Source: a virus. From it: 64,000 bases of DNA. Of this stretch, positions 1 through 64,000 are shown piece after piece; positions within the stretch are counted from its first letter, which is position 1; each line of letters begins with the position of its first letter. The stretch lies in the IMG/VR virus record IMGVR_UViG_3300011005_000053; one strand, 5' to 3'. The notes under the pieces were generated by a model. That model saw only the letters and a program-made list of their open reading frames with translations, made no database searches and had not been told where the DNA came from. Both the position numbers and the translations under genes were made by a program.

Positions 1-489
1 CACGATTTTCACGCCGTCCTCAGACCGAGCAGAGTTCACAGAAATCTCCCAGGATGTACTCAGGGTGCCAGCTTCAATGCGGTCGCGAATCAGCTTCACA
101 GCACGCGGGTAACGGCTCCAGATCTCGGCCGTACCAACGATGCATTCCTTGTCATCAATGGTCTCGATGTCGACGCTGGTAAACACGCCGAGAGCGTCCG
201 TATCAAACTCGACGCTGGTCGTGTAGTTGCCATCTTCATCCTTCACCATAACGCGCTTCATGTTATGACCGGTGAAGTCTGCCTCCTCACCAAAGGCGGA
301 TTTCTTAATTTTGCCTACAAGCGGCTGGTTCACCATCGACTGCATCCAGTTTTCAATCGTGTCTCGGTTAAGCTGCACACCGTTGCGATTGACGTCAAAG
401 TCACAGATACAGAACTTGGCGACCATATTGCCGTTCGAGGTATTCTCTGCGATCCAAACTTTATTGGAGAACAGAAGAATTTTGTCCAT
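1..489 (-). CDS. head morphogenesis protein (prohead protease/scaffold-like), partial; C-terminus runs off the window
   Basis: Open minus-strand frame from the window edge to an ATG at 487-489, preceded by GGAGGAG. It lies directly downstream of the portal in the leftward operon. No strong family motif is visible, so the call rests on synteny. Confidence 0.4.
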   Translation of the reverse strand, partial: MDKILLFSNKVWIAENTSNGNMVAKFCICDFDVNRNGVQLNRDTIENWMQSMVNQPLVGKIKKSAFGEEADFTGHNMKRVMVKDEDGNYTTSVEFDTDALGVFTSVDIETIDDKECIVGTAEIWSRYPRAVKLIRDRIEAGTLSTSWEISVNSARSEDGVKIV

Positions 490-860
490 CGGTAACTCCT
501 CCTTTCTGCAAGGATGTATATAGAAATCCCGCCGGTACAGGTCTCCGGCGGGGTTCTATCAAAAATAACTTACATAACAGATGTTGATATGCTACAATAG
601 TTACGCAACCTCCTTCCGAGGCACATGACGCCCGTGCTAACGACCCGCGGGATAGTGTTGTCCCTGCAGCACCCATAGTCGCGTAGGGTGCAACAAGGCA
701 TGCTCACATGCCGGGAAGGAGGCACGCGATGGTTGATAATTTACTTATGAACATACTCGGCGGCGCAATCGTCGAGCTACTGTTTCGTGCAGTAGATTAC
801 TTCCGCAGCCATCGGCTGTAAAATTGCCCGCCCGGAGGTTCACGCCTCCGGGTTGGTTTA

Positions 861-2453
861 TTAAGTATCCTCTCGATAGGACTCGTCATAATCCTGGCGG
901 CCATTTTCATCGTCGCCCTTCGGTCTGCCGCCGCTGTTACCGCTTGCGGTATAAGACGTCTCGCGGGCATAGAAGATATCATTGTCGCCATCTTCATTCT
1001 CTTGCTGACGCTTGGCGCGTTCGTCATCGTAATCGATGTCGAGGATATTCATCGCCGTACGCCGAGAACCATTCAGCGTGTTGTACACAAAGCCAGCAAG
1101 CAGTCTGCGCACATCCATTTCCATCTGCTCGGAGTCGATAACCTTAATGGTCGGAGCGAGCTCCGGGTCAAATCCACAGTCCTCCAGATAAGTTCTGTAG
1201 AACTTGTACATGACGTCTTCAAAGCTTTCGCCGATCGCATTGACGGTTTTGAGCAATTGGGCAACGGAGATCTTCACGGCGCCAAGACTGGCCCCGCTGT
1301 CCGTAAAGCCAATACCCAGAGCGGTCAGCAGCTTGGACGTATACTCCTTCTGCTGGTTGATAGAATCTTCGGACTGCGCCTTTGCTTGCACATAATACAT
1401 ATCTTCAACAGCCGGAATCGCAGTATACAGACCAAAGTTCGTCTTGAGTGCCTGGGCAGCCTGCTCGTGAGCGTGCGCCGCCTCAGCGAAACCCTTGCGC
1501 GTACCGTCGCTACCAAGCAGCTCCTTGCGCAGCTTCTGAAAGATGATCTTCTTGCTTCGCGCTTTACTGTCGGATACGTCAGCAGCCTGGATCTGATCAA
1601 GTACGATCAGCGGTTTCAGGCAGCGGAACAGCGGACTGACGCCGAGCTTGCGCCCCATGCTGTTGAACTTCACGCAATCGGAGTAGCGCGGATCAAGCCG
1701 CACAATCTTTTCTCCGTCCCGATACGCCTTCACGACCTCTTTCGGATAGTTGGCCTGAACCTCTTTGTCGATGTTCTCATAATAGACAGCCTTGTTCTTC
1801 CGCGTCTTCTGATAGGTTTTGCGCAGCCGCGACTTCAGATTGTCGATCGAGAACTCGATCACGTTGCGGTGATCATATAAATAGTCCGAAGGATACGCGA
1901 TGGAAAGCGGATACCAGTCAATGGTCGGCCGCTTATTCTTGTCGTTGCGCAGATACAGCACGTAGTTACCTTCGGCATATGTGCCGGAGATAGCATCCCG
2001 TATCAGGCGCTTGATGCCAACCGACTGATTAAAGTATTTAATAGCCGCCTTGACATCGGGGAGCACGTCAGCATAGTCGTTATCCTCTTCGTATCGTCCG
2101 TATGACAACTTATAATCGGTGTTGATATTCTTCACAACAGACTCATACGTCTGCCCAAAGAAGGCGTCCGAGAGGATCTTCTGAAGGATGATGGCATTTG
2201 CCGTAATGACATTGGCCACACTGGAGTTCAGACCGGACGCAAGTTGATCGATGTAGTCCAGCGACAGCGTCTGCCCACTCGTGGTATCCGATACAATCAC
2301 AGAGTTGTGTGCGGCGGTTGGATAATTTTCAAGCGCACTTCTCAGAATCTCGTCATAGCGCTCTTCAATCCAGGCCGCATCGTGATCCGACGTGACCAGA
2401 ACCGTGTTCTCGTCGATCGGCGTTGCCATATATTCCACTTCATAATCGTCCAA
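861..2453 (-). CDS. portal protein
   Basis: A 530-538 aa ORF immediately downstream of the large terminase, with a very acidic C-terminal tail. The AAGGAGGTG site is followed 8 nt later by TTG at 2453, which I chose over the track start at 2477 (TTG overlapping the TerL stop). Confidence 0.6.
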   Translation of the reverse strand: MDDYEVEYMATPIDENTVLVTSDHDAAWIEERYDEILRSALENYPTAAHNSVIVSDTTSGQTLSLDYIDQLASGLNSSVANVITANAIILQKILSDAFFGQTYESVVKNINTDYKLSYGRYEEDNDYADVLPDVKAAIKYFNQSVGIKRLIRDAISGTYAEGNYVLYLRNDKNKRPTIDWYPLSIAYPSDYLYDHRNVIEFSIDNLKSRLRKTYQKTRKNKAVYYENIDKEVQANYPKEVVKAYRDGEKIVRLDPRYSDCVKFNSMGRKLGVSPLFRCLKPLIVLDQIQAADVSDSKARSKKIIFQKLRKELLGSDGTRKGFAEAAHAHEQAAQALKTNFGLYTAIPAVEDMYYVQAKAQSEDSINQQKEYTSKLLTALGIGFTDSGASLGAVKISVAQLLKTVNAIGESFEDVMYKFYRTYLEDCGFDPELAPTIKVIDSEQMEMDVRRLLAGFVYNTLNGSRRTAMNILDIDYDDERAKRQQENEDGDNDIFYARETSYTASGNSGGRPKGDDENGRQDYDESYREDT

Positions 2454-2473
2454 AGGTATCACCTCCTTGCTTA

Positions 2474-4249
2474 TCAAAAATTCAAATTAGAAACCAATAA
2501 CGGCGCGTCCTCAAACGCACCCTCATCATCATTTAACATATCACGCGCCATCAGGCTGCCAAAGTATGCACCCATTTCAACAGAGCTCCAACGGTCCTTT
2601 GTGTTGTTACCCTGCTCAAACACGCGGATCAAACCGGTACTCGGGGCTCGGTCATACTGCAGCGTCGCAATCTCAGAGATCATAAGCATCGTCTCAAGAT
2701 ACGGCGCCTCATAACGCAGACGCACATCCGGGTCGATCGTCTTGTTATAGTCCGGAATAAACCGTCTGATTTCGTCCAGACCGTCGTCCTTCGGGATCAG
2801 GAACTCGATCGTCTTCTCCATAAGCATGGCCTTGAACGACATAGTCATCTCGGCATTCAGTTTGTTAGAAGCGTTAATAATAAACAAACACTCTTCTGCA
2901 TTAGGATTGTTGACACGCGCCGCAACCACTGGGTCATTCATACATCTTACCGGCGCATACTCCACGCCGCGATCAGGGTCAGCTAAGACCCTCGCCAGTG
3001 TGTCTACGATAGAAATTCCTATATTACGTCCGTCAACTACAAAGTATTGAGCTCCAAAATCGTGCCTGAGCTGTTGTAGTCGGACAGCTTGTGCACGGAT
3101 CTCTGTCCCTTTGAAAGCTTCAAGATACACAACCTGTACACGATAGAGCTTATGCCCGTCGTCTCCGACATCCGGCAGCAGCCGCATCAGCGAGAAGGCG
3201 CTGTTGTCGTTGCCGGATCGGTTCACAGCGGCAAAGTCCGCCGCCACAATCCGTATCTCGCCGTCCTGTTTTTGGATTGGGTTCAAAAGCTTGGCCTTTG
3301 TGACGAACTCATCTGTCGTCTTCGGGTAAAATGGTCTCGCGATAACCTGCCGGTTTCGCAGCTCCGCATACGTGAAGAACGACATGGACCCCTGCCGCAT
3401 CATGATGTTGTCGTATTCCGTCATACGCGTGATCGGGTCGGCGTCTCGGTACGCCGTAATCATCTGCTTGCGCGTACGGATTCCGTGTTTCAGGCAGATT
3501 GCGTAGTCCAGCGCAAAGAAGACCGAACCGTCTCCGTTCAGCATGCCGCGCATAGCGTTGACCGAAGCTTTCGACAACCAGTGCTGATCGTCCGTGCTGC
3601 TGGAGATCTGTATCTGCACTGGTTCCTCCACGAATTCCTTACGCCCATTGAACTCCGGCAGTCTTGCAAACTCCGGCTGTCTTGAAATCAGGAAGGGGAC
3701 AATGACCTTCTTCACGACTTCGCCGTCGTCCAGAATGTTGCGCCCCTCGTCGATCACGATGACGTGAGCACGATGTCCTCGCGCGGAGTCAGCCAGCGTA
3801 ACGATCTCGACGAAGCTTCCGTTGCGAAACGTCACCGACGTCTCGATTTGGTTATCCTTATAGCTCTTAATCTCGCGCCGCAGCATAGGAGACCACTCGC
3901 ATAACTCCTTGATGATCTTCTCCGATATGATCAGCGACGCCTGTTTACGCGTCGAACTGGCAATGATGACGTGTGTACCGGGGTATAAGATGCACCGGAT
4001 CACGCAGTACACAGCCAGAATAAAGCTCTTGGCCGCCGCTCGACTGGCCTCAATGATGGCGTTATCGGACTGAAAAAGTCCCCACAAAATGATCTCTTGG
4101 TACGGAAAAAGTTTAATTTTTAAGTATAATCTGGCAAAAATATGTGGATTTTTTCGAAAAAACTGGTTCCAATCGAGAAAAGAATGCAAATGACGTGTAT
4201 CGGCCAGCCATCCTGACATATTGGATGCCAGTTGCTGCTCATTCGCCAT
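2474..4249 (-). CDS. terminase large subunit
   Basis: 591 aa. Walker A-like IIEASRAAAKS and Walker B VIVIDEG in the N-terminal ATPase region, with a long C-terminal nuclease-like region. RBS GGAGGAAGAG precedes the ATG. Adjacent to the portal. Confidence 0.85.
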   Translation of the reverse strand: MANEQQLASNMSGWLADTRHLHSFLDWNQFFRKNPHIFARLYLKIKLFPYQEIILWGLFQSDNAIIEASRAAAKSFILAVYCVIRCILYPGTHVIIASSTRKQASLIISEKIIKELCEWSPMLRREIKSYKDNQIETSVTFRNGSFVEIVTLADSARGHRAHVIVIDEGRNILDDGEVVKKVIVPFLISRQPEFARLPEFNGRKEFVEEPVQIQISSSTDDQHWLSKASVNAMRGMLNGDGSVFFALDYAICLKHGIRTRKQMITAYRDADPITRMTEYDNIMMRQGSMSFFTYAELRNRQVIARPFYPKTTDEFVTKAKLLNPIQKQDGEIRIVAADFAAVNRSGNDNSAFSLMRLLPDVGDDGHKLYRVQVVYLEAFKGTEIRAQAVRLQQLRHDFGAQYFVVDGRNIGISIVDTLARVLADPDRGVEYAPVRCMNDPVVAARVNNPNAEECLFIINASNKLNAEMTMSFKAMLMEKTIEFLIPKDDGLDEIRRFIPDYNKTIDPDVRLRYEAPYLETMLMISEIATLQYDRAPSTGLIRVFEQGNNTKDRWSSVEMGAYFGSLMARDMLNDDEGAFEDAPLLVSNLNF

Positions 4250-5246
4250 TGATCTCTTCCTCCGTTAGACTGAACTCAGGGTCTTTATCATTCGTCTTGC
4301 CGAAGTAATTCAGCGTTGAACGGGTAAAGAACCGCTCGATATAGTCGCCGATCTGATCCACATCCTTGTACAGATCGGGCGTTTCATACAATTCAGCAGG
4401 CGAGAACCGCTCTACCTGCGCGATAAACTGTCCCCAGGTGGCCGCTTCATCGTCCGCGTAGTCCTCGGCGGTACGCGTTTTCAGTCCGCTGCTCTTCAAG
4501 GTATCAGAATACAGCTTGGTTAGCTTGGCATACGCGTCCGGGTCGTTGCGCGACTGCATCTGCAACAATTTAGTCGTGCAAAGGTCGCGCATCAGCGAAT
4601 CCTGAACGCCGTCCGCATTCTCAAACTGCTTCGTCAGCATCTCGTAATGCTGCATCAGGATCGCATATTCGTGAGGCCGATAGCCGATACCGAACAGCTC
4701 AACCGCTCGCGGATCACTCTCAGCTTCCTCGTCCGAGACGTTAGCCGGCTGCAGCGTCGATATCATGTCCGCAGCCGCAGCTCTGGCAGCCTCCTCCTCG
4801 CGCATCGTGTCAACATAGGTCTTGTCGGCATATGCCTTGGTGCGCGACTTCATGCACAAACGCCCAACCGGATTTTTCCCGGCAGCTGCCGCCAGCACAG
4901 CATCAATGATCTCGTCATTAATGTATAAGTCGAGCAATTGAGCTACGCGATGCAAAGCAATGCGCTCGCTGCCCGTATCGTCTGCTATGTGCTGATAGTA
5001 CATCTCCATCGCATCCGTGCTGACAGGGAAGAAGCCGTTGTTTGCCGCGAACAAATCTCCGTTTGTTTTCAGGAAGTTTCCTTTTTGATCCTGGAACTCC
5101 TTGAATGTGCAATGGCAATAATACGGCGGCTGCATGACTACATCCGGCCGTACGATCCTCTTCGTAAATTTCGGCGGTTCAAACGCCTCCGCCGTAGTCA
5201 TAGGCTCCTTGCGCGGCACTTCGCGCTTCGGAAGCTTCTTCGGCAA
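4239..5246 (-). CDS. putative terminase small subunit / DNA-packaging protein
   Basis: 335-aa ORF immediately upstream of the large terminase, overlapping it by 11 nt. Called from position only. The start is uncertain: TTG at 5246, or ATG at 5201 after AAGGAG. Confidence 0.3.
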   Translation of the reverse strand: MPKKLPKREVPRKEPMTTAEAFEPPKFTKRIVRPDVVMQPPYYCHCTFKEFQDQKGNFLKTNGDLFAANNGFFPVSTDAMEMYYQHIADDTGSERIALHRVAQLLDLYINDEIIDAVLAAAAGKNPVGRLCMKSRTKAYADKTYVDTMREEEAARAAAADMISTLQPANVSDEEAESDPRAVELFGIGYRPHEYAILMQHYEMLTKQFENADGVQDSLMRDLCTTKLLQMQSRNDPDAYAKLTKLYSDTLKSSGLKTRTAEDYADDEAATWGQFIAQVERFSPAELYETPDLYKDVDQIGDYIERFFTRSTLNYFGKTNDKDPEFSLTEEEINGE

Positions 5247-5287
5247 ACTATTCTTTGCGTTTGCTATAATCAGTCACCACCTTAAAA

Positions 5288-6346
5288 TCACAGGTCGCTA
5301 AGCGATTTCTTCTCAGTGCCCTTAATACCATCCGCCGTAAAGTAGTCAGAGAAACTCTCCGCGACGTCTGTGTCGTCGTATCGCGCAACCATAGACACAT
5401 CTTCCCACGCAACGATCTCCTTGATCACATTGTGCGGCACACCGCTCTTGCTCAGGCGAGTCGTATAGTAGTGCCGCAGCGCGTGCGAATAGATCTTGTC
5501 TGCGCGCCCGGTGCTCTCAAACAGCACGCGGCTGAACGTATGCGTCCACGAGTTAGCAATGTTGTGATCTCTTGGCTGCGTCGGGTCGTCCGGATCGGGG
5601 AACATCCACGGACTGTCGAGGCCGATTTGTTCCCTATACTGCATCCACGCGTCGAAATACGGCTGAAAGTCCTTCGCCAGCGTATAAAACACGATCTGTT
5701 TGCCGGTAACCCCGCGCCCCTTCGACTGGATCGTCTCTAGCGTAGAGTACAAAGCGCCGTTACAGATCAGATGATCTGGACCAAAATGCTCCGTCTTGAA
5801 GCGGAACAACTCACTTTTTCTGCGCCCGCTGAACGCAGCCAGCGCAAAGTAGCAAGCCTTTTCATACTGTTTTGCGTCCATCAGGGCAGACAACACGGTG
5901 TTGACCTCCTCGTCGCTGAGTACCGTCTTCTCCATAACCGGCGTATTTACCGGGTTTTCTATGCCGCGAATCGTAGGCTTGAAACTGCCGAATTCATCGG
6001 GCTCGTCCTCTGCCAGAATGTTGGACACATAATTGGACAGGCTGCTGATCACAGCCTTGATACGGCGCACTCTCGCCGCACTGTTGCCATTTTCGTTGAC
6101 CATCCAGTCCTGCATGGCCACCCATTCCCGCTTCTTAACGCTGACAAACTCCTTGTTGCCACAGCGTTCCAGCAGGAACACCATAATGATATCGAGGTCG
6201 TTATCGTACCCCTTAATGGTGTTCGGCGACCTCTGAATGGAGCGCAAGTAGGCCAGAAAGTCCCGTTTCAGCTCCATATTTTTCGGATTGACCGCCGCCA
6301 GCTTCTCCGGCGACGTAATCTTATTCTGTTGTACCTTGCGACCCAC
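5288..6346 (-). CDS. tyrosine recombinase (phage integrase family) A
   Basis: C-terminal catalytic signature HALRHYYTTRL and a terminal Tyr in VARYDD. The start is moved to GTG at 6346, 6 nt after GGGAGGTG; the track ATG at 6382 overlaps a plus-strand -35 box. Confidence 0.8.
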   Translation of the reverse strand: MGRKVQQNKITSPEKLAAVNPKNMELKRDFLAYLRSIQRSPNTIKGYDNDLDIIMVFLLERCGNKEFVSVKKREWVAMQDWMVNENGNSAARVRRIKAVISSLSNYVSNILAEDEPDEFGSFKPTIRGIENPVNTPVMEKTVLSDEEVNTVLSALMDAKQYEKACYFALAAFSGRRKSELFRFKTEHFGPDHLICNGALYSTLETIQSKGRGVTGKQIVFYTLAKDFQPYFDAWMQYREQIGLDSPWMFPDPDDPTQPRDHNIANSWTHTFSRVLFESTGRADKIYSHALRHYYTTRLSKSGVPHNVIKEIVAWEDVSMVARYDDTDVAESFSDYFTADGIKGTEKKSLSDL

Positions 6347-6367
6347 TTGTCTCACCTCCCTTTCCTT

Positions 6368-6397
6368 TTGACAAAACTGCAAGATTACGAGTATAAT
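6368..6397 (+). promoter_or_regulatory. sigma-A type promoter (TTGACA-18-TATAAT) driving a short plus-strand transcript
   Basis: TTGACA at 6368-6373 and TATAAT at 6392-6397, in the gap between two minus-strand genes. Confidence 0.5.
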
Positions 6398-6403
6398 GTG
6401 TAT

Positions 6404-6547
6404 ACGCCTTTATTTCATTGTGGATCAATAGACCCTGGTGTCTATTTGGTAACCCCGTGCAAGCGGGGCCCGATCTTACAATGAAATCTGTAAGGCTTTC
6501 TGAGGCGCCGCCGCGTGGTGTTACAGCACTACGCGGCGTTATTTTTT
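6404..6547 (+). ncRNA. candidate ~145-nt small RNA between the int and HU genes
   Basis: The promoter above is followed by hairpins (ATAGAC/GTCTAT and CCCCG/CGGGG) and an intrinsic terminator at 6510-6547. The only ORF here (6418-6654) reads through that terminator. Confidence 0.35.
6510..6547 (+). terminator. rho-independent terminator (GCCGCGT...ACGCGGC followed by TTATTTTTT)
   Basis: 7-bp GC-rich stem and a T-run on the plus strand, overlapping the HU stop codon. Confidence 0.55.
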
Positions 6548-6949
6548 CTCCTCTTCAACCGCTTCAGCATCATGTATTTCCTCGTCGATATACTCGACAT
6601 CGTGCGGCGCACTGCCGCGCACAGGCAGCTCGCTTTTACGGCCGCCCTTTTTAATAGGTTCTTCAATGATCGGCACGTCGCGCATGCTCCGATCGAGCTT
6701 TGCGCACGGCACAAAAGTCAGGTCCATATGCGGTTTAGATGTCATGATCTTGCCGGTAACCCAATCCTGATACCGTCTTGCCGGCGCATATTTCTGCCGA
6801 AAGCTGCCGAAACCGGCGATCTTGATCTCCTGGTTCACAGGAAGCTGTTCGCATAGGAACTCAAAAATGGATCGCACCCACGTGTCAGCCGTCTGCGCAC
6901 TGACGTTATACTGGCTCGCAAACAACCTTGAAAACTCCGTTGTATTCAT
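6539..6949 (-). CDS. hup: HU/IHF-family DNA-binding protein
   Basis: MNTTEFS...GFGSFRQKYAPARRYQDWVTGKIMTSKPHMDLTFVP is the typical HU arm region. Start ATG at 6947-6949 after AAGGTGGTGACGG; the track ORF carries 43 extra upstream codons. Confidence 0.8.
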   Translation of the reverse strand: MNTTEFSRLFASQYNVSAQTADTWVRSIFEFLCEQLPVNQEIKIAGFGSFRQKYAPARRYQDWVTGKIMTSKPHMDLTFVPCAKLDRSMRDVPIIEEPIKKGGRKSELPVRGSAPHDVEYIDEEIHDAEAVEEEKK

Positions 6950-6962
6950 ACCGTCACCACCT

Positions 6963-7751
6963 TTACACGTAGAATCCGACGGTCTGAATCTTTTTCTCGG
7001 CCCCGACAAGTACCAGCTTATACAGCTTGTCCGAGTTGGGCCTGTAGCCGTTATCCACAGCGTAGCCGCCGTAGTCAAGGAAGGACCCGGCGTTCACGGT
7101 CTCGGTGGATTTCAGCGTAATGTTTTTAAGGATGGGATTGTAAACCAGCTTGGCCCGAGGCTGATCCTTGGGAGAGTGGTCGTGTCCCCACACGGTAAAG
7201 TCGACGCCGTCGACAAAGTCCGCCGTGCTGTATGCCTTGGTGTCCTTGGCCTTATGCACGAGGTAGCCGACGTAGTGCGTCTGCGCGTTAGGGTCCTTGG
7301 CGCGTGTGCCAACACCGATATCAATAAAAGCAAAATGCGGACGGTAACGTTCCTTGATACCGGCAATGATACAGGCGTCGTACAGCGGGTACAACCCAGC
7401 CAACTTATAACTGCGGTTGCGCTCATGGTTGCCGTCGATCACAGCTATAGTGCGATCAGACAAATCACACAGCTGCTCGGCAAACCACTCCCGCTGCTCC
7501 TGCGGAGTGGAAGTCTGCGTAAACACATCGCTCTTACTACCAGGAGTCGCGTTTTCCATGGCGTCGCCCACAAAGATGCAGTAGCGGTTCGGCGCATCCA
7601 GAATCTCCTGTTTGACAGCGCCCCACTTTTCTTTGTTGAACTGCGCACTGCCCATATGCAAATCATGCAGCGCATACAGTTCGATGTAAGAGAACTCTTT
7701 CGGTGTGTTGAACAGAATAGGCGTATAATCACTTAACATTGGCCGCACCAC
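6963..7751 (-). CDS. calcineurin-like metallophosphoesterase
   Basis: Motifs GDAMENAT, GNHE and GHDH. Alternative start at 7739 (MLSDYTP). Confidence 0.75.
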   Translation of the reverse strand: MVRPMLSDYTPILFNTPKEFSYIELYALHDLHMGSAQFNKEKWGAVKQEILDAPNRYCIFVGDAMENATPGSKSDVFTQTSTPQEQREWFAEQLCDLSDRTIAVIDGNHERNRSYKLAGLYPLYDACIIAGIKERYRPHFAFIDIGVGTRAKDPNAQTHYVGYLVHKAKDTKAYSTADFVDGVDFTVWGHDHSPKDQPRAKLVYNPILKNITLKSTETVNAGSFLDYGGYAVDNGYRPNSDKLYKLVLVGAEKKIQTVGFYV

Positions 7752-7902
7752 GCATCTTTCTCAGCAGCGCCTTGACCTCCCGGCTTTCAACGGCATAGTA
7801 CCGGTGTCGGTTGGACTTCTGCACGCACGTCCTCACAATCTGAGGGTCTTTACAATTTTCGCGGATGGCCTGAGCCTCTTCTTTGCTCACTTGGATAATA
7901 AT
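7729..7902 (-). CDS. small basic hypothetical protein (start codon unclear)
   Basis: The ORF runs through the upstream terminator, so the true start must lie downstream. Candidates are ATT codons preceded by AAAAAGGA, or GTG at 7890. The 3' end overlaps the phosphoesterase start. Confidence 0.3.
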   Translation of the reverse strand: MIIQVSKEEAQAIRENCKDPQIVRTCVQKSNRHRYYAVESREVKALLRKMRGAANVK

Positions 7903-7970
7903 AATCAGTCCTTTTTCTGTAGTAAGGAGTGGCTTGGAGCCGTTTCTCCTCCTAACACACCACACTCCCG

Positions 7971-8018
7971 TCAAAATGCAGAAAACCCGCAAACCCTTGA
8001 AAATCAAGGACTTGCGGG
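7971..8018 (-). terminator. rho-independent terminator after the 934-aa gene
   Basis: Minus-strand hairpin CCCGCAAGTCCTTG...CAAGGGTTTGCGGG followed by TTTTCTGCATTTTG. Confidence 0.5.
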
Positions 8019-8049
8019 CATTTCAAAGCTTTGAAACTTTTGGGGTAGG

Positions 8050-10854
8050 TCAAGTAATTTGGCCATTTTTTGTAATTTCCCGGCGGAAATGCAGGTCGAA
8101 GATACGCAGATCGCCATCCGGATCCTCTACCAGGGACAGCACCGGCTCCCGGCTTCGTTTGATCAGATCGAAGAAGGAAGAGTTGGGGTAACCGAACAAA
8201 GTGTTGAAGACGGAGCGGCAGATATCTTTGAGCTCATCATCCTCAAGATGTTTTAGGAAATAGATCATGGTGTTACGTGTCATCACGATCTCGCCGACGT
8301 AATCGATACAATCCTGTCGCCTTGTAGCAGCCAGACGGTGTTGATCCTCCGGCTCAAGAGTATCGGACGCGTATATGTACTTGATTTCGCTCCGCGACTG
8401 CCTCACCAGCTCCACAGCGCGCTCGATCTTCGGACGCCACACGTTACGGTGATTGTAATCTTCGCTTGTAACGAGCTCCGAGAAGGGGAGGAAGGCACCG
8501 TGCCGATCCCCGTGACCTGCCCGCAGCTTATAAGAGTTGATGGCCGTCTGCAGGTAATCCATCGTCGATGCATGCTTCTGATATACCTTGGACGATGCGT
8601 CGTAATATCCCTTGCCGCGATCTTTCGCCGCAAAGAAGTTTGGCTTCACCTTGCGACCGTCGGCGCTGACACGCGCATATTTCTGATTCAAGATGTCAAG
8701 CTCTTTACGATTGTTGACGTTGAATTCCTTCTTGGCGGAGTCGATCTCGATATTACTCATCACGTTCAGCAAACACGCGTCCAGATATAACGGCTGCACA
8801 TCCTCAATCGATGCTCCATTATTCAGGCGATCCCATATCATGGAGTTGATCTCGCTGGCCGTGTTCACGATGCGGCCGATCAAATTGCGGCTCGTTTTTA
8901 TATCCAGGTCACACTGCTGAGCCTTGGTGTAATATCGGGCGATCTTCTTCGCCACCACGTTGTACGCGGCAACAGGGAAGTGGGCATAGTGCGTTTCTGC
9001 AGCCTCTATCAGAATATTGTTGTCGGTAAGGAGCATAACGTCCGAATCAAAGTCGGCCCCGGACAGTCTGTCCAGGATGCTCTCGCCAATAGAGTTGAGA
9101 TATACGATCTGCGGCGACGGATTCATGTATCGATCGATCATGTCGTTTGCGGCATTGTTCGCTACCAACACGTTGCCCATAGACACGTGAGGGGAGCGGG
9201 AGCCAAGCAGCTTCTGCCCGTACGCAAAGCGTGTTGAGTGAATGTTACCCGCACCGATCTGACTGGTACCGTCAAAGGTTCCGATTGCCGCCCGCAGCAT
9301 CTCGATCGGATTGCCGCACAGCACACTATAGTTGCCGTTCACGAGCACATGTCCAAGCCGCAGGCTCTTTGTCATGGATTTCAATACATCTGTACGGAAG
9401 TCATGGTACAGTTTCGTCTCGGCAAACCTGTCGTTAATGCCGAGCATCTGATATATCACGTCGTTCTTGCTCTGAGCCGGCAGGATCTCGTCGGCATCCG
9501 GATCGATCGGGTATTTAATATGGTAGCGCATCACAGCAGGGTCCGTCCGCAGCATCGTCATATAATCAAAGGTTGGAGCGAGCAGCGCCCGCACTTCGTC
9601 CGGCGTGAGCTGCAGCGTATTGAGAAGCTGGTAATGGATCTGCACCATACGGCCGTCAAAGAAATGTGTGGGCTTATCATATTTCACCACACCGAACATC
9701 GGCTCAATGTGCGCCATCCACTCATCCAGTGTGCCAAACTTGACATACTTGATACTGCTCGGCGTCGTGATCAGCTTGATATCCTCGACGCGCTTGGCCT
9801 TCGTGCGGCCATGGAGCTGACCGATCTCCGTGATGCCGTTATCGGCAAACCACTGCTGCAGATTGCAGTTAAAGCAGCAGCACTTAAAAAACAGGTTCCG
9901 CAGCAGGATCATACCCTTATCGCTGTACGGCCCCATAGCCGACTTGTCAATCAGCCCCTGCCCGTCCCAGATACTGTTGTGGATCTCACAGGTTTTATGC
10001 TCGGCCGACAACCTACCCCCGTGCTCCTCCACAGAGATCACGTCGTCGGCAAACACACTTTCCCAATCGTCGATCACCAGGATATTCTCCGGCGCCAGCT
10101 CAAGCACATCCACGATGCTGGAGGAGGGAAGAGAGATGTAGCTCTCCAGAGCCGCCAGATCGATCTGATCGCCATCGCGCACATCCAGCCCGCACATCTC
10201 CCATTTGTGCATCTCGTCGTACAGCTTCTCGTCGATGAACAGGCATTTGCCCACACGCGCCGAACCGGAGCTCCGCTTCCAGCGCACATAATGGACGTTG
10301 TCGCACCAGAAGCCGTTTTTGTACAGACGCTCACGCGCTTCGGCCGTACCGACCATAACTTTAGGCTGGTGAAGCATTTTATATTGACCGTCTGCATATC
10401 CGAAGTATGGAAGCAGCTCGTCGTCTGCCGCCGAACGCGCAAAGGGTTTATCCACCTCTACACCGACCACGGTACCGTTTGCGTCCCTGGCAATACCGTC
10501 CCGGAATGTCAAATCTCGCGGGCACTGCCCAAGCTTAACATACGTTGTGCCACCGATGCGGTTCCATTCGCGCACCGCATATTTGAACGTCACATTGATC
10601 ACGCTCTTCGTATAGTGTTTGCGCCCGCGCTTAAAGGAGAAGTCGGTGTCCCCGTAAACACCCTCATACACCTCGCCAAGCTTGATCTGATCGAGGCTGA
10701 AATCCAGCGCGGCTACAAAACGTCTTGTATTATAGTCGCGCTTAAGATTCAGCATACTGTGCCCTATGCGTCTGCGGCGCCAGTTGCTGTAGTATTGCGG
10801 AATGATGAGGTCCTTGCAATCGGCAGAGAAGATATATAGGGACTTACCTCTCAA
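8050..10854 (-). CDS. 934-aa hypothetical protein; candidate non-canonical single-subunit RNA polymerase of the two-barrel (YonO-like) type
   Basis: No Walker motifs. LSGADFDSDVM at about aa 598-608 resembles the universal beta-prime NADFDGDQM catalytic loop. GQKLLGSRSPHVSMGNV about 55 aa upstream resembles the beta GDKLAGRHGNKGV loop, and the beta-like-then-beta-prime-like order matches two-barrel polymerases. There is also a CCCFNC cluster. TTG start at 10854 after GGAGG. Confidence 0.5.
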   Translation of the reverse strand: MRGKSLYIFSADCKDLIIPQYYSNWRRRRIGHSMLNLKRDYNTRRFVAALDFSLDQIKLGEVYEGVYGDTDFSFKRGRKHYTKSVINVTFKYAVREWNRIGGTTYVKLGQCPRDLTFRDGIARDANGTVVGVEVDKPFARSAADDELLPYFGYADGQYKMLHQPKVMVGTAEARERLYKNGFWCDNVHYVRWKRSSGSARVGKCLFIDEKLYDEMHKWEMCGLDVRDGDQIDLAALESYISLPSSSIVDVLELAPENILVIDDWESVFADDVISVEEHGGRLSAEHKTCEIHNSIWDGQGLIDKSAMGPYSDKGMILLRNLFFKCCCFNCNLQQWFADNGITEIGQLHGRTKAKRVEDIKLITTPSSIKYVKFGTLDEWMAHIEPMFGVVKYDKPTHFFDGRMVQIHYQLLNTLQLTPDEVRALLAPTFDYMTMLRTDPAVMRYHIKYPIDPDADEILPAQSKNDVIYQMLGINDRFAETKLYHDFRTDVLKSMTKSLRLGHVLVNGNYSVLCGNPIEMLRAAIGTFDGTSQIGAGNIHSTRFAYGQKLLGSRSPHVSMGNVLVANNAANDMIDRYMNPSPQIVYLNSIGESILDRLSGADFDSDVMLLTDNNILIEAAETHYAHFPVAAYNVVAKKIARYYTKAQQCDLDIKTSRNLIGRIVNTASEINSMIWDRLNNGASIEDVQPLYLDACLLNVMSNIEIDSAKKEFNVNNRKELDILNQKYARVSADGRKVKPNFFAAKDRGKGYYDASSKVYQKHASTMDYLQTAINSYKLRAGHGDRHGAFLPFSELVTSEDYNHRNVWRPKIERAVELVRQSRSEIKYIYASDTLEPEDQHRLAATRRQDCIDYVGEIVMTRNTMIYFLKHLEDDELKDICRSVFNTLFGYPNSSFFDLIKRSREPVLSLVEDPDGDLRIFDLHFRREITKNGQIT

Positions 10855-11132
10855 CCTTTCTTGGCCTCCCTTGCAGCTGCAAGCCGCGCGGCTATTGCAG
10901 CCTTCTGCTCGTCGCTTAGCTCAACTGTACGTTTTTTACCCAATTTCACCATTTCGAGGGGGAGATGAGCAAAGATACTCCCATCCTTGTTCTCGACGAA
11001 AACGCGCTCATTTTCGTCCAGCTCATCCATAAGTTTTCGCACTTTATTGATGTACCTTCGATCTGTAAGCGTCACGGACACATGATCGTCGCCGGTGATC
11101 CACTCGATAACGTTCTCACGCAGCTCACTCAT
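10851..11132 (-). CDS. hypothetical protein
   Basis: Start ATG (MSELRENV) overlaps the stop of the upstream gene (GATGAGTGA). Translationally coupled. Confidence 0.55.
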   Translation of the reverse strand: MSELRENVIEWITGDDHVSVTLTDRRYINKVRKLMDELDENERVFVENKDGSIFAHLPLEMVKLGKKRTVELSDEQKAAIAARLAAAREAKKG

Positions 11133-11355
11133 CCGCAACACCATTTTCAATAAGATCGATCGTCCATGCGATAACACGATCCTGACCGGCGGCCTCGGCA
11201 AGCGTGTACATCAGCAAATAGAACATCTGATCGAACGGCGATTTGCCGGTAGCTTCAAATCCAAATTCGCGCATAGTCTCTTCGAAGGCTCGCTGACGCT
11301 CAATAATCATGTCTGCCTTCACAACCGTCTGCACAAAGCTTTCTCTGGTGATCAT
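11125..11355 (-). CDS. hypothetical protein
   Basis: RBS GGAGGA plus 6 nt then ATG. 76 aa. Confidence 0.6.
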   Translation of the reverse strand: MITRESFVQTVVKADMIIERQRAFEETMREFGFEATGKSPFDQMFYLLMYTLAEAAGQDRVIAWTIDLIENGVADE

Positions 11356-11489
11356 ATGTAATCCTCCATAATAGAATAGTAGGTCTTCGCCCGCATAGCC
11401 AAATCGTCTTCGTAAGCGAGCTCATCATTTCTGTAGTCATCATCAGCCGCGCAATAATCGTCGCAGCCAACAGCGTCAAAGTTCGTCAT
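11352..11489 (-). CDS. small acidic hypothetical protein (45 aa)
   Basis: GGGAGGAGGAG plus 9 nt then ATG (MTNFDAV...). The track ORF extends upstream with no start signal. Confidence 0.45.
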   Translation of the reverse strand: MTNFDAVGCDDYCAADDDYRNDELAYEDDLAMRAKTYYSIMEDYI

Positions 11490-11588
11490 GCGCCTACACT
11501 CCTCCTCCCATAAGCACCCGGCGCAGGTATTCAGTTCACGGTTCACTCCTGCATAATCCTTTCGTAGTTGCTTTCACAGCCGGTAAAA

Positions 11589-11610
11589 TGTGAGTACCCT
11601 AATTCTGATT
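11589..11610 (-). promoter_or_regulatory. degenerate copy of the conserved 22-bp element (AATCAGAATTAGGGTACTCACA), in a 5' UTR
   Basis: Reverse complement matches the recurring motif, with CTCACA in place of TTGACA and no -10 box. It lies between an upstream promoter/terminator and the 45-aa gene. Confidence 0.5.
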
Positions 11611-11643
11611 ATCTCCCGCAAAATAACCAGCCTTGCCCGGCTG
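11611..11643 (-). terminator. short hairpin plus T-run (CAGCC-ttgccc-GGCTG then TTATTTTG) between the two motif copies
   Basis: On the minus strand the stem is followed by a T-rich stretch. This would end a ~35-nt leader from the promoter at 11653-11698. Confidence 0.4.
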
Positions 11644-11652
11644 TCTAAGATC

Positions 11653-11698
11653 AGTATAGCACAAAAAGTTGGATTTGTCAATACCCTAATTCTGATTT
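11653..11698 (-). promoter_or_regulatory. leftward sigma-A type promoter carrying the conserved motif (AATCAGAATTAGGGTATTGACA-18-TATACT)
   Basis: -35 TTGACA at 11676-11681 and -10 TATACT at 11653-11658 on the minus strand. Consensus upstream extension AATCAGAATTAGGG. Confidence 0.6.
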
Positions 11699-11722
11699 CC
11701 GACGAGGGGTCGTCGGGTTTTT
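11699..11722 (+). terminator. hairpin CCGACGA-gggg-TCGTCGG plus TTTTTG
   Basis: Stem followed by a T-run on the plus strand, at the boundary of the divergent control region. Confidence 0.4.
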
Positions 11723-11764
11723 GAAAAATGGCTGCCGATAATGTGGTATTTTGGCGGCCGATCC

Positions 11765-12135
11765 TTAAAAGAAAGAGAAGCTGGAGTAAGAGAAAGAAAA
11801 TATATATATCATTCTAAAAGAATATCTCTTATATACTTTATATTCTAATATTATATATATTAAATTATTAATATAAGTAAAGTATATATAAAATCATTTT
11901 AGTAAGAGAAGTATAGAACGTAAAGTATTATTCTTACTAAAAGGATAGAGTAAAGTATTAATCCAACTAAAAGGATAGAGTAAATGATTATGCTTACTAA
12001 AAGTATTATGAGAATGATTACTCATACTTAAATGAATAGCAGTAAAGTATTGGTAATACGTAAATGATATAGGAAATGATATGTCTTAGTAAAATCATTT
12101 ACTTTGACCAAGTATATTATTATTCATACTCCGGA
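11765..12135. repeat. AT-rich iteron block (~25% GC); candidate replication origin or partition site
   Basis: Three tandem ~29-bp units beginning ACTAAAAGGATAGAGTAAA at 11936-12020. Repeated GTAAAGTATT appears about 4 times and GTAAATGAT about 3 times, with a sharp GC drop relative to the ~52% flanks. Confidence 0.45.
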
Positions 12136-12539
12136 AAAAAAGTTTGGAGTGATGCTTTGTTAGGGGCGCAGCGGCCCTCCAAAGCCGCGTGCGCCCCGGA
12201 TGTTAAAGAATAACGATGGCGGTGAACTCCCTCGCTTTTGAGCTGTTAGATGTAAAGGCTTGGTGTCAAAAGCTTGGTCGTTCACCTTGTACATAACGTA
12301 AAGCATTTGTAGCTGGTAAAGCAGTAGCAGCTGGGGTTTAACTTCCTCAGTTTTGCCATTTTGCTGTACCGGCTTTTTTGTTGTTGTACCTGCAAAGCTT
12401 CGGTCGTTAAACCCGCACATGCAATTTTGATCCGTTACAGGCCGATTTTTCGCGGGTCCGGCATAAATCATTCTGGTATGGCGAGATCTCGGTTTTTGGG
12501 ATGGTTTAATTTATCGAACAGTGAGCGCTAGGAGATTAG

Positions 12540-12690
12540 GTCGTGATTAAATTATTGGAATGAGTGTGTTGCGGTAGGTATGTGATGGAATGTAATTGTG
12601 GTGGGAGCGAGGTGCGAAAATGTGGAAAATTTTGTGAGGGTGAGGTGGAATAACTAAGGTCGTGTTTCGCCCGAATTTTTGGAAAAGATT
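12540..12690. other. strand-asymmetric G+T-rich tract almost devoid of C on the plus strand, inside a ~1.2-kb apparently non-coding region
   Basis: Read directly from the sequence: GTGTGTTGCGGTAGGTATGTGATGGAATGTAATTGTGGTGGGAGCGAGGTG...GTGAGGGTGAGGTGG. Only low-complexity ORFs overlap it. Confidence 0.4.
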
Positions 12691-13334
12691 GTAAACTAAC
12701 CCATAACATTTTACGTCCTTTTTTGAGCAAATAGGACATAAAACACGGTAAAATCCGAACTTTTCGCCGTTTACTTGACTTTTCCGTATGTTCTGTTATG
12801 TTGAGAGTGCAAGGAGGGAAAGACAAGTTCATAGATAGATAGGCAAAGGGTTAGCAGTCTTAACAGACTATATGCCGTTTCTTAACAGAAATTACCCTTA
12901 TATCCAATCAGTCTATGCGTGTACTTTGATAACGGAATACATCTCACAAGCCGCAACAGGGGCGTTTTCTATCGTGTTCCCTTGTCGCAATGGGTAGGGC
13001 TTGCCATACCTATAACGTCGGGTTAATCGATGTGTAAAACATGGGTGGATTGCGTCAATGACCAGCTTTAGGGCGGTGCGTGAAGTGTATGCGTGTATAA
13101 CTAACCGTGAAAAAGGCGGCTGCGGGTGTACTATGCCCTTTTCAGCGCAACCTGGTTCTCTGCCGGGGCACTGTTGGCAAAGGGGGCATAGTAAGCTGGT
13201 GGACAGCGCGATATTACGGGACACTCTTGAAGTGTATGCTTTGCATTGACTTGACAGCGCAATCTTTGCGCCGTGATGTGAGTGCAAAACTCAAAAATAT
13301 TTTATTCCGGCAAAGCCGGGGAAAGGACTATACC

Positions 13335-14015
13335 ATGACTATCAATCTCATCAACTCTATCCGTGCCAACCGTGCCAACACCAAGACTGTCCCCATCGAT
13401 TGCTATGGGGAGAACGCTAAGCAGGACTGGACTACGTTCCGTGACGCTCTGTATGACTGGAGTCTGATCGATTCCAAGAAAGACGCAAGCGCCGCCTTTG
13501 AAGCGGGCAAGGCTATCTTTGCGTCTATCAACGCCGACCTCGACGACATCCGCCGTATCCGCTTTGACGGTGTGGCCGACCTCGCCCGCTACCGTGACGC
13601 CGCCGTGACGTTCCGCAATGTCGATAATGCGGAGACCGCCGCGCTCAAGACTGTGCTCGCCCTCGCTCGCTATCGTGCCGGGGACGCCGACAAGGCCAGT
13701 TTCGCAGGGACTGACTATGCCTATGCCTGCAAACTCGCCGGGGTAGAGCCACGCCCCGACTACTCCATGGACGCCGACGTGGCTACCGCCCTTGCCGCAA
13801 AGGTGGAGACTATGCTCGCCGACTCCAAGGAGTCCAAAGAGTCGAAGCAGAAGGTCAAGGCGCCCGTGGGCGTCGAAGCGTTCCGCAAGGCTTGCGAAGT
13901 GCTCGTGGCCGAGAAGCTCGACGATGTCATGTCCAAGACCGTCGCCGAACTCGACGCCGAGCGCAAGGCTCGCAACAAGGCCCGCGCCGCCGCTCGCAAG
14001 ATTGCCGCCAAGTAA
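13335..14015 (+). CDS. hypothetical protein (Ala-rich C-terminus); first gene of the rightward early block
   Basis: GGGGAAAGGA plus ATG at 13335. High-GC coding region. The track start at 13107 lacks an RBS. Confidence 0.55.
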   Translation: MTINLINSIRANRANTKTVPIDCYGENAKQDWTTFRDALYDWSLIDSKKDASAAFEAGKAIFASINADLDDIRRIRFDGVADLARYRDAAVTFRNVDNAETAALKTVLALARYRAGDADKASFAGTDYAYACKLAGVEPRPDYSMDADVATALAAKVETMLADSKESKESKQKVKAPVGVEAFRKACEVLVAEKLDDVMSKTVAELDAERKARNKARAAARKIAAK

Positions 14016-14272
14016 GGCGATACTGAGAGCCCGCCCGATGAGTCGCTGAAAATTGCGACGAAACGCCCCTGCCCGGGGCGTCGTGGGACAAGCTTCGCAA
14101 ACCCACAAAATAATAGCGCCCATATGCGGCAACATACAGGCGCTAAGAAAGGGGGTGTAGTATCACGAGGGGATACTATACCCAAGCCGGCTATTGGGGC
14201 TGGGTAGGAAATCGGTATATCCTGTTCGCGACAGAACAGGAATATTGTGACTACATAGCCTGATAGCACGAC

Positions 14273-14303
14273 GGGCGCCCGGTTTACCGCCGGGCGCTTT
14301 TTA
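14273..14303 (+). terminator. rho-independent terminator (GCGCCCGG...CCGGGCGC TTTTTAT)
   Basis: 8-bp GC stem plus T-run. Confidence 0.6.
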
Positions 14304-14342
14304 TCTTAACACGAAAACGGAATTTTTGCAAGGAGGAAAATT

Positions 14343-14657
14343 ATGCGTACCAACAGAATTTTACCGTTGCGCTTTGAGCGCAACCTGTCTGCGGCGGATA
14401 CCGCCGATGCCGGTATCGAATTCACTTATTGCGCTGACTGCGGCGCGATGATCGAAGCGAATTCGGTTGTCACTGTGCACGCCAATGGCGCTGAGCGCGC
14501 CGTTTGTGGCCAGTGCGCCGAGGAGGGTTATGAGTGGTGCTACGGGTGCAGCGCTTTCTTCGACCGCGGCGATATGTTGGTCGATATGCGCACCGGCGAC
14601 TACTTTTGCCGCCGGTGTAGTAGCAATCCCATTAGTTTCTACTGTTGTAAGCCGTAA
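14343..14657 (+). CDS. Cys-rich zinc-ribbon protein
   Basis: AAGGAGGAAAATT then ATG. Several CxxC pairs. Confidence 0.6.
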   Translation: MRTNRILPLRFERNLSAADTADAGIEFTYCADCGAMIEANSVVTVHANGAERAVCGQCAEEGYEWCYGCSAFFDRGDMLVDMRTGDYFCRRCSSNPISFYCCKP

Positions 14658-14705
14658 TTAAAAAAGCGCCCGGCAAGGGCGTCATTTTTATAAGGAGGAT
14701 TTGAA

Positions 14706-14933
14706 ATGGATTTTGAACATTGGAAAGAGAAACTGCGCAAATTATGTGCCGGTTTCGACCTCACGTTCCGTGAGGAAAACGGCAATTTTTACGCCGTTTC
14801 AGGCAACACGGAAATGCATTCCCACAAGGGAAGCACCCGTGTGTACATTAGAAGTTCCGAACGCAATCGCGGCGTCGGGACTTCTTTCAACAGGGATGAC
14901 GGATATGTGTCCGTCAATTTGCAGGAGGTGTAA
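14706..14933 (+). CDS. hypothetical protein
   Basis: AAGGAGGATTTGAA then ATG. A weak terminator lies upstream at ~14666-14692. Confidence 0.55.
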   Translation: MDFEHWKEKLRKLCAGFDLTFREENGNFYAVSGNTEMHSHKGSTRVYIRSSERNRGVGTSFNRDDGYVSVNLQEV

Positions 14934-14935
14934 AA

Positions 14936-15241
14936 ATGAAAGCGAAACTTGCCGGCATTATGACCGCGATCATGCTTCTGGTTTCCGCTTTGGTCTCGGC
15001 GGAAGTCATTTATCCGGAGACTATGGTCATCACGCATCTTGACTATGCCAATGACATGGTCATCTGCGAAACCGCAAACGGGCATGAATTTGCCTTTTGC
15101 GGCATCGAAGATTACCAGCAGGGCGAGCTGGTGAGCTGTATCATGTACAGCGGCTTCACGCCCGAGATCTTCGACGATGAATTCCTTGCCACATATTACA
15201 GCGGCTGGTCTTTCGAAAACGTTTCCGCGATCATTCGATAA
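14936..15241 (+). CDS. small secreted/membrane-anchored hypothetical protein
   Basis: N-terminal hydrophobic signal-like segment (MKAKLAGIMTAIMLLVSALVSA). Confidence 0.55.
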   Translation: MKAKLAGIMTAIMLLVSALVSAEVIYPETMVITHLDYANDMVICETANGHEFAFCGIEDYQQGELVSCIMYSGFTPEIFDDEFLATYYSGWSFENVSAIIR

Positions 15242-15285
15242 CAAATACATATCCCGGCATGAATCCGGGAGAAAGGAAGGCAAAA

Positions 15286-16047
15286 ATGGCAAAGCAGGTT
15301 ATGATTTGGGAAGCAGAGGATGGAGCGCAGTTCGTCAAGCGCGAGGACTGTGAGCGCCACGAAATGGCACAGGCGCAGATCTATATGGAGCGCCTGAAAG
15401 ACGAAGTGAGGTATCGGGAAGTGCCCCTGTTTGAAGAGAGGCGCTATGGCGCTTATTTGGTGTCGCCGGTAACGATTCTGACCGCCACGCCGCGCTCCAT
15501 GAAAGAGCTGATCGACATTGCGGAATACATGCGCAAGGAGATCAGTGAATCCATCGACCTCATGCCCGGCTTCCGCTTCAATGCGGCCAAAAATGAGGTT
15601 TACTACGCCGAGCCGGCGGCGTTTCCTATGACCTATTCCGTCATGGTTGAGCGTTACCGCAAGCGCAAGCACCCGATCGTGAAACTGTTCACTGGTCGGG
15701 AATTTGCCAAACTGGCGAATCTGATTACCGGCCATATTCCCGATTCGGATATCGCGGCGGTCACATTCCGCGAAGATGATTCCGATGAAATCGCCTACGC
15801 CGAACCCGACGACTACAAGCCCGTGATGGGCTTTGGCAGCAGTGACGCCGAGACGAAATGGGAAAACGCCAAACATCCCGGCAGACCGCGCATGATCGTA
15901 GTCAACGGCGAAGTGCACAACATGTCCGAGTGGGCGAGAATCTCCGGCCTTAGCCTGAACACGATCAGCAGCCGCATCAATATTCTTGGCTGGGATCCGG
16001 TTGCCGCCGTGACCACTCCCGCCCATTCCCGCAAAATTTCTGGCTAA
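15286..16047 (+). CDS. hypothetical protein with C-terminal HTH-like segment
   Basis: GGGAGAAAGGAAGG then ATG at 15286. C-terminal WARISGLSLNTISSRINILGW. Confidence 0.5.
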   Translation: MAKQVMIWEAEDGAQFVKREDCERHEMAQAQIYMERLKDEVRYREVPLFEERRYGAYLVSPVTILTATPRSMKELIDIAEYMRKEISESIDLMPGFRFNAAKNEVYYAEPAAFPMTYSVMVERYRKRKHPIVKLFTGREFAKLANLITGHIPDSDIAAVTFREDDSDEIAYAEPDDYKPVMGFGSSDAETKWENAKHPGRPRMIVVNGEVHNMSEWARISGLSLNTISSRINILGWDPVAAVTTPAHSRKISG

Positions 16048-16092
16048 AATCAGAAATAGGGTATTGACAAGATGGAATTTTCGGACTATACT
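16048..16092 (+). promoter_or_regulatory. conserved-motif promoter (AATCAGAAATAGGGTATTGACA-17-TATACT)
   Basis: TTGACA at 16064-16069, TATACT at 16087-16092. Confidence 0.55.
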
Positions 16093-16162
16093 ATGAATCA
16101 CAATCGTAACCGGGCCTTGGCAATAGCCTCGGCTGAGGGAGCGATGGAAAGGAAAATCAAAA

Positions 16163-16309
16163 ATGAAAACGCAGCGTATATTCGGCGCGATTCTAATTGG
16201 AATCGCAATTCTGGGCCTGATCGTGTGCCCGGAAGAGGGCGCAGGGTGTGTCTTTGTGGGCGTCCTGGGTGTGGCGGCACTCGTCAGCCACAAAAATTTT
16301 TGCCCCTAA
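16163..16309 (+). CDS. small hydrophobic membrane peptide (48 aa)
   Basis: GGAAAGGAAAA then ATG. Sequence MKTQRIFGAILIGIAILGLIVCPEEGAGCVFVGVLGVAALV. Preferred over the overlapping Arg-rich 83-aa track ORF. Confidence 0.4.
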   Translation: MKTQRIFGAILIGIAILGLIVCPEEGAGCVFVGVLGVAALVSHKNFCP

Positions 16310-16311
16310 AT

Positions 16312-16333
16312 AATCAGAAATAGGGTAATCACA
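16312..16333 (+). promoter_or_regulatory. degenerate copy of the conserved element (AATCAGAAATAGGGTAATCACA) upstream of tRNA-Gln
   Basis: No -10 box. Followed by the hairpin GGCGCTCC-gcaa-GGAGCGCC (16337-16358) and then the tRNA. Confidence 0.45.
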
Positions 16334-16362
16334 AATCGGCGCTCCGCAAGGAGCGCCAACAT

Positions 16363-16436
16363 AGGCCCGTGGTGTAACGGCAGCACAACAGACTTTGACT
16401 CTGTTGGAATTGGTTCAACCCCAATCGGGCCTGCCA
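16363..16436 (+). tRNA. tRNA-Gln (anticodon TTG), CCA encoded
   Basis: Hand-folded cloverleaf. Acceptor AGGCCCG/CGGGCCT, D stem GUGU/GCAC, anticodon arm ACAGA-CUUUGAC-UCUGU, T arm AUUGG-UUCAACC-CCAAU, discriminator G then CCA. Confidence 0.7.
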
Positions 16437-16473
16437 AACAGAATTAAAGACCAATTTTAGGAGGAATGGATTT

Positions 16474-16710
16474 ATGTGCGAATTTTGCGATCTCCGCTAT
16501 GACGAATCCGGTAGATATAGCCGGGATAAACAAAGAACGACCACTGTTGTAGATGGTGCGTGGACGTCAATTGTGCGCGGCGTGGAGCCAAATAACAGGC
16601 TGTTTCTGGAGGGAGTAGGCGATGACACAACAGATCGCTATTATCCGAAATACTGCCCGGAATGCGGCCGCAAGCTCACACTTAAAGTGAAGGTTAAAAA
16701 GAGAAAGTGA
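16474..16710 (+). CDS. zinc-ribbon small protein
   Basis: AGGAGGAATGGATTT then ATG. CxxC...CxxC. Confidence 0.6.
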   Translation: MCEFCDLRYDESGRYSRDKQRTTTVVDGAWTSIVRGVEPNNRLFLEGVGDDTTDRYYPKYCPECGRKLTLKVKVKKRK

Positions 16711-16746
16711 AATCAAAATAAAATTTGCTTATAGGAGGAAAGAATT

Positions 16747-18516
16747 ATGAGCACCGAATTAAGATTCCATACCGGCGATAAGGTGCGCATCCTGCGGCGG
16801 CTGTTTGGCCACAGCTTGACGATCGGAGGCGTGTACGAAGTTGAAGTGCATGATGTCAACTATAAGGCCAAGGGCGTTCGGGTCGCGCCGTACTTCACAG
16901 ACAAGGAGTGCGGCCCGGTTTGGGAGGTGGGCGACCTTGTCCGTGTCGTGCCGAGCGCTAACGAATTCGGCCACAACTACATGGTTGGCGATTTGTGTGA
17001 GGTCGAAATCGTCTATAACCATTCGCTGCATCTTGTGCGCAAACCTGATAATCTGCGTCAGGCTGTGCTGCCCGCGGACATTGAGTGGGTGCGGCGTGGA
17101 AATATCACTGCAGAAAACGAAATTGAAAATAAGGAGAAAAGCGACATGAAATACGAAGTCAACGGCGAAATGTACACCGCCGAGGAACTGGAGGAAATGG
17201 GTTATAAGCGCTGCTGCGATTGCGGTGAGTGGCTGCCCGCAGACGAATTTGAATACGAATATCACGGCGACCCGCTGTGCAACAGCTGCTTCGAGGACAA
17301 CTATTTTGTCTGCGAAGACTGCGGCGAAGTTGAACATGCGGACGATATGGTGACCGTGTATACATATCGCGGCGGTGAAAAATACGTTTGCTCCTACTGC
17401 GCCGATCGCAACTATTACCAGTGCATCGACTGCGGCGAACACTTCATCCGTCGCGCCGGATACGTTGATTCCAACGACGATTTCCTCTGCGACAACTGCT
17501 ATGACGATCATTACTGGCATACCTGTGATGATTGCGGCTGTTTTATCGCCGAGGGGAATGAGTATTACTCCGAATACGACGACAACTGCTACTGCGACAA
17601 CTGCATCGGCGATCACGAAGGAGGAATCGGGTCGTATCACGCTCATAAGGGCGAATACGAATACAACATCGGATATATGCCCGGCGAGGATTACTACAAC
17701 ACTTTGACCTTCGGCATCGAGGACGAAATGGATGACGGCGACGATCCGTGTGAGTGCGTGGATGCCATGTCCGCCATTACCGATCGCGTCGTGTTCGAGC
17801 ATGATGGCAGTCTGAGCGATGACGGGTTTGAAATGATTTCGTATCCGGGATCTCTCCGCTATCACATGGAGAAAATGCCTTATGCGGATCTATTCAGAAA
17901 GGCAAGCGACTATGATTACAAGTCTCACGACACCGACACCTGCGGCCTGCATATCCATGTCGGACGTAGCTGCCTAACCAACAGCGATACATACAAAATC
18001 GTTATGCTGGCCAAGCGGTTTGAAAAGGAATTGACCAAGTTCAGCCGCCGCAGATCCGAAAACCTTTCCCAGTGGGCAAGCTTCGGACGCATGTTGACCG
18101 AGTATGATCCCGACAAGATTTACAACGACGTAAGAGCCAGCGACGTGATCAATTTCGGTAATCGGTATCAGGCGGTCAATCTGACAAATCGTTCTACGAT
18201 CGAATTCCGTATCTTCCGTGGAAGTCTGGTGCGCGACACCGTGATTTCCTCGATTCAGCTTGTCAGCAACATCTGCCGCTATGCCATGGAGCATAGTTGG
18301 GAGGAAGTCTGCACGTCTAAGTGGAAAGAGGTGGCGCTCTACGAGGAATTCGATGAGCTCCACGCTTACATGGTGGTCCGGAAGCTGATTCCGGACGAGC
18401 TGCCGCCGGAGGATATGCCCGAGGTCGAAGACGATGTCACGCCTCGTGTGGCTTTGCGCCAGCACACGGTTTCTATCCCGGACCCGGTGGCGGCGATCAC
18501 ACCTTCGCTGTCCTGA
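16747..18516 (+). CDS. amidoligase-family enzyme fused to N-terminal tandem zinc-ribbon (CxxC) repeats
   Basis: C-terminal half has GLHIHVGR and TIEFRIFRGSL, typical of phage amidoligases (glutamine-synthetase/GCS2-like). The N-terminal ~300 aa carry at least 8 CxxC pairs. Confidence 0.6.
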   Translation: MSTELRFHTGDKVRILRRLFGHSLTIGGVYEVEVHDVNYKAKGVRVAPYFTDKECGPVWEVGDLVRVVPSANEFGHNYMVGDLCEVEIVYNHSLHLVRKPDNLRQAVLPADIEWVRRGNITAENEIENKEKSDMKYEVNGEMYTAEELEEMGYKRCCDCGEWLPADEFEYEYHGDPLCNSCFEDNYFVCEDCGEVEHADDMVTVYTYRGGEKYVCSYCADRNYYQCIDCGEHFIRRAGYVDSNDDFLCDNCYDDHYWHTCDDCGCFIAEGNEYYSEYDDNCYCDNCIGDHEGGIGSYHAHKGEYEYNIGYMPGEDYYNTLTFGIEDEMDDGDDPCECVDAMSAITDRVVFEHDGSLSDDGFEMISYPGSLRYHMEKMPYADLFRKASDYDYKSHDTDTCGLHIHVGRSCLTNSDTYKIVMLAKRFEKELTKFSRRRSENLSQWASFGRMLTEYDPDKIYNDVRASDVINFGNRYQAVNLTNRSTIEFRIFRGSLVRDTVISSIQLVSNICRYAMEHSWEEVCTSKWKEVALYEEFDELHAYMVVRKLIPDELPPEDMPEVEDDVTPRVALRQHTVSIPDPVAAITPSLS

Positions 18517-18546
18517 TTACATAACAAATAAAGGAGGAATGTGCCT

Positions 18547-19554
18547 ATGTGCATTATTGCGGCGAAACCTGCAGGGGTTGAACTCCCAGACGAGAATATC
18601 TTCTACAACATGTGGACAAACAATTCGGATGGTGCCGGCATCATGTATGTGAAAGACGGCAAGGTGCGTATCGAAAAGGGGTTCATGAAATACACCGACT
18701 TCACGTCCGCGCTGTCTTCTCTGAAACGGAAAATGAATCTGAAGAACACGCCGATGGTATTCCACTTCCGCATTACGACCCACGGCGGAACCAGCGAGGA
18801 AAATTGTCATCCGTTTCCTGTGACGCGGAGCATTGAAATGCTCAAAAGGAAAACGTGTGCAACCGCGCTGGGCGTGGCTCACAACGGAATCATTTCATCC
18901 GTGACCCCGCGCAAAGGAATCAGCGACACGATGGAGTATATTGCCACGCAACTTGCTCCGCTTTATGCATCCATGCCGAGCTTCTATCGCGATCCGAATC
19001 TGGTCGAGATGATCTCCAATGCCATCAAGAGCAAAATGACTTTTCTGAACAGCAAGGGCGAGATCTACACCATTGGCGATTTCATCGAAGACAAGGGCAT
19101 CATGTACTCGAATTCGACTTACAAAATGCGGATGTACTATCCGTCCTATTCCTATTGGGATGAAATGGATGGCGGCTGGGGATACGGTTATGACAAGGAC
19201 GAGGGGATCTGCCGGGATGAAAAGCTGCTCATGTGGTGCGATCTTCTGCCGGACGGCTCCTACGCTTTCGATTTCAGTTCCGGTGAAATGTGCGACGATC
19301 TGACAGAGTTTCGTATGGATTCCTGCGGCAATGTCTACTGGTACGACCCGGACATGGATGCCTGCGAGCAGATCGAGGAAATCGGAATTTACCTGCCGGA
19401 CGGCAACACACCGAAGTTCGATCCCGAACTCGCTGCATATGAAGCGGTCGTGGATTGGGACGCTATCGCCGCTGCCTATGAGGAGGCGGACAAGAAGCGC
19501 AATGAGGCGCTGGTTGTGGTGGACGAGAAACCAAAAAAGAAAAAGAAAAAGTGA
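18547..19554 (+). CDS. class-II (Ntn) glutamine amidotransferase-like protein
   Basis: Begins Met-Cys (MCIIAAKP), the Ntn-hydrolase catalytic Cys1 arrangement. AAAGGAGGAA plus 9 nt then ATG at 18547. Classic partner of phage amidoligases. Lysine-rich tail. Confidence 0.6.
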   Translation: MCIIAAKPAGVELPDENIFYNMWTNNSDGAGIMYVKDGKVRIEKGFMKYTDFTSALSSLKRKMNLKNTPMVFHFRITTHGGTSEENCHPFPVTRSIEMLKRKTCATALGVAHNGIISSVTPRKGISDTMEYIATQLAPLYASMPSFYRDPNLVEMISNAIKSKMTFLNSKGEIYTIGDFIEDKGIMYSNSTYKMRMYYPSYSYWDEMDGGWGYGYDKDEGICRDEKLLMWCDLLPDGSYAFDFSSGEMCDDLTEFRMDSCGNVYWYDPDMDACEQIEEIGIYLPDGNTPKFDPELAAYEAVVDWDAIAAAYEEADKKRNEALVVVDEKPKKKKKK

Positions 19555-19566
19555 GGGGGAATCGAC

Positions 19567-19791
19567 TTGATCACGTTGAGTGAAGCCTTTAAGCTCTGTC
19601 AGATCCGTGACGATGAGGTGGTAAGAATGGTGAAGGAAGGAGATTCCTACCCGTGGTACGCGCCATCCTTCTATACCGGAGCAGAAATCCGGAAGCGTAT
19701 GGATATGAAAAAGATTCAGGTCGTCCACATTCGTCCATACTTTGCCTTCTATGAATACCAAGGAATGGCATTTGAAGTGCGCGGCCTGTAA
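19567..19791 (+). CDS. hypothetical protein (TTG start)
   Basis: GAGGGGGAA plus 6 nt then TTG. Confidence 0.4.
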   Translation: MITLSEAFKLCQIRDDEVVRMVKEGDSYPWYAPSFYTGAEIRKRMDMKKIQVVHIRPYFAFYEYQGMAFEVRGL

Positions 19792-19818
19792 CGAAATTTA
19801 GTTTGATTGGAGGACACA

Positions 19819-20289
19819 ATGAAAAAATGCGCAGTGTTATATACCAATACGCTTACAGGGGAGGAACGATGGGCTTGCAGTTATGATGAACACGGCTGTT
19901 CGTATTGCCTTCGGCCGCGTATATCAGTCATTCCTCGCGATCACAATGACGCTGCGGAATTCTACGGTAAAAACCGCAAGAAACGAGCAATCAAAATGAT
20001 AAACAATGATCAAAAATTTCACAGATGGTATGGGTGGAAAGCATCCATCATCGAGTATGACGGTGATCCGCATTGGTATTTTGAACTCCAATATGTTCTT
20101 GCAAATCAATACGGTAATCATTTTTATGAGCAAGTCCCGAAGCGTTTCCCTCTGCGTGAAGATGTCAAATATCGTTTGGTTGGCTCAAATACAAGGCCAC
20201 TCATCTGTGACCTGCCGCTCGATGAATTGCAACGCCTATACGAATGGCGTAAAGCGAATTATAAAGGCAAAATCAAAGAAGAAATTTAG
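19819..20289 (+). CDS. hypothetical protein
   Basis: GGAGGACACA then ATG at 19819. Confidence 0.55.
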   Translation: MKKCAVLYTNTLTGEERWACSYDEHGCSYCLRPRISVIPRDHNDAAEFYGKNRKKRAIKMINNDQKFHRWYGWKASIIEYDGDPHWYFELQYVLANQYGNHFYEQVPKRFPLREDVKYRLVGSNTRPLICDLPLDELQRLYEWRKANYKGKIKEEI

Positions 20290-20309
20290 ATTTGATAGGA
20301 GGAATGCGT

Positions 20310-20645
20310 ATGTTGGACTATATTGACGGCCTTGATCCAGAAGAAAAATACTCGGACGGTCCTGTTATGTTCTCGGCTTACGACCAAACATGGGATTACA
20401 AAACGCGGGCACAGCTCAGAAACGAGTATAACGTTATTTATAACGGCGGCATCTGGGCATACATGAAAATCGGAACTGCCGACCATCCACTCGTAGCGGT
20501 TGGGTTTGAAGACGATGGTACGATCCAGTTCCCGAGACAATACGGGCAGTTTACACACTGTTTCTCGCCTTATTGGATAGACTCGATTATCAGTGGACTT
20601 CAAGACATGAAAAAGCTCTGTGAAACCCGCGCAGAAATTGAATAG
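20310..20645 (+). CDS. hypothetical protein
   Basis: GATAGGAGGA plus 7 nt then ATG. Confidence 0.55.
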   Translation: MLDYIDGLDPEEKYSDGPVMFSAYDQTWDYKTRAQLRNEYNVIYNGGIWAYMKIGTADHPLVAVGFEDDGTIQFPRQYGQFTHCFSPYWIDSIISGLQDMKKLCETRAEIE

Positions 20646-20655
20646 GAGGATTTTT

Positions 20656-21015
20656 ATGAGACGAGTTGTAGACGACAGAATGTACGGCGTTATTTCGGAT
20701 CAGATCAACAAACTGATCTGGTCGCTCGACCCGAAGCCGCTCAGCGCATACTCCTGGGGTATGGATCGCGTCGATGTCGGCAAGGTGCGAGACGCGATCG
20801 CAGCACGAATTCCCAATATCAAATTCGGCAAAAACGAACACGCAAATGGAATTGTAAATAACAATGCCTATGAAATCATCTACACCGGCAACCAGCGAGA
20901 GGAACAGATCTGTGGCCTGCTCCATCTGACGGACGACATGTGTGGCGGCGTGATCTGTTGGGTGTCCGATGTGGATGGCACGACGAAAACGCCGAGCAGG
21001 AAGCTGAGAGTATAA
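20656..21015 (+). CDS. hypothetical protein
   Basis: ATAGGAGGATTTTT then ATG. Confidence 0.55.
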   Translation: MRRVVDDRMYGVISDQINKLIWSLDPKPLSAYSWGMDRVDVGKVRDAIAARIPNIKFGKNEHANGIVNNNAYEIIYTGNQREEQICGLLHLTDDMCGGVICWVSDVDGTTKTPSRKLRV

Positions 21016-21032
21016 ACATGAAGGAGGGAGTC

Positions 21033-21248
21033 ATGTTTTACGTTTTGGATTTCTTTGATCACACGTTTGTGCCGTGCGAATATCCTGAGCAGGTCAAAGC
21101 GGCAATCGAACAGAAATATCCGACCGGCAGCAAGGAAGCAGATTTTGTTGAGGATTATATCGAAATCATCTTTCGCCCGTTCCTCGACGTCAGCGATCCG
21201 GATCTGTACTATACCCACGATGAGTTTATGAAATACTGGATGAACTAA
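21033..21248 (+). CDS. hypothetical protein
   Basis: AAGGAGGGAGTC then ATG. Confidence 0.5.
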   Translation: MFYVLDFFDHTFVPCEYPEQVKAAIEQKYPTGSKEADFVEDYIEIIFRPFLDVSDPDLYYTHDEFMKYWMN

Positions 21249-21263
21249 GGAGGAATTTGAATT

Positions 21264-21686
21264 ATGAAAGCAATTACGAAGACGCAGGAAGTTGTAGTTG
21301 GATACGAAGCCGACGACGGAACTTGGTTCAACAGCGAAGAGCAGTGCAAGGCGTATGAACAGACGGCCAGAAGTGTGATCAAAACCCAGTGGCAGAAGCT
21401 CAGTACGGTTTTTAACGAGCACAATATTCCGTTCTCGTTTGAAGATTGTGTCCGCGTAATCGATGTGAAGGACATGAATACGGTCGTGGCCGCCAATATG
21501 TACGGCAAGGAGTGCTGCGGTTGGGAATCCGTGCTTAGCTCCGACATGATCGGAAAACGCGTGGCAGTAGTCACCGGATATGAAGACTGCGACATTTATG
21601 GTATTTACACCCGCGAGGAATTGGAAAAGAAATTTGCAGACGTGGTCAGTAAACTGTTCGATTTCGACAAGGAAAAGGAGGAGTAA
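21264..21686 (+). CDS. hypothetical protein
   Basis: TAAGGAGGAATTTGAATT then ATG. Confidence 0.55.
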   Translation: MKAITKTQEVVVGYEADDGTWFNSEEQCKAYEQTARSVIKTQWQKLSTVFNEHNIPFSFEDCVRVIDVKDMNTVVAANMYGKECCGWESVLSSDMIGKRVAVVTGYEDCDIYGIYTREELEKKFADVVSKLFDFDKEKEE

Positions 21687-21688
21687 AA

Positions 21689-21931
21689 ATGGATCTGCAG
21701 TACGTTGTTATGACCAAGGAGGGTTTTATACCGGCGATGGACGAGTGGTTGGCGCTCGACATTGCATTTGGCGATGTTGAAATGGACCATGCAACGGTCA
21801 ACGCGTATCTGGACGAGCTCCGTTCCATGGGCGCAAACGAATCGCGTAAGTTGGGCGGCATCAATTTCCTGAGATTTTTTGTCCTGCCGCCCAATCCGAA
21901 CGAGCTCGGTGCAATGTATTTGCCGACATGA
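21689..21931 (+). CDS. hypothetical protein
   Basis: AAAAGGAGGAGTAAAA then ATG. Confidence 0.55.
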   Translation: MDLQYVVMTKEGFIPAMDEWLALDIAFGDVEMDHATVNAYLDELRSMGANESRKLGGINFLRFFVLPPNPNELGAMYLPT

Positions 21932-22119
21932 AGATCCCGCAATCGGAGTTGAACGCACCTGGTGTTCTCTGCCGTACCGTGGGCGGCACTAATTACCAGG
22001 TGACGTACAACATAGCCAAGGACAAATTTACCCTTTGGAAGTTAGGTGCCGATGGCGCCGACAAACTTTTGACCGCTGCGAACATCGATAAGTGTTACGC
22101 CGCGATCCCGTGGAGATAG
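21928..22119 (+). CDS. hypothetical protein
   Basis: ATGA overlap with the upstream gene. Confidence 0.45.
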   Translation: MKIPQSELNAPGVLCRTVGGTNYQVTYNIAKDKFTLWKLGADGADKLLTAANIDKCYAAIPWR

Positions 22120-22130
22120 GAGGAATGCAT

Positions 22131-22286
22131 ATGCCTGAAAAGAAAGTCGCCAGTTTTAAGAATGCCGCCATTTACCGGGTTGGAAAAGGGAAAGACGCCA
22201 TTTACCGTCTGATACATAATGGCGTTCTCGTGGCGGTTGACAAGAGTTTTTATTATCTGCATCAGATCATGTACCAGATCGGGTGA
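22131..22286 (+). CDS. excisionase/AlpA-like HTH DNA-binding protein
   Basis: KGKDAIYRLIHNGVLVAVDKSFYY resembles excisionase-family winged helix proteins. GGAGATAGGAGGAATGCAT then ATG. Confidence 0.5.
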   Translation: MPEKKVASFKNAAIYRVGKGKDAIYRLIHNGVLVAVDKSFYYLHQIMYQIG

Positions 22287-22291
22287 GAAGA

Positions 22292-22612
22292 ATGAGGCGT
22301 TACACATATCTTGGCGTAGCGGGAGAGTATTGCTGTATGCTGTCTTCTCTTGCGCCGTTTGAACAGTTGATCGAACACAACAGCGAAATCGATCAGAAGG
22401 ATTTTTATTATGAGGGCGCCACAAATTGGTGCGGCCGCGATACGATCGAACGAACGTGCAGGCTTGAAGTCCTCACGGCAACAGGAAGAAAAATCAAATT
22501 AGAGTATCCGATCACATTTCATGGCACAGATTACGATTCTGGCCATGAATACGGATGGTCATTTACGGTAGAAGAGGTTTGGGAAGTCAATTTTGGGCAA
22601 GGAGGAATTTGA
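22292..22612 (+). CDS. hypothetical protein
   Basis: ORF with a weak RBS. Confidence 0.4.
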   Translation: MRRYTYLGVAGEYCCMLSSLAPFEQLIEHNSEIDQKDFYYEGATNWCGRDTIERTCRLEVLTATGRKIKLEYPITFHGTDYDSGHEYGWSFTVEEVWEVNFGQGGI

Positions 22613-22615
22613 TTT

Positions 22616-23569
22616 ATGCATTATGTTGAAAGTATGTTCAGTGTCCGCGAGAAACCCTGGCACTATTCCATGACGAAAGATGTGACAAAGATCCTGCAGG
22701 ACGCGCCGAACAGCGCCGAGGCTCTGCGTCTGGCCGGCCTGGATTGGAACGTGATCCAGAAAGACATCCAGCTCAAGGACGAAAATGGCGATCGGATTCC
22801 AGGCTATAAGGCCAACGTTCGCTCTTCGGACAACCGTGTGCTCGGCGTGGTATCCGACCGCTACCGCATCGTTCAGAACACCGAGGCGTTTGCGTTCACT
22901 GACGAGCTGATCGGCGGCGATGTCCGATACGAAACCGCCGGCAGCCTCCAGAACGGCAAGAAAGTCTGGCTGCTGGCCCGGCTTCCGGATACGAAACTGG
23001 TCGGAGACGACGTGGAATCCTACGTTTGCTTCTCGAATACGCATGACGGCAGCGGCAGCGTCCGCGTCTGTATGACACCGATCCGCGTGGTGTGCAACAA
23101 CACGCTGAACCTGGCTCTGAACTCGGCTAAGCGTGCGTGGAGTACGCCGCATGTGGGCGACGTTCAGGGCAAGATCCGCGAGGCGCGGCAGTGCCTCGAA
23201 CTGGCGGAGGATTATATGGATTCTCTGGCCGAGTACGCCGACAAGCTCGCTAATACGAAACTGGAAGAGACGAAGCTGCGGGAGATCATTGACGAAATGT
23301 TTGCCGTCCCCGAGGATGAAACCGATCGCAAGAAGGCAAACGCACAGGCAGCCAAGGACAGTTTCATGGTGTGCTACTTTGCGCCCGACATTGCCAAGTT
23401 CCGTGGTACGGCATGGGGTGCAGTCAACGCCATGAGCGATATGGTCTCTCACGCAGCTCCGGCCCGCAACACCGGCACCTATGCCGAAAACAACTGGGGA
23501 CGAATCATGGATGGCCATGCGCTTCTGGATCAGCTGGTGGCCAAAGTCGGAAAATTTGTGGAGGATTAA
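22616..23569 (+). CDS. DUF932-family (phage/plasmid-related) protein
   Basis: FSNTHDGSGSVRV matches the NxHDGS signature of this family. CAAGGAGGAATTTGATTT then ATG. Confidence 0.55.
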   Translation: MHYVESMFSVREKPWHYSMTKDVTKILQDAPNSAEALRLAGLDWNVIQKDIQLKDENGDRIPGYKANVRSSDNRVLGVVSDRYRIVQNTEAFAFTDELIGGDVRYETAGSLQNGKKVWLLARLPDTKLVGDDVESYVCFSNTHDGSGSVRVCMTPIRVVCNNTLNLALNSAKRAWSTPHVGDVQGKIREARQCLELAEDYMDSLAEYADKLANTKLEETKLREIIDEMFAVPEDETDRKKANAQAAKDSFMVCYFAPDIAKFRGTAWGAVNAMSDMVSHAAPARNTGTYAENNWGRIMDGHALLDQLVAKVGKFVED

Positions 23570-23571
23570 TG

Positions 23572-23841
23572 ATGAAAGTGTACGTTGTGCTGACTTGGTG
23601 GGACACCGATCAGGACGACGGCCGCGAGGTTCTTGGAGCGTGGGCGGACAGAGACTCCGCCCGCGCCGCCATGAAGGCGGACGTGAATCCGATCAAAAAA
23701 CTCTACGCCGGTATGGATTGGAAATGGGATGAAGAGTACAGCGAAGAGACGGACGACTACGTCTATCTCGCTGCCGGAATCATGGACCCGTATGGAGCAA
23801 CCATTTATTGTTGGGAAGTCCTCGAAATGGACGTTCAGTAA
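23572..23841 (+). CDS. hypothetical protein
   Basis: TAATGATG overlaps the upstream stop. Confidence 0.5.
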   Translation: MKVYVVLTWWDTDQDDGREVLGAWADRDSARAAMKADVNPIKKLYAGMDWKWDEEYSEETDDYVYLAAGIMDPYGATIYCWEVLEMDVQ

Positions 23842-23851
23842 GGAGGAAGCG

Positions 23852-24052
23852 ATGCAGACATATACGATTTGTTTTCAGGTGACAGGAGGAATTTCCGTTG
23901 AAGCGGAATCGGAAGATGCGGCTCTGGAATACTTCTGGAGTGACGCCGGGCAAGAAGCTGTCGGTATGTGCCTGAGTCAGAACGAAATCGATGTAACAGA
24001 AATTTTAGATGAAGAGACCGTGAATTGGTTGGAGGAGGTAAAACACTCATGA
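23852..24052 (+). CDS. small acidic hypothetical protein
   Basis: GTAAGGAGGAAGCG then ATG. Confidence 0.5.
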   Translation: MQTYTICFQVTGGISVEAESEDAALEYFWSDAGQEAVGMCLSQNEIDVTEILDEETVNWLEEVKHS

Positions 24053-24498
24053 AGTATAGCGAAGCGAAAAAGATTCTGGACTCCATACGAAACAGCCATA
24101 AGTATGGCGGCGAAGTTCAGTTCCGTATGGCGGTTTACCACCTGATCGATACCGGCATGCGAAACTTTACGCCGGAAATCGTTGAGTCCACCTGCAAGAA
24201 AATCGATCAGCAGGACGATTCCAATGCAGTGATGACAAACGATTACCAGAAACGAATTGTCCGCCGGGCGGCCGAAATCGCTAAATCTGGCATTGATATC
24301 ACGCAGCTTCTGGTCTACATCCAGAGGGAATTCAGTTTCGATGTGGGCGACTTCATCACGGCCGACACGCTGGCCTACCGTCTGGCCCGTGTGTTGGAGG
24401 AGGATTACTGTACCGACCGGTCCGTTCTGTACGACCGCCTTGAATCTCTTGGTGCAGATATCTCTCCAGAGGAACTGAAGTATGTTGACCTTGTTTGA
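24049..24498 (+). CDS. hypothetical protein
   Basis: GGAGGAGGTAAAACACTC then ATG. ATGA overlap. Confidence 0.55.
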   Translation: MKYSEAKKILDSIRNSHKYGGEVQFRMAVYHLIDTGMRNFTPEIVESTCKKIDQQDDSNAVMTNDYQKRIVRRAAEIAKSGIDITQLLVYIQREFSFDVGDFITADTLAYRLARVLEEDYCTDRSVLYDRLESLGADISPEELKYVDLV

Positions 24499-24537
24499 TA
24501 AAACGAAGAAAGTAGCAGAGTAAAAGGAGGAATCAAA

Positions 24538-24948
24538 ATGTTTATAACGAAATTAGATCTTGCACAGGCCAATGAGCGAGAGCGGATCATTTTTGGCTAC
24601 GACTACAGGCCGGAGTTTTACGGTATGGGAGGAATTCGGTATTTCGAGCATATGCCGGTAGAAAAAGCAAAAGAACTTCTGGAGCGCGGATATATCGATC
24701 CGGACGACACGCAGAATCTTTCGCCGACGAACCAGTCTATGATCGATTTCTGTGATGACGAAACAGGGAAATGGTATCTGCACGGCTATGTGGTCAGTCC
24801 GACCAGGCTCGATACCCGCGTCAGCTTTGAGGGCGTCGGTTCCGACGCACCGCTGACCGATAAGGAAGTAGCCGATTTCTACCGTATGTTCCGCTGGGCA
24901 GACGAGTGCGACGCCGGCGATTGCGGAGCCTATTGCTGGTACGATTAA
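24538..24948 (+). CDS. hypothetical protein
   Basis: AAAAGGAGGAATCAAA then ATG. Confidence 0.55.
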   Translation: MFITKLDLAQANERERIIFGYDYRPEFYGMGGIRYFEHMPVEKAKELLERGYIDPDDTQNLSPTNQSMIDFCDDETGKWYLHGYVVSPTRLDTRVSFEGVGSDAPLTDKEVADFYRMFRWADECDAGDCGAYCWYD

Positions 24949-24960
24949 AGGAGGACGGAC

Positions 24961-25194
24961 ATGTACACACACGATGAACTTGTAGATATCGTAAGCGCAG
25001 CCAACATCTCAGGCTGCATGGAACACGCAGAGCGAATCAACATTTTTGATGACGAAACCTTGCTCGGCGTGATCGAAAAGGAATATGCCAAATGGCGTGA
25101 AAGCTGCGGAGTTACCATGGAGAATTCCAATGGAACCACATGGTACAGCTGGATCGAAAACGCGCTGCTCAAAAAATTCGGGAGGGATCAGTGA
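24961..25194 (+). CDS. hypothetical protein
   Basis: AAAGGAGGACGGAC then ATG. Confidence 0.55.
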   Translation: MYTHDELVDIVSAANISGCMEHAERINIFDDETLLGVIEKEYAKWRESCGVTMENSNGTTWYSWIENALLKKFGRDQ

Positions 25195-25195
25195 T

Positions 25196-25495
25196 ATGAA
25201 TCTGCGCGACCATCTGCTGGTGATCATCGGCATGAAAGCGGCCTACATGGACAAGAACTGCTGGATCGAACTCCCGTTTGGCGAACAGGGCGAAGAAAAA
25301 GTGGCCACTGTCTGCATATTGATCGTCGATCAGTATCTGAAAATCAAATCGCTTGGCTGGCTGGACGAGCCATTCGATCTCTTCACAGAACGCAGGCTGG
25401 AATATCACTTCGGCCACAGCAAAGAACTGATGTACCATGTGCGTCTGCCCGACCTGTCCGAGGCAGATATGTTTGAAGACGAAATGACTGTTTGA
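25196..25495 (+). CDS. hypothetical protein
   Basis: GGGAGGGATCAGTGAT then ATG. Confidence 0.5.
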   Translation: MNLRDHLLVIIGMKAAYMDKNCWIELPFGEQGEEKVATVCILIVDQYLKIKSLGWLDEPFDLFTERRLEYHFGHSKELMYHVRLPDLSEADMFEDEMTV

Positions 25496-25506
25496 TTTTC
25501 TGCATA

Positions 25507-25560
25507 AACCAGAATTAGGGTATTGACAAATGCGCGGAGGCGTGAATTGAATATTGGTCC
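25507..25560 (+). promoter_or_regulatory. conserved-motif promoter (AACCAGAATTAGGGTATTGACA) with weak -10
   Basis: TTGACA at 25524-25529. The -10 is poor (ATTGAA or TATTGG). Confidence 0.45.
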
Positions 25561-25589
25561 ACGCCTCCTGTCACAAAGGAGGAATGTGG

Positions 25590-26266
25590 ATGAGCGGATA
25601 TTACAACCGTAATGTGATCGCAAAATTCAACGACGCCTACGCAGCATATGAAGAAAAGTTTATAGACGGCGAAGAGCTGCATGTGAAATTCTCGGGAGGG
25701 AATTCCAAAATGGGAGCTGTTCCAAGCGCGTCCCTGCTTCCGTTTCTGACCTGCCCAGCCAGGTGCAGAGATACTTGTGGCCCCGCCTGTTACGCCGCCA
25801 AGCTTGCCAATCTGCGGCCGAGCGTCCTGAACTCTTACGCCAACAATACAGTGTTGGCCGTCCGTGACATGGATCGTTATTTCGAAGAAATCCGCGATTT
25901 CTGCAGAGCACAGCGCTTCTTCCGCTTTCACGTCTCCGGAGATATTATCAACAACCAGTATTTTGAGGGAATGCTTTGGACGGCAAATGAAAATCCGCAC
26001 TGCGAATTTTGGCCTTCACCAAACGATTTGAGATCGTAAACGAATACCAGGAGCTGCCGACGAATTTACATATCCTGTTTTCCGGCTGGACGAATCTGAA
26101 ACCCGTTAACCCGTATAAATTCCCGGAAACCAACATCTTCACAGAAGAAAATCCGCCGAAGGAAAACTGGACGATCTGCGGCGGCAATTGTTTCGAGTGC
26201 GCCTGTCGCGGCACCGGATGCTGGACAATTCACAACGGCGAGACTCTTGCCTTTCATAAGCATTAA
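25590..26266 (+). pseudogene. Gp37/Gp68-like (DUF5131-type, Cys-rich) gene apparently split by a frameshift near 26010-26040
   Basis: The first frame ends at 26039. A second frame, open from 25987, continues the protein to 26266 with no start signal. N-terminal TCPARCRDTCGPACYA and C-terminal CGGNCFECACRGTGC Cys clusters fall in the two frames. Confidence 0.35.
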
Positions 26267-26318
26267 TAGAGAGAAGAATTTTGGACAACACACGATGTAA
26301 ATTTAAGGAGGAAATCGA

Positions 26319-27047
26319 ATGAGCCATTATGCCGTAGCTGTTTTTCACCGTCCCGATCAGGACATCGACGATCTGCTCGCCCCGTTTGACGAGAATCTGG
26401 AGGTCGACCCGTATCTCTCCTATACGAAGCAGGAGGCCATCGACCATGTGCGGCAGCATTGGTCTTTTGTGATGGACGGCCCCAAGAAAATTCCCGTTGC
26501 AGAGGCGACCGACGCACAGTGCTATGCCTACATCGCTTCTGATTATGCGTCAGACATGAAAGACGAGGATGGAAACCTGTATTCCACCTACAATCCGAAT
26601 TCCAAGTGGGACTGGTATCAGGAGGGAGGCAGATGGAGCGGCAGCCTTCGACTGAAATCCGGAGGAATAACAGACAGCGCCGCCGTCCGTGACCTGGATT
26701 TCTCGCCCGATATGACAGAGTATGAAGAGGCCGCGATCTGGTGGGACAAAGCCGTTGACGGCAAGGTAGAGGAAGGAGAGGAAAAGCCCCTCTGCTTCTT
26801 CAGAGAGGATTACATGAGGCAGCGCTACCGCGACCGGGAAACGTATGCCAGATTGAATTCGGTGTTCAACACTTACGCTGTGCTGACGCCGGATGGCGTT
26901 TGGCATGAACCCGGACAGATGGGATGGTTCGGCTGTTCCAGCGAGGAGCCTGAGGACGGCCTGTATTGGGACGAGCATTACCAGGAAACCTTCATTGATA
27001 CGGCCGATCCGGACTGGATCCTCACGGTGGTGGACTGTCATATTTAA
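26319..27047 (+). CDS. hypothetical protein
   Basis: TAAGGAGGAAATCGA then ATG. Confidence 0.55.
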   Translation: MSHYAVAVFHRPDQDIDDLLAPFDENLEVDPYLSYTKQEAIDHVRQHWSFVMDGPKKIPVAEATDAQCYAYIASDYASDMKDEDGNLYSTYNPNSKWDWYQEGGRWSGSLRLKSGGITDSAAVRDLDFSPDMTEYEEAAIWWDKAVDGKVEEGEEKPLCFFREDYMRQRYRDRETYARLNSVFNTYAVLTPDGVWHEPGQMGWFGCSSEEPEDGLYWDEHYQETFIDTADPDWILTVVDCHI

Positions 27048-27161
27048 ATTACCAACATCTACCTGCTTGACAGACAGTAATTGGTAACGTATGATGAGTG
27101 TATAGAAAAATAGATATTACGCAAATGCGTAATTGTGAAGCATTAAACTTTTGCAAATGCA

Positions 27162-27189
27162 TTGACAAATTCCAAAAAATCAGTATAAT
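27162..27189 (+). promoter_or_regulatory. sigma-A type promoter (TTGACA-16-TATAAT) with upstream GCAAATGC direct repeats and a 5'-UTR hairpin
   Basis: TTGACA at 27162-27167, TATAAT at 27184-27189. GCAAATGC occurs twice at 27121-27160. The UTR forms an 8-bp stem GCGAAGCG...CGCTTCGC. Confidence 0.55.
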
Positions 27190-27252
27190 CGAGTGCGAAG
27201 CGGGCTGCTGAAAAGCAATTCGCTTCGCCCTCCCAACTGGAAAGGAGTGTAT

Positions 27253-28050
27253 ATGGGAGAGCTGATCCTGTTTGATCCGACGAAGCCGAGAAACACGGAT
27301 TATGAAGTTGTACAGAGTGCGTTCCACGGAAGAAACGAAATCGCAAGAAGTCATGCTGCGACACCGATCAAGCGCATTGAAGATATCATGCTGGTCGAAG
27401 ATTATATCCTGAACCGGCGGGACTACCGCAAAGAGGAAATTCGTCTGCGGGATTACCTGATGTTCGTCATGGGAATCAATTTCGGCCTGCGGGCAGGAGA
27501 CCTGCTGCGGCTGCAGTACGGACACATCCTGGAGCCGAACGGGCGAGTGCGTGATATGATCGAGCTGATCGAGGAGAAAACGGAAAACACAAACGCCAGA
27601 CTGAAACGCCGGCATGTGTATGTGAACGACGACGTGTTCGACGCGCTGAAAATTTACATGTCCGGCCGCCGCATCGATCTGGATGATTACCTGTTTACCA
27701 GTCAGAGCAACAACGTCGGTCTCTGGGACGAATCCAAATGCCTGTCACGTCGCAACGCTGAGCGCATTCTGAAACAGATCGTGGAAGCAGAGCTGAAATT
27801 GGACGTTCACGCCAGCACCCACATGATGCGGAAGACGTTTGCGTATCAGACGCTGATGAGTGTGCCGGATCGAAACCGGGCGCTTGAGATCGTGCAGACG
27901 ATCCTGAACCACTCCACGCCGCAGATGACCATGCATTACATCGGTATCACGGAAGATGAGATCCAGAACGCTTACAAAACCTTAAGTCTCGGTCTGGGTC
28001 GGAAGAACGGAATGGATTTCTACCGCAGTTCGGGAGCGTGGGCCGTATGA
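27253..28050 (+). CDS. tyrosine recombinase B (XerC/D-sized)
   Basis: HMMRKTFAYQ (HxxR) and LNHSTPQMTMHYIGI (H...Y) catalytic motifs. GGAAAGGAG then ATG. Confidence 0.75.
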   Translation: MGELILFDPTKPRNTDYEVVQSAFHGRNEIARSHAATPIKRIEDIMLVEDYILNRRDYRKEEIRLRDYLMFVMGINFGLRAGDLLRLQYGHILEPNGRVRDMIELIEEKTENTNARLKRRHVYVNDDVFDALKIYMSGRRIDLDDYLFTSQSNNVGLWDESKCLSRRNAERILKQIVEAELKLDVHASTHMMRKTFAYQTLMSVPDRNRALEIVQTILNHSTPQMTMHYIGITEDEIQNAYKTLSLGLGRKNGMDFYRSSGAWAV

Positions 28051-28268
28051 AAAAGAGTCTGTACGGAGGAAAGCCGAAAAATCCCTGCGCCTACTGTGCC
28101 CATCACAAAAGGAATTTGACGGTCCCGGAGATGCGTCTCCATGAATGTCTGCAGAAACAGTGCTTCCATCTGCGGAAAAACGATCATCCGTACTGGAAGC
28201 AGCGTGAAGTTATGAAACAAAAACGAAAAGACCGCAAGGCGTATTACGACGCGTTGGCTGGGAGGTGA
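28047..28268 (+). CDS. basic zinc-finger-like small protein
   Basis: CAYCAHH...C...C. ATGA overlap. Confidence 0.45.
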   Translation: MKKSLYGGKPKNPCAYCAHHKRNLTVPEMRLHECLQKQCFHLRKNDHPYWKQREVMKQKRKDRKAYYDALAGR

Positions 28269-28273
28269 TAACT

Positions 28274-28984
28274 TTGGAAGTCGTGATTTTTTTATTCGCG
28301 CTCATTGTTTTTGTTGTTGCCGCTATCGGCGCCAATACAAGCAGTGTTATGAAATACCGTAAGTGGCAAAAGAAACTATACGATACAGCAGATCAAATTC
28401 AAAGCATTGGCAATGAGCGCAGCAACACACTACGAGAGCTTTTGAATGGACAAAACCCAACGCGTTATAACTTCCTATTGGAATTTGATGAGGCGATGCG
28501 GCTTTATGACGTAATGCTTAAAAAATACGAAGGTGAACACCCTCCAGGAAGTGCATATGACGAATGGACGGTTGAATATGGGGCTTCTATGCTTAAAACA
28601 CATAAGCATATGACATTTCAGCCTGGAGATTACTATCATTCTGATGTGGAATGGAACTATAGAGATTCTGTCGTATATACCTATAAAGAACCATGGTGTT
28701 CTTATGGAGGAAGTTTAGAGATACGAACGTGGTATCTATCGCCGGCCATGTATTGCCTTGGACTTGCTCGATATGAAGTGATCAAACATGGATATCTCCC
28801 AAGCAATGTCTATCAAGATTTTGGTAATAGCTATACTCCATTCATGCCGGGGCCATATAGAACAGGCGGTTTTCCAAGTGATATTGTTACACTTGTTTAC
28901 GATGTTTTGCATGGCAAGCGTACGCGCGAAGACGCACGTCTCGCATTGACAAGGAAGCAGCATGACTACGACAATATAAAATAG
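28274..28984 (+). CDS. membrane-anchored hypothetical protein, markedly lower GC (~42%), moron-like
   Basis: N-terminal TM helix. AT-rich codon usage unlike its neighbours. GGGAGG plus 7 nt then TTG. Confidence 0.5.
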   Translation: MEVVIFLFALIVFVVAAIGANTSSVMKYRKWQKKLYDTADQIQSIGNERSNTLRELLNGQNPTRYNFLLEFDEAMRLYDVMLKKYEGEHPPGSAYDEWTVEYGASMLKTHKHMTFQPGDYYHSDVEWNYRDSVVYTYKEPWCSYGGSLEIRTWYLSPAMYCLGLARYEVIKHGYLPSNVYQDFGNSYTPFMPGPYRTGGFPSDIVTLVYDVLHGKRTREDARLALTRKQHDYDNIK

Positions 28985-28995
28985 GAGGAATGCCC

Positions 28996-29226
28996 ATGAA
29001 CAACAAACGTCGCGCAGCCATCCGTGCCATCGCCGAAAAGCTCGAACAGCTCTCAGAAGAAATCGAGTCGATCCGGGACGACGAACAGGACTACTTCGAC
29101 AACATGCCTGAGAATTTACAGGGATCGGAAAGGGGTGAGATCGCAGAAAACGCCCTTGACGCACTGGAAGAAGCGAGCAGCAATTTAGAGGAAGCCATCG
29201 GAAATTTAGAGAATGCAGCAGAATAA
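28996..29226 (+). CDS. acidic coiled-coil small protein
   Basis: TAGGAGGAATGCCC then ATG. Confidence 0.5.
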   Translation: MNNKRRAAIRAIAEKLEQLSEEIESIRDDEQDYFDNMPENLQGSERGEIAENALDALEEASSNLEEAIGNLENAAE

Positions 29227-29237
29227 GGATGAGGAAC

Positions 29238-29483
29238 ATGAATCTTAACTGGAACCAAGCCGAGACCAGACGTGACGATGATTATGTGTGCTGTGAGGTG
29301 CCGGTCACACTGCCGGCACCAGGCATTCCCGATTACGCCAAACGGGCCATGGTCATCATGACCAACTATAACTACAAAGCAGCGCTGTGCTACCTGGACG
29401 AAGACGACAGGCCGCACTACATAGACCACGCATTTGCGCAAGAGGAAATTGAAAAACTGAAAAGGATGGTGTCCAGCCCATGA
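29238..29483 (+). CDS. hypothetical protein
   Basis: AGGATGAGGAAC then ATG. Confidence 0.45.
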   Translation: MNLNWNQAETRRDDDYVCCEVPVTLPAPGIPDYAKRAMVIMTNYNYKAALCYLDEDDRPHYIDHAFAQEEIEKLKRMVSSP

Positions 29484-29698
29484 AACGGTTCAGAACCACC
29501 AGACGTGTGCGCCGGCTTTGCGGCGAGACACTGCAGACTTATGGCGAGAACGCCGTACTGTATTTCGACCACCGCGAGGGAGGGAAATACGCGGCTGTCT
29601 ACTATGACCCGGCCAACAATCAGATGATCTTGGTCGAGTCCCACGACGTGTCAGCCCCTAAGCTCGAACTGGATTTCACAAAATTTTCGAAAAAATAA
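29480..29698 (+). CDS. hypothetical basic protein
   Basis: ATGA overlap. Confidence 0.45.
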   Translation: MKRFRTTRRVRRLCGETLQTYGENAVLYFDHREGGKYAAVYYDPANNQMILVESHDVSAPKLELDFTKFSKK

Positions 29699-29738
29699 GA
29701 ATTAGGGTATTGACAAATCGGCGCAAATGTGCTATAGT
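29694..29738 (+). promoter_or_regulatory. conserved-motif promoter (AAGAATTAGGGTATTGACA-17-TATAGT)
   Basis: TTGACA at 29710-29715, TATAGT at 29733-29738. Confidence 0.6.
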
Positions 29739-29761
29739 TACACACGAAGGGAGGTCGTTGT

Positions 29762-30121
29762 ATGAACAGAATACCGGATTTCGGTGACGTTTACGTCGCC
29801 AGCCTAACCGTGAATGGCAGTGTGCAGGGAGGAATCCGCCCCGTGATCATCGCGCAGAACAACACGGGCAATCAGCACAGTCCCACGATCGAAGTCATTC
29901 CGATGTCCAGCCGTGTCGGCAAGGCCAGCTATCTGCCGACGCACGTTGTGATCAGTGCCGAACAGGAAAACGGATTGCGTCAGGACAGCATCGCGCTGAC
30001 CGAACAGACGCAGACCATCAATCAGTCGCAGCTCAGCCGCAAGCTCGGTCATCTTACATGGAACGACCTGATCCGTGTGGGACGAGCCCGGCGCGTACAA
30101 TCTCCATTTCCAACAGAATAA
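29762..30121 (+). CDS. MazF/PemK-family endoribonuclease toxin-like protein
   Basis: GDVYVASL...GSVQGGIRPVIIAQNN...IEVIPMSS...HVVISAEQENGLRQDSIALTEQTQTINQSQL fits the Kid/PemK/MazF fold pattern. GAAGGGAGG plus 7 nt then ATG. It has its own strong promoter. Confidence 0.65.
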   Translation: MNRIPDFGDVYVASLTVNGSVQGGIRPVIIAQNNTGNQHSPTIEVIPMSSRVGKASYLPTHVVISAEQENGLRQDSIALTEQTQTINQSQLSRKLGHLTWNDLIRVGRARRVQSPFPTE

Positions 30122-30165
30122 ATCAGAAATAGGGTATTGACAAACTCGCTTACATATGGTATAAT
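30121..30165 (+). promoter_or_regulatory. conserved-motif promoter (AATCAGAAATAGGGTATTGACA-17-TATAAT)
   Basis: TTGACA at 30137-30142, TATAAT at 30160-30165. The best consensus copy. Confidence 0.65.
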
Positions 30166-30190
30166 ACCTGTAATGCGAGGAGGAATGTTC

Positions 30191-31123
30191 ATGTTCAACC
30201 CGGAGATCAAACAAAAATTCATCGAATCTTTAAGTAAAGCGGACGTCGTGCAGGCCACCTATTCCATGGGGCGCATTGCGGAAATGATCGAGGAGCCGCT
30301 GAACACCGACTATTTTGAACTGGTCGCCGCAGGACGCACAAAAGAGATCTATCAAAGCGTCGAGGAAAAAGGAACCACTATTGCCTATAGGACCTACCGC
30401 AATATTTTTCATTACGGCAAGCTGTATGTCCGCTGGCGCTGCATTACAGACGGCGTGTTCGTCAACGAAAAAGACCACCCGACCATCGCAAACGGGGAGA
30501 CGTACAACTTTTCCCTGACGCCCGCCTTTTCCAAACAGCTTGTGCTGACAGAGAACGATCTGGAGCTCGTGTGCAACAAACTCCGCAACTACCGCGAAAG
30601 CGCACAGCTTCCGGTCATCTACTGTCTGGCGTGGCTGGGGCAGAGCGCCGAGGACATCCGCACTCTGAAAGAAAATGAGGTATACTTCTCAGGCGACGGC
30701 AGCGTTATGATCGGGAACCACATGATCGACGACGGTTTTGTGTCCCGCAAGCTGCATGAATACGCCGAGACAGAGGTCGTGATCGGCAACGCCGCCCCGC
30801 TGGAGAAGGCAGACGGCGACACTTTTTACCGCAGATTTGTGAAGCGTGGCTCCGCCAAAAACAAGCCGATCGGAACCCGGTTTTTATCCAACACCATTAC
30901 GGAGGCCGGCGCCGCCATCGGCCAGGAGGTTGTGGTATCCATCCGCGACCTGAATTATTTCGGCGCCTTCGCCGAGATCCGGGCTTTTACCGAAAAATAT
31001 GGCATCCAGGCGGACGCCAGTCATATTGTTCGTTTCTTCGGAGTCAAAAGCACGACACACAAAAACGACCTTTTGCACGCCTACCAATGTTATTTGGAAG
31101 CCGTAAAAGAAAGGGGCGGTTAA
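30191..31123 (+). CDS. hypothetical protein (310 aa)
   Basis: GAGGAGGA plus 6 nt then ATG at 30191. Confidence 0.5.
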   Translation: MFNPEIKQKFIESLSKADVVQATYSMGRIAEMIEEPLNTDYFELVAAGRTKEIYQSVEEKGTTIAYRTYRNIFHYGKLYVRWRCITDGVFVNEKDHPTIANGETYNFSLTPAFSKQLVLTENDLELVCNKLRNYRESAQLPVIYCLAWLGQSAEDIRTLKENEVYFSGDGSVMIGNHMIDDGFVSRKLHEYAETEVVIGNAAPLEKADGDTFYRRFVKRGSAKNKPIGTRFLSNTITEAGAAIGQEVVVSIRDLNYFGAFAEIRAFTEKYGIQADASHIVRFFGVKSTTHKNDLLHAYQCYLEAVKERGG

Positions 31124-31148
31124 CCGTCCTTTTCTTTTCGGATCATAA

Positions 31149-31170
31149 AATCAGAATTAGGGTATTCACA
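31149..31170 (+). promoter_or_regulatory. degenerate conserved element (AATCAGAATTAGGGTATTCACA) 5 nt upstream of the tRNA cluster
   Basis: TTCACA in place of TTGACA. Any -10 would fall inside the tRNA. Confidence 0.45.
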
Positions 31171-31175
31171 ATTAT

Positions 31176-31252
31176 GCTGGCGTGGCGCAATTGGCAGACG
31201 CACCGGACTTAAAATCCGGTTTCTGCGGGTTCGATCCCCGCCGCCAGTACCA
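31176..31252 (+). tRNA. tRNA with anticodon TAA and a short (class I) variable loop; atypical for a Leu-reading tRNA
   Basis: Hand fold. Acceptor GCUGGCG/CGCCAGU, anticodon arm CCGGA-CUUAAAA-UCCGG, T arm GCGGG-UUCGAUC-CCCGC, CCA encoded. Confidence 0.55.
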
Positions 31253-31464
31253 TCTTTCACAAAAACCGGAGGGCACACCGTCTTATTGCAGACGGCGGAA
31301 CAACTATTCTTTGCGAATCCTTAATGTGCCGCGAACCGCAGGCAGACCCGGACACAGTACCGCCGATTTTGTTTTCTTTTCTCATCCTCCTTTGTCAAAA
31401 TCGGGTAACAGAAACGGCTTCACCTGCAAGCGCCGCTTAGTTTTGACGGTCTAAGCGGACATAC

Positions 31465-31540
31465 GCTGTCGTAGCTCAATTGGAAGAGCGACGCCCCTGT
31501 AAGGCGTAGGTTATGAGTTCAAGTCTCATCGGCAGCTCCA
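31465..31540 (+). tRNA. tRNA-Thr (anticodon TGT), C at position 33
   Basis: Hand fold. Acceptor GCUGUCG/CGGCAGC, D arm GCUC-AAUUGGAA-GAGC, anticodon arm ACGCC-CCUGUAA-GGCGU, T arm AUGAG-UUCAAGU-CUCAU, CCA encoded. Confidence 0.6.
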
Positions 31541-31543
31541 CAC

Positions 31544-31617
31544 ACTGCGGTAGCTCAACGGCAGAGCGGGCGACTTATAATCGTCTGATAAAAGTTCAAC
31601 TCTTTTCCGCAGTACCA
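31544..31617 (+). tRNA. tRNA-Ile (anticodon TAT)
   Basis: Hand fold. Acceptor ACUGCGG/CCGCAGU, anticodon arm GGCGA-CUUAUAA-UCGUC, T arm AAAAG-UUCAACU-CUUUU, CCA encoded. Only 3 nt after the previous tRNA. Confidence 0.6.
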
Positions 31618-31646
31618 TCAATCTTTTTAGACAGGAGGAAAGTCCA

Positions 31647-31895
31647 ATGTACCAGTTGTATTTTGAACGCAGCAACGGCGAGATCCAGCCGGTAGCCAGG
31701 GCCCCCGACGACAAGAGCGTGTGGCCGGCCATCCGCGACGACATCGCAAGACGAAATCCGAATTTTGTGGTGTACTACATACGAAATTGGGTGGTTAATC
31801 GGAACGGCGAGCCGGCGACTATGTTCGATGTGGGAAGCCACACAGAGTTCTATTACTGTGTGCCGCCGCTTCCGCAGGAGGAGGAACCTACATGA
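31647..31895 (+). CDS. hypothetical protein
   Basis: ACAGGAGGAAAGTCCA then ATG. Confidence 0.55.
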   Translation: MYQLYFERSNGEIQPVARAPDDKSVWPAIRDDIARRNPNFVVYYIRNWVVNRNGEPATMFDVGSHTEFYYCVPPLPQEEEPT

Positions 31896-32077
31896 GCTGC
31901 CAGCACGAAAACGCCGCGTCCGTCCGCCTCGGTGCATACGAAATCGATCCGTGTGAATTCGAAGAAGTGGAACGACATGCCAATGTTACGGTCAGCATTC
32001 TACGCTGTCCGAAATGCGGCAAGGTCAGCATCGGCTGGCTCAGACAGGAGGATACGATCGATCTGGAGGTGGAGTAA
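31892..32077 (+). CDS. zinc-ribbon small protein
   Basis: CxxC...CPKCG. ATGA overlap. Confidence 0.5.
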   Translation: MSCQHENAASVRLGAYEIDPCEFEEVERHANVTVSILRCPKCGKVSIGWLRQEDTIDLEVE

Positions 32078-32280
32078 TTCGATTTTGAAATTGATGTAAC
32101 GGCCATTGTGCTTCGCATTTACCGCACTCTTTGTGCCATAGGAATTTGGGCAGTTGTATATGGTCTCGTGACCAACCTGACGCCGTATCACTCCATGACG
32201 CCGATCGCCAAGATCCTTCTGGCTGTGGCTGCGTGGCTGATCGAGAATAAACTTGCCTATTACTTATTTGTGGAGGAAGT

Positions 32281-32592
32281 ATGAAAGGATTTTTGCACTT
32301 CCTGTTCTGGAAGCTGTGCCGCCGGCATCTGATTTGGGACGGAAACGTCCTGCGCTGCAGTGTATGCGGCGATGTGATCGGCGGCCGCTACCTGAAAGAC
32401 AACGCGACGCATGTCTTTCTCTTCACGAAATACCACGATTGGAAACAGGATATTCTGGATATGCCAGACACGGCTATGGCTCCGTATGTCGATCTGGAGT
32501 ATCAGGAATTCGATCAATTTATGGAGGAGCTGAAATATTCCGTCCGTTCCGCACGGGATATGACATTGGAGGAAAACGAATTTGACGAATAA
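32281..32592 (+). CDS. hypothetical protein
   Basis: TGTGGAGGAAGT then ATG. Confidence 0.55.
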   Translation: MKGFLHFLFWKLCRRHLIWDGNVLRCSVCGDVIGGRYLKDNATHVFLFTKYHDWKQDILDMPDTAMAPYVDLEYQEFDQFMEELKYSVRSARDMTLEENEFDE

Positions 32593-33160
32593 GGAACGCT
32601 TTGATCATCTGTATCACGACATTCACCGCTCTGGTGCAGACGAACTGTACAATTACCTGCAGCGCAGCGATTTCTTTACGGCTCCGGCGTCCACCCGCTT
32701 TCACGGCAATTACGAAGGCGGTCTGCTGGAACATTCGCTGAACGTATACGACTGTCTGCTGAAAATGCTGGAGACGGTTTGCCCGGAGCGCAGCTATCCC
32801 GATGAAACGATTTTGATCGTCTCCCTCCTGCATGACCTGTGCAAGACTAACTTTTACAAGCCTGGCACACGTAATGTGAAGAACCCGGAAACAGGGAAGT
32901 GGGAGACGAAAGAGGTCTACGAGATCGATGAGATGTGGCCTCTCGGAGATCATTCCGACAAATCTCTGGTGTTGATCCAGAATTTCATGCACCTGACCAC
33001 CGATGAAATTTATGCCATTCGTGCCCATATGGGATTCAGCGACGCCACCTTTAAGGGCGGCAGCCAGATGATCGGCCGTATCTTTGAAAAGTGCCCGCTG
33101 GCTCTGGCGTTACATATGGCCGACATGATGGCGACTTATACCATGGAGGAAAAGCGATGA
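32582..33160 (+). CDS. HD-domain phosphohydrolase (YhaM-like)
   Basis: FHGNYEGGLLEHSLNV, LLHDLCK and GDHSD motifs. TTG start after GGAGGAAAA. Confidence 0.6.
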   Translation: MTNKERFDHLYHDIHRSGADELYNYLQRSDFFTAPASTRFHGNYEGGLLEHSLNVYDCLLKMLETVCPERSYPDETILIVSLLHDLCKTNFYKPGTRNVKNPETGKWETKEVYEIDEMWPLGDHSDKSLVLIQNFMHLTTDEIYAIRAHMGFSDATFKGGSQMIGRIFEKCPLALALHMADMMATYTMEEKR

Positions 33161-33211
33161 GGAAATCGCATACTGCTCATGTGTCCATTTACAGGTTTAC
33201 GCCTGATTAAA

Positions 33212-33233
33212 AATCAGAATTAGGGGATTCACA
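33212..33233 (+). promoter_or_regulatory. degenerate conserved element (AATCAGAATTAGGGGATTCACA) abutting the start of the annealase gene
   Basis: It ends 2 nt before the TTG start at 33236. No -10 box and no SD. Confidence 0.4.
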
Positions 33234-33235
33234 CA

Positions 33236-33916
33236 TTGGAAAATAATAAAGCAAAAGAGATATTCGACACGCTGTTTGCGGTCGATGTAAGTCAGTATAC
33301 CGACGCCCGAAAGGGCCTGACGTATCTTCCTTGGAGCCACGCACTGTCCGAAGTGATGAAGCTCTATCCGGATATGAGTTACAGCATCCGGCGTTTCGGC
33401 CCGGATGAACTGCCGTACCAGTATGATCCGGTGCTTGGTTATATGGTTTTTACCACCGTGACCATCGGCGGTATCACAAAGGAAATGTGGCTGCCGGTAC
33501 TGGATACCAACAACAAGGCCATGAAGGCCGACCCGTATACATATGATACGAAGACTACAAAGGGAATCCGGGTAGAGGCCGCGACCTTCTACGACATCAA
33601 CAAGGCGCTGATGCGCTGCCTTGTAAAGAACATCGCCGCGTTCGGCCTTGGTATGTACATCTATAACAAAGACGACCTGCCCGAGGCTGTCACCGAGGAA
33701 CAGGAAAGAGCAGCAGAGGAGCTCGCCGCCGCCATCAAGCGTGTTGTAGCCGCCGGCACGAAACTGATCAAGGCCGGTTATTCCAAGGAAGAGATGTACG
33801 CTGTTGTGGAGCGCATTAACGGCAACAAGCAGCCCAACACGATCCCCAGTGTCGAAGTCGCCAAGCAGATCGAAGATGAATTCGCCAACATGATGAAGAA
33901 GAAAGAGGGAAAGTAA
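33236..33916 (+). CDS. Rad52/Sak-like single-strand annealing protein
   Basis: GLTYLPWSHALSEVMKLYPDMSYSIRRFG and a conserved core typical of phage Sak / Rad52-22 annealases. TTG start without an SD. Confidence 0.6.
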   Translation: MENNKAKEIFDTLFAVDVSQYTDARKGLTYLPWSHALSEVMKLYPDMSYSIRRFGPDELPYQYDPVLGYMVFTTVTIGGITKEMWLPVLDTNNKAMKADPYTYDTKTTKGIRVEAATFYDINKALMRCLVKNIAAFGLGMYIYNKDDLPEAVTEEQERAAEELAAAIKRVVAAGTKLIKAGYSKEEMYAVVERINGNKQPNTIPSVEVAKQIEDEFANMMKKKEGK

Positions 33917-33917
33917 G

Positions 33918-34307
33918 ATGTTTTGGGTAACGAACAAGTACGCAAAGGTCTGGAAGATTTTCGGTGTGGACGGCAAGTACGCTGATATGAACATCAGCAC
34001 GTCCGAAAAGAAACAGGATGGCACTTATGCCAACAGCTCCTGGCCCGCAAGAGCCATCGGCCATGCCCTCCAGCAGGTGAAGACCGGTAAGATCAAAGAG
34101 GGTAATACATACGCCATCACGCAGGCCAAGGTGTCCAACGAATCTTATAAGGATAAAGACGGCAATTGGAAAAACAATCTCCGTCTGCTCGTGATGGAAT
34201 TTGGTCCTTCCGGCGCTGACGGCCAGAATGCTAAGCCGAAGGCCGCCACGCCCACCAAGGGTGTTGATGTTTCCGCCGCTAACGACGATGAGGAAGAGCC
34301 TTGGTAA
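33918..34307 (+). CDS. ssb: single-stranded DNA-binding protein (OB fold) with acidic C-terminal tip
   Basis: ~129 aa, ends DDEEEPW. Sits next to the annealase. Confidence 0.55.
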   Translation: MFWVTNKYAKVWKIFGVDGKYADMNISTSEKKQDGTYANSSWPARAIGHALQQVKTGKIKEGNTYAITQAKVSNESYKDKDGNWKNNLRLLVMEFGPSGADGQNAKPKAATPTKGVDVSAANDDEEEPW

Positions 34308-35050
34308 ACGCCAAAGGCCAGACCGTCTACTCTTATTCTCAGCTCAACACCTTTGAGCAATGCCCGTACAGTTGGTTCAAGATCTATAAGGAAAAGGCGC
34401 CGCGAGAAAACAACGCCTTTTCCTCGTACGGAACTTTGATCCACGAGCTGCTCCAGCAGTGTGCATGCGGTGATTTGAAACGGGAAGATCTGGCCGAGCT
34501 TTTTGAATGGAGCTACGAGGCCAGCATCCCGGAGGAATTTCCTCCGAACAAATATGTCAATCTGCACGACAGCTATTTGCAACAGGGCATTGATTTCTTC
34601 CATAACTTCGAGGGTTTCGATGATCTCGAAATCCTCGGGGTCGAGGATCATTTTGAAATCGACATGGGCGATTTCGCCCTGCAGGGTTTCATCGACCTGA
34701 TCTACCGGGACAAAAACGGCAAGCTGGTGTGCCGTGACTGGAAGAGCGGGAAGCGGTGGACGAAAAAGGATATCGCCGAACATGGCAAACAGCCGTACTT
34801 ATATTCGGCCTACATCAAAGAGAAATTTGGCCGCTACCCGGACAGGCTTGAGTTCTTCCATTTCCGTGAAGGCAACAAGAAATCGGTCATTCCGTTCAAC
34901 ATTAAGGACTTCCACGCCGCTGAACAGTGGGCGCGTGATACGGTAAAAGCCATTAACGAAACATGGGATTACGCCAGTCATTACGATGAGTTCTTCTGTA
35001 AGGAATTGTGCTCCTGCCGGAGCTCCTGCGATCAAAAGAAAAAGGGGTGA
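34301..35050 (+). CDS. PD-(D/E)xK exonuclease with C-terminal Cys cluster (Cas4/RecB-like)
   Basis: N-terminal YSYSQLNTFEQCPYSWFKIY and C-terminal CKELCSCRSSC (Fe-S-like). TTG start overlapping the ssb stop. Confidence 0.6.
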   Translation: MVNAKGQTVYSYSQLNTFEQCPYSWFKIYKEKAPRENNAFSSYGTLIHELLQQCACGDLKREDLAELFEWSYEASIPEEFPPNKYVNLHDSYLQQGIDFFHNFEGFDDLEILGVEDHFEIDMGDFALQGFIDLIYRDKNGKLVCRDWKSGKRWTKKDIAEHGKQPYLYSAYIKEKFGRYPDRLEFFHFREGNKKSVIPFNIKDFHAAEQWARDTVKAINETWDYASHYDEFFCKELCSCRSSCDQKKKG

Positions 35051-35055
35051 TTTTA

Positions 35056-35259
35056 ATGAAGAGAAGATGGCTTTCTATTCTCTCTGAGGTCTTATGTGTT
35101 CTATGTCTGATTATGGAAAACGTGATTCTGACCACACAATATCATGTGTCGTGGCTCGTGTGCGCCGGTATTTGCTGCCTGGCAGTCATGTGGGCTTTGA
35201 ACGGAGCCGCGTTGATGATCGACCTGATTAATAAATGGGATAAAGAAGGGCGAGAATGA
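35056..35259 (+). CDS. small two-TM membrane protein
   Basis: AAAGGGGTGATTTTA then ATG. Confidence 0.5.
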   Translation: MKRRWLSILSEVLCVLCLIMENVILTTQYHVSWLVCAGICCLAVMWALNGAALMIDLINKWDKEGRE

Positions 35260-35549
35260 TTCAAACAGAATTCAGGCGTTATACGCCAATCGTAGACGGA
35301 TTTCAGATCCGCGATGTTACATATGTGGACGGCCGCGTCGATGAATACCCGGAACTGTACGACATCGTGAAGTGGAACGGTGATTATTGCTACACAGTCG
35401 CCACGCTGAAATGGAACGCTCATGAGCCATGCTTTGAGTTCCAGTCCTGCGGTATGCGCTGGCTTGAGGCCGAGCCTACAGAGCGCGTCATTATCATGGT
35501 CAAGCGTTTCGCGTCCATGGCTCACTGCTGGATGGAGGACGCGGAATGA
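35256..35549 (+). CDS. hypothetical protein
   Basis: ATGA overlap. Confidence 0.5.
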   Translation: MIQTEFRRYTPIVDGFQIRDVTYVDGRVDEYPELYDIVKWNGDYCYTVATLKWNAHEPCFEFQSCGMRWLEAEPTERVIIMVKRFASMAHCWMEDAE

Positions 35550-35899
35550 ATCTGAAAGATGAAACGTTGGAGATCATGGCAGAACACGGCAAAACAAAAG
35601 AGGACATTGTCTGGATCGGCTGCCGTGATTTCGCCATTGGCCCGGCTACTTTTTGGAGACTGGCTGATCGTATGTACGACAGCGGATATGGATGGCAGGA
35701 AGTCGCCACCGATCTCCTTGTCGTTGGCGACAACTGGTGGATGGAACGGCATGAATATGACGGTTCTGAATGGTGGGAATATAAAGAGCCTCCGAAAATG
35801 CCGTTTGTATGTAAAGATGTACAGCGCATTATTCGCGGCCCTAACCAGACTGGCTGGAGCAAACTGGCTGAAATGAATGAGGAGGGGAAGCAGGAATGA
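35546..35899 (+). CDS. hypothetical protein
   Basis: ATGA overlap. Confidence 0.5.
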   Translation: MNLKDETLEIMAEHGKTKEDIVWIGCRDFAIGPATFWRLADRMYDSGYGWQEVATDLLVVGDNWWMERHEYDGSEWWEYKEPPKMPFVCKDVQRIIRGPNQTGWSKLAEMNEEGKQE

Positions 35900-36225
35900 A
35901 TCGGGCACAGCGACGCAAATTCGACAAAGCGGTTGGTTTCGATGGGGCTTCTGCGGTAGCAGAGGCTTTGCAAAACGAAATGAAGATTCCGGACGGCGCA
36001 AAGGTAAAACTGAACGTAGATCAAATCACCGCCCGTAAAGACTATCGCTCGAAGCTTCCGGCATACCAGGATTTTGTTGTCAGGAATCGCGACACCGTAT
36101 TCACCGCACGTCGTGTCTGGCCCACGAAGCGCCATAGCTTTCTGGAGCTGGAAGAGGATACGACAAAGCCGAAATGGTTATGGTGGGACGGCGACCTGAT
36201 TGTAGTGGAGGAGGAAGGCACATGA
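35896..36225 (+). CDS. hypothetical protein
   Basis: ATGA overlap. Confidence 0.5.
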   Translation: MNRAQRRKFDKAVGFDGASAVAEALQNEMKIPDGAKVKLNVDQITARKDYRSKLPAYQDFVVRNRDTVFTARRVWPTKRHSFLELEEDTTKPKWLWWDGDLIVVEEEGT

Positions 36226-36773
36226 TTCAAAAGATTCGTAAGGGAGTGTTCGAGACGAACAGCTCCAGCACCCACAGCATCGTCATCAGCAAAGCGCCTG
36301 TGCGTTTTCTGCCGAGCAAGGTGACCTTCCGTACAGACGAATATGGCTGGGAAAACAATTGCGTAGACGACACAGCCAGATATCTCTTCACCGGCATCCT
36401 GGACGGACCGCGGTCTCTGCGGAGCATGCGCATCGAGCGTCTTGAAAAACTGCTGGAAGAGCTCGGCGTCGAATACGAATTCGTTTATCCGGCATATAAC
36501 GCCGAGTACGACTGCTACGACTGCTATGTCGACCACAGCTATGAACTCAGTGAGTTTATCGACGCGGTTCTGGCCGATAAGGATCTGCTGGCCCGCTATC
36601 TCTTTGGTGATAGTTGTATCTATACCGGCAACGACAATCAGGACTGTGTGCCGGATGGCTGTAATATCGGCGACGAAACCATTTGGAAATATGACGATAG
36701 CGGCAAATATTCCGAGATGCCAAATCCTTATCACGACGAAGAGCACTATCAGTATTTTGTAAAGGGGAATTGA
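36222..36773 (+). CDS. hypothetical protein, paralog A (N-terminal MIQKIRKGVFETNSSSTHSI; Cys/Tyr/Asp-rich C-terminus)
   Basis: GAGGAGGAAGGCAC then ATG. The first 21 aa are near-identical to the next gene. Confidence 0.55.
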   Translation: MIQKIRKGVFETNSSSTHSIVISKAPVRFLPSKVTFRTDEYGWENNCVDDTARYLFTGILDGPRSLRSMRIERLEKLLEELGVEYEFVYPAYNAEYDCYDCYVDHSYELSEFIDAVLADKDLLARYLFGDSCIYTGNDNQDCVPDGCNIGDETIWKYDDSGKYSEMPNPYHDEEHYQYFVKGN

Positions 36774-36774
36774 T

Positions 36775-37134
36775 ATGATTCAGATCCGGCGCGGTGTCTT
36801 TGAAACGAACAGCAGTTCGACCCACTCCATCACGATGTGTATGAAATCGGACTTTGATGAGTGGAAAAATGGTCATATTTACTATAATGAGGGCTATCCC
36901 AGCAAACAATTTATGCAAAAAGACGAAGCTTTTGAGCTTTTGAGAAGCGATAAGTGGGATCCTGTTTCGGAACCTGAAAAGTTATCGGAGGACGAGCTTC
37001 TGGCAATTATGCGCGAACACGAAATCTATACGTATGACACGTATTATTACGAGTACCTGGAATGGTATGACGACTCGTTTACGACGCCGTCCGGCGAGAC
37101 GGTGGTAGCATTCGGCTGGTACGGCCACGACTAA
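36775..37134 (+). CDS. hypothetical protein, paralog B (N-terminal MIQIRRGVFETNSSSTHSI; Tyr/Asp/Glu-rich)
   Basis: Same N-terminal motif as 36222-36773. Confidence 0.55.
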   Translation: MIQIRRGVFETNSSSTHSITMCMKSDFDEWKNGHIYYNEGYPSKQFMQKDEAFELLRSDKWDPVSEPEKLSEDELLAIMREHEIYTYDTYYYEYLEWYDDSFTTPSGETVVAFGWYGHD

Positions 37135-37146
37135 GGAGGAATTTGG

Positions 37147-38028
37147 ATGAAAGTTCTCGGCTCTTATCAAAATGGCAACTATTCCGTAACCATCTGGGAT
37201 GACGGCACCAAGGTAAGGCAAACGTGCGGTACCGCTTTTGAGCCGACGAAGCCCGAATCCATGGATCTCAAAATCACAAACCGCTGTGATATGGGTTGCC
37301 CCATGTGTCACGAAGATTCCACGCCCGGCGGCGCCCACGGCGATATCCTGAATCTTCCGTTTCTGGATACGCTGCTGCCGTACACAGAGATTGCCATCGG
37401 CGGCGGCAACCCGCTGAGCCATCCAGACCTGACGCAGTTCCTGCGGCTTCTGAAATCAAAACGGCTGATCGCCAATATGACGGTCAACGCCGCGCATTTC
37501 ATTCGGGACTTTGACCGCATTAAGCAGCTGTCGGACGACGGCTATATCCACGGTCTGGGCGTGTCTGTCACGTACATGACCAACGATCTGCTGGATAAAC
37601 TGCGCCAGATCCCAAACGTGGTACTGCACGTGATCAACGGCGTGATTACAGTCGATGAACTCAGGATGATGTATGACAAGGGACTTAAGCTTTTGATCCT
37701 CGGCTACAAGGATTTTCGTCGCGGCGTTGCGGCGCATAAACCGGATACTGACCTGAATATGGCCCATCTGTACGCGGAACTTCCGGAGCTCGTAAAACAT
37801 TTTGAGGTCGTGAGTTTTGACAATCTGGCGATTCGTCAGCTCGACCCGAAGCGCCTGATGAGTGAAGAGGAATGGAATGAATTCTATATGGGCGACGACG
37901 GTCAGTTCACGATGTACGTGGACGCCGTTTTCAGAGAGTTCGCCAAAAGCAGTGTGTCAACCGAGCGTTGGCCGCTGATGGACGAGATCGAGCCTATGTT
38001 CCGGCTGGTCCGAAACGAACAGAGATAA
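37147..38028 (+). CDS. radical SAM enzyme (CxxxCxxC)
   Basis: LKITNRCDMGCPMCHE cluster and a GGGNP glycine-rich segment. No SPASM Cys cluster. TAAGGAGGAATTTGG then ATG. Confidence 0.6.
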   Translation: MKVLGSYQNGNYSVTIWDDGTKVRQTCGTAFEPTKPESMDLKITNRCDMGCPMCHEDSTPGGAHGDILNLPFLDTLLPYTEIAIGGGNPLSHPDLTQFLRLLKSKRLIANMTVNAAHFIRDFDRIKQLSDDGYIHGLGVSVTYMTNDLLDKLRQIPNVVLHVINGVITVDELRMMYDKGLKLLILGYKDFRRGVAAHKPDTDLNMAHLYAELPELVKHFEVVSFDNLAIRQLDPKRLMSEEEWNEFYMGDDGQFTMYVDAVFREFAKSSVSTERWPLMDEIEPMFRLVRNEQR

Positions 38029-38029
38029 C

Positions 38030-38340
38030 AGAAATAAATTGCGGTGGCGGAATAGACATATTTGCGTTGAGGTACTTAACAGAAAACCGGCCCATGGATC
38101 AGGGCGCAGGAATGGCATTGAGTGAAAAGGCAAATATGGTAAAGGCGGCTGATGCGCACAGCGCCGGACAGTTAATCCGGATAAGCCAAGAGTAGACGCA
38201 TAGTTGACGGTCTCAGGCTGACGTGAGGAAGGGGTTCGAGTCCCCAAGTCTCCGGGTTCGACTCCCGGGGGCGCAAGGTGCAATAACGTCAGTATGCAGG
38301 GTGCAAATCCCTGCCCGCAATTTTATACACACAACAAAGT
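38030..38340 (+). other. 310-bp non-coding region with two tandem tRNA T-arm-like hairpins and an anticodon-arm-like hairpin (tRNA-like element or pseudo-tRNAs)
   Basis: GGGGTTCGAGTCCCC at 38231-38245 and CCGGGTTCGACTCCCGG at 38252-38268. CCGGA-CAGTTAA-TCCGG hairpin at 38165-38181. CTGACGT and ACGTCAG flank the region. I could not fold a canonical cloverleaf. Confidence 0.35.
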
Positions 38341-38356
38341 TTAAGGAGGTGACCCA

Positions 38357-38629
38357 ATGCCAGAAAGATTGAAATATGAATTCAATGAAGTGCGCCGCCT
38401 GTTGGTATCGCTGCTGCGCCGTGATATGGAAGAAGATGGCGAGACTGCTGATGAGGAACCGTGTCAACTGATTCCGTCTTGTGACACGGAAAATGATGTA
38501 TACCATCTTACGCTGGCGTATCACGTCGGGCCGGAACCGCGAGAAGTGGTATGGCACGGCGACTCGTGGGAGGATGTTCTGCAGAAATGTAAGGCCGACG
38601 TTGTGCGTCGGGCCTTTCAATTGCTTTAA
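38357..38629 (+). CDS. hypothetical protein
   Basis: TTTAAGGAGGTGACCCA then ATG. Confidence 0.55.
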   Translation: MPERLKYEFNEVRRLLVSLLRRDMEEDGETADEEPCQLIPSCDTENDVYHLTLAYHVGPEPREVVWHGDSWEDVLQKCKADVVRRAFQLL

Positions 38630-38714
38630 CGCGACCTGAAAGTAAAAGGAGGGCGGTACCATTTTAGTTGATCCTAAAAAAATACAGGAAGCGAAAGAAA
38701 AACTCGGCGACGAG

Positions 38715-40595
38715 ATGGCTTTGATGATCCGCGACGAGTTGGAAATCGAAGATTTTGACGAGAGAAATTTGAAGTGCTGCTGCCCGTTTCATAATGAAGA
38801 CCATGTGTCTTTCATCTGGAACCCGAAATCGCTCAGTTTCCATTGCTTTGGGTCGTGCGGCCGCAGTTATGACATCATCGACATCTATATGCATAAGGGC
38901 CTGACCTATCTGGAAGCTTGCGACAAGCTCTTTCAGACGGCGAAGATCCCATATACCTTCGGCGAGCGCAAAGTCAGAACGAAACGCGCTTACCGCTATC
39001 CGAAAGAAGTGATCTGTACGGACAAAACACAGGTGTATCACTACCTGTCACTCCGTAAGATCAGCCCGGAAACAGCGGATTACCTTGACATTCGACAGGA
39101 CGAAGAGGGGAATTGCGTGTTCAACTACTACGACGCCAACGACACGCTGACCATGGTGAAGTATCGTCCGTCCCACAGAATCGAAAAGGGACAGTCAAAA
39201 AACTGGTGTCAGGAAAACGCGGACACGGCGCCGATCCTCTTCAATATGAACCGCATCAACCCGGATCAGCCGCTTCTGATCTGCTCCGGAGAGCTGGACT
39301 GCGCGGCAGCCGTGGAAGCCGGATGGAAAAACGCTGTGTCGATCCCGCTCGGAGATCAGAACCTCCATTGGGTGCAGGAGTGTTACGACTGGCTCGAACA
39401 GTTCCAGAGTATTATCATCTGTCCGGATAACGACGAGTCGGGAACTAAGTACCAGAAAACGGTCGTGCCGATGCTCGGCGCATGGCGCACCAAAACGATC
39501 CATCTGCCGACCACGGTTATCAACAAACGCGGCGAAGAACAACCCCTAAAAGACCTGAATGAGCTCCTGTATCACAGCGGCAAAGAAGCCGTGATCGACG
39601 CCATCCTCTCGGCGGAAGACAGCCCCGTGGCCTCTGTCGTGGATCTGTCCGAGATACAGGCGACCGATTATGAAGATGTGGATGGGGTGCAATTCGGTCT
39701 CAAGCCTCTGGACGACAACCTCCTTCGTCTGTTTTTCGGAACCCTGACCGTTATCTCCGGCCGACCCGGTTCCGGTAAGAGCAGTTTGATCTCCCAGCTT
39801 GTGTGCAACGCTCTTGACCAGGGTATCAATACCTGGCTCTACAGCGGCGAACTGCCCAACTCCGTAGAAAAAAGCTGGTTCAATTACATATTTGCAGGGC
39901 CGCGCAACGTGGAAGATTCCGTATCCACACGCGGCGACGCCTATAAACGCATCACAAACAAAACGATCGCGGCCATCAACGAGAAATATAAAGGCCGTTG
40001 GTATATCTACCGCGACGACGGCGATAACACTCTCGACAGTCTGCTGGATTCCATGACGAATTCGGTACGCAAGTACGCAACGAAGCTGCTGATCCTCGAC
40101 AACTTCATGTGTATCGACACCGAGAATAGCGATAGCGAGCTGAAAGCGCAGACCGACACTATTAAAAAGCTTATCCTCTTTGCCCGCCGATACGATTGCG
40201 CCGTAATTCTTGTGGCGCACCCGCGAAAGCTCTCCACAAAAGACGGCGGCGCGGAAATCGGCCTCGACGATATCGCCGGCACATCGAACATAGCCAATCT
40301 GGCCCACCGTACAATCTCCATGCGCCGCGTGACCGACGCCGACCGTGACAATGCGGCACGCTTTTCTCCACGCCGCCGGGCTCTGCTGGGCTGCGATGTG
40401 CTTGTAACGATTCTGAAAGACCGCATGTTCGGTCGCTCCAATATTGAGCTCGGCCTGTACTACGACCCGGCGTCACGCCGCTTCTTTTCCGACGATGAGG
40501 AATACGATCATCAGTATTTATGGGATACCAATCTTTATGACGGCTGCCTGAGCAGCGGTCGCAACTATGACGCAGAGGAGGTGTTCGGCGATTAA
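38715..40595 (+). CDS. primase-helicase (zinc-binding plus Toprim plus DnaB-like ATPase)
   Basis: CCCPFHNEDH...FHCFGSCG zinc finger. Toprim LLICSGELD...IIICPDNDESG. Walker A GRPGSGKSS and Walker B LLILDNF. Possible ATT start at 38661 after AAAGGAGGG. Confidence 0.8.
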   Translation: MALMIRDELEIEDFDERNLKCCCPFHNEDHVSFIWNPKSLSFHCFGSCGRSYDIIDIYMHKGLTYLEACDKLFQTAKIPYTFGERKVRTKRAYRYPKEVICTDKTQVYHYLSLRKISPETADYLDIRQDEEGNCVFNYYDANDTLTMVKYRPSHRIEKGQSKNWCQENADTAPILFNMNRINPDQPLLICSGELDCAAAVEAGWKNAVSIPLGDQNLHWVQECYDWLEQFQSIIICPDNDESGTKYQKTVVPMLGAWRTKTIHLPTTVINKRGEEQPLKDLNELLYHSGKEAVIDAILSAEDSPVASVVDLSEIQATDYEDVDGVQFGLKPLDDNLLRLFFGTLTVISGRPGSGKSSLISQLVCNALDQGINTWLYSGELPNSVEKSWFNYIFAGPRNVEDSVSTRGDAYKRITNKTIAAINEKYKGRWYIYRDDGDNTLDSLLDSMTNSVRKYATKLLILDNFMCIDTENSDSELKAQTDTIKKLILFARRYDCAVILVAHPRKLSTKDGGAEIGLDDIAGTSNIANLAHRTISMRRVTDADRDNAARFSPRRRALLGCDVLVTILKDRMFGRSNIELGLYYDPASRRFFSDDEEYDHQYLWDTNLYDGCLSSGRNYDAEEVFGD

Positions 40596-43500
40596 TTACA
40601 CAGTTACGCATCTTCACTCCGATTACAGCTTACTCGACAGCACAACACGCTTTTCTGATTACATAGCCAGAGCGAAAGAGCTTGGTCAGACCGCCATCGC
40701 CTCTACCGAGCACGGGCTTCCGCGTGGATGGGTGCGTAAGAAAATGGCCTGCGACGCCGCCGGAATTAAGTTTATCCACGGCGTAGAGATCTATCTGACG
40801 GAGGCTCTGGAACAGCGAGATCCGGAAACCGGTGAGATGAAAAAGGTGCGCGACAACTACCACACGATCCTGCTGGCAAAGAATTGGGATGGTGTTCTTG
40901 AGCTTAACAATGCCGTATCGCGTTCCGCCCAGCCGGATCATTTCTATTTTACCAACCGCATGACCTTCGATGAGTTCCTGCGTCTCTCGCCGAACATCCT
41001 TACGACGAGCGCCTGTCTGGCGTCTCCTCTTAACAAGCTGCCCATCGACCATCCTTACTACAAAAAGCTGATAGACCGCTATGATTTTCTGGAGATCCAG
41101 CCGCATAATGACCCGGATCAAAAAGCTTTTAACGTTCATCTGGCGTCCTTGGCCGCGCAGTATCACAAGCCGCTGATCGTCGGCACAGATACGCACAGCC
41201 TGAATGCTTATCATCGTGACTGCCGCGCCATTCTGACCGGAGCAAAGCGGAAGAGCTATGACGACGACACCTTTGATCTGACCTACAAATCCTATGAGGA
41301 ATTGGTCGAGATGTTCCGGGAGCAGGACATCCTGCCGGAGTCCGTGTATATGGACGCGATCAACAACACCAATGTGGCGGCAGATATGTGCGAGAACTGG
41401 ACGCTGGACACCTCTCTGAAATACCCGATCCTCTACGGTTCGCAGGAAGAAGACAAGAAAAAGCTGGTCGAAGTCACATGGAAAAACCTTGATAAGAAAC
41501 TCGCCGACGGTGTGATCCCGACGGAACAGGAGCAGGGTTTTCGGGACGCCATCAACGAAGAGCTCCGTGTTTTTGAAAAGGTACAGATGTCTGGTTTCAT
41601 GCTCAGCATGAGCGAGCTGATCACATGGTGTAAGGAAAATGGCATTCCGGTCGGCCCGTCTCGCGGCTCTGTCGGCGGTTCCCGCGTGGCGTATGTGGAC
41701 AACATCACTGACCTGAATCCGGAGCAGTGGCACACGGTATTCTCGCGCTTCTGCAATGAAGATCGTGTCGAAGTGGGTGATATCGATGTCGATGTGATCG
41801 ACACAGACAGACCCAAAATTTTTGAATATATCATTGGCCGGTTCGGCCAGAGCAAAACCGCCCGCGTCCCGTCCTACGGGACAATCAAGGCAAGGGGCGT
41901 CGTAGACGAGGTCTGCCGCGCAAAGATGTATGAGTGGAACGAGACTCACGGTCTACGCTTCGACGACCGCACACAGGAGAATCCGTACTGTTACGCTGCT
42001 GCCGATAAGCTGAAAGATATGCTCCCGGACGACGCGGACAGCGCCATGGATAACGCCGTCAAGAAAGGAACCATCGACGAAATCGAGTGGCTCCAAGAGC
42101 TTAAGCGGAAGAAGCCTGACGTGTTTCAGTATTTCGACGGACTGTGGGGTGTGAAGATCAGCCAGTCTGTTCACCCGGCCGGTATGGTCATCAGCCCTGT
42201 CACGCTGCCGGATCATTACGGTACGTTTGAAAAAGACGGCGACCAGTGCCTGATGATCGATATGGACGAGATTCATGACTGCGGTCTTGTCAAGTATGAC
42301 TTTCTGGTGCTGAGCAATATCGGCATCATTCGCGACGCATTCGCCTATGCCGGGAAACCGTATCCGAAGATGAACGAGATCAATTGGAACGACCAAAAGG
42401 TGTACGAAGACATGGTTCGCTCTCCTGTCGGCATCTTCCAGTTCGAGGGCGATTACGCTATGCGACTGCTCAGTCAGTTCCAGCCAAAATCGATTTTCGA
42501 TGTGACGATCGTCACCGCTTGTATCCGCCCGTCCGGTGCTTCTTACCGCGATGCCCTGATCTCGCGTAAGCCACATCGCAACCCCTCCAAGCTGATCGAT
42601 GACCTGCTGTCCGATAACAACGGTTATCTGGTCTATCAGGAAGATATCATTAAGTTCCTGCAGGTCGTGTGCGGCCTGACAGGTAGTGAGGCTGATACGG
42701 TACGGCGCGGCATCGCCCGCAAGAAACCGGAGATCCTGGAGGCGGCTCTGCCGAAGATCCTTGATGGTTATTGCTCCAAATCCCCGCACAATCGCGAAGA
42801 TGCGGAGGAGGAGGCAAAAGAGTTTCTGCAGATCATAGAGGACGCTTCGTCTTACATGTTTGGCCTGAATCATGCAATCGGTTACTCTCTGCTTTCCTAC
42901 ATCTGCGCATATCTTCGCTGCTACTATCCATTGGAATTTATCACTTCTTACTTAAACCACGCCGCCAATGACGATGACATTAAAAACGGCTCAGAGCTTG
43001 CAGAACTGTATAAGATCAAGATCCTGCCGCCGCAGTACGGTGAATCCACAGACATCTACTTCTTCGACCGCGACAAAAACGTAATCTACAAAGGCGTCGG
43101 TTCTATCCGCGATCTGAATAAGCAGGTCTCACGCGACCTCTATGAGCTGTCCAAAACAAATCCGACCGATTCCTTTATCGAGCTGCTCGGGCTGATGAAG
43201 GAACACACAACGCTGCGCTCCAACCAACTGGACAACCTCATCAAGGTCGATTACTTCCGGCAGTACGGCAACATTCCGACTCTGACGCGTATGCTTGACC
43301 TTTACCGTTTTCTCAAAGAGGGGGAGGCCAAGAGTTTTAACAAAGACCGCATCACGCCGGCTATGGCAGAGTTCATCGCGCCGTATGCTACCGATGTCAA
43401 TGCCAAGGGCGAGACGCTGAAAACTTATAAGATTACCGACATGCCAGGACTGCTGAAACATGTGGAGGAAACGGTGCTGGCAATGGATCTGCCGGACCTC

Positions 43501-43821
43501 GACCTTAAAACGAAAATCGCTAATCAGAAAGATATGCTCGGCTATGTGTCCGAAGTAACCGGGTTGCCGGAGGACAGAACAAAGTTGATCGCTCTGGAAG
43601 TCCGTCCGCTCATCAGCGCAAGAACGCGCAACCCGTGGGCTTACAGCGTCAATACGCAGTCTCTCGGCACAGGCAAGCAGAGCAACATGACAGTGGAAGC
43701 GCGGCAGTTCCGTAAGCACCCGTTCGCGCAGTTCGACATTTTACATACGTCGATTCGCGGTGTCAGCAAAGACCATAAGGGCTACTGGCATCTGAACGAA
43801 TACACGGTGGAGAGAGGATGA
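40567..43821 (+). CDS. DNA polymerase III alpha-type (DnaE-like) replicative polymerase with N-terminal PHP domain
   Basis: THLHSDYSLLDSTTRF and STEHG PHP motifs, 1084 aa. The track ATG at 40567 lies inside the primase gene. AGAGGAGGTG plus 7 nt then ATT at 40591 overlaps the primase stop (ATTAA). Confidence 0.8.
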   Translation: MTQRRCSAINYTVTHLHSDYSLLDSTTRFSDYIARAKELGQTAIASTEHGLPRGWVRKKMACDAAGIKFIHGVEIYLTEALEQRDPETGEMKKVRDNYHTILLAKNWDGVLELNNAVSRSAQPDHFYFTNRMTFDEFLRLSPNILTTSACLASPLNKLPIDHPYYKKLIDRYDFLEIQPHNDPDQKAFNVHLASLAAQYHKPLIVGTDTHSLNAYHRDCRAILTGAKRKSYDDDTFDLTYKSYEELVEMFREQDILPESVYMDAINNTNVAADMCENWTLDTSLKYPILYGSQEEDKKKLVEVTWKNLDKKLADGVIPTEQEQGFRDAINEELRVFEKVQMSGFMLSMSELITWCKENGIPVGPSRGSVGGSRVAYVDNITDLNPEQWHTVFSRFCNEDRVEVGDIDVDVIDTDRPKIFEYIIGRFGQSKTARVPSYGTIKARGVVDEVCRAKMYEWNETHGLRFDDRTQENPYCYAAADKLKDMLPDDADSAMDNAVKKGTIDEIEWLQELKRKKPDVFQYFDGLWGVKISQSVHPAGMVISPVTLPDHYGTFEKDGDQCLMIDMDEIHDCGLVKYDFLVLSNIGIIRDAFAYAGKPYPKMNEINWNDQKVYEDMVRSPVGIFQFEGDYAMRLLSQFQPKSIFDVTIVTACIRPSGASYRDALISRKPHRNPSKLIDDLLSDNNGYLVYQEDIIKFLQVVCGLTGSEADTVRRGIARKKPEILEAALPKILDGYCSKSPHNREDAEEEAKEFLQIIEDASSYMFGLNHAIGYSLLSYICAYLRCYYPLEFITSYLNHAANDDDIKNGSELAELYKIKILPPQYGESTDIYFFDRDKNVIYKGVGSIRDLNKQVSRDLYELSKTNPTDSFIELLGLMKEHTTLRSNQLDNLIKVDYFRQYGNIPTLTRMLDLYRFLKEGEAKSFNKDRITPAMAEFIAPYATDVNAKGETLKTYKITDMPGLLKHVEETVLAMDLPDLDLKTKIANQKDMLGYVSEVTGLPEDRTKLIALEVRPLISARTRNPWAYSVNTQSLGTGKQSNMTVEARQFRKHPFAQFDILHTSIRGVSKDHKGYWHLNEYTVERG

Positions 43822-43822
43822 A

Positions 43823-44074
43823 ATGAGAGTTTCAAGTTATACCTGTCTGGATTGCAAGCTTGAATTTGATGAACCAGACACCTTTACCGAGCATTACAGC
43901 CTTGTAGATCATCTGTTTGAACAGCACTTGTGCTGCCCGTATTGCGGAGGCCCGTTCACGCAGACGCATCTCTGCGACGAATGCGGAGAGATGATCACCG
44001 ACACCTACATAAAATTACAGGACGGCACCGAGCTGTGTTCCAACTGTTTTACGGTGCGCGACTTTGGAGAATAA
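43823..44074 (+). CDS. zinc-ribbon small protein
   Basis: CLDC...CPYCGG...CDECG...CSNC. Confidence 0.5.
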   Translation: MRVSSYTCLDCKLEFDEPDTFTEHYSLVDHLFEQHLCCPYCGGPFTQTHLCDECGEMITDTYIKLQDGTELCSNCFTVRDFGE

Positions 44075-44087
44075 AGGAGAATAGCTT

Positions 44088-44747
44088 ATGAAGCGACTGT
44101 TATGTTTTTTCTGTTGCGCTCTGCTGATCTGCGGCGCGTTCGTTATAACATCCTGCGCCGATGTTGATTACTGGCGTATGATGCGCGAGGCCGCCGAACA
44201 GGGCGACGAAATGTCTATGCGGCAGGGCGCTGTCTATGAGACACTCCGAAATCAGAAGATCCAGAACATGGATCTGGATTACCGGACGACAAATTATTTT
44301 CTGTGCTTTACAGACCCGGTCGATATCCTGTCCGCTATGGATGCCTACGAGGAAGCGTCTGATTATACAGATGAAGATGTTGAGCTTCTGGCGAGAGTCA
44401 TCCATAACGAAGCGGGCAGCTACTGGCTGCCGGATGATTGGAAGATGGCTGCCGGGGAGGTTGTGCTGAATCGCGTGGCCTCTCCGGAGTTTCCGGATAC
44501 CATTCATGATGTTGTGTATCAGAAAGGACAGTACGCATTGGCCCGCAACTTTGCCACTGTCAAACTGACTGACCATGAATACGAGTTGGCAGAGCGGCTT
44601 CTGAGCGGTGAACGAGTCCTGAACGATCCGTCTATTGTCTTTCAGGCGAATTTCCCGCAGGGAAGTGGTACGGCGCTGAAACTGATAGATGACCAGCTTG
44701 GAGCCACATATTTCTGCTACTCCAGCCATCCAGAATATTATCAGTGA
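44088..44747 (+). CDS. SleB/CwlJ-like cell-wall hydrolase lipoprotein
   Basis: Signal peptide plus lipobox ITSCAD. LLARVIHNEAGS...VVLNRVASPEFPDTIHDVVYQKGQY matches the Hydrolase_2 family. Confidence 0.6.
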   Translation: MKRLLCFFCCALLICGAFVITSCADVDYWRMMREAAEQGDEMSMRQGAVYETLRNQKIQNMDLDYRTTNYFLCFTDPVDILSAMDAYEEASDYTDEDVELLARVIHNEAGSYWLPDDWKMAAGEVVLNRVASPEFPDTIHDVVYQKGQYALARNFATVKLTDHEYELAERLLSGERVLNDPSIVFQANFPQGSGTALKLIDDQLGATYFCYSSHPEYYQ

Positions 44748-44756
44748 GGGGATGCT

Positions 44757-45305
44757 ATGCGAGATAATTACATTTTTCTGATCGTTGGGCCAAGTGGAAG
44801 CGGCAAGACGACCTTGGCGAAACGCCTTGGCGCTATCGGCTTACATGAATTACAGTCTTACACCACAAGACCGCCGCGTTTTCCCGGTGAGACCGGACAT
44901 ATTTTCGTCAGCGAATTCAAAGTTGAACATCCGGTGGCCTACACCAATTTCAACGGTTATGACTATTGGGCCACAGCAGAACAAGTGGATGCCAGTGACG
45001 TGTACGTAATCGACCCTGCCGGCATCGAGTGGTTCCTTAGTCAGTATCATGGCAGGCGCGTACCGATCATCGTTTATCTGGACGTGCCGGAGGACGTGTG
45101 CCGGGCCCGTATGAAAGAGCGCGGCGACAGCGACGAAGCTATTGATGGACGTATCGAACATGACCGCAAGGCGTTTGACGGCGTCCGCACCAAGGTGATC
45201 GCCAGACTTTACGGCGCAGATGGTTACGCGTTTGAAAACAAAAATGACGATGATATGGACAATATCATCAAGACAATTCAAGCCTGTCTGGAAGCGGGGC
45301 GTTAA
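44757..45305 (+). CDS. guanylate kinase-like nucleotide kinase
   Basis: P-loop GPSGSGKTTL and SYTTRPPR motif. Confidence 0.65.
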   Translation: MRDNYIFLIVGPSGSGKTTLAKRLGAIGLHELQSYTTRPPRFPGETGHIFVSEFKVEHPVAYTNFNGYDYWATAEQVDASDVYVIDPAGIEWFLSQYHGRRVPIIVYLDVPEDVCRARMKERGDSDEAIDGRIEHDRKAFDGVRTKVIARLYGADGYAFENKNDDDMDNIIKTIQACLEAGR

Positions 45306-45902
45306 ATGACAATCCTTTTTGATTTTGACGACGTACTGAACGATCTGAGCAAGTGTTTTATCCAGGAGCTGAATCGTGAGTACGGCAAGCAGGTTCAATG
45401 GGAAAGCGTCTCCGAATTTGAAATCGGAGAATCGTTTCCAGACTTATCCGATTATCAGATCTATACGCCATATCTGGATGGAACGCTTTATCTGGACGCC
45501 CATCCGGAACAAGGAGCGCAAAACCTTCTGCACGATCTGGCGCAAAAGCACACCATATATATTGTGACGGCCGGCCTGCTGGCTCTGCCTGAAACCACGC
45601 TGTATGAGTACATGTGGGACGGCAACCCGGTCAACAGCACCGAGTATATGCTGCGTTTTCTTGGTGAGTATTATCCCGATGTTCACCCGCAGAACATTGT
45701 GATGACCACCAATAAAACCATGATTCGCGGCGATGCCCTGATCGACGACCGGCCGCAGAACCTGATCGGGTTTCGCGGTTTGAAGATCCTGATGGATAAG
45801 CCGTACAACCACACGTTTGATACGGAGCGTCACAACATACACAGAGCTTATACATATGACGACGTGAAAACTATTTTGACGGAGGAACTTGGCATTGAGT
45901 GA
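45306..45902 (+). CDS. HAD-family 5'(3')-deoxyribonucleotidase-like
   Basis: MTILFDFDDVLND DxDx motif. Confidence 0.55.
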   Translation: MTILFDFDDVLNDLSKCFIQELNREYGKQVQWESVSEFEIGESFPDLSDYQIYTPYLDGTLYLDAHPEQGAQNLLHDLAQKHTIYIVTAGLLALPETTLYEYMWDGNPVNSTEYMLRFLGEYYPDVHPQNIVMTTNKTMIRGDALIDDRPQNLIGFRGLKILMDKPYNHTFDTERHNIHRAYTYDDVKTILTEELGIE

Positions 45903-46209
45903 TAAATATCTGGGATTTGTCGATCGGTATTTAAGCGACGAAGAGCTCGCCGCCTTCTACAGCGATCTTACGTTTAATCGCTTCGATCTGTTCCGAAACG
46001 AATATCTGCTCCTCACAGATATTGATGGCAACACGATCGATACATACCGCTGGAACGGCGAAACGCATGTCCGCGTTCCGACCAAGCAGATCAAAACCAG
46101 ATATCTTGGTACGATCCGCCCCCGCAACCCGCAGCAGGTATGCGCGATCGATATGCTTTACAACACGGATATGACCGTCAAAATGCTACAGGGGCCTTTT
46201 GGCTCGGGT
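45895..46209 (+). CDS. phoH: PhoH-like ATPase, exon 1 (ends within Walker A GPFGSGK)
   Basis: IRPRNPQQVCAIDMLYNTDMTVKMLQGPFGSGK matches the PhoH N-terminus and P-loop. The reading frame then falls into an insertion. Start TTG at 45889 or 45895. Confidence 0.6.
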
Positions 46210-47324
46210 AAAATCTTGCCCCGCCGCGCGGCAACGCTCGGTTGACAATCTTGTAAATTGCTGGAACACCCTGAGAGCCGCACAGACCACAGCGTGAGGA
46301 TGAAACGCCTGGGCGCGATGGTGTGAAAACAGTGCGGATTGGGCAATCAGCAGCCAAGCCCCGAATAGGGGAAGGTTCAACGACTATCCATAAGGAGTAG
46401 GGCGCAAGCCCGAAAAACAAGACGACCCGATATATTGCCATTAAACAACGGGAGGTGAAAGAGTGACAAAGAGGACATGGACACAAGAGCAGGTTGACGA
46501 CATTGTTCATATGTATACCGTCCAGCGCTGTACACAAAAAGTGATCGCGGCAAAGTATAGCGCCAAAGTACAAACTATCAGTGGCATCCTAAAAGCTCAT
46601 AACGTTTCTATCAACTATCGCAAGGGCGCAAATCGCCATATGAACGATCAGTATTTCGATGTAGTTGATTCTGCTGAAAAGGCGTACTTCTTGGGATTAT
46701 TATTAACCGACGGAAGCGTGATTTATGATGCTGAGCGCATTAGGCAGCCAGAAATCAGCATTGAGCTTATAGAGAGTGACGTCGAGATCTTGCACAGACT
46801 GCGTGACGCGATCGGGTTGAGCACCAAGCTGTGCTATGCAAAGCGAGCAGGCAGAAAACATGGTACATATACTCTGAAATTTCGATCGGCGCACATGGCG
46901 TCTACTCTTGCTGCTTATCATATCGTGCAAGATAAAACCCATCGCGTTCGCGTACTGCCACAAAATATCCCCGAACAATATATGAAAGATTATGTTCGTG
47001 GATTAATTGACGGTGATGGCAGTATTTATTTTAGCCAAGGGTCATGGCACATCAATTATTGCGGTCACTTTCAATCACTGGTACGCGATGTCGGAAATGT
47101 GTGCTGCAGCATGATCGGGAGAGATGCACCGCTCAAAATCCAGGTGAGCGATAATGTATACCGTATAACGTTTAATGGTGCGTGGGCACAAAAATTGGCG
47201 TCGGCGCTTTATGATAACGCAGATATTGCAATTGCTCGTAAATACCGTTTGGCAATAGCGGCAATGCGAGGATAATAGGGTCGAAGATATAGTCTAACCC
47301 TCGCCGAAAGGCGAGGTAGCAGTG
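46210..47324 (+). mobile_element. group I intron in phoH carrying a LAGLIDADG homing endonuclease
   Basis: The 5' exon ends ...TCGGGT (U). A GCCC(C)G guide-like element follows the junction. GACTATCC at ~46400 and ATAGTC at ~47288 are P7-like strands. The intron ends in G. Exon 2 has no RBS. Junction positions are approximate. Confidence 0.55.
46463..47275 (+). CDS. LAGLIDADG homing endonuclease
   Basis: Two motifs, YFLGLLLTDGS and VRGLIDGDGSIY. AT-richer codon usage. Confidence 0.75.
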   Translation: MTKRTWTQEQVDDIVHMYTVQRCTQKVIAAKYSAKVQTISGILKAHNVSINYRKGANRHMNDQYFDVVDSAEKAYFLGLLLTDGSVIYDAERIRQPEISIELIESDVEILHRLRDAIGLSTKLCYAKRAGRKHGTYTLKFRSAHMASTLAAYHIVQDKTHRVRVLPQNIPEQYMKDYVRGLIDGDGSIYFSQGSWHINYCGHFQSLVRDVGNVCCSMIGRDAPLKIQVSDNVYRITFNGAWAQKLASALYDNADIAIARKYRLAIAAMRG

Positions 47325-47840
47325 AAAGATTTGTTAATGTCTACAGTAGCTCTGGACATGCTTGACAAAAACAAGTTTGACAAGACCGTCTATGTGCGCA
47401 ACAACATCGAGGTCAAGGACTCCAAGCCGATCGGTTTTCTGCCCGGCACAGACAAAGATAAACTCCTCCCTTACGCGATGCCTTTAGCCGACCATATGGG
47501 CGGCGTCAGCGGCATTGAATTTATGATGAGCCAGGGGCAGTTGGAGATCGTTCATCTTGGATTTATCCGGGGCCGCGATATCAAGGACGCCATCATCTAC
47601 GTTCCCGAAGCGGAGAATATGACAAAAGAACATATTCAGCTTCTGCTCGGACGAGTAGGTGAGGGGTCTCAGCTCTGGATCAACGGCGACTACCGTCAGG
47701 TGGACGCAGAAGTTTTTGTAAAGAACAGTGGTCTTGCGGCCGCCGCAGACCGCTTAAAGGGCCATCCTCGCTTTGGCCTCGTGACGCTGATCAAAACGGA
47801 ACGAAGCGAAACAGCGGCTATGGCCGATCTTTTGGATTGA
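47325..47840 (+). CDS. phoH: PhoH-like ATPase, exon 2
   Basis: IGFLPGTDKDKLLPY...IYVPEAENMTKEHIQLLLGRVGEGSQLWINGDYRQVD matches the PhoH core. Open from 47298 with no start signal. Confidence 0.6.
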   Translation, partial: KDLLMSTVALDMLDKNKFDKTVYVRNNIEVKDSKPIGFLPGTDKDKLLPYAMPLADHMGGVSGIEFMMSQGQLEIVHLGFIRGRDIKDAIIYVPEAENMTKEHIQLLLGRVGEGSQLWINGDYRQVDAEVFVKNSGLAAAADRLKGHPRFGLVTLIKTERSETAAMADLLD

Positions 47841-47856
47841 GAAAAGGAGATTGTAT

Positions 47857-48798
47857 ATGGTTTTACTGATTTTGGCGTTCATTCTTTTGATCGGCGGCCT
47901 TGTTGCAGGTGCTGTCGCGTATAGTCCGGAAGCAGCTTGGGCCTGTCGTATAGGCGGAGTTGTTCTTGCCGTTGTGCTCGTCATCGTAAGTTGTGTGGCG
48001 GTGGTGCCAACAGGGTATACCGGTATTCTCACCACTTTCGGCCGCGTGGAGGATCGCACGGTTCAGTCCGGCATCAACTTTGTCGCGCCCTGGCAGAAGG
48101 TCGTGAAGATGGACAACCGAACCCAGAAAGTCGTCATCGAGACCTCGGCTTTCTCCAGTGATATTCAGCAGGTGGATCTTGACCTGTCAGTGAACTATTG
48201 TATCGACCAGTCCACGGCCCAGGAGCTCTACCGCACCATCGGCACCAATTACTACGAAAATGTCATGTATCCCCGCATCCAGGAAAACACCAAGGCGGTC
48301 TTCTCCCAGTATTCCGCGGAGAATCTGATCTCTAAACGGGACAGCCTGTCCGACTTAATCCTGGAGACGACCGCGAACGATATGGCTTCATACGGCATCA
48401 CCATTGTTTCGATCGCCATCGAGGACATTGACTTCACGGACGCTTTTACCAATGCGGTTGAGGCCAAGCAGGTGGCTGCTCAAAATAAGCTGGCGGAAGA
48501 GACCCGGCAGGCGCAGAAGACTATGGAAGAGCAGGCCGCAGCCGACCGCGCCATTATTATGTCCAAAGCGGAGGCGGAGCAGGCCATTATTGCTGCGAAC
48601 GCGGATCTGGAGGTTGTGAAAATCCAGGCCGATGCGGCTCTGTACGCCGGCGAGCGGGAAGCCAACATGAACGAACGCATTGCGGCGGCTCTCACGGATA
48701 ATCTGATCGACTACTACTGGATCAAAGAATGGGACGGCAAGCTGCCGGATACCGTGCTCAGCAACGACGGAAACTATATGCTGAGTCTTGGCGACTGA
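47857..48798 (+). CDS. SPFH/band-7 domain membrane protein
   Basis: N-terminal TM then GYTGILTTFGRVEDRTVQSGINFVAPW, and a long coiled-coil C-terminus. AAAAGGAGA plus 6 nt then ATG. Confidence 0.65.
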   Translation: MVLLILAFILLIGGLVAGAVAYSPEAAWACRIGGVVLAVVLVIVSCVAVVPTGYTGILTTFGRVEDRTVQSGINFVAPWQKVVKMDNRTQKVVIETSAFSSDIQQVDLDLSVNYCIDQSTAQELYRTIGTNYYENVMYPRIQENTKAVFSQYSAENLISKRDSLSDLILETTANDMASYGITIVSIAIEDIDFTDAFTNAVEAKQVAAQNKLAEETRQAQKTMEEQAAADRAIIMSKAEAEQAIIAANADLEVVKIQADAALYAGEREANMNERIAAALTDNLIDYYWIKEWDGKLPDTVLSNDGNYMLSLGD

Positions 48799-48817
48799 TT
48801 AATATGGTGGTGATGAT

Positions 48818-49018
48818 ATGGAACTTGTGTTATACAGTACCGGCTGCCCGCAGTGCTCGGTACTAAAAAAGAAATTGGACACTAAAGGGTTGTCGTATCG
48901 TGTGAACGAGAATGTTGAAGCGATGCTGGCGCTTGGGATCGACAGTGTGCCTGTACTCAGCGTAGACGGTGAGCTGCTTGGTTTTGCGGCCGCGAACAAA
49001 TGGATTGGAGAACAGTAA
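48818..49018 (+). CDS. NrdH/glutaredoxin-like small redoxin
   Basis: YSTGCPQCSVLKKKL CxxC thioredoxin-fold motif. 66 aa, immediately upstream of nrdD. Confidence 0.65.
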   Translation: MELVLYSTGCPQCSVLKKKLDTKGLSYRVNENVEAMLALGIDSVPVLSVDGELLGFAAANKWIGEQ

Positions 49019-49021
49019 AAG

Positions 49022-49543
49022 ATGCAGATTGAGCTGAAACTTTCAAAGGACTTTGAGCGTTGCTTAAACGATCTCCGCAACAAGTACGGTGAAGATTTTG
49101 AAATTTTGAACGGGGTACATCCGAGTCAATTGGATTTTTCGGAATTCATCGACAACTTCGTGGACAAAAAGACGCTGGCTGACGCCAGCATCGACCCCAA
49201 CGCCAATGCCAACCATAAGGACATCCGCAGCTTTATGACGGAGAAGGCCAAGAGCGAAGACAAGCTGTTTGGACTGAACAAGATTTTTACGGAGATCAAG
49301 AAGCGCTGGGGGCTGCGGACAGCCAAGCAGTGGTTAGAGCAGGAATTCAGCAAGGGTTTTTATCTGAACGACAGCACGACCGCCAGTTATTTCCCTTATT
49401 GCTGGGCGAACGACTTTACGCGCCTCGCCAAAGAGGGCCTGTTCTTCCTTGGCAATTATAACAACGAGGGGCCGAAACATTTGACCACGTATTTTGATGA
49501 TGTGATCGAGTTTGTCAGCTTCCTCTCAAATCGCCAGTCGGGT
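49022..49543 (+). CDS. nrdD: anaerobic ribonucleoside-triphosphate reductase NrdD, exon 1
   Basis: FPYCWANDF...GPKHLTTYFDDVIEFVSFLSNRQSG matches the NrdD N-terminal region. The frame then enters the intron. Confidence 0.7.
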
Positions 49544-50662
49544 AGAAAACGCTGTGCCCGTTTGTCGCTTTTCCACATCATCAGTGGGGTCAATTTTCTT
49601 ATTGGCTAACGGTGAAAGCTAAACAGTATATGCAAGCTAATACCGTGGGAATCGCCTCCCAATGTCCTAAGAAAGATATATACGTAATCAAAAACCGAAT
49701 CAATGATAAGGTTTATGTCGGGCAATCCATTAATGCCGCCGATCGCTTTATAAAACATTGCAAGCCAAGTGCTGCAAAAGACAATTCGTTGATCGATAAG
49801 GCGATACAAAAATATGGCGCAGAAAATTTCTGGTACGAGGTTCTTGAAAGCCAGGTGGAAAATTACAACGATCGTGAGCGATTTTGGATCGAACAGCTTC
49901 ATTCGTTAATTCCTGGTGGATACAATATGCTCCCAGGAGGCGAAGAACCGCCTGTACATCGTTCTATTGATCATCCGCTATCGTCGTTTGACAGTCTTGA
50001 TGAAGTGAAAAAAATCAAAACCGAGCTTCGTACTACAAAACTTAGTTTAGCGGATATTGCAAAACTGCATAACACGTCAAAGAGAACTGTCATGCGTATC
50101 AATCAGGGGCTTCATTATGAGGAGCTTGGTGAAACATATCCAATTCGTGTAACACCTAATTTGTGCGGAAAGCTGTCAGACGACCAAGTGGCTGACATTG
50201 TCGAGTTGCTGCGATATACATATCGACAATACGAAGACCTCGGTAAGCAATACGGCGTGTCTGTTTCTACCATCAAGCAAATCAATTCTGGAGAATGTCA
50301 CCCGCTTCCAGGTGTGCAATATCCAATACGCGCTTATAAAAACAGCGGCAAACCGACCTGCACATATGCACAGGTGACCGAGATTTCCGACTTATTAAAA
50401 AACACAACCATGTCTTGTAGACAAATTGCTAAATGTTATGGAATTGATTTACAAACCGTATATATCATTAATAATGGATCTGCAAAAAGATACCGACGTG
50501 CAGAGCTGACGTATCCTTTGCGCAAACACAATCAGGGGAGGCGACCCTGTATCGACTATCCCCGGTAAGGGGAGTACACCGGCTATTGATACGCCGGTGG
50601 AAAGAGCGACACCGCTGTTTGAGACAGCGGCAAAATATAGTCAGTCCCCGTGGAAACACGGG
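49544..50662 (+). mobile_element. group I intron in nrdD carrying a GIY-YIG homing endonuclease
   Basis: The 5' exon ends CAGTCGGGT (U). GCCCG follows. GACTATCC at ~50552 and ATAGTC at ~50638 are P7-like strands. The intron ends ...CACGGG. The junction is codon-aligned and gives SNRQSG-TPTAVGMPNV. Exon 2 has no RBS. Confidence 0.6.
49612..50568 (+). CDS. GIY-YIG homing endonuclease with C-terminal DNA-binding region
   Basis: KDIYVIKNRINDKVYVGQSINAADRFIKH is the GIY-YIG motif. AT-rich codon usage. Confidence 0.75.
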   Translation: MKAKQYMQANTVGIASQCPKKDIYVIKNRINDKVYVGQSINAADRFIKHCKPSAAKDNSLIDKAIQKYGAENFWYEVLESQVENYNDRERFWIEQLHSLIPGGYNMLPGGEEPPVHRSIDHPLSSFDSLDEVKKIKTELRTTKLSLADIAKLHNTSKRTVMRINQGLHYEELGETYPIRVTPNLCGKLSDDQVADIVELLRYTYRQYEDLGKQYGVSVSTIKQINSGECHPLPGVQYPIRAYKNSGKPTCTYAQVTEISDLLKNTTMSCRQIAKCYGIDLQTVYIINNGSAKRYRRAELTYPLRKHNQGRRPCIDYPR

Positions 50663-52075
50663 ACGCCTACGGCAGTAGGCATGCCCAATGTTCTGATCTG
50701 GGCATGGTACTTCTGGAAGAAGGACTGCGAAGACGGCTATTACATGAAAAATCCGGATTATTATCTCCGCCAGCAGTTTCAGAAATTTATTTACCGGTTG
50801 AATCAACCGTTCCTTCGGATAGATCAGAGCGCCTTTACCAACGTTTCCATCTTTGACCGCCCGTATCTGGAATCCCTGTTTGGCGGCGTTGAGTTCCCGG
50901 ACGGGACCTTTGCCATTGACCACATCGAAGACTTGATCGAATGTCAGAAGGTGTTCATGGACGTCGTCAGCGAGATCAGAAGCACGAACATGTTCACTTA
51001 TCCAGTATTAACTTATTCGTTGTTATATCAGGATAACAAGTTCGTAGACGAGCCCTTCGCCCGCTGGTGCTCCGCCCATAACATGCAGTGGTCCGACAGC
51101 AACTTCTTTGTCAGCGATAACGTTGGTGTCCTGAGTAACTGTTGCCGGCTTCTCAGCGACACCAAAAAGCTCGATGCGTTCATCAATTCTATTGGCGGCA
51201 CGGCGCTGTCTGTAGGCTCCTGCCGCGTCAGCACCATTAACCTGGTGAGAATCGCTTATGAGAGCGACATGAACAAGAAAAAGTATCTCAAGATCCTGCG
51301 AGACCGCGTGCTGCTCGACTGTAAGGCGCTGACTTCCATGCGCCACATTCTCCAACGTAATATTGAGAAGGGCCTGCTTCCGAATTATCAGGACGGGGCC
51401 GTCGAGCTTGATAAGCAGTTCTGCACCATTGGCGGTATCGGCATGTATGAGGTCATGGATCTGTTCGGCCTGATCGATACGGATGAATTCGGCAACAAGA
51501 GTTATTCCGATGAAGCTGTCGCGTTTGCAACCGAAATCCTGGACACGATCAATGAGGTCAAGGATTCTTTTGAGTGTGATTTTTCGTTCAACGTCGAAAT
51601 GATCCCCGCCGAAAACTGCGCCGGTGTGATTTGTCAGGCCGACAACCTGATCTACGAGCAGAACAAATACTTCATCTATTCCAACCAGTGGATCCCCTTG
51701 ATGGAGAAATGCACGATCCAGGAGAAGTGCCGTCTCGGTTCTCTGTTCGATCAGAAGTGCGGCGGTGGATGTATCGCCCATATCAATATCGAAAATCGTT
51801 TCCCGAACGAGGAGACCGCGTGGGATATGCTGAACTATGTTGCATCTCATGGCGTGATCTATTTCGCTTTCACCACCAAGATTTCGGCGTGCAAACACAA
51901 GCACGCCTTTATCGGAACGCAGACCTGTCCTCGCTGCGGCGAACCGGTAGCGGATACATATGCTCGCGTGGTCGGCTTCTATACCCCCGTCAGCAGTTAT
52001 CAGAAAATCCGCAAACATGAGTTTGATCGTCGCCGTTGGATGAACGTACTTTCAAAGGACGGCGTGATGCAATGA
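50663..52075 (+). CDS. nrdD: NrdD, exon 2 (glycyl-radical domain)
   Basis: C-terminal CPRCGEPVADTYARVVGFYTPV carries the glycyl radical motif. A zinc-ribbon CxxC lies upstream. Confidence 0.7.
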   Translation, partial: TPTAVGMPNVLIWAWYFWKKDCEDGYYMKNPDYYLRQQFQKFIYRLNQPFLRIDQSAFTNVSIFDRPYLESLFGGVEFPDGTFAIDHIEDLIECQKVFMDVVSEIRSTNMFTYPVLTYSLLYQDNKFVDEPFARWCSAHNMQWSDSNFFVSDNVGVLSNCCRLLSDTKKLDAFINSIGGTALSVGSCRVSTINLVRIAYESDMNKKKYLKILRDRVLLDCKALTSMRHILQRNIEKGLLPNYQDGAVELDKQFCTIGGIGMYEVMDLFGLIDTDEFGNKSYSDEAVAFATEILDTINEVKDSFECDFSFNVEMIPAENCAGVICQADNLIYEQNKYFIYSNQWIPLMEKCTIQEKCRLGSLFDQKCGGGCIAHINIENRFPNEETAWDMLNYVASHGVIYFAFTTKISACKHKHAFIGTQTCPRCGEPVADTYARVVGFYTPVSSYQKIRKHEFDRRRWMNVLSKDGVMQ

Positions 52076-52557
52076 AGATACGCGGCATTCTCGCGGAGGA
52101 TTTTCAAAACTTCCGCCTGCCCTCCATGTATATCGCAACATCGTTGTGTGACTGGAAATGCTGCTGTGAACAGAATCTCGACCTTGGGGTGTGCCAAAAC
52201 GCACCCCTTGCGTCGAGCCCCATTATGGACGTGTCGTATGACGCCATCTTTGAGCTGTATCACCACAATGATATAAGCCGCGCCGTCGTGATCGGTGGTC
52301 TCGAACCCTTCCTGCAGTTCAACGACATTTTTGAGTTGATTCGTGTGTTTCGGGAGAGGGGAGAGATGTGTCCGTTTGTGATCTATACAGGTTACTACCC
52401 GGAAGAGATCGCCAATGAGCTGCGTTCCATACGACAGAGCTTTTCCAATATCATCGTAAAATTCGGTCGGTATATACCGGACCGTCCGGCGCGTTACGAC
52501 GACGTGCTCGGAATCACGTTGGCGTCTGATAACCAGTACGCCGAGGAGCTGTCATGA
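52072..52557 (+). CDS. nrdG: anaerobic RNR activating enzyme NrdG (radical SAM)
   Basis: SLCDWKCCCEQN Cys cluster. ATGA overlap with nrdD. Confidence 0.65.
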   Translation: MKIRGILAEDFQNFRLPSMYIATSLCDWKCCCEQNLDLGVCQNAPLASSPIMDVSYDAIFELYHHNDISRAVVIGGLEPFLQFNDIFELIRVFRERGEMCPFVIYTGYYPEEIANELRSIRQSFSNIIVKFGRYIPDRPARYDDVLGITLASDNQYAEELS

Positions 52558-52739
52558 AAATCATATTAAATCCAGACGCCGAACATGTCGCCAACATCAA
52601 AGCGGCGCTAAAAAAGAACGGCGGTTATTGCCCATGCCGTCTTGTCCGAACGCAGGAGACAAAATGCATGTGCAAAGAATTCAAAGAAATGGAAGAAGGG
52701 ATGTGTCACTGTGGACTCTACATTAAAACCTCAGACTGA
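52554..52739 (+). CDS. small Cys-rich protein resembling the ferredoxin:thioredoxin reductase catalytic subunit (FtrB-like)
   Basis: CPCRLV...CMC...CHCGLY matches the CPC...CHC pattern of FtrB. ATGA overlap with nrdG. Confidence 0.45.
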   Translation: MKIILNPDAEHVANIKAALKKNGGYCPCRLVRTQETKCMCKEFKEMEEGMCHCGLYIKTSD

Positions 52740-52947
52740 GCAGGAACTGTTGGATCAGGTTTCCCCGCAGGACGATGCAGATGATGATCGTTATGAGCTT
52801 ACGCCGAAAGGTTTGGCTTTACTTGCCATGATGCAGGTCGGTCTCGTGGATGATATTGACGATCCGCGCATCGACGGGTTTTGGACGATTTTCTCTGTTC
52901 TGATGGATCGTCACGGCTACGTCGAAGAGCTGGAAGATGGTGATTGA
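52711..52947 (+). CDS. small acidic hypothetical protein
   Basis: GGAAGAAGGGA plus 9 nt then GTG at 52711. Overlaps the previous gene by 29 nt. Confidence 0.4.
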   Translation: MDSTLKPQTEQELLDQVSPQDDADDDRYELTPKGLALLAMMQVGLVDDIDDPRIDGFWTIFSVLMDRHGYVEELEDGD

Positions 52948-54037
52948 TATGCACCGCCATCGTTTGCTTCCGCTTGTCATTCTGCTGATACTCGTTATTC
53001 TGACGCAGACAGCTTATATAGCGCTCGGGCCCGAGCATGACCTGTACAGCGATGTTTCCCGCAACGCCGATTACTACGAAGCCGTCGCATGGGCCACATC
53101 CAACGGCATTACAAATGGCACAGGAAATAGCCGGTTCTCCCCGGACGATCCCGTGACCACACGTCAGTGGGCCGTCATGCTGTGCCGCGCCTTCCGCGTC
53201 GAGAGCGCAATAAATGACAATGGGGCTTTTGGAGACGCCAGCTTGTCGCACGCATTCGATCGCGGTTGGATCGACGATGTCGCCGTAACAAGTCCTGAAT
53301 CTTCATGGTGCAGATGGAACCTGTACAAAAGCGCGTTTCGCGCCTACGGCATTTCTGTATATCCAAACGAAGTCTATGGCGGGGAGCATATGACAACGAC
53401 AGAAAATGTAATGCGCACCGCTTATCAGGTCGGCCTGTGTGAAGCGTATGCGGCAAGCGGCGTGATTTCCACGCGAGCAGAAGCTGTATCGGTCATTTAT
53501 CGTCTCGCCACAAACGATTGTGCGTCTATGATCAAGGCGCCGGAATTGCTGCAAATAGAAGCGTCAAAAAATGTTGATCTCGCGCCATATTACGACGAGC
53601 TCGTACACTTACCGACGGCGATCGTGCAGGCGTTTATAGATGAAGGTTGGCAGATCAAACTTGATTTTGATTACCTCTGCCGGCTCGGCGATCAATACAA
53701 CGCATCCGTTATCGGAGCGACCTCGGCCACATCGAAAGTGATCTTTCTTGAATGTCCGCATGCTATGGCTCATGAGTTTGGACACTTCCTCGACCACTAT
53801 CTCGGAGACGTATCAAACGATCCGCTTTGGGAAGAGGAGATCCGTTTGGGGCAGGCATACTTAAGAGATTATGCCGAGACCAATGTCAAGGAATACTTTG
53901 CCGAGGCGTTTGCCTATTACGTCGGCCGCCCGAATTACCGCATTGCACTGGAAGATATGCAGCAATTCACTCCGCAAACCTATGAATTCTTCCGCGATCT
54001 TGAAGCGCACAACTGGGAATCAGAATTAGGGTATTGA
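52937..54037 (+). CDS. secreted zinc metalloprotease (HExxH) with N-terminal signal/TM and an SLH-like segment; moron-like
   Basis: ECPHAMAHEFGHFLDH zincin motif (anthrax-lethal-factor-like family). Signal peptide LLPLVILLILVIL. FSPDDPVTTRQWAVML is SLH-like. Alternative start at 52949. Confidence 0.55.
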   Translation: MVIDMHRHRLLPLVILLILVILTQTAYIALGPEHDLYSDVSRNADYYEAVAWATSNGITNGTGNSRFSPDDPVTTRQWAVMLCRAFRVESAINDNGAFGDASLSHAFDRGWIDDVAVTSPESSWCRWNLYKSAFRAYGISVYPNEVYGGEHMTTTENVMRTAYQVGLCEAYAASGVISTRAEAVSVIYRLATNDCASMIKAPELLQIEASKNVDLAPYYDELVHLPTAIVQAFIDEGWQIKLDFDYLCRLGDQYNASVIGATSATSKVIFLECPHAMAHEFGHFLDHYLGDVSNDPLWEEEIRLGQAYLRDYAETNVKEYFAEAFAYYVGRPNYRIALEDMQQFTPQTYEFFRDLEAHNWESELGY

Positions 54038-54062
54038 CAAGTGCGCAACAATGTGATATAAT
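54018..54062 (+). promoter_or_regulatory. conserved-motif promoter (AATCAGAATTAGGGTATTGACA-17-TATAAT)
   Basis: TTGACA at 54034-54039, TATAAT at 54057-54062. Confidence 0.6.
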
Positions 54063-54069
54063 AAGCAAC

Positions 54070-54126
54070 GTAGGGGTGGAGAACCACCTTCTTTCACCCC
54101 TACATATCAGAAATAGGGTAATTACA
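54070..54126 (+). promoter_or_regulatory. leader hairpin (GTAGGGGTG...CACCCCTAC, 9-bp stem) followed by a second, degenerate motif copy (TATCAGAAATAGGGTAATTACA)
   Basis: Hairpin at 54070-54103, motif at 54105-54126, then the RBS GAAGGAG. Same tandem arrangement as at 11589-11698. Confidence 0.45.
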
Positions 54127-54149
54127 AGTGAGAAGGAGCGTGATGCGTG

Positions 54150-54380
54150 ATGGAAGTCGGAGACGGCTACAAGTATCCTATGCCACCGCGCCCGGCGGCC
54201 GGGGCCGGGCTGACGTGCGAGACCTGCAAACATTTTATCGGAGCTGGCGACTGGAATCTCTGCTGTGATCTGCCGCACCCGGATTACCCATGCGGCTTTC
54301 TGTGCTACAAGGACACACCGGCATGTGATTCCTATGAGGAGGGCACCTACCATTGGAGGTACCCAAGCGAAATATATTGA
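54150..54380 (+). CDS. Cys-rich small protein
   Basis: GAAGGAG plus 11 nt then ATG at 54150. Confidence 0.5.
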   Translation: MEVGDGYKYPMPPRPAAGAGLTCETCKHFIGAGDWNLCCDLPHPDYPCGFLCYKDTPACDSYEEGTYHWRYPSEIY

Positions 54381-54426
54381 CGACGAAGAAATAGTAGTTT
54401 GGTTAGTAAAAAAAAGGAGGGGCTTT

Positions 54427-54693
54427 GTGTTTCCCATTGAGAGAATCGGCGTCCACGCGTCGGATTTGACAGGCGAAATTTACGTCGGACGCATTAACAG
54501 TAAAGGTGATAAGTGGCTGGAAAAACGTGAAGCGACAGAGGAGGTCGTAGAAGCTGTGCGCGATTCCTTTGTATTACATATGGCAGAATACCAGACACAG
54601 TACGGCTATGAATGGACGCGTGTAGACGGCAAAATTGTTCGTCTGATCTGCTCCGTTCTGGAGCCAGAAGAAACTGCGGAGGAAAGCACATAA
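54427..54693 (+). CDS. hypothetical protein
   Basis: AAGGAGGGG plus 6 nt then GTG. Confidence 0.45.
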   Translation: MFPIERIGVHASDLTGEIYVGRINSKGDKWLEKREATEEVVEAVRDSFVLHMAEYQTQYGYEWTRVDGKIVRLICSVLEPEETAEEST

Positions 54694-55062
54694 ATGCCGA
54701 TTATAGTCATCGTCATTCTTATTATCCTCTTGATTGTCGTCATGCTCGTATATACTTCGATTAGCCTTGTCAACACAGAGGGCAATCACACAATAAGGAT
54801 GAAGTTTAAGACGGTTCTGTCGTTATATCACATGTGTCCGCATCGTTGGACGATGTATGAATACAGCATTACCTACCAGAGTTCGTCAGGCGAAGAATAT
54901 GGCATAGAGCTTTCGCCGATAGACACGCTGCGCTATCACAGATGGTACACGAAAAGACAGCAAGACGAAGCGAGTGAACATGTCGCCAAGGCGATACAGA
55001 GCATGCAACAAGACGTCGAGACCTATGCCGATTTACTGAAAAAAAGAGGAGTGTTTTATTGA
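54694..55062 (+). CDS. membrane-anchored hypothetical protein (AT-rich)
   Basis: N-terminal TM (IIVIVILIILLIVVMLV). ATGA-type overlap. Confidence 0.5.
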   Translation: MPIIVIVILIILLIVVMLVYTSISLVNTEGNHTIRMKFKTVLSLYHMCPHRWTMYEYSITYQSSSGEEYGIELSPIDTLRYHRWYTKRQQDEASEHVAKAIQSMQQDVETYADLLKKRGVFY

Positions 55063-55706
55063 TGGCAGCTATTACAAATGTGGATGTTTACGGATTGGAC
55101 AGCGCAATCTATCGCAGCGGATACCCGATGCTGAAGGCAGCTCCGACGCAGATGGATTTTGAAAAGAATGTGGGTGAGATCTGGGCCGCACGGATGGCGG
55201 GTAATTACGAGCATCCGGCCATTAAGCGGGCGATCAATCTCGCCACAGCAAAGGGTGGAGGTCATGATCAGTTCCTGACCGGCATCCACGTAGATTTTGA
55301 CCTGACGCTTTCCAACAAAGCCTGGGTAGAAGCTGAGCGGTATACATTCCTGAACTTTATCAGCTCTATGAGCTCCATGCACCGCGCTGCTTTCTTTAAG
55401 ATCGGCGACTGCTGCAACGACCGTGTCAGCCCGGAGATTATCAAAGAGGTTGAGCGCCTGCAGAAGCGCTACAACGACATCGACGGTGACGCCTCGTCCG
55501 CAGAGAAAAAGGAAGCCTATCTGGATCTACTCTATAACATGCCGTCCGGTTTTGAGTTGACCGCCGGCATGACGACCAATTACCGCTGCCTGAAAAACAT
55601 CTACGAACAGCGCCGCAACCACAGACTGCCCGATTGGCACGTCGTGTGCGACTGGATCGAAACACTCCCGCTGTCGGTACTGATTACCGGTAATAGAGAA
55701 GAATAA
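55059..55706 (+). CDS. hypothetical protein (215 aa)
   Basis: ATGA overlap. No confident family assignment. Confidence 0.5.
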   Translation: MMAAITNVDVYGLDSAIYRSGYPMLKAAPTQMDFEKNVGEIWAARMAGNYEHPAIKRAINLATAKGGGHDQFLTGIHVDFDLTLSNKAWVEAERYTFLNFISSMSSMHRAAFFKIGDCCNDRVSPEIIKEVERLQKRYNDIDGDASSAEKKEAYLDLLYNMPSGFELTAGMTTNYRCLKNIYEQRRNHRLPDWHVVCDWIETLPLSVLITGNREE

Positions 55707-55879
55707 TGATGCGCGGCCGATATAAAAAGGAAACGAGCCGGGAATACCCGGCTGACGTTCTCCGGCATCGCGGTATTTATTGCAGCAGCCGGGAGCGCAT
55801 TAAGTGGTGCAAGAAGTATCTGAGCCGCATTTATAGGCGGCGGAGTAATAGGGAAGAGGACGAGAGAGGAGACTGAATA

Positions 55880-56191
55880 ATGGGCGTTTACATCAATATG
55901 GAGATACCCGAAAGCTGTGCAAAATGTCTGGAAATTGGATGGCATTATGTGTTTGAGTGCGTTCTTGACGACGTAGAACACGGTGAGCGCAAGGCTGATT
56001 GCCCTCTTATCCCCATCCCACCGCACGGGAGGCTGATTGATGCGGATGCGCCTATCGCAGTCTGGGAAGTAAAACTCTCAGATGGCGATAGCTGTTCATC
56101 CCGAAATATCGAAACAACAGTTTCAAAGTTTCTGCTATCTCATTTAATGGGGGAAGTACCGCCCACTATCATCCCGGCAGAGGAGGGCTGA
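55880..56191 (+). CDS. hypothetical protein
   Basis: GAGAGAGGAGACTGAATA then ATG. Ends ...IIPAEEG within a repeated junction sequence. Confidence 0.5.
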   Translation: MGVYINMEIPESCAKCLEIGWHYVFECVLDDVEHGERKADCPLIPIPPHGRLIDADAPIAVWEVKLSDGDSCSSRNIETTVSKFLLSHLMGEVPPTIIPAEEG

Positions 56192-56193
56192 CA

Positions 56194-56592
56194 ATGCCGA
56201 AGAAAATATTTTTCCCGTTTGATGCGAAGACGGGCGAACTGCTTGTTTATGTCCGCCATGATTACCCGGACGACAACAGAGGGACTGTCAAGTGGTCAGA
56301 GAACTACATCTTTGAGGACGATTTAGAATATGCGGGATATACTCGCGGATGCTCTGCGGCAAGAATCCTTTTCCGAAGCATCAAAGACGGGAAAAGTTAT
56401 GAGATGTTTTTAACCGACTTCGACGACGCAATGAGGCGTTGCCGGTTTTTCAAAAACAGGCTTATTGGCAAATTTACGTTCTGCAAACGTGGCCAGAACT
56501 ATGGCGTGAAAATCGCCCCGGCAGAGGAGGAGGTGCTGACCATGACAATTGGCAACGGCATCATCCCGGCAGAGGAGGTAGACAATGACTGA
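56194..56592 (+). CDS. hypothetical protein
   Basis: Starts in the junction GAGGAGGGCTGACA-ATG. Ends ...IIPAEEVDND. Confidence 0.5.
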   Translation: MPKKIFFPFDAKTGELLVYVRHDYPDDNRGTVKWSENYIFEDDLEYAGYTRGCSAARILFRSIKDGKSYEMFLTDFDDAMRRCRFFKNRLIGKFTFCKRGQNYGVKIAPAEEEVLTMTIGNGIIPAEEVDND

Positions 56593-56860
56593 TGTGATAA
56601 GCGCTCTAAGCGTTAAAAAGGCGAGGCTCGCAGAACGCAAGCGTCAGCTCAAGCGAGATTTTGACTGTCAGATCGCCGAGATTGATGCGGGGATCAGAGA
56701 GGTCGATAGAGCATTGCAAACGATCAATGGGGCTATCCAAAATTATCTCTGCCCCGTTTGTCGGGGGACGGGCAACGTCCGCAAATGCGATGCCGCCGGG
56801 CAGATGGAGGACGTGATATGCCCTCACTGCAATGGCACGGGCATCAAAATGGAGGGCTGA
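56585..56860 (+). CDS. hypothetical protein with C-terminal zinc ribbon
   Basis: CPVCRG...CPHCNG. Junction GAGGAGGTAGACA-ATG. Confidence 0.5.
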   Translation: MTDVISALSVKKARLAERKRQLKRDFDCQIAEIDAGIREVDRALQTINGAIQNYLCPVCRGTGNVRKCDAAGQMEDVICPHCNGTGIKMEG

Positions 56861-56862
56861 CA

Positions 56863-57024
56863 ATGGCTGAAATCATCTGGGGCATAGATTTGGGCAATAG
56901 CACAACATCATTGGCTCCGATTAAGCACATGTGCAAGAACGGAACGATGTGCGAGTTTGCTACCGAATTTGGCTATTGTAAGGTTACTGGTTGCGTTAAG
57001 AGAGAGGAGGTAGACAATGGCTAA
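56863..57024 (+). CDS. small hypothetical protein (53 aa)
   Basis: Junction GGAGGGCTGACA-ATG. The track ORF has an Arg-rich extension with no RBS. Confidence 0.4.
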   Translation: MAEIIWGIDLGNSTTSLAPIKHMCKNGTMCEFATEFGYCKVTGCVKREEVDNG

Positions 57025-57304
57025 AGAGTACATCGAGAGAGAGGCTGTGTTGGAGTTGCTATACGATGCCGACGCGATCACGATGCGCGGAGCGAAACTT
57101 CTCAACCAATTCCCAGCCGCAGACGTTGTGCCAAGAGAGCAATACACCAAACTGCTCAAAGCGGCGTTTGCGATGCACGAATGGATTTTCCTCAACACAG
57201 CCGATGAGGAAGAAGCCTACGCCGAGTGTGGGCTGACGGAAGAGATGAACGCTCTGCTGGGCTATGGCGGGAGCGTGAAAATTACAACACAGGAGGGAAA
57301 ATAA
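57017..57304 (+). CDS. hypothetical protein
   Basis: Junction GAGGAGGTAGACA-ATG. Confidence 0.5.
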   Translation: MAKEYIEREAVLELLYDADAITMRGAKLLNQFPAADVVPREQYTKLLKAAFAMHEWIFLNTADEEEAYAECGLTEEMNALLGYGGSVKITTQEGK

Positions 57305-57568
57305 ATGAGCAGAACGGATGCTAAACTGGCAAAACTGGGGTTTGAAAAAGTAAGAGAGGATAAGTACGGGGCTGAGTATATCAAGGATTGCAACGGCTAT
57401 ATTCAAACCGTCGCAATCTTGCACAAAGCATCGGGGAGACATATTCTCCAGAGCTACGATTCCCACCTCACCGATGAGCGCGGAATCGGTTGCACCAATG
57501 TCGGACTGACATACACGGAACTTCGCGTGTTTGCCAAGAAAATGAGAGAGATGAAGCTGAAATCGTGA
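57305..57568 (+). CDS. hypothetical protein
   Basis: CAGGAGGGAAAATAA then ATG. Confidence 0.5.
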   Translation: MSRTDAKLAKLGFEKVREDKYGAEYIKDCNGYIQTVAILHKASGRHILQSYDSHLTDERGIGCTNVGLTYTELRVFAKKMREMKLKS

Positions 57569-57574
57569 CGGGAG

Positions 57575-58075
57575 GTGCCGACAACGGGTAAAACAACAGA
57601 GCACAACAAAGAACTCTGCGCAAAATATCCATGGCTGATTCCCACCAATAGGTGGAGCGGCAAACGCATCACGGATGGGGCTGGCTACTGGCCAGGAACG
57701 CCGGACATTGTTCCGGAATGGGACTATGAGAACACAGAGCTTGATGAGATGCCGGAGGGCTGGCGCATTGCTTTCGGCGAACAGATGTGCGAAGAACTCC
57801 AGCGCGAACTGGAAGCTGCCGGCCGCGTTGATACATACCGCATCACGCAGATTAAAGAGAAGTTCGGCTGGCTCCACTGGTACGATTATGGCGGCACCGT
57901 AGAAACGGACAGTATCATCCATAAATACGCCGACATCAGCCAGCGTACATGCATCAAGTGCGGCAGGCCGGCAAGATTTGTCACGATAGGCTGGATCTCT
58001 CCATATTGCGAAGATTGCGTGCCGCTGAACGAAACGAGCATTTCTTTGGAAGAATGGCTGGCAGATGAGGAGTAA
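57575..58075 (+). CDS. hypothetical protein with C-terminal zinc ribbon
   Basis: CIKCG...CEDC. GTG start close to GGGAGG, so the start is uncertain. Confidence 0.45.
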   Translation: MPTTGKTTEHNKELCAKYPWLIPTNRWSGKRITDGAGYWPGTPDIVPEWDYENTELDEMPEGWRIAFGEQMCEELQRELEAAGRVDTYRITQIKEKFGWLHWYDYGGTVETDSIIHKYADISQRTCIKCGRPARFVTIGWISPYCEDCVPLNETSISLEEWLADEE

Positions 58076-58080
58076 ACACT

Positions 58081-58398
58081 ATGTTAAAATGGAATGTTTA
58101 CGTAGGAGACTTTAATGCCCGTAAGATCCGCGAGCATAACGTATTTGACCATTGGCGGTTTTTAGAGGACTGCCGCGACAACGCTAAAAAGAACAAAAAC
58201 GACCGGGCCACATTTGTATATCAGCTCAAAAACGACCTGTTGTATTACTACTGGTCAAAGTGTGAGTGGGAAGTTGTTGTGACGAACTGGCCGCCGAGAG
58301 AGGATTATGGCGCCATCAAAATCGACGTGTATAACCAGGTCATGATGAACTGGGACAAGTTTGCAGATTACGTGTGGGAACACAAGGAGGACTTATGA
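58081..58398 (+). CDS. hypothetical protein
   Basis: GAGGAG plus 8 nt then ATG. Confidence 0.55.
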   Translation: MLKWNVYVGDFNARKIREHNVFDHWRFLEDCRDNAKKNKNDRATFVYQLKNDLLYYYWSKCEWEVVVTNWPPREDYGAIKIDVYNQVMMNWDKFADYVWEHKEDL

Positions 58399-58883
58399 AC
58401 GTTTTTTATAAGGTAACATTCGCACAGTATGTAAAGGATGTCGGCGGCGACGCCGACCTAACACAGGAATATAAAGCCATTAAGCTTCCGGCCAGAGCCA
58501 CCAAATTCTCCGCCGGATATGATATTTTCTCTCCGTGTTCCTTTTATTTGGAACCTGGAGAGTCGATCAAAATCCCTCTCGGCATCGGTGTGGAACTCGA
58601 CAATGATAAATTCCTTGCCATTTATCCTCGCAGCGGACTTGGTTTTAAGTATAAGCTCCAGATCGACAATACAATCGGCATCATCGACGCGGATTATGTA
58701 AACTCCGATAACGAAGGGCATATCTGGATCAAGCTCACAAATGACACGCGAGAGAACAAAGCGCTCGAAATCAATGCCGGACAGGCTATCGCACAGGGCA
58801 TCATCCAGCAATATTTCCTGACGATTGACGATGCTGTAAATGCCACGCGCAACGGTGGTTTCGGCAGTACGGACGGCAAGTAA
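58395..58883 (+). CDS. dut: dUTPase (trimeric dUTP pyrophosphatase)
   Basis: AGYDIFSP, YPRSGLG, GIIDADYVNSDNEG and RNGGFGSTD motifs. CACAAGGAGGACTT then ATG. Confidence 0.8.
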   Translation: MNVFYKVTFAQYVKDVGGDADLTQEYKAIKLPARATKFSAGYDIFSPCSFYLEPGESIKIPLGIGVELDNDKFLAIYPRSGLGFKYKLQIDNTIGIIDADYVNSDNEGHIWIKLTNDTRENKALEINAGQAIAQGIIQQYFLTIDDAVNATRNGGFGSTDGK

Positions 58884-59170
58884 TGCCGCGAACCACCTGG
58901 ATACACAAAGCGCCTCTTATCGTTGACCGACCAGACTACACCATGGAGCTATTCCGCCGATACCAAAAGGCCAACCACCTGACCAACGCGGAATTAGCTC
59001 CTCTGGTTGGCTGCCGCAACGAACAAGCCATCAAAGACAAAAAGGCGCGAGGAACCGACGCCTGGAAAAAGGAAACCGTTCTTTTATGGGCCTCGGTTCT
59101 TCGCGTTCCTCCAGAAGAGCTTGTAGAGGCGATTCGTCTGGACGCCACGCATCATGGTTTACATAAATAA
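58883..59170 (+). CDS. HTH DNA-binding protein (putative regulator)
   Basis: LTNAELAPLVGCRNEQAIKDKKARG helix-turn-helix-like segment. Start ATG overlaps the dut stop. Alternative start at 58943. Confidence 0.4.
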   Translation: MPRTTWIHKAPLIVDRPDYTMELFRRYQKANHLTNAELAPLVGCRNEQAIKDKKARGTDAWKKETVLLWASVLRVPPEELVEAIRLDATHHGLHK

Positions 59171-59185
59171 GGAGGCGATGATGCG

Positions 59186-60304
59186 ATGAAGTGCAAAGCT
59201 TGCAAACGCAAGATCGACGATAATTCTATCTTTTGCAATTGGTGTGGCGCCAGACAGGTCAAGGAAGAACAAGTGATCAAGATCCCGGAGCCGAAAAAAC
59301 TGGCAAGCGGGAAGTGGAATGTCTATCTGCGGGCGGAAGGGCAGAGCGTAACGGAAGACACCAAAGAGAAGTGTATCACGAAAGCAAGAGCGATCCGCGC
59401 AGGATTCTTGGAAGCCCAAAAGAGTGCGCCAAAGCTGACAATGGCAAAGGCAATCGAGAGGTACATTGCCGAGAATGACGCCGTGCTGTCTCCCGGTACG
59501 ATACGCGGGTACTTAGAAATAGGCCGCAATCGTTTCAAACCATATCATGATAAAGAACTGTCGTCTGTGAATTGGCAGGCGGCCATTAACCGAGAAGCAA
59601 AACTGTGCGGGCCGAAGACGCTCAAAAACGCTTGGGGTCTCGTTGCCCGTGTCATGCGCTGCAATCACATAACGCCGCCTGATGTCAGGCTTCCACAGGT
59701 AGTACCGACAGAACGTCCGTGGCTGAACTATGAACAGGTACTGCGGTTCGTGGAGGAGCTGCGGGGGACTCCGTGCGAATTTGCCGCGCTGCTTGCGCTT
59801 CATTCTTTGAGGCGTTCAGAGCTGCTTGCTATCACACCGTCCAAGATACGTGAAGACGGTATTCATGTCAGCGGATCGATGGTCATAGACCGCGACAACA
59901 ATCTTGTTGAAAAGAAAGCAAACAAGAACACTGCGTCAACACGCGTCGTTCCGATCATGATCCCGCGCCTGCAGGAGCTGATTGACGCGTCAGATAAAGG
60001 CCCTGACGAACCTTACGTTGACATTCGGTTCAATAAACTTTATAATCATATCAATACGGTGTGCAGACACGCCGGCCTGCCGGAGGTTGGCGTTCATGGA
60101 TTAAGAAGATCCTTTGCGTCGCTTGCCTACCATCTCGGGTGGCAAGAGCGTAAAACCATGGCGATTGGCGGATGGGATGATTGGGAGACTATGCATAAAA
60201 TATACATCCATCTCTCCTCAAAAGACCTGTCCGAAGCCGCCGATTCCATGCGTGCGTTTTACACATTTACAGACAAAATTACAGACGAATCCGCAAAGCC
60301 TTGA
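59186..60304 (+). CDS. tyrosine integrase C with N-terminal zinc ribbon
   Basis: CKACKRKIDDNSIFCNWCG. Catalytic HSLRRS and HGLRRSF, and the Tyr region. Its 3' end abuts an attP-like tRNA fragment. Confidence 0.8.
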   Translation: MKCKACKRKIDDNSIFCNWCGARQVKEEQVIKIPEPKKLASGKWNVYLRAEGQSVTEDTKEKCITKARAIRAGFLEAQKSAPKLTMAKAIERYIAENDAVLSPGTIRGYLEIGRNRFKPYHDKELSSVNWQAAINREAKLCGPKTLKNAWGLVARVMRCNHITPPDVRLPQVVPTERPWLNYEQVLRFVEELRGTPCEFAALLALHSLRRSELLAITPSKIREDGIHVSGSMVIDRDNNLVEKKANKNTASTRVVPIMIPRLQELIDASDKGPDEPYVDIRFNKLYNHINTVCRHAGLPEVGVHGLRRSFASLAYHLGWQERKTMAIGGWDDWETMHKIYIHLSSKDLSEAADSMRAFYTFTDKITDESAKP

Positions 60305-60330
60305 TTTTCAACGTGTTTGTGGCACGAAAA

Positions 60331-60358
60331 ACAGGTTCGACTCCCGTACCCTGCTCCA
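60331..60358 (+). other. attP-like core: 3' fragment of a tRNA gene (T arm plus acceptor plus CCA)
   Basis: ACAGGTTCGACTCCCGTACCCTGCTCCA has a T loop (TTCGACT), a 7-nt acceptor strand, a discriminator and CCA, but no 5' half. It sits immediately downstream of the integrase. Confidence 0.5.
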
Positions 60359-60365
60359 TACGTTG

Positions 60366-60403
60366 AAAGTCCGGATTGTTCAAAAAGTCCGGACTTTTAC
60401 ATA
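60366..60403 (+). terminator. rho-independent terminator (AAAGTCCGGA...TCCGGACTTT plus T-rich)
   Basis: 10-bp stem and T-rich tail after the integrase. Confidence 0.55.
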
Positions 60404-60854
60404 TTTTTAGGAACTTTTCGGAACATTTCAAAGCAAAACGTTTTTCAGAAATTGTAAAAAGTAGACTGAGAGTCTACTTCGTAGACCTATATTCTACCCC
60501 AATTTTACAGACGATTTTACAGACGAAACCAGATTTTGACAATTGCATGACTATCAGTACATACGCGAGTGTGTATGCAGTGATAATTATACAAGGCAAA
60601 AAAAATAGCCGCCCTGTCCGGGCGGCTAAAAATTTTTTAATAGCGAATTTCCGCAAGCAACTCCCAAAACATATCGTCCTGCTGTTGCGCGTTAATTTCA
60701 TCTGACACGGCTTATCCCTCCGCGTCATACTGTATCACTTTTCGAAGCACTCTCCAAGCAACAAAGTGGTAACAAAAAAAATAGGGCCATACCACAAATG
60801 TGATATGACCCTGAAAAACCCCAACGTGGTCCGCATCAAAGAGAGGCGTGTGGG

Positions 60855-61346
60855 TTAGGTGGAATGCGATGTGTGTTGTAGCACGTAAGAGAGGCATGCT
60901 TCTTCTAACAACTTAAAATCGCAGCTATTTCTCACCAAGCCCACATCTTTGCCAAGCAATACGCGTTTATATGTCCGCTCGGCGTCATGCATAATAGTAT
61001 CTTGATGCTCAATACAAAACCGCAACTCCTGCGAAAGCAAAGACCTACGTACGCGCACAATGTCTATTGGAATCGGAAACATATAGTTAAAACGCAACGA
61101 TCCAACAGCCTCTCCGTTTTCAGCACGGATCAAAATGTTATCTTTCTTTTGCTGCTTATATGACGACACTGGCACATAGTAGTCCACAGAGTCTATTTTT
61201 AGGACAATGCCGCACAAAAATTTAGGCTTGCGTTTCTGGCCGTAATCCATATCAGGGACCCGGCTAAAGCCACGGCTCGCCAACTCGACATCCTTTAGAT
61301 ACTGCACATAGTCCAGATCTACGGTGTAAAAATTTAATTTATCCAT
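60855..61346 (-). CDS. toxN: ToxN/AbiQ-family type III toxin (endoribonuclease)
   Basis: FYTVDLDYVQYLKDVE, FLCGIVLKIDSVDYYVPVSSYKQQ, NYMFPIPIDIV, KRVLLGKDVGLVRNSCDFKLLEEACLSY align with ToxN/AbiQ conserved blocks. Confidence 0.8.
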   Translation of the reverse strand: MDKLNFYTVDLDYVQYLKDVELASRGFSRVPDMDYGQKRKPKFLCGIVLKIDSVDYYVPVSSYKQQKKDNILIRAENGEAVGSLRFNYMFPIPIDIVRVRRSLLSQELRFCIEHQDTIMHDAERTYKRVLLGKDVGLVRNSCDFKLLEEACLSYVLQHTSHST

Positions 61347-61360
61347 TCATATTCTCTTTC

Positions 61361-61397
61361 TTCCAAAAAAAACGAGGGGGCGCATAAACGCCCCCTC
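61361..61397 (-). terminator. rho-independent terminator between the repeats and toxN (GAGGGGGCG...CGCCCCCTC plus T8 on the minus strand)
   Basis: 9-bp GC stem followed by TTTTTTTT on the minus strand. This is the canonical ToxI/ToxN attenuator position. Confidence 0.65.
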
Positions 61398-61403
61398 AAC
61401 ATT

Positions 61404-61478
61404 ATCATCCGCGCTTAAGGTGGCGGGGCACCTCGCATAAATGATCCGCGCTCAAAGTGGCGGGGCACTTCTCATTAA
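61404..61478 (-). ncRNA. ToxI-like antitoxin RNA: two tandem ~37-nt direct repeats
   Basis: ATCATCCGCGCTTAAGGTGGCGGGGCACCTCGCATAA and ATGATCCGCGCTCAAAGTGGCGGGGCACTTCTCATTAA, between the promoter and the terminator upstream of toxN. Confidence 0.6.
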
Positions 61479-61502
61479 AAGAGAAATATCTTTCTCGGCT
61501 AT

Positions 61503-61532
61503 AGTATATGCAAAAACTATGATAATGTCAAG
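61503..61532 (-). promoter_or_regulatory. promoter of the toxIN locus (TTGACA-18-TATACT on the minus strand)
   Basis: -35 at 61527-61532 and -10 at 61503-61508 (reverse complement). Confidence 0.6.
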
Positions 61533-61542
61533 TGGCTTGCAC

Positions 61543-61992
61543 TTATAGGAAGCTATGATCTTTCATACACTTCTCGTACTGTTTCAGAATCAGCCGCTTG
61601 GTTGACTCTGTCATATGGTTCTTAAACTCTGGATGTGCGACGCAATAGGCGTCGTATTCCGTGATACGCTGCACCACTGTGTCAAATCTGTCCTTGCTGT
61701 GCATTTTGTCCGGATTATAGATTAACTCATCACCGAACTCTAAAATGCTTTCCCTGGCCGATTTGGCGTCTCTCTCGTCAATGCTGCGTTTCAGCTCGAC
61801 AACTTCATCGCTCAGCGTGTCAACTTTATCAATAACTTCGCGGTTAATTGCTCTTCCGATGCGCCGAGCAAGCCATGACCACGGATTCAGTTTGATGGGA
61901 ATAATTTCGATTACGCCGGTTAACGCGATCAGTGTGGCCGACAGCCAGCCAATCATCTGCCCGACGGTCAACTCAGCAAGACCTCCCATCAT
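61543..61992 (-). CDS. membrane-anchored hypothetical protein
   Basis: N-terminal TM. 149 aa. Confidence 0.5.
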   Translation of the reverse strand: MMGGLAELTVGQMIGWLSATLIALTGVIEIIPIKLNPWSWLARRIGRAINREVIDKVDTLSDEVVELKRSIDERDAKSARESILEFGDELIYNPDKMHSKDRFDTVVQRITEYDAYCVAHPEFKNHMTESTKRLILKQYEKCMKDHSFL

Positions 61993-62324
61993 TCACCGTC
62001 TTTCTTGATCTCTGCATTTACGATTTTGCTCATAGCGCAAAGACCGTCGATCATGTCGCTGACAACATCCATATCAATCTCGTAGTTGATACTGTTGGCA
62101 GAGGCTTTGACCATAGCCATGACCCATTCTTTTCTGTCGGCGCCTTCGGAGAACTTAATCTCCGCCTGCTCCATATAGTTTCTGACCAGAGCCAGCAGGG
62201 AAGGCCAGTTCCGTTCTTTGACAGACTTCTTGACGTAGCGAACGAGCGCGACAATCAGCGGAATCACAACCGCCAAGCCAACGAGTATGGGAACAAGTGC
62301 AGTAGTCCAATCCATAATTTTCAC
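61989..62324 (-). CDS. holin-like protein
   Basis: N-terminal TM (ALVPILVGLAVVIPLIVALV) followed by a charged C-terminus. Sits in the lysis cassette. Confidence 0.5.
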   Translation of the reverse strand: MKIMDWTTALVPILVGLAVVIPLIVALVRYVKKSVKERNWPSLLALVRNYMEQAEIKFSEGADRKEWVMAMVKASANSINYEIDMDVVSDMIDGLCAMSKIVNAEIKKDGE

Positions 62325-62339
62325 TCCCTTGCAATTTCG

Positions 62340-62666
62340 TTATACAGGCGGCTCGTCCTCGGCCAACTGGAATCCGTTAGCCTGAGCCGTGGCATAAGTA
62401 ATGCCGGCTCCGTCTGGACCTTTATGCTCCACCTTACAGAGTGACAAGTACCCGGACAGACCGGCGGCGATAACCGCTTCGGCTAAACCGATAGCAGCAG
62501 TCAGATATGCAGCAGTGGCAGTAAATCCATGGCGGATGCAGAGGTAGATCAGCACGATACACTCCTGCGCAATCACAAACCCGCATAGGATCACGAGGAG
62601 CGTCAGCCATTTACTCCACTGTATTTTGTGTTTTTTACGCGGTTCTTTGCGGCGAAGCGGTTTCAT
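62340..62666 (-). CDS. three-TM small membrane protein (second holin-like)
   Basis: Hydrophobic segments. Immediately downstream of the endolysin. Confidence 0.45.
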   Translation of the reverse strand: MKPLRRKEPRKKHKIQWSKWLTLLVILCGFVIAQECIVLIYLCIRHGFTATAAYLTAAIGLAEAVIAAGLSGYLSLCKVEHKGPDGAGITYATAQANGFQLAEDEPPV

Positions 62667-63424
62667 TTCTTTGCCGCCCGCTTAATCATGATGGCGTCTT
62701 CGTACCGCATGGATACGGCCATCGGACGAGAGCCATCCGTGATGCCCATGGCCACAGCTTCATCGAGCTCGCCGCGAGCGTTCCAGTTCGTCGGTAGCTC
62801 ACGCTTTGCCAGAGCCGCGTTCATCTTGTTGAAGAGGCCGATAAGCTGCTCGTCAGAAGCCTCTTCGATAAACTTGTCGATGTTCACTTCCTCATCCTCC
62901 AATCTTGCGTTGACCTCAGCCGCGATCTGCGGATGAAGGTTATATAAATAGTCGCCCGGGCAGGGCTTATTGGCAAACCACCGATGGACGGTCATGTTCT
63001 GCTTGTCCACCTGCCCGATCAGCGACTTATCCCCCTGCCACAACAGCTTCTCAATGTCGTTGCGCTGACAGATATCCACCAATAGATCGACCAGGGCTTT
63101 ATAGGCCGCGTTGGTAATCTTGTACGGATGATAGTTGTCGCTCGACACTTCAATCGTAATCGCGCGGTTGTCGTTGGCGCTTGACGAAGAACACCAGGAC
63201 CGATCCTTTTCCTCAACGTACAATCCGATGCTGCCGTCGTAGCCAATACCATAGTTGCTTGACGCCTTGCGGTTAGCATCCGCAAACCACTGGCCTAATG
63301 CCCGCGCCGTGGTCTGCCCGGCAGTGCAGTGAATTGTCACCGTATCGATTTTGTGAGTTCTGGCCCCGGACTGGTTCGGGCTGATCTGAATCACATCGAC
63401 CAGCGAACTGTTTGTGTAGCCCAT
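62663..63424 (-). CDS. N-acetylmuramoyl-L-alanine amidase endolysin (PGRP/Amidase_2)
   Basis: IHCTAG, NYGIGYDG and HRWFANKPCPGD motifs. Confidence 0.75.
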   Translation of the reverse strand: MGYTNSSLVDVIQISPNQSGARTHKIDTVTIHCTAGQTTARALGQWFADANRKASSNYGIGYDGSIGLYVEEKDRSWCSSSSANDNRAITIEVSSDNYHPYKITNAAYKALVDLLVDICQRNDIEKLLWQGDKSLIGQVDKQNMTVHRWFANKPCPGDYLYNLHPQIAAEVNARLEDEEVNIDKFIEEASDEQLIGLFNKMNAALAKRELPTNWNARGELDEAVAMGITDGSRPMAVSMRYEDAIMIKRAAKK

Positions 63425-63440
63425 CGGATCATCACCCCGC

Positions 63441-63695
63441 TTAGAACTTTATTGTAGCGGTGGCACCGTCGTTGCCGACATTGGTGCCACTGATCGTATT
63501 TATACCGTTGCTTGATGTCCACGTAATGCTCGGTGTGGTATTAATAGGTGTAGTGTCAACCTGCCACCACGGACGGTACCGCCAACAGTTTTGACATTTA
63601 TCCACAGATTCCTCAGTCGTTTCCGTAGTAGTCACACGGGTCACGCGACCGTTTTCGTCGTACTCTGTAATATTTTCCTTAGTAACTGTCTTCAT
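63441..63695 (-). CDS. hypothetical Thr/Ser-rich protein (tail-fibre-associated?)
   Basis: ATAAGGAGGAAGTTTATT then ATG at 63693-63695. Confidence 0.45.
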   Translation of the reverse strand: MKTVTKENITEYDENGRVTRVTTTETTEESVDKCQNCWRYRPWWQVDTTPINTTPSITWTSSNGINTISGTNVGNDGATATIKF

Positions 63696-63709
63696 AATAA
63701 ACTTCCTCC

Positions 63710-64000
63710 TTATGCAACAGGTTTCCATACCGCGTACCACTTGTATGTTCGTCCTGCCCTCCAGTAGCGACTCGTGCTGTTGGTGTACGGCATAAACCCA
63801 GTTGGCGTTACCCAATACCTTGAATACACGGTGCTGCTTGCGCTTGTGCTATCGGAATTGGTCGAACAATGAGTCCCCCCTACGCCTATGGAACTGCTTG
63901 ATCGATATACGTAAGTCGCCGTTGCATACCGAAACGTCGATGCCGAGTTTGGCGAACCAACGCCAAAGGCATTGTAGAAATCAAAAAACGTAAACGTGTA
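63710..64000 (-). CDS. Ser/Thr/Tyr-rich C-terminal fragment of a larger protein (tail fibre / receptor-binding-like), partial
   Basis: Open minus-strand frame from the window edge to a TAA at 63710-63712. Confidence 0.4.
   Translation of the reverse strand, partial: YTFTFFDFYNAFGVGSPNSASTFRYATATYVYRSSSSIGVGGTHCSTNSDSTSASSTVYSRYWVTPTGFMPYTNSTSRYWRAGRTYKWYAVWKPVA

Follow-up and report, generated by a model that had tools for sequence, protein, structure and literature searches.

An uncultured phage of gut Clostridia, without a close counterpart among phages in culture, encodes a conserved cassette that pairs a ligase with a Cys1 amidotransferase-type protein (GAT). The cassette lies in a window of 64,000 nucleotides, the whole stretch of DNA analyzed here (IMG/VR record IMGVR_UViG_3300011005_000053), and its two genes form a real unit, with a class-II GATase gene present at 148 of 161 ligase-related loci (92%), mostly directly downstream. 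We tentatively read it as a self-contained, mobile-element cassette performing gamma-glutamyl-amide chemistry on a bound macromolecule, a reading that we consider plausible rather than probable. The two genes are:

16747..18516, + strand: multidomain amidoligase of 589 aa (ORF, with an AGGAGG ribosome-binding site upstream)
18547..19554, + strand: stand-alone class-II (Ntn, Cys1) glutamine-amidotransferase-type protein of 335 aa, "type 1" (MCIIAAKP...)

At least 529 viral contigs and at least 446 stretches of bacterial genomes carried the ligase subfamily, whose range includes gut Clostridia, Actinobacteria and Proteobacteria phages; a scan of the viral contigs with a single sequence gave no matches, and an alignment query was required. 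Adjacency of the two genes was near-universal and translational coupling frequent, with start and stop codons 0–3 nt apart at most loci carrying the second type of partner (median gap 1 nt). The original prediction, made from the letters alone, had coupled an amidoligase to an amidotransferase, and the recurrence of the GATase gene at related loci bears this out. No third conserved gene or target was detected among the phage loci examined, nor was a transporter or further biosynthetic gene conserved nearby in the loci compared. DUF960 recurred solely at integrative-element loci (29 of 80) and was absent from the scanned ORFs of the window.

The ligase comprises three parts:

16747..17136, + strand: two SH3/KOW/Tudor-like barrels, ligase aa 1–130 (motifs GDKVRIL and VGDLVRVV)
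17212..17604, + strand: four tandem Cys4 zinc ribbons, LIM-like, ligase aa 156–286 (motif map)
17674..18396, + strand: catalytic domain with a glutamine-synthetase (GS)/gamma-glutamylcysteine-ligase (GCL) fold, ligase aa ~310–550

The ligase matched phrog_16683 (E = 4.5e-42) and Amidoligase_2 (PF12224; 26.9 bits, gathering cut-off 22, E = 5.3e-6), the latter match being limited to aa 396–508, or positions 108–243 of the 245 in the profile. More than 796 homologues were found, most of them with a precomputed PF12224 match. The predicted structure showed the GS/GCL fold in fold comparison, confirming, together with the profile search, the amidoligase assignment first suggested by motifs. There was no NCBIfam match for the ligase, and searches of PDB sequences, whether by either protein or by the GAT family profile, returned nothing useful, leaving fold comparison alone informative. 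Residues E325, E327, D329, E362, H402, H404, R434, R435, R473, E486 and R488 were invariant in 28 sequences. The ExE, HxH and ExR residues are the putative counterparts of E129/E131, H269/H271 and E357/R359 of GS. Judged by its sequence, the protein is a carboxylate-amine ligase with an intact set of metal, ATP and phosphate residues, and it would form amide bonds at the expense of ATP. Its characterized structural neighbors were GS, GCL, GmaS, 1-naphthylamine GS, PafA and Dop; YbdK, GCL and GmaS were the closest structural relatives.

The eight CxxC motifs noted originally in the N-terminal half are indeed there, but they do not make eight repeats; they build four zinc ribbons, each of the form CxxC-x18-22-CxxC, separated by 7-residue linkers and predicted from the motif to bind zinc. 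The ribbon cysteines were invariant or near-invariant across homologues, and the array was predicted with a pLDDT of ~90. While the window ligase had no Pfam zinc-finger match above threshold, its homologue P0079 passed LIM (31.6 bits, cut-off 22.9). Across the family the number of ribbon units ranged from 0 to 7, with most members carrying 3–5, often together with SH3/KOW-like modules, and the double barrel of the window ligase is an N-terminal extension specific to its lineage. Given that ribbon and SH3-like modules vary in number and position, occurring at either end of the protein, they argue for an accessory targeting function. Ribbon-free family members exist and are still paired with a GAT.

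Two small cysteine-rich proteins are encoded upstream of the ligase:

14343..14657, + strand: ORF 14343, free-standing two-unit paralogue of the ligase ribbon array, 104 aa (BLASTP)
16474..16710, + strand: ORF 16474, 78-aa CxxC...CxxC protein between a tRNA-Gln gene and the ligase (phrog_1494, E = 4e-6)

These had been proposed as possible targets of the enzymes, an idea that found no support. ORF 14343 shared 38% identity over 64 aa with ribbon units 2–3 of the ligase (BLASTP, E = 3e-9). Its local alignment score of 113 compared with 46.5 ± 9.2 for shuffles with fixed cysteines, and 0 of 1000 shuffles reached it; the relation was settled by this pairwise test, given that an HMM of a single ribbon unit was too weak and missed even ORF 14343. 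No free-standing homologue was found at 165 other loci, so ORF 14343 does not belong to the conserved cassette. ORF 16474 was rejected as a relative of the array, with 348 of 1000 fixed-cysteine shuffles reaching the observed score.

The downstream protein starts with ATG at 18547 followed by TGC, 9 nt after an AGGAGG, and carries a distinct C-terminal part:

19216..19551, + strand: beta-rich, conserved C-terminal domain followed by a helix and a KKKKKK tail, GAT aa 224–335

M1 and C2 were invariant, with an MC start in 120 of 120 homologues. The best Pfam match was GATase_4 (PF13230; 27.9 bits, cut-off 23, aa 25–123), which we take to be the Pfam family of EgtC. The predicted structure showed the Ntn alpha-beta-beta-alpha fold, with EgtC among the top structural matches, so the class-II amidotransferase first recognized from its MC start stood up in both profile and fold. 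R75, N113-G114 and D127 were invariant; in hhalign (probability 85%), R75 aligned with HTRWATHG of GlmS and N113-G114 with VHNGII, and N86 and H88 fell on matching GlmS motifs as well, while the equivalence of D127 was assigned by motif alone. By these assignments, the GAT has retained its nucleophile and oxyanion hole, along with the Arg and Asp that grip a glutamine or gamma-glutamyl head group by its alpha-carboxylate and alpha-amino groups. Against the NCBIfam equivalog for GlmS, it scored 24 bits compared with a cut-off of 381, in a match confined to the N-terminal ~100 aa. Given that the cassette is carried by phages and integrative elements, sits in the phage early region and does not approach such equivalogs, it is not an ordinary metabolic GS or amidotransferase, in line with the original prediction.

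GAT partners fell into two subfamilies, one mainly phage-borne and the other found in gut Clostridia on integrative mobilizable elements, and the partner subfamily tracked ligase architecture and element type. Type-2 partners start with MC[CGAS]LFG, are homologous to the first subfamily (hhalign probability 96.6%), and are close to the glutaminase domains of GlmS (E = 1e-22), PurF and AsnB. The ligase had appeared unpaired at most bacterial loci, which was rejected once it was clear that the first GAT profile had missed the second subfamily in the downstream ORFs.

According to later papers that quote the work, the pairing was predicted computationally by Iyer, Abhiman, Burroughs and Aravind in 2009, and examples had been described before in phiEco32, LUZ24-like phages, mycobacteriophage Marvin and OM43 phages. 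Seventeen years after the prediction, we found no experimental function or biochemistry of the pair in the literature, and it is among the most widespread enzyme pairs of phages and mobile elements still without an assigned function. In phiEco32, LUZ24/PaP3/tf/UFV-P2, Marvin (gp105/gp106) and the OM43 phages MEP401/402, the same ligase family and a Met-Cys Ntn partner are encoded, as in the window, by adjacent same-strand genes within an early or accessory region. N-terminal CxxC ribbons occur in Marvin gp105 too, and the type-1 partner profile recognizes gp106; a Marvin match that resembled a ligase-GAT fusion (Rosetta-stone evidence) was rejected, being two adjacent genes. The clusters of LUZ24-like phages hold more genes, among them a second COOH-NH2 ligase, an ATP-grasp enzyme and a gamma-glutamyl cyclotransferase, whereas the window cassette has two genes only. 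The window pair also differs in the four zinc ribbons and rare double SH3/KOW-like N-terminal extension of its ligase and in the beta-rich C-terminal domain of its partner. What our study adds is the near-obligatory two-gene unit, the two partner subfamilies tracking ligase architecture and element type, the modular zinc-ribbon and SH3-like targeting domains, and arguments separating gamma-glutamyl tagging from glutamine-dependent amidation. Given that cultured carriers exist (Marvin gp105/gp106, OM43 phages), function is directly testable.

In the reading we prefer, the ligase would use ATP to form gamma-glutamyl phosphate and would join it to an amine of a target gripped by the zinc-ribbon and SH3 modules, yielding a gamma-glutamyl isopeptide, in other words an N5-substituted glutamine. 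Its gamma-glutamyl head group would then be recognized by the Ntn enzyme, which would cleave or process the amide, following a logic like that of EgtA/EgtC, PuuA/PuuD and PafA/Dop, and the likely role would be to modify a macromolecule of the host or the phage soon after the element has entered the cell. GS, GCL, GmaS, 1-naphthylamine GS, PafA and Dop all act on the gamma-carboxylate of glutamate or its amide; given that these are the characterized structural neighbors of the ligase, they support gamma-glutamyl chemistry. So does the adjacency of the same ligase family to gamma-glutamyl cyclotransferase and ATP-grasp "glutathione synthase" genes in other phages, whose products handle gamma-glutamyl bonds and cannot supply ammonia, although this cyclotransferase association comes from Amidoligase_2 subfamilies other than that of the window. 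Missense mutations arose in both cassette genes of both phages evolved in a directed-evolution study on a Pseudomonas phage (PMC11450229), consistent with a host-interaction function under selection. More generally, targeting modules combined with a GS-fold ligase and an Ntn enzyme suggest covalent modification in conflicts between mobile elements and hosts.

Characterized systems resemble the cassette in part. EgtA/EgtC (ergothioneine) and PuuA/PuuD (putrescine utilization) each combine a gamma-glutamyl ligase of the shared GS/GCL fold with an amidotransferase-type gamma-glutamyl-amide hydrolase, and EgtC shares with the window GAT the Ntn class-II fold, Cys1 and the Arg/Asp-held head group. 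However, both systems act on small molecules, with other enzymes between ligase and hydrolase, and are encoded by chromosomal metabolic genes without zinc-ribbon or SH3 modules, at ~15–17% identity to the window pair. PafA, the GS-fold ligase of pupylation, attaches Pup to protein lysines through the gamma-carboxylate of its C-terminal Glu, and the homologous Dop is a deamidase/depupylase; Dop is a PafA paralogue and not an Ntn enzyme, unlike the window GAT. The neighboring ORF translations that we read included no small Pup-like protein with a C-terminal Gln or Glu. YbdK and other GCS2 carboxylate-amine ligases shared 15% identity; YbdK is single-domain and chromosomal, with neither an amidotransferase partner nor a zinc-ribbon array.

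Several observations speak against gamma-glutamyl tagging and for a two-subunit glutamine-dependent amidoligase, which we regard as possible but doubtful. Here the Ntn subunit would hydrolyze free glutamine and pass ammonia to the GS-fold subunit, which would use ATP to activate a carboxylate on the target held by its zinc-ribbon and SH3 modules, turning this carboxylate into a carboxamide, following the logic of MurT/GatD, AsnB and GatCAB. A ligase and hydrolase in a 1:1 ratio without an intervening enzyme would look like a futile cycle, and the intermediate steps of EgtA/EgtC and PuuA/PuuD have no conserved counterparts here; amidation would need both genes, involve no futile cycle and make a third gene unnecessary. 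The full glutaminase residue set is invariant and partly mapped onto GlmS motifs, and the type-2 partner, by sequence, resembles true ammonia-transferring glutaminase domains such as those of GlmS, PurF and AsnB, all three enzymes sharing the class-II Ntn glutaminase fold of the window GAT. The 92% co-occurrence, tight coupling and tracking of ligase architecture by partner subfamily are what subunits of a single amidotransferase would be expected to show, as in the tightly coupled synthetase and glutaminase genes of MurT/GatD, AsnB and GatCAB, and the GS fold canonically takes ammonia as its nucleophile. However, the synthetase parts of those enzymes have Mur-ligase, PP-loop and GatB folds, and no GS-fold synthetase is known to us that relies on an amidotransferase subunit for its supply. 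Moreover, no ligase-GAT fusion occurred among the best 120 homologues of either protein, although real amidotransferases are commonly fused, and amidation leaves the gamma-glutamyl cyclotransferase partners of related ligases unexplained.

A broader idea, which we hold unlikely, is that the cassette writes an undescribed covalent mark, with the ligase, steered by its zinc-ribbon and SH3/KOW modules, gamma-glutamylating or amidating a host protein or RNA upon entry of a phage or integrative element into gut Clostridia and the Ntn partner supplying ammonia or editing. The ribosome, RNA polymerase or a tRNA-linked target would be candidates, and the boldest version would be a third, non-homologous Glu-tRNA(Gln) amidotransferase tied to the adjacent tRNA-Gln.

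The literature has treated the pair as auxiliary metabolic genes or as a cell-wall modifier (PMC10580990; PMC10945688; PMC11318856), although none of these studies tested the function of the cassette genes themselves. The pair might synthesize or alter a soluble metabolite, for example a short peptide, a cell-wall precursor, or a gamma-glutamyl amine or polyamine, and leave macromolecules unmodified, serving an auxiliary metabolic or nitrogen-assimilation role or, in the cell-wall version, preventing superinfection in the way suggested for phiEco32. YbdK, GCL and GmaS, the nearest structural relatives, do use small molecules, and the GAT-paired members that lack ribbons would fit. We nevertheless consider this quite improbable: small-molecule enzymes seldom need the 3–5 zinc ribbons, often with SH3/KOW-like modules, of most members, the loci compared share neither a transporter nor any additional biosynthetic gene in the vicinity, and in phages and integrative elements alike the cassette sits with early or accessory genes, outside metabolic operons.

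Two further features lie upstream:

16363..16436, + strand: tRNA-Gln (UUG), ~310 nt upstream of the ligase on the same strand (ARAGORN)
16064..16092, + strand: best sigma-70-like match, TTGACA-17-TATACT, 11/12, upstream of the tRNA-Gln (pattern scan)

The tRNA-Gln stands apart from the other tRNAs of the phage and may be co-transcribed with the ligase. In a survey of 61 non-genomic loci, a tRNA-Gln lay within 6 kb of the ligase at 10, mostly inside mixed tRNA clusters of related phages in which Met, Ser and Asn were about as frequent as Gln, and most loci had no tRNA near the cassette; a functional linkage was set aside, being recurrent but not separable from shared phage ancestry. A tRNA-directed transamidase, converting Glu-tRNA(Gln) to Gln-tRNA(Gln) or acting on another aminoacyl-tRNA, with the GS-fold subunit phosphorylating tRNA-bound glutamate and the Ntn subunit giving ammonia (non-homologous to GatCAB and GatDE), would match the required GS and glutaminase chemistry, the general lack of GlnRS in Clostridia and Actinobacteria, and the KOW/SH3-like modules, zinc ribbons and Lys-rich tails typical of RNA-binding proteins, but with these tRNA distributions and no evident benefit to a mobile element it is very improbable. 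Total matches in the sigma-70-like pattern scan were not above those in shuffles, and the match at 16064..16092 may be a candidate promoter of the unit.

PADLOC models gave 0 matches for the ligase, both GAT types and ORF 14343, and the cassette was rejected as a known anti-phage defense system. No DNA hypermodification genes (hydroxymethylase, 5-HMUDK, aGPT-Pplase, TET/JBP, deazaguanine) occurred among the window ORFs scanned; these ORFs did include nucleotide-metabolism genes and an unassigned radical SAM protein.

The ligase and the gene downstream of it exist as the original prediction described them, and they sit within a cluster of small plus-strand genes that separates the packaging/lysogeny module of the phage from its replication module:

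2474-4249, minus strand: large terminase
16363-16436, plus strand: tRNA-Gln(UUG), solitary, ~310 nt upstream of the ligase
16747-18516, plus strand: ligase, 589 aa
18547-19554, plus strand: partner, a class-II glutamine-amidotransferase-type gene, 335 aa
31176-31617: the other phage tRNAs (Leu-UAA, Thr-UGU, Ile-UAU), 15 kb from the tRNA-Gln
38715-40595: primase-helicase
40567-43821: Pol III alpha polymerase
50597-52075, plus strand: NrdD

Both amidoligase-type motifs, GLHIHVGR and TIEFRIFRGSL, were found in the ligase. At least eight CxxC zinc-ribbon repeats had been proposed; there are exactly eight CxxC motifs (aa 156-286), but given that the motif map pairs them as four tandem CxxC-x18-22-CxxC units with seven-residue linkers, they make four Cys4 zinc ribbons rather than eight. 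Across 28 homologues with only 30-85% identity, the knuckle cysteines show no or almost no variation, and the predicted model of this region has a pLDDT of ~90. From sequence and model together, the ligase is predicted to be an intact GS/GCL-fold ATP-dependent carboxylate-amine ligase.

The partner was expected to begin with Met-Cys. Its listed start is GTG 18541; translation from ATG 18547, which has an AGGAGG nine bases upstream, yields MCIIAAKP..., and 120 of the 120 closest homologues begin with MC. The profile check suggested at the outset was passed for GATase_4 (27.9 bits, cut-off 23), and the predicted model (pLDDT 87.9) resembles the GlmS glutaminase domain, GFAT, EgtC, and PurF in structure comparison. 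C2, R75, N113-G114, and D127 are invariant in the family; R75, N86/H88, and N113-G114 align with GlmS motifs in a profile comparison; only the motif was used to assign the role of D127. A conserved beta-rich domain that has no counterpart in the PDB spans residues 224-302 and is followed by a helix and a poly-lysine tail. We regard the partner as a predicted intact Ntn Cys1 enzyme that keeps the residues for holding a glutamine-like head group by its free alpha-amino and alpha-carboxylate ends.

Homologues of both proteins are numerous in the metagenomic protein collection (ligase >796, partner >1,900), and ligase relatives are encoded on at least 529 viral contigs and at least 446 bacterial genome stretches. 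Among 161 loci with a ligase, 92% had a partner, either of type 1 as in the window (MCIIA..., 69 loci) or of type 2 (MC[CGAS]LFG..., 79 loci), and most of the 13 loci without one were truncated. Type 2, overlooked by our first amidotransferase profile, shares ancestry with type 1 (hhalign probability 96.6%) and lies nearer than type 1 to the glutaminase domains of GlmS, PurF, and AsnB. The partner is usually the next gene on the same strand, with a median gap of 29 nt for type 1 versus 1 nt for type 2. Type-1 ligases have four to five zinc ribbons or none and occur mainly in phages, while type-2 ligases have three ribbons and ~370 aa and occur in gut Clostridia genomes (Oscillospiraceae, Ruminococcus, Flavonifractor, Oscillibacter). 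The setting of these type-2 loci (L085-L164, e.g., L086 4866-5153 and L090 4001-4486) is an integrative mobilizable element, given that DUF960 is the gene just upstream, in the same orientation, in 29 of 80 loci and that the neighbors also include an HTH_17 excisionase, a MobA/VirD2 relaxase, and a serine recombinase ~1 kb downstream. No third gene was conserved with the cassette in 52 phage loci left after near-duplicate removal, where the partner was present in 43 and the next commonest neighbor, terminase, in 16. Clostridioides phage AR1086-1 (OR397124.1, 3722-5911) encodes, near nrdD, a ribbon-less 370-aa ligase homologue followed by a 336-aa protein that matched neither amidotransferase profile and may be an alternative ligase partner. 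In another cassette-carrying phage contig (L027), ARAGORN calls a tRNA with anticodon CTA (2258-2341, minus strand; given as tRNA-Pyl), a possible amber suppressor that hints at stop-codon recoding.

Phages were already known, at the annotation level, to pair Amidoligase_2 with a class-II amidotransferase, and this pairing is not a discovery of this study. In phages UFV-P2, LUZ24, PaP3, and tf, an ATP-grasp enzyme and a second COOH-NH2 ligase accompany the pair (PMC3890496), and OM43 phages carry it with functions that, according to the authors, "remain to be explored" (PMC10580990). A Planctomycetes-associated phage additionally encodes a glutathione-synthase-like enzyme and a gamma-glutamylcyclotransferase (PMC10945688), Clostridium clostridioforme prophages combine amidoligase with gamma-glutamyl cyclotransferase (PMC11318856), and Lee et al. 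described amidoligase/amidotransferase genes near thymidine-hypermodification genes (PMC8989533). Directed evolution of a Pseudomonas phage yielded missense mutations in both genes in both evolved phages (PMC11450229). The cultured mycobacteriophage Marvin has the same pair as the window, with gp105 combining CxxC ribbons and ligase and gp106 beginning MCIL.... All functional statements on the pair reportedly go back to a 2009 computational paper by Iyer and colleagues, and we found no biochemical study of it in the literature. The cassette belongs to a known, functionally uncharacterized class of phage and mobile-element cassettes; the value of our results lies in its documented scale and regularity, and in cultured carriers for decisive experiments.

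Given that neither protein approaches an NCBIfam equivalog, the pair does not consist of an ordinary metabolic glutamine synthetase and amidotransferase, the case that would have counted against the original prediction. Neither protein had a PADLOC match. The cassette is neither ordinary metabolism nor an artifact.

Across the family, ligases carry 0-7 zinc-ribbon units and 0-4 SH3-like "GDxVRIV" modules, the latter N- or C-terminal. Extensions of >100 aa at the N-terminus occur in only 8 of 120 homologues, and the rare double N-terminal barrel of the window ligase is shared by one relative (P0001, 85% identical). Since ribbon-less ligases are still paired with a partner, and module number and position vary, these arrays appear to be accessory targeting modules dispensable for the partnership. 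We tentatively favor a reading in which the ligase would gamma-glutamylate an amine of a target bound by the zinc-ribbon and SH3 modules, and the partner would recognize the resulting N5-substituted glutamine and cleave or process it, on the model of EgtA/EgtC, PuuA/PuuD, and PafA/Dop. This preference rests on three points: all characterized structural neighbors of the ligase act on the glutamate gamma-carboxylate or its amide; GATase_4, the best Pfam family of the partner, is also the family of EgtC; and in other phages the ligase family is found with gamma-glutamyl cyclotransferase, an enzyme that breaks gamma-glutamyl amides and is no source of ammonia.

Somewhat less probably, the pair would form the two subunits of a single glutamine-dependent amidoligase converting an activated target carboxylate to an amide, as in MurT/GatD or GatCAB. 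The tight translational coupling, the absence of a further enzyme, the avoidance of a futile cycle, and the closeness of type-2 partners to true glutaminase domains agree with this; however, no ligase-partner fusion occurs among the top 120 homologues of each protein, and no amidotransferase-fed synthetase of the GS fold is known to us. A purely small-molecule role, the assumption of the literature, is at odds with the targeting modules and seems unlikely. A tRNA-directed transamidase is very improbable despite the upstream tRNA-Gln, as the 10 of 61 related loci with a tRNA-Gln within 6 kb of the ligase mostly have it in mixed tRNA clusters of related phages. These cases include a Gln+Glu pair (L025) and a solo copy (L054).

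Small Cys-rich neighbors had been suggested as targets, and nothing supports ORF 14343 or ORF 16474 as a substrate; this suggestion and the ribbon count are the only parts of the original prediction that did not hold, its observation being confirmed and its interpretation otherwise supported. ORF 14343 (104 aa) shares 38% identity over 64 aa with ligase ribbon units 2-3, and its local alignment score of 113 was reached by none of 1000 Cys-fixed shuffles (46.5 ± 9.2), identifying it by sequence as a free-standing paralogue of the ribbon array. Given that no other free-standing copy was found in 165 other loci, where matches lay only inside ligases, it is not a conserved component, and it could act as decoy, competitor, or adaptor. 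With 348 of 1000 shuffles reaching its score, ORF 16474 is not related to the array.

No close relative of the window phage, which is uncultured, was found among 50,697 deposited phage genomes. It encodes unusually many tyrosine recombinase/integrase-family genes, four in 64 kb (5288-6382, minus; 27193-28050, 30137-31123, and 59186-60304, plus). Right after the Pol III alpha gene comes a gene for a DksA/TraR-type C4 zinc finger (43823-44074, plus; PF01258, E 3e-7, above cut-off), whose 83-aa product has four CxxC motifs. Nucleotide-metabolism genes are interspersed with LAGLIDADG and GIY-YIG/HNH-like homing endonucleases (46463-47275 and 49612-50568, plus), the second directly upstream of nrdD. 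Since the 492-aa NrdD covers only positions 105-560 of the NRDD profile (562 positions), its gene may be split or truncated. A radical SAM protein (37147-38028, plus; PF04055, above cut-off; weak, MoaA-like NCBIfam matches only) is probably not the NrdG activase, given that its gene and nrdD are not neighbors. An S-layer homology (SLH) domain joined to an anthrax-lethal-factor-like (ATLF) metalloprotease domain (52937-54037, plus) points to a Gram-positive (Bacillota) host. Finally, although this is a phage setting, the cassette has members of two families typical of conjugative elements within a few kb: DUF932 in the window (22616-23569, plus; E 1e-58) and, in its closest relative (L001, 2181-4250), a PcfJ-like protein.

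Follow-up and report, generated by a model that had tools for sequence, protein, structure and literature searches.

A 22-bp box repeated through a distant SPbeta-like phage genome: a probable operator of an MrpR/YopR/SroF-like repressor

Introduction

Directly upstream of one gene in the phage DNA analysed here (a single stretch of 64,000 nt, hereafter the window) lies a consensus promoter whose -35 hexamer is only the end of a longer conserved sequence, and this sequence recurs elsewhere in the window, both with a promoter and without one. What reads the sequence, and why would it be kept at places where transcription does not begin? A sequence-only reading of the window had recognized the repeat and offered a phage regulator, a phage polymerase recognition site, or an RNA processing signal as its explanation. 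Here, we argue that the 22-bp element is probably the operator of the phage's own MrpR/YopR/SroF-like master repressor, and would thus be the counterpart of the repeated element of SPbeta and of the 26-bp box of phi3T, a reading drawn from sequence comparison that we hold with some confidence rather than with certainty.

A 22-bp Box in Eleven Copies

A pattern search of the window that tolerated up to three mismatches recovered exactly 11 copies of AATCAGAAWTAGGGTANTNACA (Table 1), and the same search of 100 dinucleotide shuffles recovered none. When a position weight matrix (PWM) built from the 11 boxes was run over the window, the boxes scored 31-39 bits and all other positions less than 9 bits, a gap that leaves the window without intermediate copies. 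The repeat family is therefore real and comprises exactly the copies listed by the sequence-only reading, nine of them at the coordinates given there; the copy placed at 11653-11698 (-) occupies 11676-11697 (-), the longer span having taken in the -10, and the copy placed at 25507-25529 ends at 25528.

All 11 boxes are intergenic and point with local transcription, and their flanks are mutually unrelated, with similarity ending sharply at the box edges. The box is asymmetric and non-palindromic, with a GC-balanced core (AATCAGAAWTAGGGTA) and an invariant TAGGG. Positions 18 and 20-22 are also invariant, and every copy terminates in ACA, while position 19 is G in six copies (class 1) and C or T in five (class 2). 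Variation at positions 17 and 19, which hold the sigma-critical T and G of TTG, is confined to class 2.

Table 1. Boxes and associated features of the window, with the strand on which each is read.
Feature	Position	Strand	Sequence features	Context
Class-2 box	11589..11610	-	TACTCACA; no -10	ends 42 nt before first ORF (GTG at 11546)
Class-1 box	11676..11697	-	-35 TTGACA, -10 TATACT at 11653-11658, with TG	promoter drives three small ORFs, YonO-like RNAP gene and downstream genes
Class-1 box with promoter	16048..16069	+	-10 TATACT at 16087-16092	promoter drives 48-aa membrane-type ORF 16163-16309
Class-2 box	16312..16333	+	TAATCACA	ends 29 nt before tRNA-Gln (16363)
Intermediate box	25507..25528	+	TTGACA intact, weak -10, then 9-bp hairpin	upstream of GP88-family ORF
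Class-1 box with promoter	29694..29715	+	-10 TATAGT at 29733-29738, with TG	upstream of PemK/MazF toxin gene 29762-30121
Class-1 box, 12/12 promoter	30121..30142	+	-10 TATAAT at 30160-30165, with TG	directly upstream of MrpR/SroF-like gene
310-aa MrpR/YopR/SroF homologue	30191..31123	+	sequence and profile comparison	boxes on both sides
Strong hairpin, A and T runs	31100..31141	+	-25.8 kcal/mol, z -6.3	after repressor gene, directly before class-2 box at 31149
Class-2 box	31149..31170	+	TATTCACA	ends 5 nt before tRNA-Leu (31176)
Class-2 box	33212..33233	+	GGGGATTCACA	ends 2 nt before TTG start of Sak annealing-protein gene
Class-1 box, 12/12 promoter	54018..54039	+	-10 TATAAT at 54057-54062, with TG	
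Class-2 box	54105..54126	+	TATCAG...TAATTACA; most divergent copy, 31 bits	ends 20 nt before next ORF (GTG at 54147)

Boxes That Overlap Promoters

In class 1, the last 6 bp of the box are the consensus -35 TTGACA, and the box spans -51 to -30 with the -35 included. Five of the six G19 copies were the best promoter-like sites of their regions in a sigma-A promoter scan, combining TTGACA, a 17-nt spacer, and TATAAT, TATACT, or TATAGT; four of these five also carry the extended TG. Their scores of 11-12 out of 12 support the earlier description of the consensus copies as strong sigma-A type promoters. The earlier count of six copies with a -10 holds for five, since the copy at 25507 pairs its perfect -35 with a weak -10 (TTGAAT, at 18 nt) and was not called by the scan. 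An intact -35 thus accompanies G19 in six of six copies, five times with a strong -10 and once with a weak one. The box at 30121 is presumed to be the autoregulation site of the MrpR/SroF-like gene that it precedes.

Further perfect or near-perfect TTGACA-N16-18-TATAAT sites were found at 6368, 27067, 27162, 60018, and 61531, all without the 16-bp extension. Because promoters of equal strength in the window lack the box and five boxes lack a promoter, the box appears to be specific to a regulon rather than a generic promoter feature. The extra 16 bp of conservation beyond the -35 are best explained by a phage regulator, and of the three explanations first offered for the repeat this is the one that the analysis supports.

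Boxes Without Promoters

At the five C/T copies, inspection of the sequence and the promoter scan found a -10 in none, and with their substitutions at position 19 these copies do form the distinct, promoter-less class that had been suspected. They lie close to the next gene or tRNA (Table 1), in varied surroundings. The box at 11589 is preceded by a hairpin and T-run at 11628-11643. The one at 16312 begins 2 nt past the stop codon of the 48-aa membrane-type ORF and is followed by an 8-bp GC hairpin (-18.5 kcal/mol); its location is not a plain 5' UTR. Since the copy at 31149 ends so near tRNA-Leu that a -10 would fall inside the tRNA, it was never a promoter at its present place; three related contigs share its class-2 C at position 19. 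At 33212, a T15G change makes the GGG of the box part of AGGGGA, which resembles a Shine-Dalgarno site and lies 9 nt before the Sak start.

Two of the class-2 boxes stand in tandem with class-1 boxes (11676/11589 and 54018/54105). In both pairs, the two starts are exactly 87 bp apart and a hairpin separates the boxes. The consensus/degenerate pairs described earlier are thereby recovered, though their hairpins are unequal: that at 54070-54103 is strong (-20.2 kcal/mol, z -5.1), and that at 11628-11643 is weak, folding no better than shuffled sequence (z -0.73).

Class-2 copies are transcribed, lie 2-42 nt before tRNAs or start codons, and share the terminal ACA of the family, among whose boxes a MazF-family gene is found. 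Either these copies or all copies might accordingly be imagined as a processing or cleavage signal in RNA, at which, for example, the adjacent PemK/MazF-type endoribonuclease or a host RNase frees the 5' ends of tRNAs and mRNAs. To this explanation we assign only a very small chance. The box has no self-complementarity and no conserved structure, and an Rfam search at all boxes returned no family match. About half of the copies, those of class 1, lie upstream of their own transcription start and are nonetheless conserved at the same positions, and there the same box works as a -35. Furthermore, some 20 invariant bases exceed what any known MazF or RNase site needs, and tRNA 5' ends are already defined by RNase P. 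The earlier suggestion of an RNA processing signal is not sustained.

A Distant SPbeta-like Phage

By its gene content, the window is a distant SPbeta-like phage. It encodes a 934-aa YonO-like RNA polymerase with an ADFDSD motif at 8050-10854, an adjacent structural module with the Pfam families YonD_N, YonB, YomW, YomV, and YomU, as well as DnaE, an HU-like protein, and a YonF-similar TerL, in an order collinear with SPbeta. No arbitrium genes were identified in the window, and BLAST of the window against deposited phages gave no match in near mode and one weak match in distant mode. A GC content of 50%, an SLH-domain protein, and gut-type relatives make it probable that the uncultured host is not a Bacillus. 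A LexA/Sar connection was also considered and dropped: the single perfect Cheo box, at 36806, falls within an ORF, in which it codes for a conserved FETNSSS motif, and matches are at chance level overall.

The presence of a phage polymerase gene, and the fact that class-2 boxes end a few nucleotides before RNAs as T7-type promoters do, could be taken to mean that the boxes are promoters of the YonO-like polymerase or of a phage sigma factor, class 2 representing the pure form. We regard this as the least probable of the explanations weighed here. In SPbeta, YonO serves one operon, a late one, which it transcribes from a single start preceding yonK (PMC5467207), and the P-YonO region contains no repeated element. 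By this analogy, the proposed phage polymerase recognition site fails in the window as well, where a scan of the late structural region and a search from the polymerase gene to the genes for terminase and structural proteins, extended 7.5 kb to the left of the window, found no box. The boxes instead precede early, replication, and immunity genes, and the polymerase gene itself.

A Candidate Repressor Encoded Among the Boxes

Three of the 11 boxes lie within 1.5 kb around the ORF at 30191-31123. A sequence search of the PDB with its product gave matches below an E value of 0.001 to SPbeta YopR/MrpR only (8bj6, 8bjv, and 8a0a; E 2e-4 to 7e-4), and BLASTP against YopR aligned 228 aa at 27% identity (E 3e-9). 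With hhalign, the clade of this ORF matched a family alignment including YopR, phi3T SroF, and PF22822-bearing proteins over 264 columns (97.9% probability, E 4e-13), while the Pfam MrpR_N_CB profile scored 16 bits, below its cut-off of 27. Structural comparison was held back by a poor AlphaFold model (12-sequence alignment, pLDDT 55), which accounts for the weakness of the fold match: the best Foldseek hit was "Phi3T SroF bound to DNA" (E 0.044), followed by Cre and the Tn1549 integrase, in a ranking that is suggestive only as all matches were at E >= 0.04. Taken on its alignments, the ORF is homologous to the MrpR/YopR/SroF master repressor, though distantly so. [quoted passage not shown]

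From this homology and from the gene neighbourhood, we infer that the product of 30191-31123 is the binder of the 22-bp boxes. The candidates named by the sequence-only reading (HU-like, HTH, and the 934-aa protein) are less well placed, since an MrpR/YopR/SroF homologue is encoded among the boxes and the 934-aa protein is the YonO-like RNA polymerase; a scan of ORFs in the window detected no HTH repressor. The window does encode further DNA-binding candidates, namely two other tyrosine-recombinase-like proteins (5288-6382 and 27193-28050) and the HU-like protein. An equivalence of the second recombinase-like ORF with YopP was dropped, as pairwise comparison gave no similarity.

Given that the assignment to the MrpR-like protein draws on homology and neighbourhood and that the homologue is distant, the boxes might be bound instead by another phage or host protein, as activator or repressor, such as either recombinase-like protein, the HU-like protein, or a small regulator. 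This seems unlikely. Promoters with a consensus -35, a 17-nt spacer, and an extended -10 need no activator, and reading as many as 20 specific bp is beyond HU-type proteins. Classical HTH repressors use short palindromes, whereas the box is long and asymmetric, as documented for SroF. Boxes, moreover, lie on both sides of the MrpR-like gene.

The Box in Relatives

In three contigs with a repressor only ~80% identical, all three boxes that surround its gene are preserved. Across orthologous contigs, the box is 98% identical and its flanks 93-96%, sequences too similar overall to prove selection on the box. Searched in IMG/VR, GTDB genomes, and JGI metagenomes, the 16-mer core never had more than one match in any other contig; the exact matches in those collections were single, at chance level, and in unrelated taxa, with the exception of a 1.3-kb metagenomic contig (L144) that carries a perfect 25-nt box, a 17-nt spacer, and TATAAT, and is otherwise without similarity to the window. 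BLAST with a 32-nt box query returned chance matches only (E about 3).

More distant relatives (L040-L046) were found through DnaE. L041 has one copy of AATTAGGGTATTGACA with TATAAT, which precedes a PemK gene and two MrpR-like genes; about 20 kb of sequence from L041 and L055, which both have MrpR-like genes, contained no many-copy box, and MT835469 contained nothing comparable to the box family. L046 has a repeat of its own, AAATAAAATACA, in seven copies, some before a -35 and some before an RBS. This repeat hints at a further box system, and only hints at it because no MrpR homologue was detectable in the examined stretch of L046.

Near identity of the copies, recurrence of the box in the unrelated contig L144, as expected of a mobile promoter, and an orthologue comparison that does not separate box from flank conservation would all suit a box with no function beyond the promoter, one recently spread as a promoter cassette by duplication, gene conversion, or mosaic recombination, with class 2 as decaying relics. 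Such a history is nevertheless very improbable. Similarity stops sharply at the edges of all 11 copies, and the class-2 changes fall at two sigma-critical positions with some 20 others intact, a pattern unlike random decay. The PWM found no intermediate, eroded copies, and the copy at 31149, never a promoter in place, is conserved in relatives all the same.

Proposed Mechanism and Implications

If the box is the operator of the MrpR/YopR/SroF-like protein, the repressor would be the 310-aa product of 30191-31123, with a putative catalytically retired tyrosine-recombinase fold, which may clamp DNA as a monomer and read about 24 consecutive bp, as in SPbeta and phi3T. A monomeric reader of this span would explain why the box is long, asymmetric, and near-invariant beyond the -35 hexamer. 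Repression, rather than activation, is what we infer at the boxes. At class-1 boxes, the repressor, once bound, would deny access to sigma region 4 and thereby silence early operons, its targets being the YonO-like polymerase operon, the small membrane protein, the GP88-like operon, the MazF toxin, the 54-kb operon, and the repressor gene.

At class-2 boxes, the operator would stand alone, with no promoter, on the borders between genes within a transcription unit: after a leader hairpin, after the repressor-gene terminator, or directly before tRNAs and the Sak gene. There, analogy and position suggest a roadblock, at which bound repressor may halt elongating polymerase and so insulate lytic genes in the lysogen from read-through, which might come from the repressor operon or from the promoters at 27067 and 27162, neither of which has a box. 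More tentatively, and with the odds somewhat against it, class-2 boxes could be true stoperators, at which an integrase-fold monomer encircles DNA and blocks RNA polymerase at gene boundaries, including those before tRNAs, a single G-to-C change in the -35 switching a promoter-operator to a pure roadblock. To our knowledge, a genome-wide roadblock strategy is so far known from mycobacteriophage L5-type phages; if true, this would signify its second, independent invention and would supply a function for the RBS-abutting boxes of SPbeta and phi3T.

Repeated-box systems with an integrase-fold repressor have, as far as we know, been studied only in Bacillus SPbeta-like phages, and the operator reading would carry such a system to a very distant, uncultured, GC-balanced relative. 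Operator and promoter signals can be separated by eye in this genome, which brings out what AT-rich Bacillus genomes obscure: the same box occurs with and without a promoter, and the difference lies in the sigma-critical -35 bases. This would provide a practical rule for annotating the early promoters and immunity regions of related metagenomic phages, and a defined 22-bp site and a candidate protein are now available for biochemistry.

Comparison with Known Systems

A UP element is an A/T tract at -40 to -60, found at strong promoters generally, which the C-terminal domain of the RNA polymerase alpha subunit reads. Like a UP element, the box is conserved and, at very strong promoters, adjoins a consensus -35 on its upstream side. 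Its identity as a UP element is ruled out by the TAGGG core, which is not an A/T tract, by the equally strong promoters of the window that lack it, and by the five copies that have no promoter at all.

A closer parallel comes from Cluster A mycobacteriophages, L5 among them, in which the gp71 repressor has operators and stoperators, reportedly described by Brown et al. in 1997. The L5 site is said to be asymmetric, 13-14 bp long, bound by a monomer, and present 20-30 times, with one class of sites overlapping the -35 of an early promoter. Many further sites, without a promoter, occupy short gaps between genes, all oriented the same way with respect to transcription, and stop elongating polymerase, a roadblock activity reportedly demonstrated for L5. 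The five promoter-less and five to six promoter-overlapping boxes of the window, all co-oriented, recall this arrangement. They differ in their length of 22 bp and in the number of promoter-less copies (five, against 20-30 sites), and their roadblock role is putative. As gp71 is an HTH protein and the candidate binder has an integrase fold, the L5 stoperators are an analogy and not a system to which the box belongs.

The closest likeness is to the boxes of SPbeta and phi3T, for both of which repressor binding and repression have been shown (PMC10516654; bioRxiv 10.1101/2025.11.27.690993). In SPbeta, the SPbeta repeated element (SPBRE; Lazarevic 1999, cited in PMC10516654) underlies all ChAP-seq peaks of MrpR, at 10 sites (Kohm 2023, PMC10516654), and MrpR, a monomer, represses P-aimR and P-yosX (PMC10516654). 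In phi3T, SroF clamps DNA as a monomer and reads 24 bp of a 26-bp box that recurs at many places in the genome (Chmielowska 2025, bioRxiv 10.1101/2025.11.27.690993). The MrpR/YopR/SroF family as a whole reads long asymmetric boxes of 15-26 bp, 10-20 per genome (PMC10516654; bioRxiv 10.1101/2025.11.27.690993). The 11 dispersed, long, asymmetric boxes of the window, in the early region, compare well with these numbers, and their 22-bp length fits a monomeric clamp reading about 24 bp. As in both phages, the boxes are co-oriented with transcription, occupy promoter regions or immediately precede gene starts, and accompany a homologous gene for an integrase-fold repressor; as in SPbeta, one copy precedes a yonP/yonO-type operon, the box at 11676..11697 (-) being the positional counterpart of the SPBRE at P-yonP, and one precedes the repressor operon. 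SPBREs inside TAGACA-17-TATAAT promoters at yonP, yorE, and yorZ parallel class 1. Other SPBREs abut an RBS and have degenerate hexamers (yonX, yopM, and yopV), and are still ChAP-seq peaks; in phi3T, likewise, at least 20 boxes run with transcription, and many of these are followed directly by an RBS.

The differences are equally clear. The box has no resemblance to the ..ACAAATAATATGTATA.. core of SPbeta or to CAGTAATTTTATTTTTATTCTTAATG of phi3T, and it is GC-balanced where theirs are AT-rich. Most SPBREs occupy the spacer and -10, whereas the box occupies the -35 and the sequence upstream of it. Its promoter-bearing and promoter-less copies are cleanly separable, unlike those of SPbeta and phi3T, and the repressor has about 27% identity to YopR, below the Pfam threshold. 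Since box sequence differs between SPbeta and phi3T as well, it would be a feature of specificity rather than one that defines the family. Judged by these sequence comparisons, the box is most likely the counterpart of SPBRE, part of a system of known kind with a new sequence and a new placement over the -35.

The box family

A pattern search of the 64-kb window with AATCAGAAWTAGGGTATTGACA, allowing up to three mismatches, returned exactly 11 copies, the same 11 that the sequence-only reading had listed and no others, and copies of this type were absent from 100 dinucleotide-preserving shuffles. Two of the ranges it had given needed adjustment, 11653-11698(-) to 11676-11697(-) and 25507-25529 to 25507-25528. 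The genome-wide weight-matrix scan it had suggested was run on the window and separated the boxes clearly, as they score 31-39 bits and the rest of the 64 kb stays below 9 bits; the family is thus sharply bounded and without eroded members. All 11 boxes are intergenic and oriented as the genes around them are transcribed (nine are plus-strand copies; the two minus-strand ones fall inside a minus-strand block), and the sequences around them share no similarity with one another. Column-by-column comparison of the copies identified 15 invariant positions out of 22; position 9 is A or T, positions 1, 3, 4, and 15 deviate in one copy each, and variation at positions 17 and 19 is restricted to promoter-less copies.

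Promoter-bearing and promoter-less copies

Six of the 11 copies have G at position 19 (class 1), and five of these are the top promoter-like sites of their regions, scoring 11-12 of 12, with TTGACA followed after 17 nt by TATAAT, TATACT, or TATAGT and, in four of the five, an extended TG. The sixth, box 25507, has a perfect -35, has only TTGAAT at 18 nt as a -10, and was not called by the promoter scan, so that the six copies originally credited with a -10 become five strong promoters and one weak case. Perfect TTGACA with a consensus or one-off -10 also occurs without a box at five further sites in the window (6368, 27067, 27162, 60018, and 61531), all of which lack the 16-bp extension. A generic promoter feature was rejected given these five sites without the extension and five boxes without a promoter, as was an UP element, whose character the invariant TAGGG core does not share. 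The box-less sites 27067 and 27162 are consensus-grade sigma-A promoters upstream of a tyrosine-recombinase-like ORF (Pfam Phage_integrase) with no pairwise similarity to SPbeta YopP.

The five boxes whose position 19 is C or T (class 2) all lack a -10, bearing out the promoter-less class proposed earlier. Box 31149, which directly follows a hairpin of -25.8 kcal/mol closing the upstream gene, cannot be a degraded promoter because tRNA-Leu already occupies the place where its -10 would be. The two copies of each tandem pair are exactly 87 bp apart, start to start, with the class-2 copy downstream and a hairpin between the boxes as previously described; the hairpin at 54070-54103 is strong, and that at 11628-11643 is no more stable than its shuffled versions. 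Box 16312 begins 2 nt past a 48-aa membrane-type ORF, the only gene between it and class-1 box 16048; this ORF has two hydrophobic segments (MKTQRIFGAILIGIAILGLIVC...) and recalls the small toxin gene yonT/spbT, likewise behind an SPbeta repeated element (SPBRE) in SPbeta. In the stretch 33212-33238, which holds box 33212 and the TTG start of the annealing-protein gene Sak, T15G in the box converts TAGGGTA to TAGGGGA and so creates, 9 nt ahead of that start, a Shine-Dalgarno-like AGGGGA; the box may double as the ribosome-binding site of Sak. An RNA-level signal, suggested earlier in the form of a processing site, is unlikely, given that the box itself forms no structure, that an Rfam search matched no family at any box, and that class-1 boxes lie upstream of their own starts.

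Coordinates of boxes and associated features in the window
Feature	Position	Strand	Remarks
Class-2 box	11589	-	ends 42 nt before small ORF
Class-2 box	16312	+	ends 29 nt before tRNA-Gln
Class-2 box	31149	+	ends 5 nt before tRNA-Leu
Class-2 box	33212	+	ends 2 nt before TTG start of Sak
Class-2 box	54105	+	ends 20 nt before another ORF
Class-1 box	11676-11697	-	11770-12130 repeats lie just upstream
Class-1 box	16048	+	before 48-aa ORF
Class-1 box	25507-25528	+	weak -10
Box before MrpR-like gene	30121	+
YonO-like ORF	8050-10854	-	934 aa
Tyrosine-recombinase-like ORF	27193-28050
Third such ORF	5288-6382
48-aa ORF	16163-16309
MrpR-like ORF	30191-31123		310 aa; starts 49 nt past box 30121, ends 25 nt before box 31149
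MazF-MrpR-like gene pair	29762-31123
AT-rich repeats	11770-12130		gene-free
Group I intron	46200-47316		Rfam RF00028, 69.7 bits
ORF within intron	46463-47275		270 aa

An SPbeta-like genome

BLAST found no close relative of the window among deposited phages, but its gene content is SPbeta-like. The 934-aa ORF matches SPbeta YonO (23% identity over 590 aa, E 4e-9), contains an ADFDSD metal-binding motif, and is a YonO-like single-chain two-barrel RNA polymerase; it has homologues in human-gut phage contigs and Enterocloster phages, one of the latter annotated 'RNA-dependent RNA polymerase'. An HU-like gene, a tyrosine integrase, and a YonF-like terminase are located to its left, structural genes just beyond the window edge match Pfam YonD_N, YonB, YomW, YomV, and YomU, and the plus strand encodes Sak, a primase-helicase, and a YorL-like polymerase of the DnaE type, in an order collinear with SPbeta. 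The window has 50% GC and derives from a contig of ~95 kb. That the boxes are promoters of the YonO-type polymerase, the phage-polymerase site of the sequence-only reading, is unlikely, as SPbeta YonO uses a single late promoter (PMC5467207) and the late region holds no box, either in the window or in a further 7.5 kb of the source contig.

The AT-rich stretch beside box 11676 contains four to six ~30-bp units (AGTAAAGTATTA...CTAAAAGGATAG) and several inverted repeats, an iteron-like look that could mark an origin, partition, or packaging site. The ORF inside the group I intron presumably encodes a homing endonuclease; SPbeta also has group I introns, within nrd genes.

A candidate box-binding protein

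In SPbeta, ChAP-seq of the master repressor MrpR (YopR) gave 10 peaks, all on SPBRE, which had been predicted as repressor sites in 1999; MrpR, a monomeric protein that has the fold of tyrosine recombinases and lacks most of the catalytic residues, represses P-aimR and P-yosX (PMC10516654). In the crystal structure of its phi3T counterpart SroF with DNA, one monomer clamps around a 26-bp asymmetric box, contacting 24 bp, and multiple such boxes occur across the phi3T genome (bioRxiv 10.1101/2025.11.27.690993).

The only PDB sequences matching the MrpR-like ORF at E <0.001 are SPbeta YopR/MrpR (E 2e-4 to 7e-4), with which it shares the N-terminus MFNxEIKxKxxxxLS, and BLASTP aligns 228 of its residues with YopR at 27% identity (E 3e-9). 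The ORF itself falls below the cut-off of PF22822, the MrpR N-terminal core-binding domain (16 vs 27 bits), and a profile of it and its relatives retrieves PF22822-bearing proteins. Profile-profile comparison of this clade with the YopR/phi3T SroF family alignment gave 97.9% probability (E 4e-13) in an alignment of 264 columns that takes in both domains. The AlphaFold model is poor (pLDDT 55); it matched 'Phi3T SroF bound to DNA' best in the PDB, ahead of Cre and Tn1549 integrase, and every one of these matches scored weakly. A protein other than this one could possibly bind the boxes, since the assignment is based on homology and neighborhood.

A PemK/MazF-family toxin gene lies directly upstream of the MrpR-like gene, a pairing also seen in two distant relatives (L041, 1516-2924, and twice in L055, 9570-10975 and 11708-13087). 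In SPbeta, the repressor operon encodes YopM, which acts on MazE/MazF of the host (PMC10516654), and the toxin-repressor link may therefore be conserved in another form.

Conservation in other sequences

An MrpR-like protein ~80% identical to that of the window is encoded on three Logan contigs, and all three keep the box before its gene and the class-2 box, with C, before tRNA-Leu; the box before MazF is kept in both contigs that reach far enough upstream. Within the boxes, only positions 2-4 and position 9, which also varies among the window's copies, differ, in contigs too little diverged overall to prove selection. Neutral spread of a promoter cassette does not explain the family, in which changes are confined to 2 of 22 positions, eroded copies are lacking, and the promoter-less tRNA-Leu copy persists in these relatives. 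One unrelated 1.3-kb metagenomic contig has a perfect 25-nt box, followed at the correct spacing by TATAAT, broader scans of public collections gave chance matches only, and the family was not seen within the DNA examined of more distant MrpR-bearing relatives.

A DnaE-related, AT-rich, 136-kb phage (IMGVR_UViG_2811995030_000001) has a repeat of its own, AAATAAAATACA, whose seven copies in 22 kb (1716-20695) share a single strand. Two copies are closely followed by a -35 (TTGACA, TAGACA) and several stand directly before a ribosome-binding site, the same two-context pattern as in the window with another box sequence.

Proposed mechanism

The sequence-only reading is judged right in its central proposal, that a regulator site is merged with the -35. 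A 22-bp, asymmetric, near-invariant element is just what a monomeric clamp with the SroF footprint needs, which would explain the conservation beyond the -35, and repression is favored over activation because promoters this near consensus need no activator. At class-1 boxes, the candidate repressor on -51 to -30 would deny sigma region 4 the -35, silencing early operons and autoregulating its own gene.

Class-2 boxes would keep the repressor and lose polymerase, because only the two most sigma-critical positions are changed. Their positions suggest roadblocks or insulators against read-through into lytic genes in the lysogen: boxes 11589 and 54105 lie downstream of a start site and leader hairpin, box 16312 separates the first small gene from the remainder of its operon, box 31149 stands past the terminator of the repressor gene, and box 33212 ahead of recombination and replication genes. 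Such read-through could come from the repressor operon itself or from the box-less promoters 27067 and 27162. Cooperative binding between the 87-bp-spaced pairs is a possible alternative to this role. The proposed roadblock role mirrors the stoperators of mycobacteriophage L5.

Comparison with SPbeta and phi3T

For direct comparison, SPbeta and phi3T boxes were extracted from their sequence records. SPbeta boxes (core AATATGTATA) lie within TAGACA-17-TATAAT promoters at yonP, yorE, yorZ, and yosX, the aimR box immediately precedes its -35, and those at yonX, yopM, and yopV abut the ribosome-binding site with degenerate hexamers and are still ChAP-seq peaks; phi3T has at least 20 co-oriented boxes, many against a ribosome-binding site. 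Placement both on promoters and before genes without a promoter is thus a group-wide habit, hard to separate into its two contexts in AT-rich Bacillus DNA but unambiguous at the window's 50% GC. Box 11676(-) corresponds in position to the P-yonP SPBRE, and the repressor operon of SPbeta is surrounded by boxes in a way that parallels the MazF and MrpR-like genes here. In sequence, the boxes of the window, of SPbeta, and of phi3T are all unrelated to one another. The system is best filed with the SPBRE and SroF boxes, in a very distant SPbeta-like phage; it stands out in that its box has another sequence and covers the -35, and in that the copies lacking a promoter can be clearly told from the rest.

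Follow-up and report, generated by a model that had tools for sequence, protein, structure and literature searches.

The window, a 64,000-nucleotide stretch of viral DNA (IMG/VR record IMGVR_UViG_3300011005_000053), carries a mazF gene that lies between small ORFs and the homologue of a phage repressor, all on the same strand (Table 1). The gene starts with ATG, with AAGGGAGG 8 nt upstream of the start. Its 119-residue product matched the Pfam PemK_toxin profile (PF02452) with E = 3.3e-21 and a score of 76 bits (cut-off 23.1), residues 8–108 of 119 aligning with profile positions 3–103 of 109, and it matched phrog_1936, 'MazF-like growth inhibitor', in PHROGs with E = 3e-24. Among the solved MazF structures in the PDB, those from B. 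anthracis, B. subtilis and S. aureus were matched with E ~ 1e-20, at 46–47% identity over about 105 residues. An earlier, sequence-only reading had placed the protein in the Kid/PemK/MazF family, and these matches bear this out: the ORF is, by homology, a true MazF/PemK family member with a predicted MazF fold. It is under purifying selection, with a dN/dS of 0.053 and 94% amino acid identity relative to a sister phage. A word-index search for close relatives of the phage returned one distant relative only, and a single-protein viral scan returned none.

In family, length and degree of identity, the protein resembles the chromosomal Bacillota MazFs (B. subtilis EndoA/NdoA, S. aureus MazF and B. 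anthracis MoxT; 4MDX, 4MZM and 4HKE), and it shares with them the RNA-channel motifs G-S-x-Q-G-G-x-R-P, LPTHV and DSxxxxEQ. However, unlike the Bacillota genes, the phage mazF has no upstream mazE and no alr synteny, and it has a promoter of its own.

Table 1. Features of the mazF locus and its surroundings, with positions in the window.
Feature	Position	Strand	Remarks
Early + middle transcription block	13335–52947	+	67 called genes, 36 kb coding
Perfect sigma-A-type promoter	27162–27189	+	TTGACA-16-TATAAT, 12/12; heads the same-strand gene block whose last members are mazF and the repressor homologue
Tyrosine-recombinase-like gene	27253–28050	+	Short, 265 aa; Pfam Phage_integrase (PF00589) 2e-15; phrog_216 2e-39
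Acidic helical 76-aa protein	28996–29226	+	pI 4.1; phrog_4068 (function unknown)
Basic 72-aa ORF upstream of mazF	29480–29698	+	pI 9.4; not MazE-/PemI-like
Copy of the repeated ~24-nt element (AATAAGAATTAGGGTATTGACAAA)	29694–29717	+	Overlaps the mazF –35; one of 10–11 copies in the window
mazF promoter	29710–29738	+	TTGACA (29710–29715), 17-nt spacer, TG-extended TATAGT (29733–29738); 11/12 matches
MazF/PemK-family gene	29762–30121	+	119 aa; Pfam, PDB and PHROG matches
Second element copy and perfect promoter of the repressor homologue	30121–30165	+	TTGACA-17-TATAAT, TG
UACAUA (MazF-type cut site)	30151–30156	+	In the mazF/sroF-like spacer; kept in the sister phage
SroF/MrpR/YopR homologue (SPβ master repressor, integrase fold)	30191–31123	+	310 aa; directly downstream of mazF

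The consensus promoter that had been read directly upstream of mazF was found again with 11 of 12 matches. Its –35, TG and –10 motifs are all kept in the sister phage (L011/L012), and it sits within a conserved element of about 24 nt, AATCAGAAWTAGGGTATTGACAAA. Promoter-like matches taken alone are not rare, since the 8-kb region has 11 of them and shuffled sequences have 7.9 ± 2.4. The 15-mer core of the element occurs in 10 copies in the window, where 1.3 are expected, and none of 100 shuffles reached 10. The element is found at 10–11 sites, which include the promoters of mazF and of the repressor homologue. In SPβ-type phage, about 10 early promoters carry the repressor operator SPBRE (PMC10516654), and it is possible that the present element is an analogous operator. 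No terminator was found between mazF and the repressor homologue. Transcription of mazF is predicted to come both from its own strong promoter and from upstream read-through.

Upstream ORFs and the search for an antitoxin

A type II toxin–antitoxin locus has an adjacent cognate antitoxin and a shared promoter ahead of it. Neither was found here, and the mazF promoter is located between the upstream 72-residue ORF and mazF. No antitoxin family was recognized by Pfam among the called genes from 6.7 to 53.8 kb of the window (47 kb). An HMM built from 23 bacterial MazE neighbours was run against the six-frame ORFs of the window and about 90 phage loci, and its best E values, 0.25–4, are noise. A helix like that of MazE, AimX or YosL anywhere in the window was rejected on the same HMM searches. 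Thus, the lack of an obvious antitoxin, noted in the sequence-only reading, holds for the window and for these phage loci. An adjacent MazE-like ORF was seen in none of 80 IMG/VR MazF loci. Among bacteria, 57 of the 80 nearest MazF loci have no MazE upstream, which weighs against a role of the phage protein that depends on host mazEF.

The 72-residue ORF ends 4 nt before the conserved element. It had been described as encoding a basic protein, set apart from mazF by the promoter and unlike MazE or PemI, and this description proved correct (pI 9.4; no match in Pfam, PHROG or PDB). The ORF is kept only in the sister phage (88%), no homologue of its product lies near MazF in 80 other viral loci, and the ORF upstream of a MazF that is 48% identical to ours is unrelated to it. 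The AF2 model of the protein had a pLDDT of 53, too poor for a fold search; the models of this protein and of the 310-residue repressor homologue are poor because the alignments are shallow. We consider the 72-residue protein an unlikely antitoxin since it is basic, has no family or PDB match and has no MazF-linked homologue. The acidic 76-residue protein is the only candidate for a MazF partner, and a weak one; its phrog_4068 homologues are found in 9 of the 80 viral MazF loci, once directly upstream of MazF. The 'non-canonical antidote' that had been envisaged for the phage MazF found no support.

Could the locus still be a cryptic toxin–antitoxin, abortive-infection or superinfection-exclusion module, with the 72-residue protein, the acidic 76-aa/81-aa proteins or host MazE as the antidote? 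Expressed from a prophage, it would destroy the mRNAs of an incoming SPβ-like phage or stabilize the element. Small ORFs do precede mazF on the same transcript, the phrog_4068 protein recurs at viral MazF loci, and neutralization by a non-cognate MazE is documented (PMC10893535). Because related phages have transcripts with many cut sites, a MazF made by the prophage would exclude them effectively. However, no antitoxin fold was detected, and the 72-residue protein is basic, with no MazF-linked homologue elsewhere and an unrelated ORF in its place at the 48%-identical locus. The extra promoter between the small ORFs and mazF should give more toxin than upstream antidote, which is the reverse of type II logic, and the active-site change described below lessens the need for an antidote. 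We regard such a module as quite improbable.

The repressor homologue and an SPβ-like module

The sequence-only reading had put forward the gene directly downstream of mazF as a possible partner, but its product is instead homologous to SroF/MrpR, the master repressor of SPβ. The 310-residue protein matched YopR (8bj6) in the PDB with phmmer at 2e-4, and a profile of 14 of its relatives matched YopR at 4e-11 (residues 1–288), 9rd5 at 5e-10 and MrpR (8a0a) at 7e-10. Pfam MrpR_N_CB was matched by 10 of the 14 relatives, and the matches of the protein in a tblastn search of a phage database were yopR of SPβ-like phages only. With a pLDDT of 35, its AF2 model was too poor for a fold search, and its integrase fold is predicted from sequence homology.

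The recombinase-like gene upstream stands where the SPβ sro operon has yopP (compare yopP-yopQ-yopR of Goe14), and at least 12 other viral loci have a homologue of it 0.5–3 kb ahead of their MazF gene. Six of the 80 viral MazF loci have an SroF-like neighbour; counted by cluster, an SroF/MrpR-like gene is found no more than about 1 kb from MazF in 6 of 46 distinct viral clusters. The SroF-adjacent MazFs of other phages include proteins with Glu at the active-site position discussed below. The contig also carries SPβ-like virion genes (Pfam families YonD, YonB, YomW, YomV and YomU). The candidate ORFs gave no Pfam match to arbitrium AimR/AimP or to the MazE mimics AimX/YosL and no MazE-helix-like peptide, and divergent versions of these are possible. 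The 80 best genome matches included no prophage copy, and we infer a temperate lifestyle solely because repressor and integrase genes are present. The phage is probably a temperate, SPβ-like phage of about 95 kb with a Clostridia-type host.

In the sroA–F system of SPβ/phi3T, SroF/MrpR/YopR is the repressor, SroA and SroB bind MazE, and AimX/YosL inhibit MazF. The present locus likewise has an SroF-type repressor as the last gene of a same-strand operon with an upstream tyrosine-recombinase-like gene, SPβ-like virion genes on the same contig and lytic transcripts rich in the MazF site. It also has a short element at about 10 promoters, a possible counterpart of SPBRE. However, the Bacillus phages SPβ and phi3T have no MazF gene and use that of the host, whereas the present phage has a MazF paralogue inside the module. 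Furthermore, the search of it turned up neither arbitrium genes nor MazE-mimic peptides, and its module proteins other than SroF have no detectable sequence similarity to the SPβ/phi3T counterparts. Because mazF adjoins the SroF/MrpR homologue, we place it in a lysogeny-control module.

The active site

The catalytic Arg-25 of B. subtilis MazF is kept as Arg-26 in the phage protein, and Ser-49 takes the place of the catalytic Thr-48; Ser is found at this Thr/Ser position in the active M. tuberculosis MazF7 (PMC7354611). The Glu of the β1–β2 loop (Glu-20 in B. subtilis, Glu-24 in E. coli) is lacking, and Val-21 is found at its position. Gln-84 replaces Arg-81. The positions of Glu-20, Thr-48 and Arg-81 are invariant in 80 bacterial relatives, and Glu is found in 80 of 80 of these even though the scan pattern that gathered them allowed Val at the Glu position. 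Besides the catalytic Arg, the equivalents of other RNA-contacting residues, Pro-26, Asn-36, His-59, Ser-73, Glu-78 and Gln-79, are kept in the phage MazF.

The 48%-identical homologue also has Val at the Glu position. Val or Ile is found there in 14 of 80 viral loci, which make up 11 of 46 clusters, compared with 0 of 80 bacterial loci (Fisher p = 7e-5). In the sequences compared, viral contigs are so far the sole source of such Val/Ile variants of MazF.

What would this replacement do to the enzyme? E. coli MazF E24A is inactive, retains MazE binding and activates the chromosomal MazF (PMC3924284); the activation occurs because the mutant protein still binds MazE. E20A MazF-Da is nearly without activity (PMC8634880). 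The E24A mutant has lost the carboxylate at the same residue as Val-21 of the phage; it needs no antitoxin, is nontoxic alone and titrates MazE so that the chromosomal MazF becomes active (PMC3924284), and this is the behaviour that we propose for the phage MazF. However, E24A is an engineered Ala in a distant, ACA-recognizing homologue, whereas the phage Val is natural and fixed in a phage clade, and MazE binding by the phage protein is suggested by analogy. Since the residue is Val and not Ala, residual or altered activity of the phage MazF is possible.

UACAUA in the phage transcripts

UACAUA is the strict cut site (U^ACAUA) of Bacillota MazF, and it is a nonrandom hexamer in the present phage. 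The sense strand of the early and middle genes has 18 sites, where 4.9 are expected from synonymous shuffling (3.6-fold; the maximum in 3000 shuffles was 13), and UACAUA ranks first of 4096 hexamers in enrichment in these mRNAs. With dinucleotide-preserving shuffling, the expectation is 7.4, and 0 of 1000 shuffles reached 18. The single-substitution neighbours of UACAUA are all at expectation, there are 25 sense sites versus 5 antisense sites, and the late genes have 2 sites versus 1.5 expected. UACAUA is the presumed site of the phage enzyme, which shares just 46% identity with the characterized UACAUA enzymes; a Clostridia-type MazF-Da cuts UACAAA.

The lytic mRNAs of SPβ and phi3T are rich in UACAUA, and their cleavage by MazF favours lysogeny (10.1101/2023.04.27.537455; 10.1101/2025.11.27.690993). 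As a positive control, the same method was applied to the SPβ-type phage Goe14, giving 47 sites versus 22.8 expected and no sites within yopP–yopR, which reproduces the published SPβ signature. A UACAUA-free sro-like block like that of Goe14 was rejected for the present phage, as there are 2 sites in 4 kb, which is not significant. The site in the spacer downstream of mazF lies on read-through transcripts, upstream of the start site of the sroF-like gene itself. Between the sister phages, 6 of 8 site positions are conserved versus 4.6 expected, which is not above chance. That the phage mRNAs avoid the MazF site was also rejected, as UACAU and UACAUA are enriched instead. Strand-specific avoidance was found for no word of 3–6 nt in the phage; the depleted words CTAG, GGWCC, CCWGG and CTGAAG are restriction-like and low on both strands.

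Other phages with phrog_1936 genes (Enterocloster phage PMBT24, 'mRNA interferase'; Psychrobacillus phage Perkons, ORF37; Ca. Heliusvirales gut phages) likewise have a solitary MazF with no annotated antitoxin, although at other genomic positions, such as the tail module in PMBT24. A literature search found no functional study of these genes. In PMBT24, the Glu is retained and the phage's own mRNAs have been purged of UACAUA, with 7 sense sites versus 30.5 expected and 77 antisense sites versus 61, the exact hexamer alone being affected. This signature is opposite to that of the present phage, and three Glu-type IMG/VR clusters are purged like PMBT24. Among 46 viral clusters, no Val/Ile cluster is depleted and three Glu clusters are strongly depleted (Mann–Whitney p = 0.05), which is only suggestive of a link between active-site state and UACAUA bias.

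These data bear on the proposal, made in the sequence-only reading, that the protein is an RNase used against the host or competitors. In that case, an active endoribonuclease free of any antitoxin would be made early and cut host or rival mRNAs, for host takeover or against rival phages. The strong early-type promoter, the failure to find an antitoxin, the retention of the catalytic Arg and Ser/Thr and the 'host takeover' class of such genes in PHROGs fit this role, as does the purging of UACAUA by PMBT24 and the three Glu-type clusters. However, the phage has an excess of the site in its own early and middle mRNAs and shows no strand-specific avoidance, Val replaces the Glu on which E. coli MazF and MazF-Da depend for activity, and the gene lies within a repressor module and not among host-takeover genes. 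A weapon is therefore an unlikely main role, and what we retain of the earlier interpretation is a phage-borne MazF homologue that has its own promoter and lacks a canonical antitoxin.

Discussion

What is the function of the phage MazF? [quoted passage not shown] We suggest tentatively, at somewhat below an even chance, that mazF is a phage-domesticated MazF paralogue in a lysis–lysogeny module on the MazF/UACAUA axis and not half of a toxin–antitoxin pair. By analogy with SPβ and phi3T, MazF would cut the UACAUA-rich lytic mRNAs, thus damping lytic development and favouring lysogeny, and the phage MazF would be the phage's own handle on this axis. In this role, the protein would probably act as an attenuated nuclease or as a decoy that titrates MazE. 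The decoy is the favoured submechanism and takes about half of the confidence that we place in the lysis–lysogeny role. Because Glu to Val mimics the inactive, MazE-binding E24A, the phage MazF would be nontoxic alone; by titrating host MazE, it would set host MazF free, as SroA and SroB of phi3T do with a different fold.

Alternatively, within the same lysis–lysogeny role, Val-21 may merely attenuate the enzyme, and the phage MazF would cut UACAUA itself, which would make the switch independent of host mazEF. T4 RegB, a phage-encoded, antitoxin-less and sequence-specific endoribonuclease that inactivates T4's own early mRNAs, offers a functional analogy for this active-nuclease variant, being a phage RNase with its own early transcripts as main substrates. 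However, RegB is unrelated in sequence, recognizes GGAG and comes from a virulent phage with no link to lysogeny.

The same active-site and motif-enrichment evidence also fits the opposite effect, that of an anti-MazF factor for lytic growth. Here, the crippled protein would disable host MazF by forming heterodimers with it or would cover UACAUA without cutting it, shielding the site-rich phage transcripts as a functional analogue of AimX/YosL. Lytic growth of SPβ-type phages depends on MazF inhibitors (PMC10769878), a search for MazE-mimic peptides in the present phage detected none, and its mazF has an early promoter with an element common to other early genes. However, the place beside the repressor points to a pro-lysogeny role, a heterodimer at 46% identity is speculative, and the E24A precedent activates the chromosomal MazF and does not block it. 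We give this possibility a low probability.

A broader reading, which we hold to be somewhat unlikely, extends the decoy to the group: Clostridia phages would have repeatedly turned MazF, by replacing Glu with Val or Ile, into a dead anti-antitoxin beside an SroF-type repressor, which sequesters MazE and so sets host MazF on the phage's own lytic mRNAs.

The work on MazF and arbitrium in phi3T and SPβ has shown that a host 'toxin' is a precise post-transcriptional input to the lysis–lysogeny decision. The present locus suggests that relatives in gut Clostridia carry the MazF node themselves, beside the repressor and in a variant whose active site has not been met in bacteria. If true, this would give a reason for the many antitoxin-less MazF genes in phages and a natural counterpart of the E24A decoy. 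Furthermore, enrichment versus avoidance of UACAUA on the sense strand would be a simple genomic read-out of the side that a phage takes on the MazF axis.

Results

By homology, the 119-aa ORF is a bona fide MazF/PemK homologue, as the sequence-only reading had proposed. It covers 101 of the 109 positions of Pfam PF02452 (E = 3.3e-21), matches phrog_1936, 'MazF-like growth inhibitor' (3e-24), and shares 46-47% identity with MazFs of known structure from B. anthracis, B. subtilis, and S. aureus (E ~ 1e-20). The consensus promoter claimed directly upstream was also confirmed, and the gene has a good Shine-Dalgarno sequence. The coordinates are collected in the table. A sister phage (Logan contigs L011/L012, ~91% nucleotide identity) keeps this promoter and the order 72-aa ORF, mazF, 310-aa gene. 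MazF is 94% identical between the two phages, with a dN/dS of 0.053, and its neighbours are less conserved (72-aa, 88%; 310-aa, 82%). On a 1.2-kb contig, a MazF with 48% identity likewise has its own promoter, TTGACA-17-TATAAT, yet its upstream ORFs are unrelated.

Features of the mazF region and of the rest of the window
Feature	Position	Strand	Remarks
Tyrosine-recombinase-fold genes	5288-6382(-), 27253-28050(+), 30191-31123(+), 59186-60304(+)		Four in one phage: two full-length integrase-like, one short, one SroF-like repressor
Gene-free, AT-rich region	11546-13335		1.8 kb, between divergent transcription units; about four iteron-like 30-nt direct repeats (11919-12099), several inverted repeats; candidate replication origin
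Element copies (10-11)	11589-11610(-, degenerate), 11674(-), 16057, 16321, 25516, 29703, 30130, 31158, 33221, 54027, 54114		
tRNA genes Leu(UAA), Thr(UGU), Ile(UAU), Gln(UUG)	31176-31617 and 16363-16436		
phrog_4068 gene	28996-29226		Acidic 76-aa protein, pI 4.1
72-aa ORF	29480-29698	+	
mazF promoter	29710-29738	+	TTGACA-17-TATAGT, TG extension
mazF	29762-30121	+	119 aa
Repressor homologue	30191-31123	+	310 aa
Group I intron	46200-47316	+	Rfam RF00028, 69.7 bits; holds 270-aa ORF 46463-47275
Anaerobic ribonucleotide reductase NrdD	49022-52075	+	Appears split; NRDD Pfam matches on 49022-49609 and 50681-52075
GIY-YIG/HTH gene	49630-50568		Between the NrdD parts; probably a homing endonuclease

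The 310-aa product matched the SPβ repressor in a phmmer search of the PDB (2e-4). A profile built from 14 relatives, found by exhaustive search, matched YopR 8bj6 (4e-11, residues 1-288), 9rd5 (5e-10), and MrpR 8a0a (7e-10); 10 of these relatives match Pfam MrpR_N_CB, and tblastn against 50,697 phage records found only yopR genes of SPβ-like Bacillus phages. These matches identify the gene directly downstream of mazF as homologous to YopR/MrpR/SroF, the master repressor of SPβ. In SPβ-like phages, its counterpart is the last gene of a same-strand operon holding the tyrosine-recombinase-like gene yopP; here, a 265-aa recombinase-like gene starts the block that ends with mazF and the repressor homologue. 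Among 46 viral MazF clusters, six have a SroF-like gene no more than ~1 kb from MazF, either gene coming first and both active-site types described below being represented, and a dozen viral loci have recombinase-like genes just upstream of MazF. No arbitrium genes were found by Pfam on candidate ORFs.

The mazF promoter belongs to a repeated element of ~24 nt, AATCAGAAWTAGGGTATTGACAAA. The window has 10 copies of its 15-mer core (1.3 expected) and an 11th, degenerate copy. Most copies overlap the -35 box, and the upstream half is kept even where the -35 is degenerate, as in the copies before the tRNA-Gln and tRNA-Leu genes. After the mazF copy, the next one begins where mazF ends, at its stop codon (30121), and comes with a perfect promoter that is predicted to drive the 310-aa gene. 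The target of MrpR is a 15-bp element repeated at ~10 promoters (PMC10516654). The 24-nt element is an obvious candidate for its counterpart and may be an operator of the SroF-like repressor, analogous to SPBRE, the SPβ repressor operator element.

The window belongs to a longer metagenomic contig of 94.8 kb (ENA ERZ3810914 NODE_31) with genes for Pol III alpha, DnaG/DnaB, NrdD, the Sak and PD-(D/E)XK recombination proteins, PhoH, the large terminase, and four tRNAs. Virion genes just left of the window match Pfam families named for the SPβ proteins YonD, YonB, YomW, YomV, and YomU. The group I intron is found among nucleotide-metabolism genes, upstream of the PhoH-like gene. The tRNA cluster begins 53 nt past the repressor homologue, with an element copy ahead of it. 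CTAG is absent from the coding regions at 6.9-53 kb (17 expected), where GGACC/GGTCC, CCTGG, CTGAAG, TTCGAA, and CAGCTG are also depleted on both strands; this looks like restriction-site avoidance. GCGGC/CGGCA-type words, enriched there and in the Enterocloster phage PMBT24, could be Chi-like.

Does the phage MazF have an antitoxin? The sequence-only reading saw none, and this has held up. None of the called genes over 47 kb has a precomputed Pfam match to an antitoxin family. The closest chromosomal MazFs (42-54% identity) come from 80 Clostridia/Bacillota loci, 23 of which have a MazE, and we used these 23 to build a MazE HMM spanning the RHH domain and the MazF-binding helix (GYxEMxxINL). 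Run against all ORFs of 20 aa or more in six frames of the window and of the phage loci, it found nothing, and an adjacent MazE-like ORF occurs in 0 of 80 IMG/VR MazF loci. The 72-aa protein is indeed basic (pI 9.4) and unlike MazE or PemI, with no match in Pfam, PHROG, or PDB and no homologue in the 80 viral loci. MazE is also missing upstream in 57 of the 80 bacterial loci, many of them alr-mazF with a 60-180-nt ORF-free spacer containing conserved short motifs, and a recent preprint reports antitoxin-less mazF in part of Bacillota (10.64898/2026.08.06.743204); being solitary thus does not by itself make a MazF unusual. A few of the bacterial loci encode truncated MazEs of 52-64 aa, consisting of the MazF-binding helix only. 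Solitary phage MazFs are an existing annotation class (phrog_1936; Enterocloster phage PMBT24, Perkons, Heliusvirales phages), and we found no functional study of such genes in the literature. That mazF belongs to a cryptic toxin-antitoxin or exclusion module seems to us quite improbable; the only possible partner, a weak one, is the phrog_4068 protein, with homologues in nine of the 80 viral loci (L099, L100, L124, L154, L171-L173, L177, L178), in L154 directly upstream of MazF.

The phage MazF keeps the catalytic Arg (R26). Thr48 is replaced by Ser, which is tolerated at that position in M. tuberculosis MazF7 (PMC7354611), and Arg81, invariant in the 80 bacterial relatives, by Gln. In the G-S-E-Q-G-G-x-R-P loop, Val replaces the Glu that is present in all 80 bacterial relatives, which were scanned with a pattern permitting Val there. 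The sister phage and the 48%-identical homologue share the Val. Val or Ile occurs in 14 of 80 viral loci, or 11 of 46 clusters at 90% identity (Fisher p = 7e-5 vs bacteria), and these include the five closest relatives of the phage MazF. In two MazFs this Glu has been changed to Ala. The E24A protein of E. coli MazF is unable to cleave RNA and retains MazE binding; it does no harm by itself and, by titrating MazE, switches on chromosomal MazF (PMC3924284). E20A nearly abolishes the activity of MazF-Da (PMC8634880). We consider it unlikely that the phage protein is an RNase aimed at the host or competitors.

U^ACAUA is the Bacillota MazF cut site, common to B. subtilis, Listeria, and S. aureus (10.64898/2026.08.06.743204). 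The earlier reading implied that the phage avoids the site of its own nuclease; we observed the reverse. Across the early and middle genes, 67 in all and 36 kb long, we counted 18 TACATA; shuffling of synonymous codons predicts 4.9 (z 6.4) and gave at most 13 in 3000 shuffles. It is the most enriched of 4096 hexamers there, and its one-substitution neighbours are all at expectation. Dinucleotide-preserving shuffles gave 7.4, with none of 1000 reaching 18. The sense:antisense ratio is 25:5, and late genes have 2 sites (1.5 expected). The sro-like block is not significantly depleted of UACAUA here (2 sites in 4 kb). The same method gave 47 vs 22.8 sites for the SPβ-like phage Goe14, with none in yopP-yopQ-yopR, reproducing the published enrichment of MazF sites in SPβ and phi3T transcripts (10.1101/2023.04.27.537455). 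PMBT24 (OQ326496.2; L093+L095), a virulent, distantly related phage encoding a Glu-type MazF, is the mirror image: 7 vs 30.5 sites on the sense strand and 77 vs 61 antisense, with only the exact hexamer affected. Three Glu-type IMG/VR clusters (the L152, L162, and L104 groups) show similar sense-strand avoidance. Given enrichment in one phage and depletion in the other, UACAUA appears to be under selection in both directions. Active-site state correlates weakly with UACAUA bias over the 46 clusters (p = 0.05).

The sister-phage mazF leader has UACAUA just past the -10 (L011 10260-10265, = window 29739-29744), where the window has UACACA; it could serve self-regulation there. The tRNA-Ile(UAU) reads AUA, part of in-frame UAC-AUA sites.

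Discussion

By these comparisons, the phage is SPβ-type, with a MazF-site signature in its lytic transcripts and a MazF paralogue encoded within the repressor module, and we infer that it is temperate. The solitary MazF with its own promoter and no antitoxin stands as first described, and the interpretation given with it is supported in part; the repressor homologue next door changes how the gene is read. Given the SPβ-type context, the UACAUA signature, and the recurring SroF-MazF linkage, we read mazF as a putative lysis-lysogeny regulator on the MazF/UACAUA axis, the direction of its effect being conjectural. A pro-lytic factor acting against MazF seems to us an improbable alternative. For the regulator, we favor a decoy: the phage MazF, presumably inactive and able to bind MazE, would titrate MazE, in proposed function like SroA/SroB of phi3T. 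Two things speak for this version: the Glu to Val change, and the fact that it would account for the missing antidote. The regulator may instead be an attenuated nuclease, presumably active, that would itself cut phage lytic mRNAs. What is new here is a MazF family member set in an SPβ-type lysogeny module, which offers a testable and moderately surprising hypothesis.
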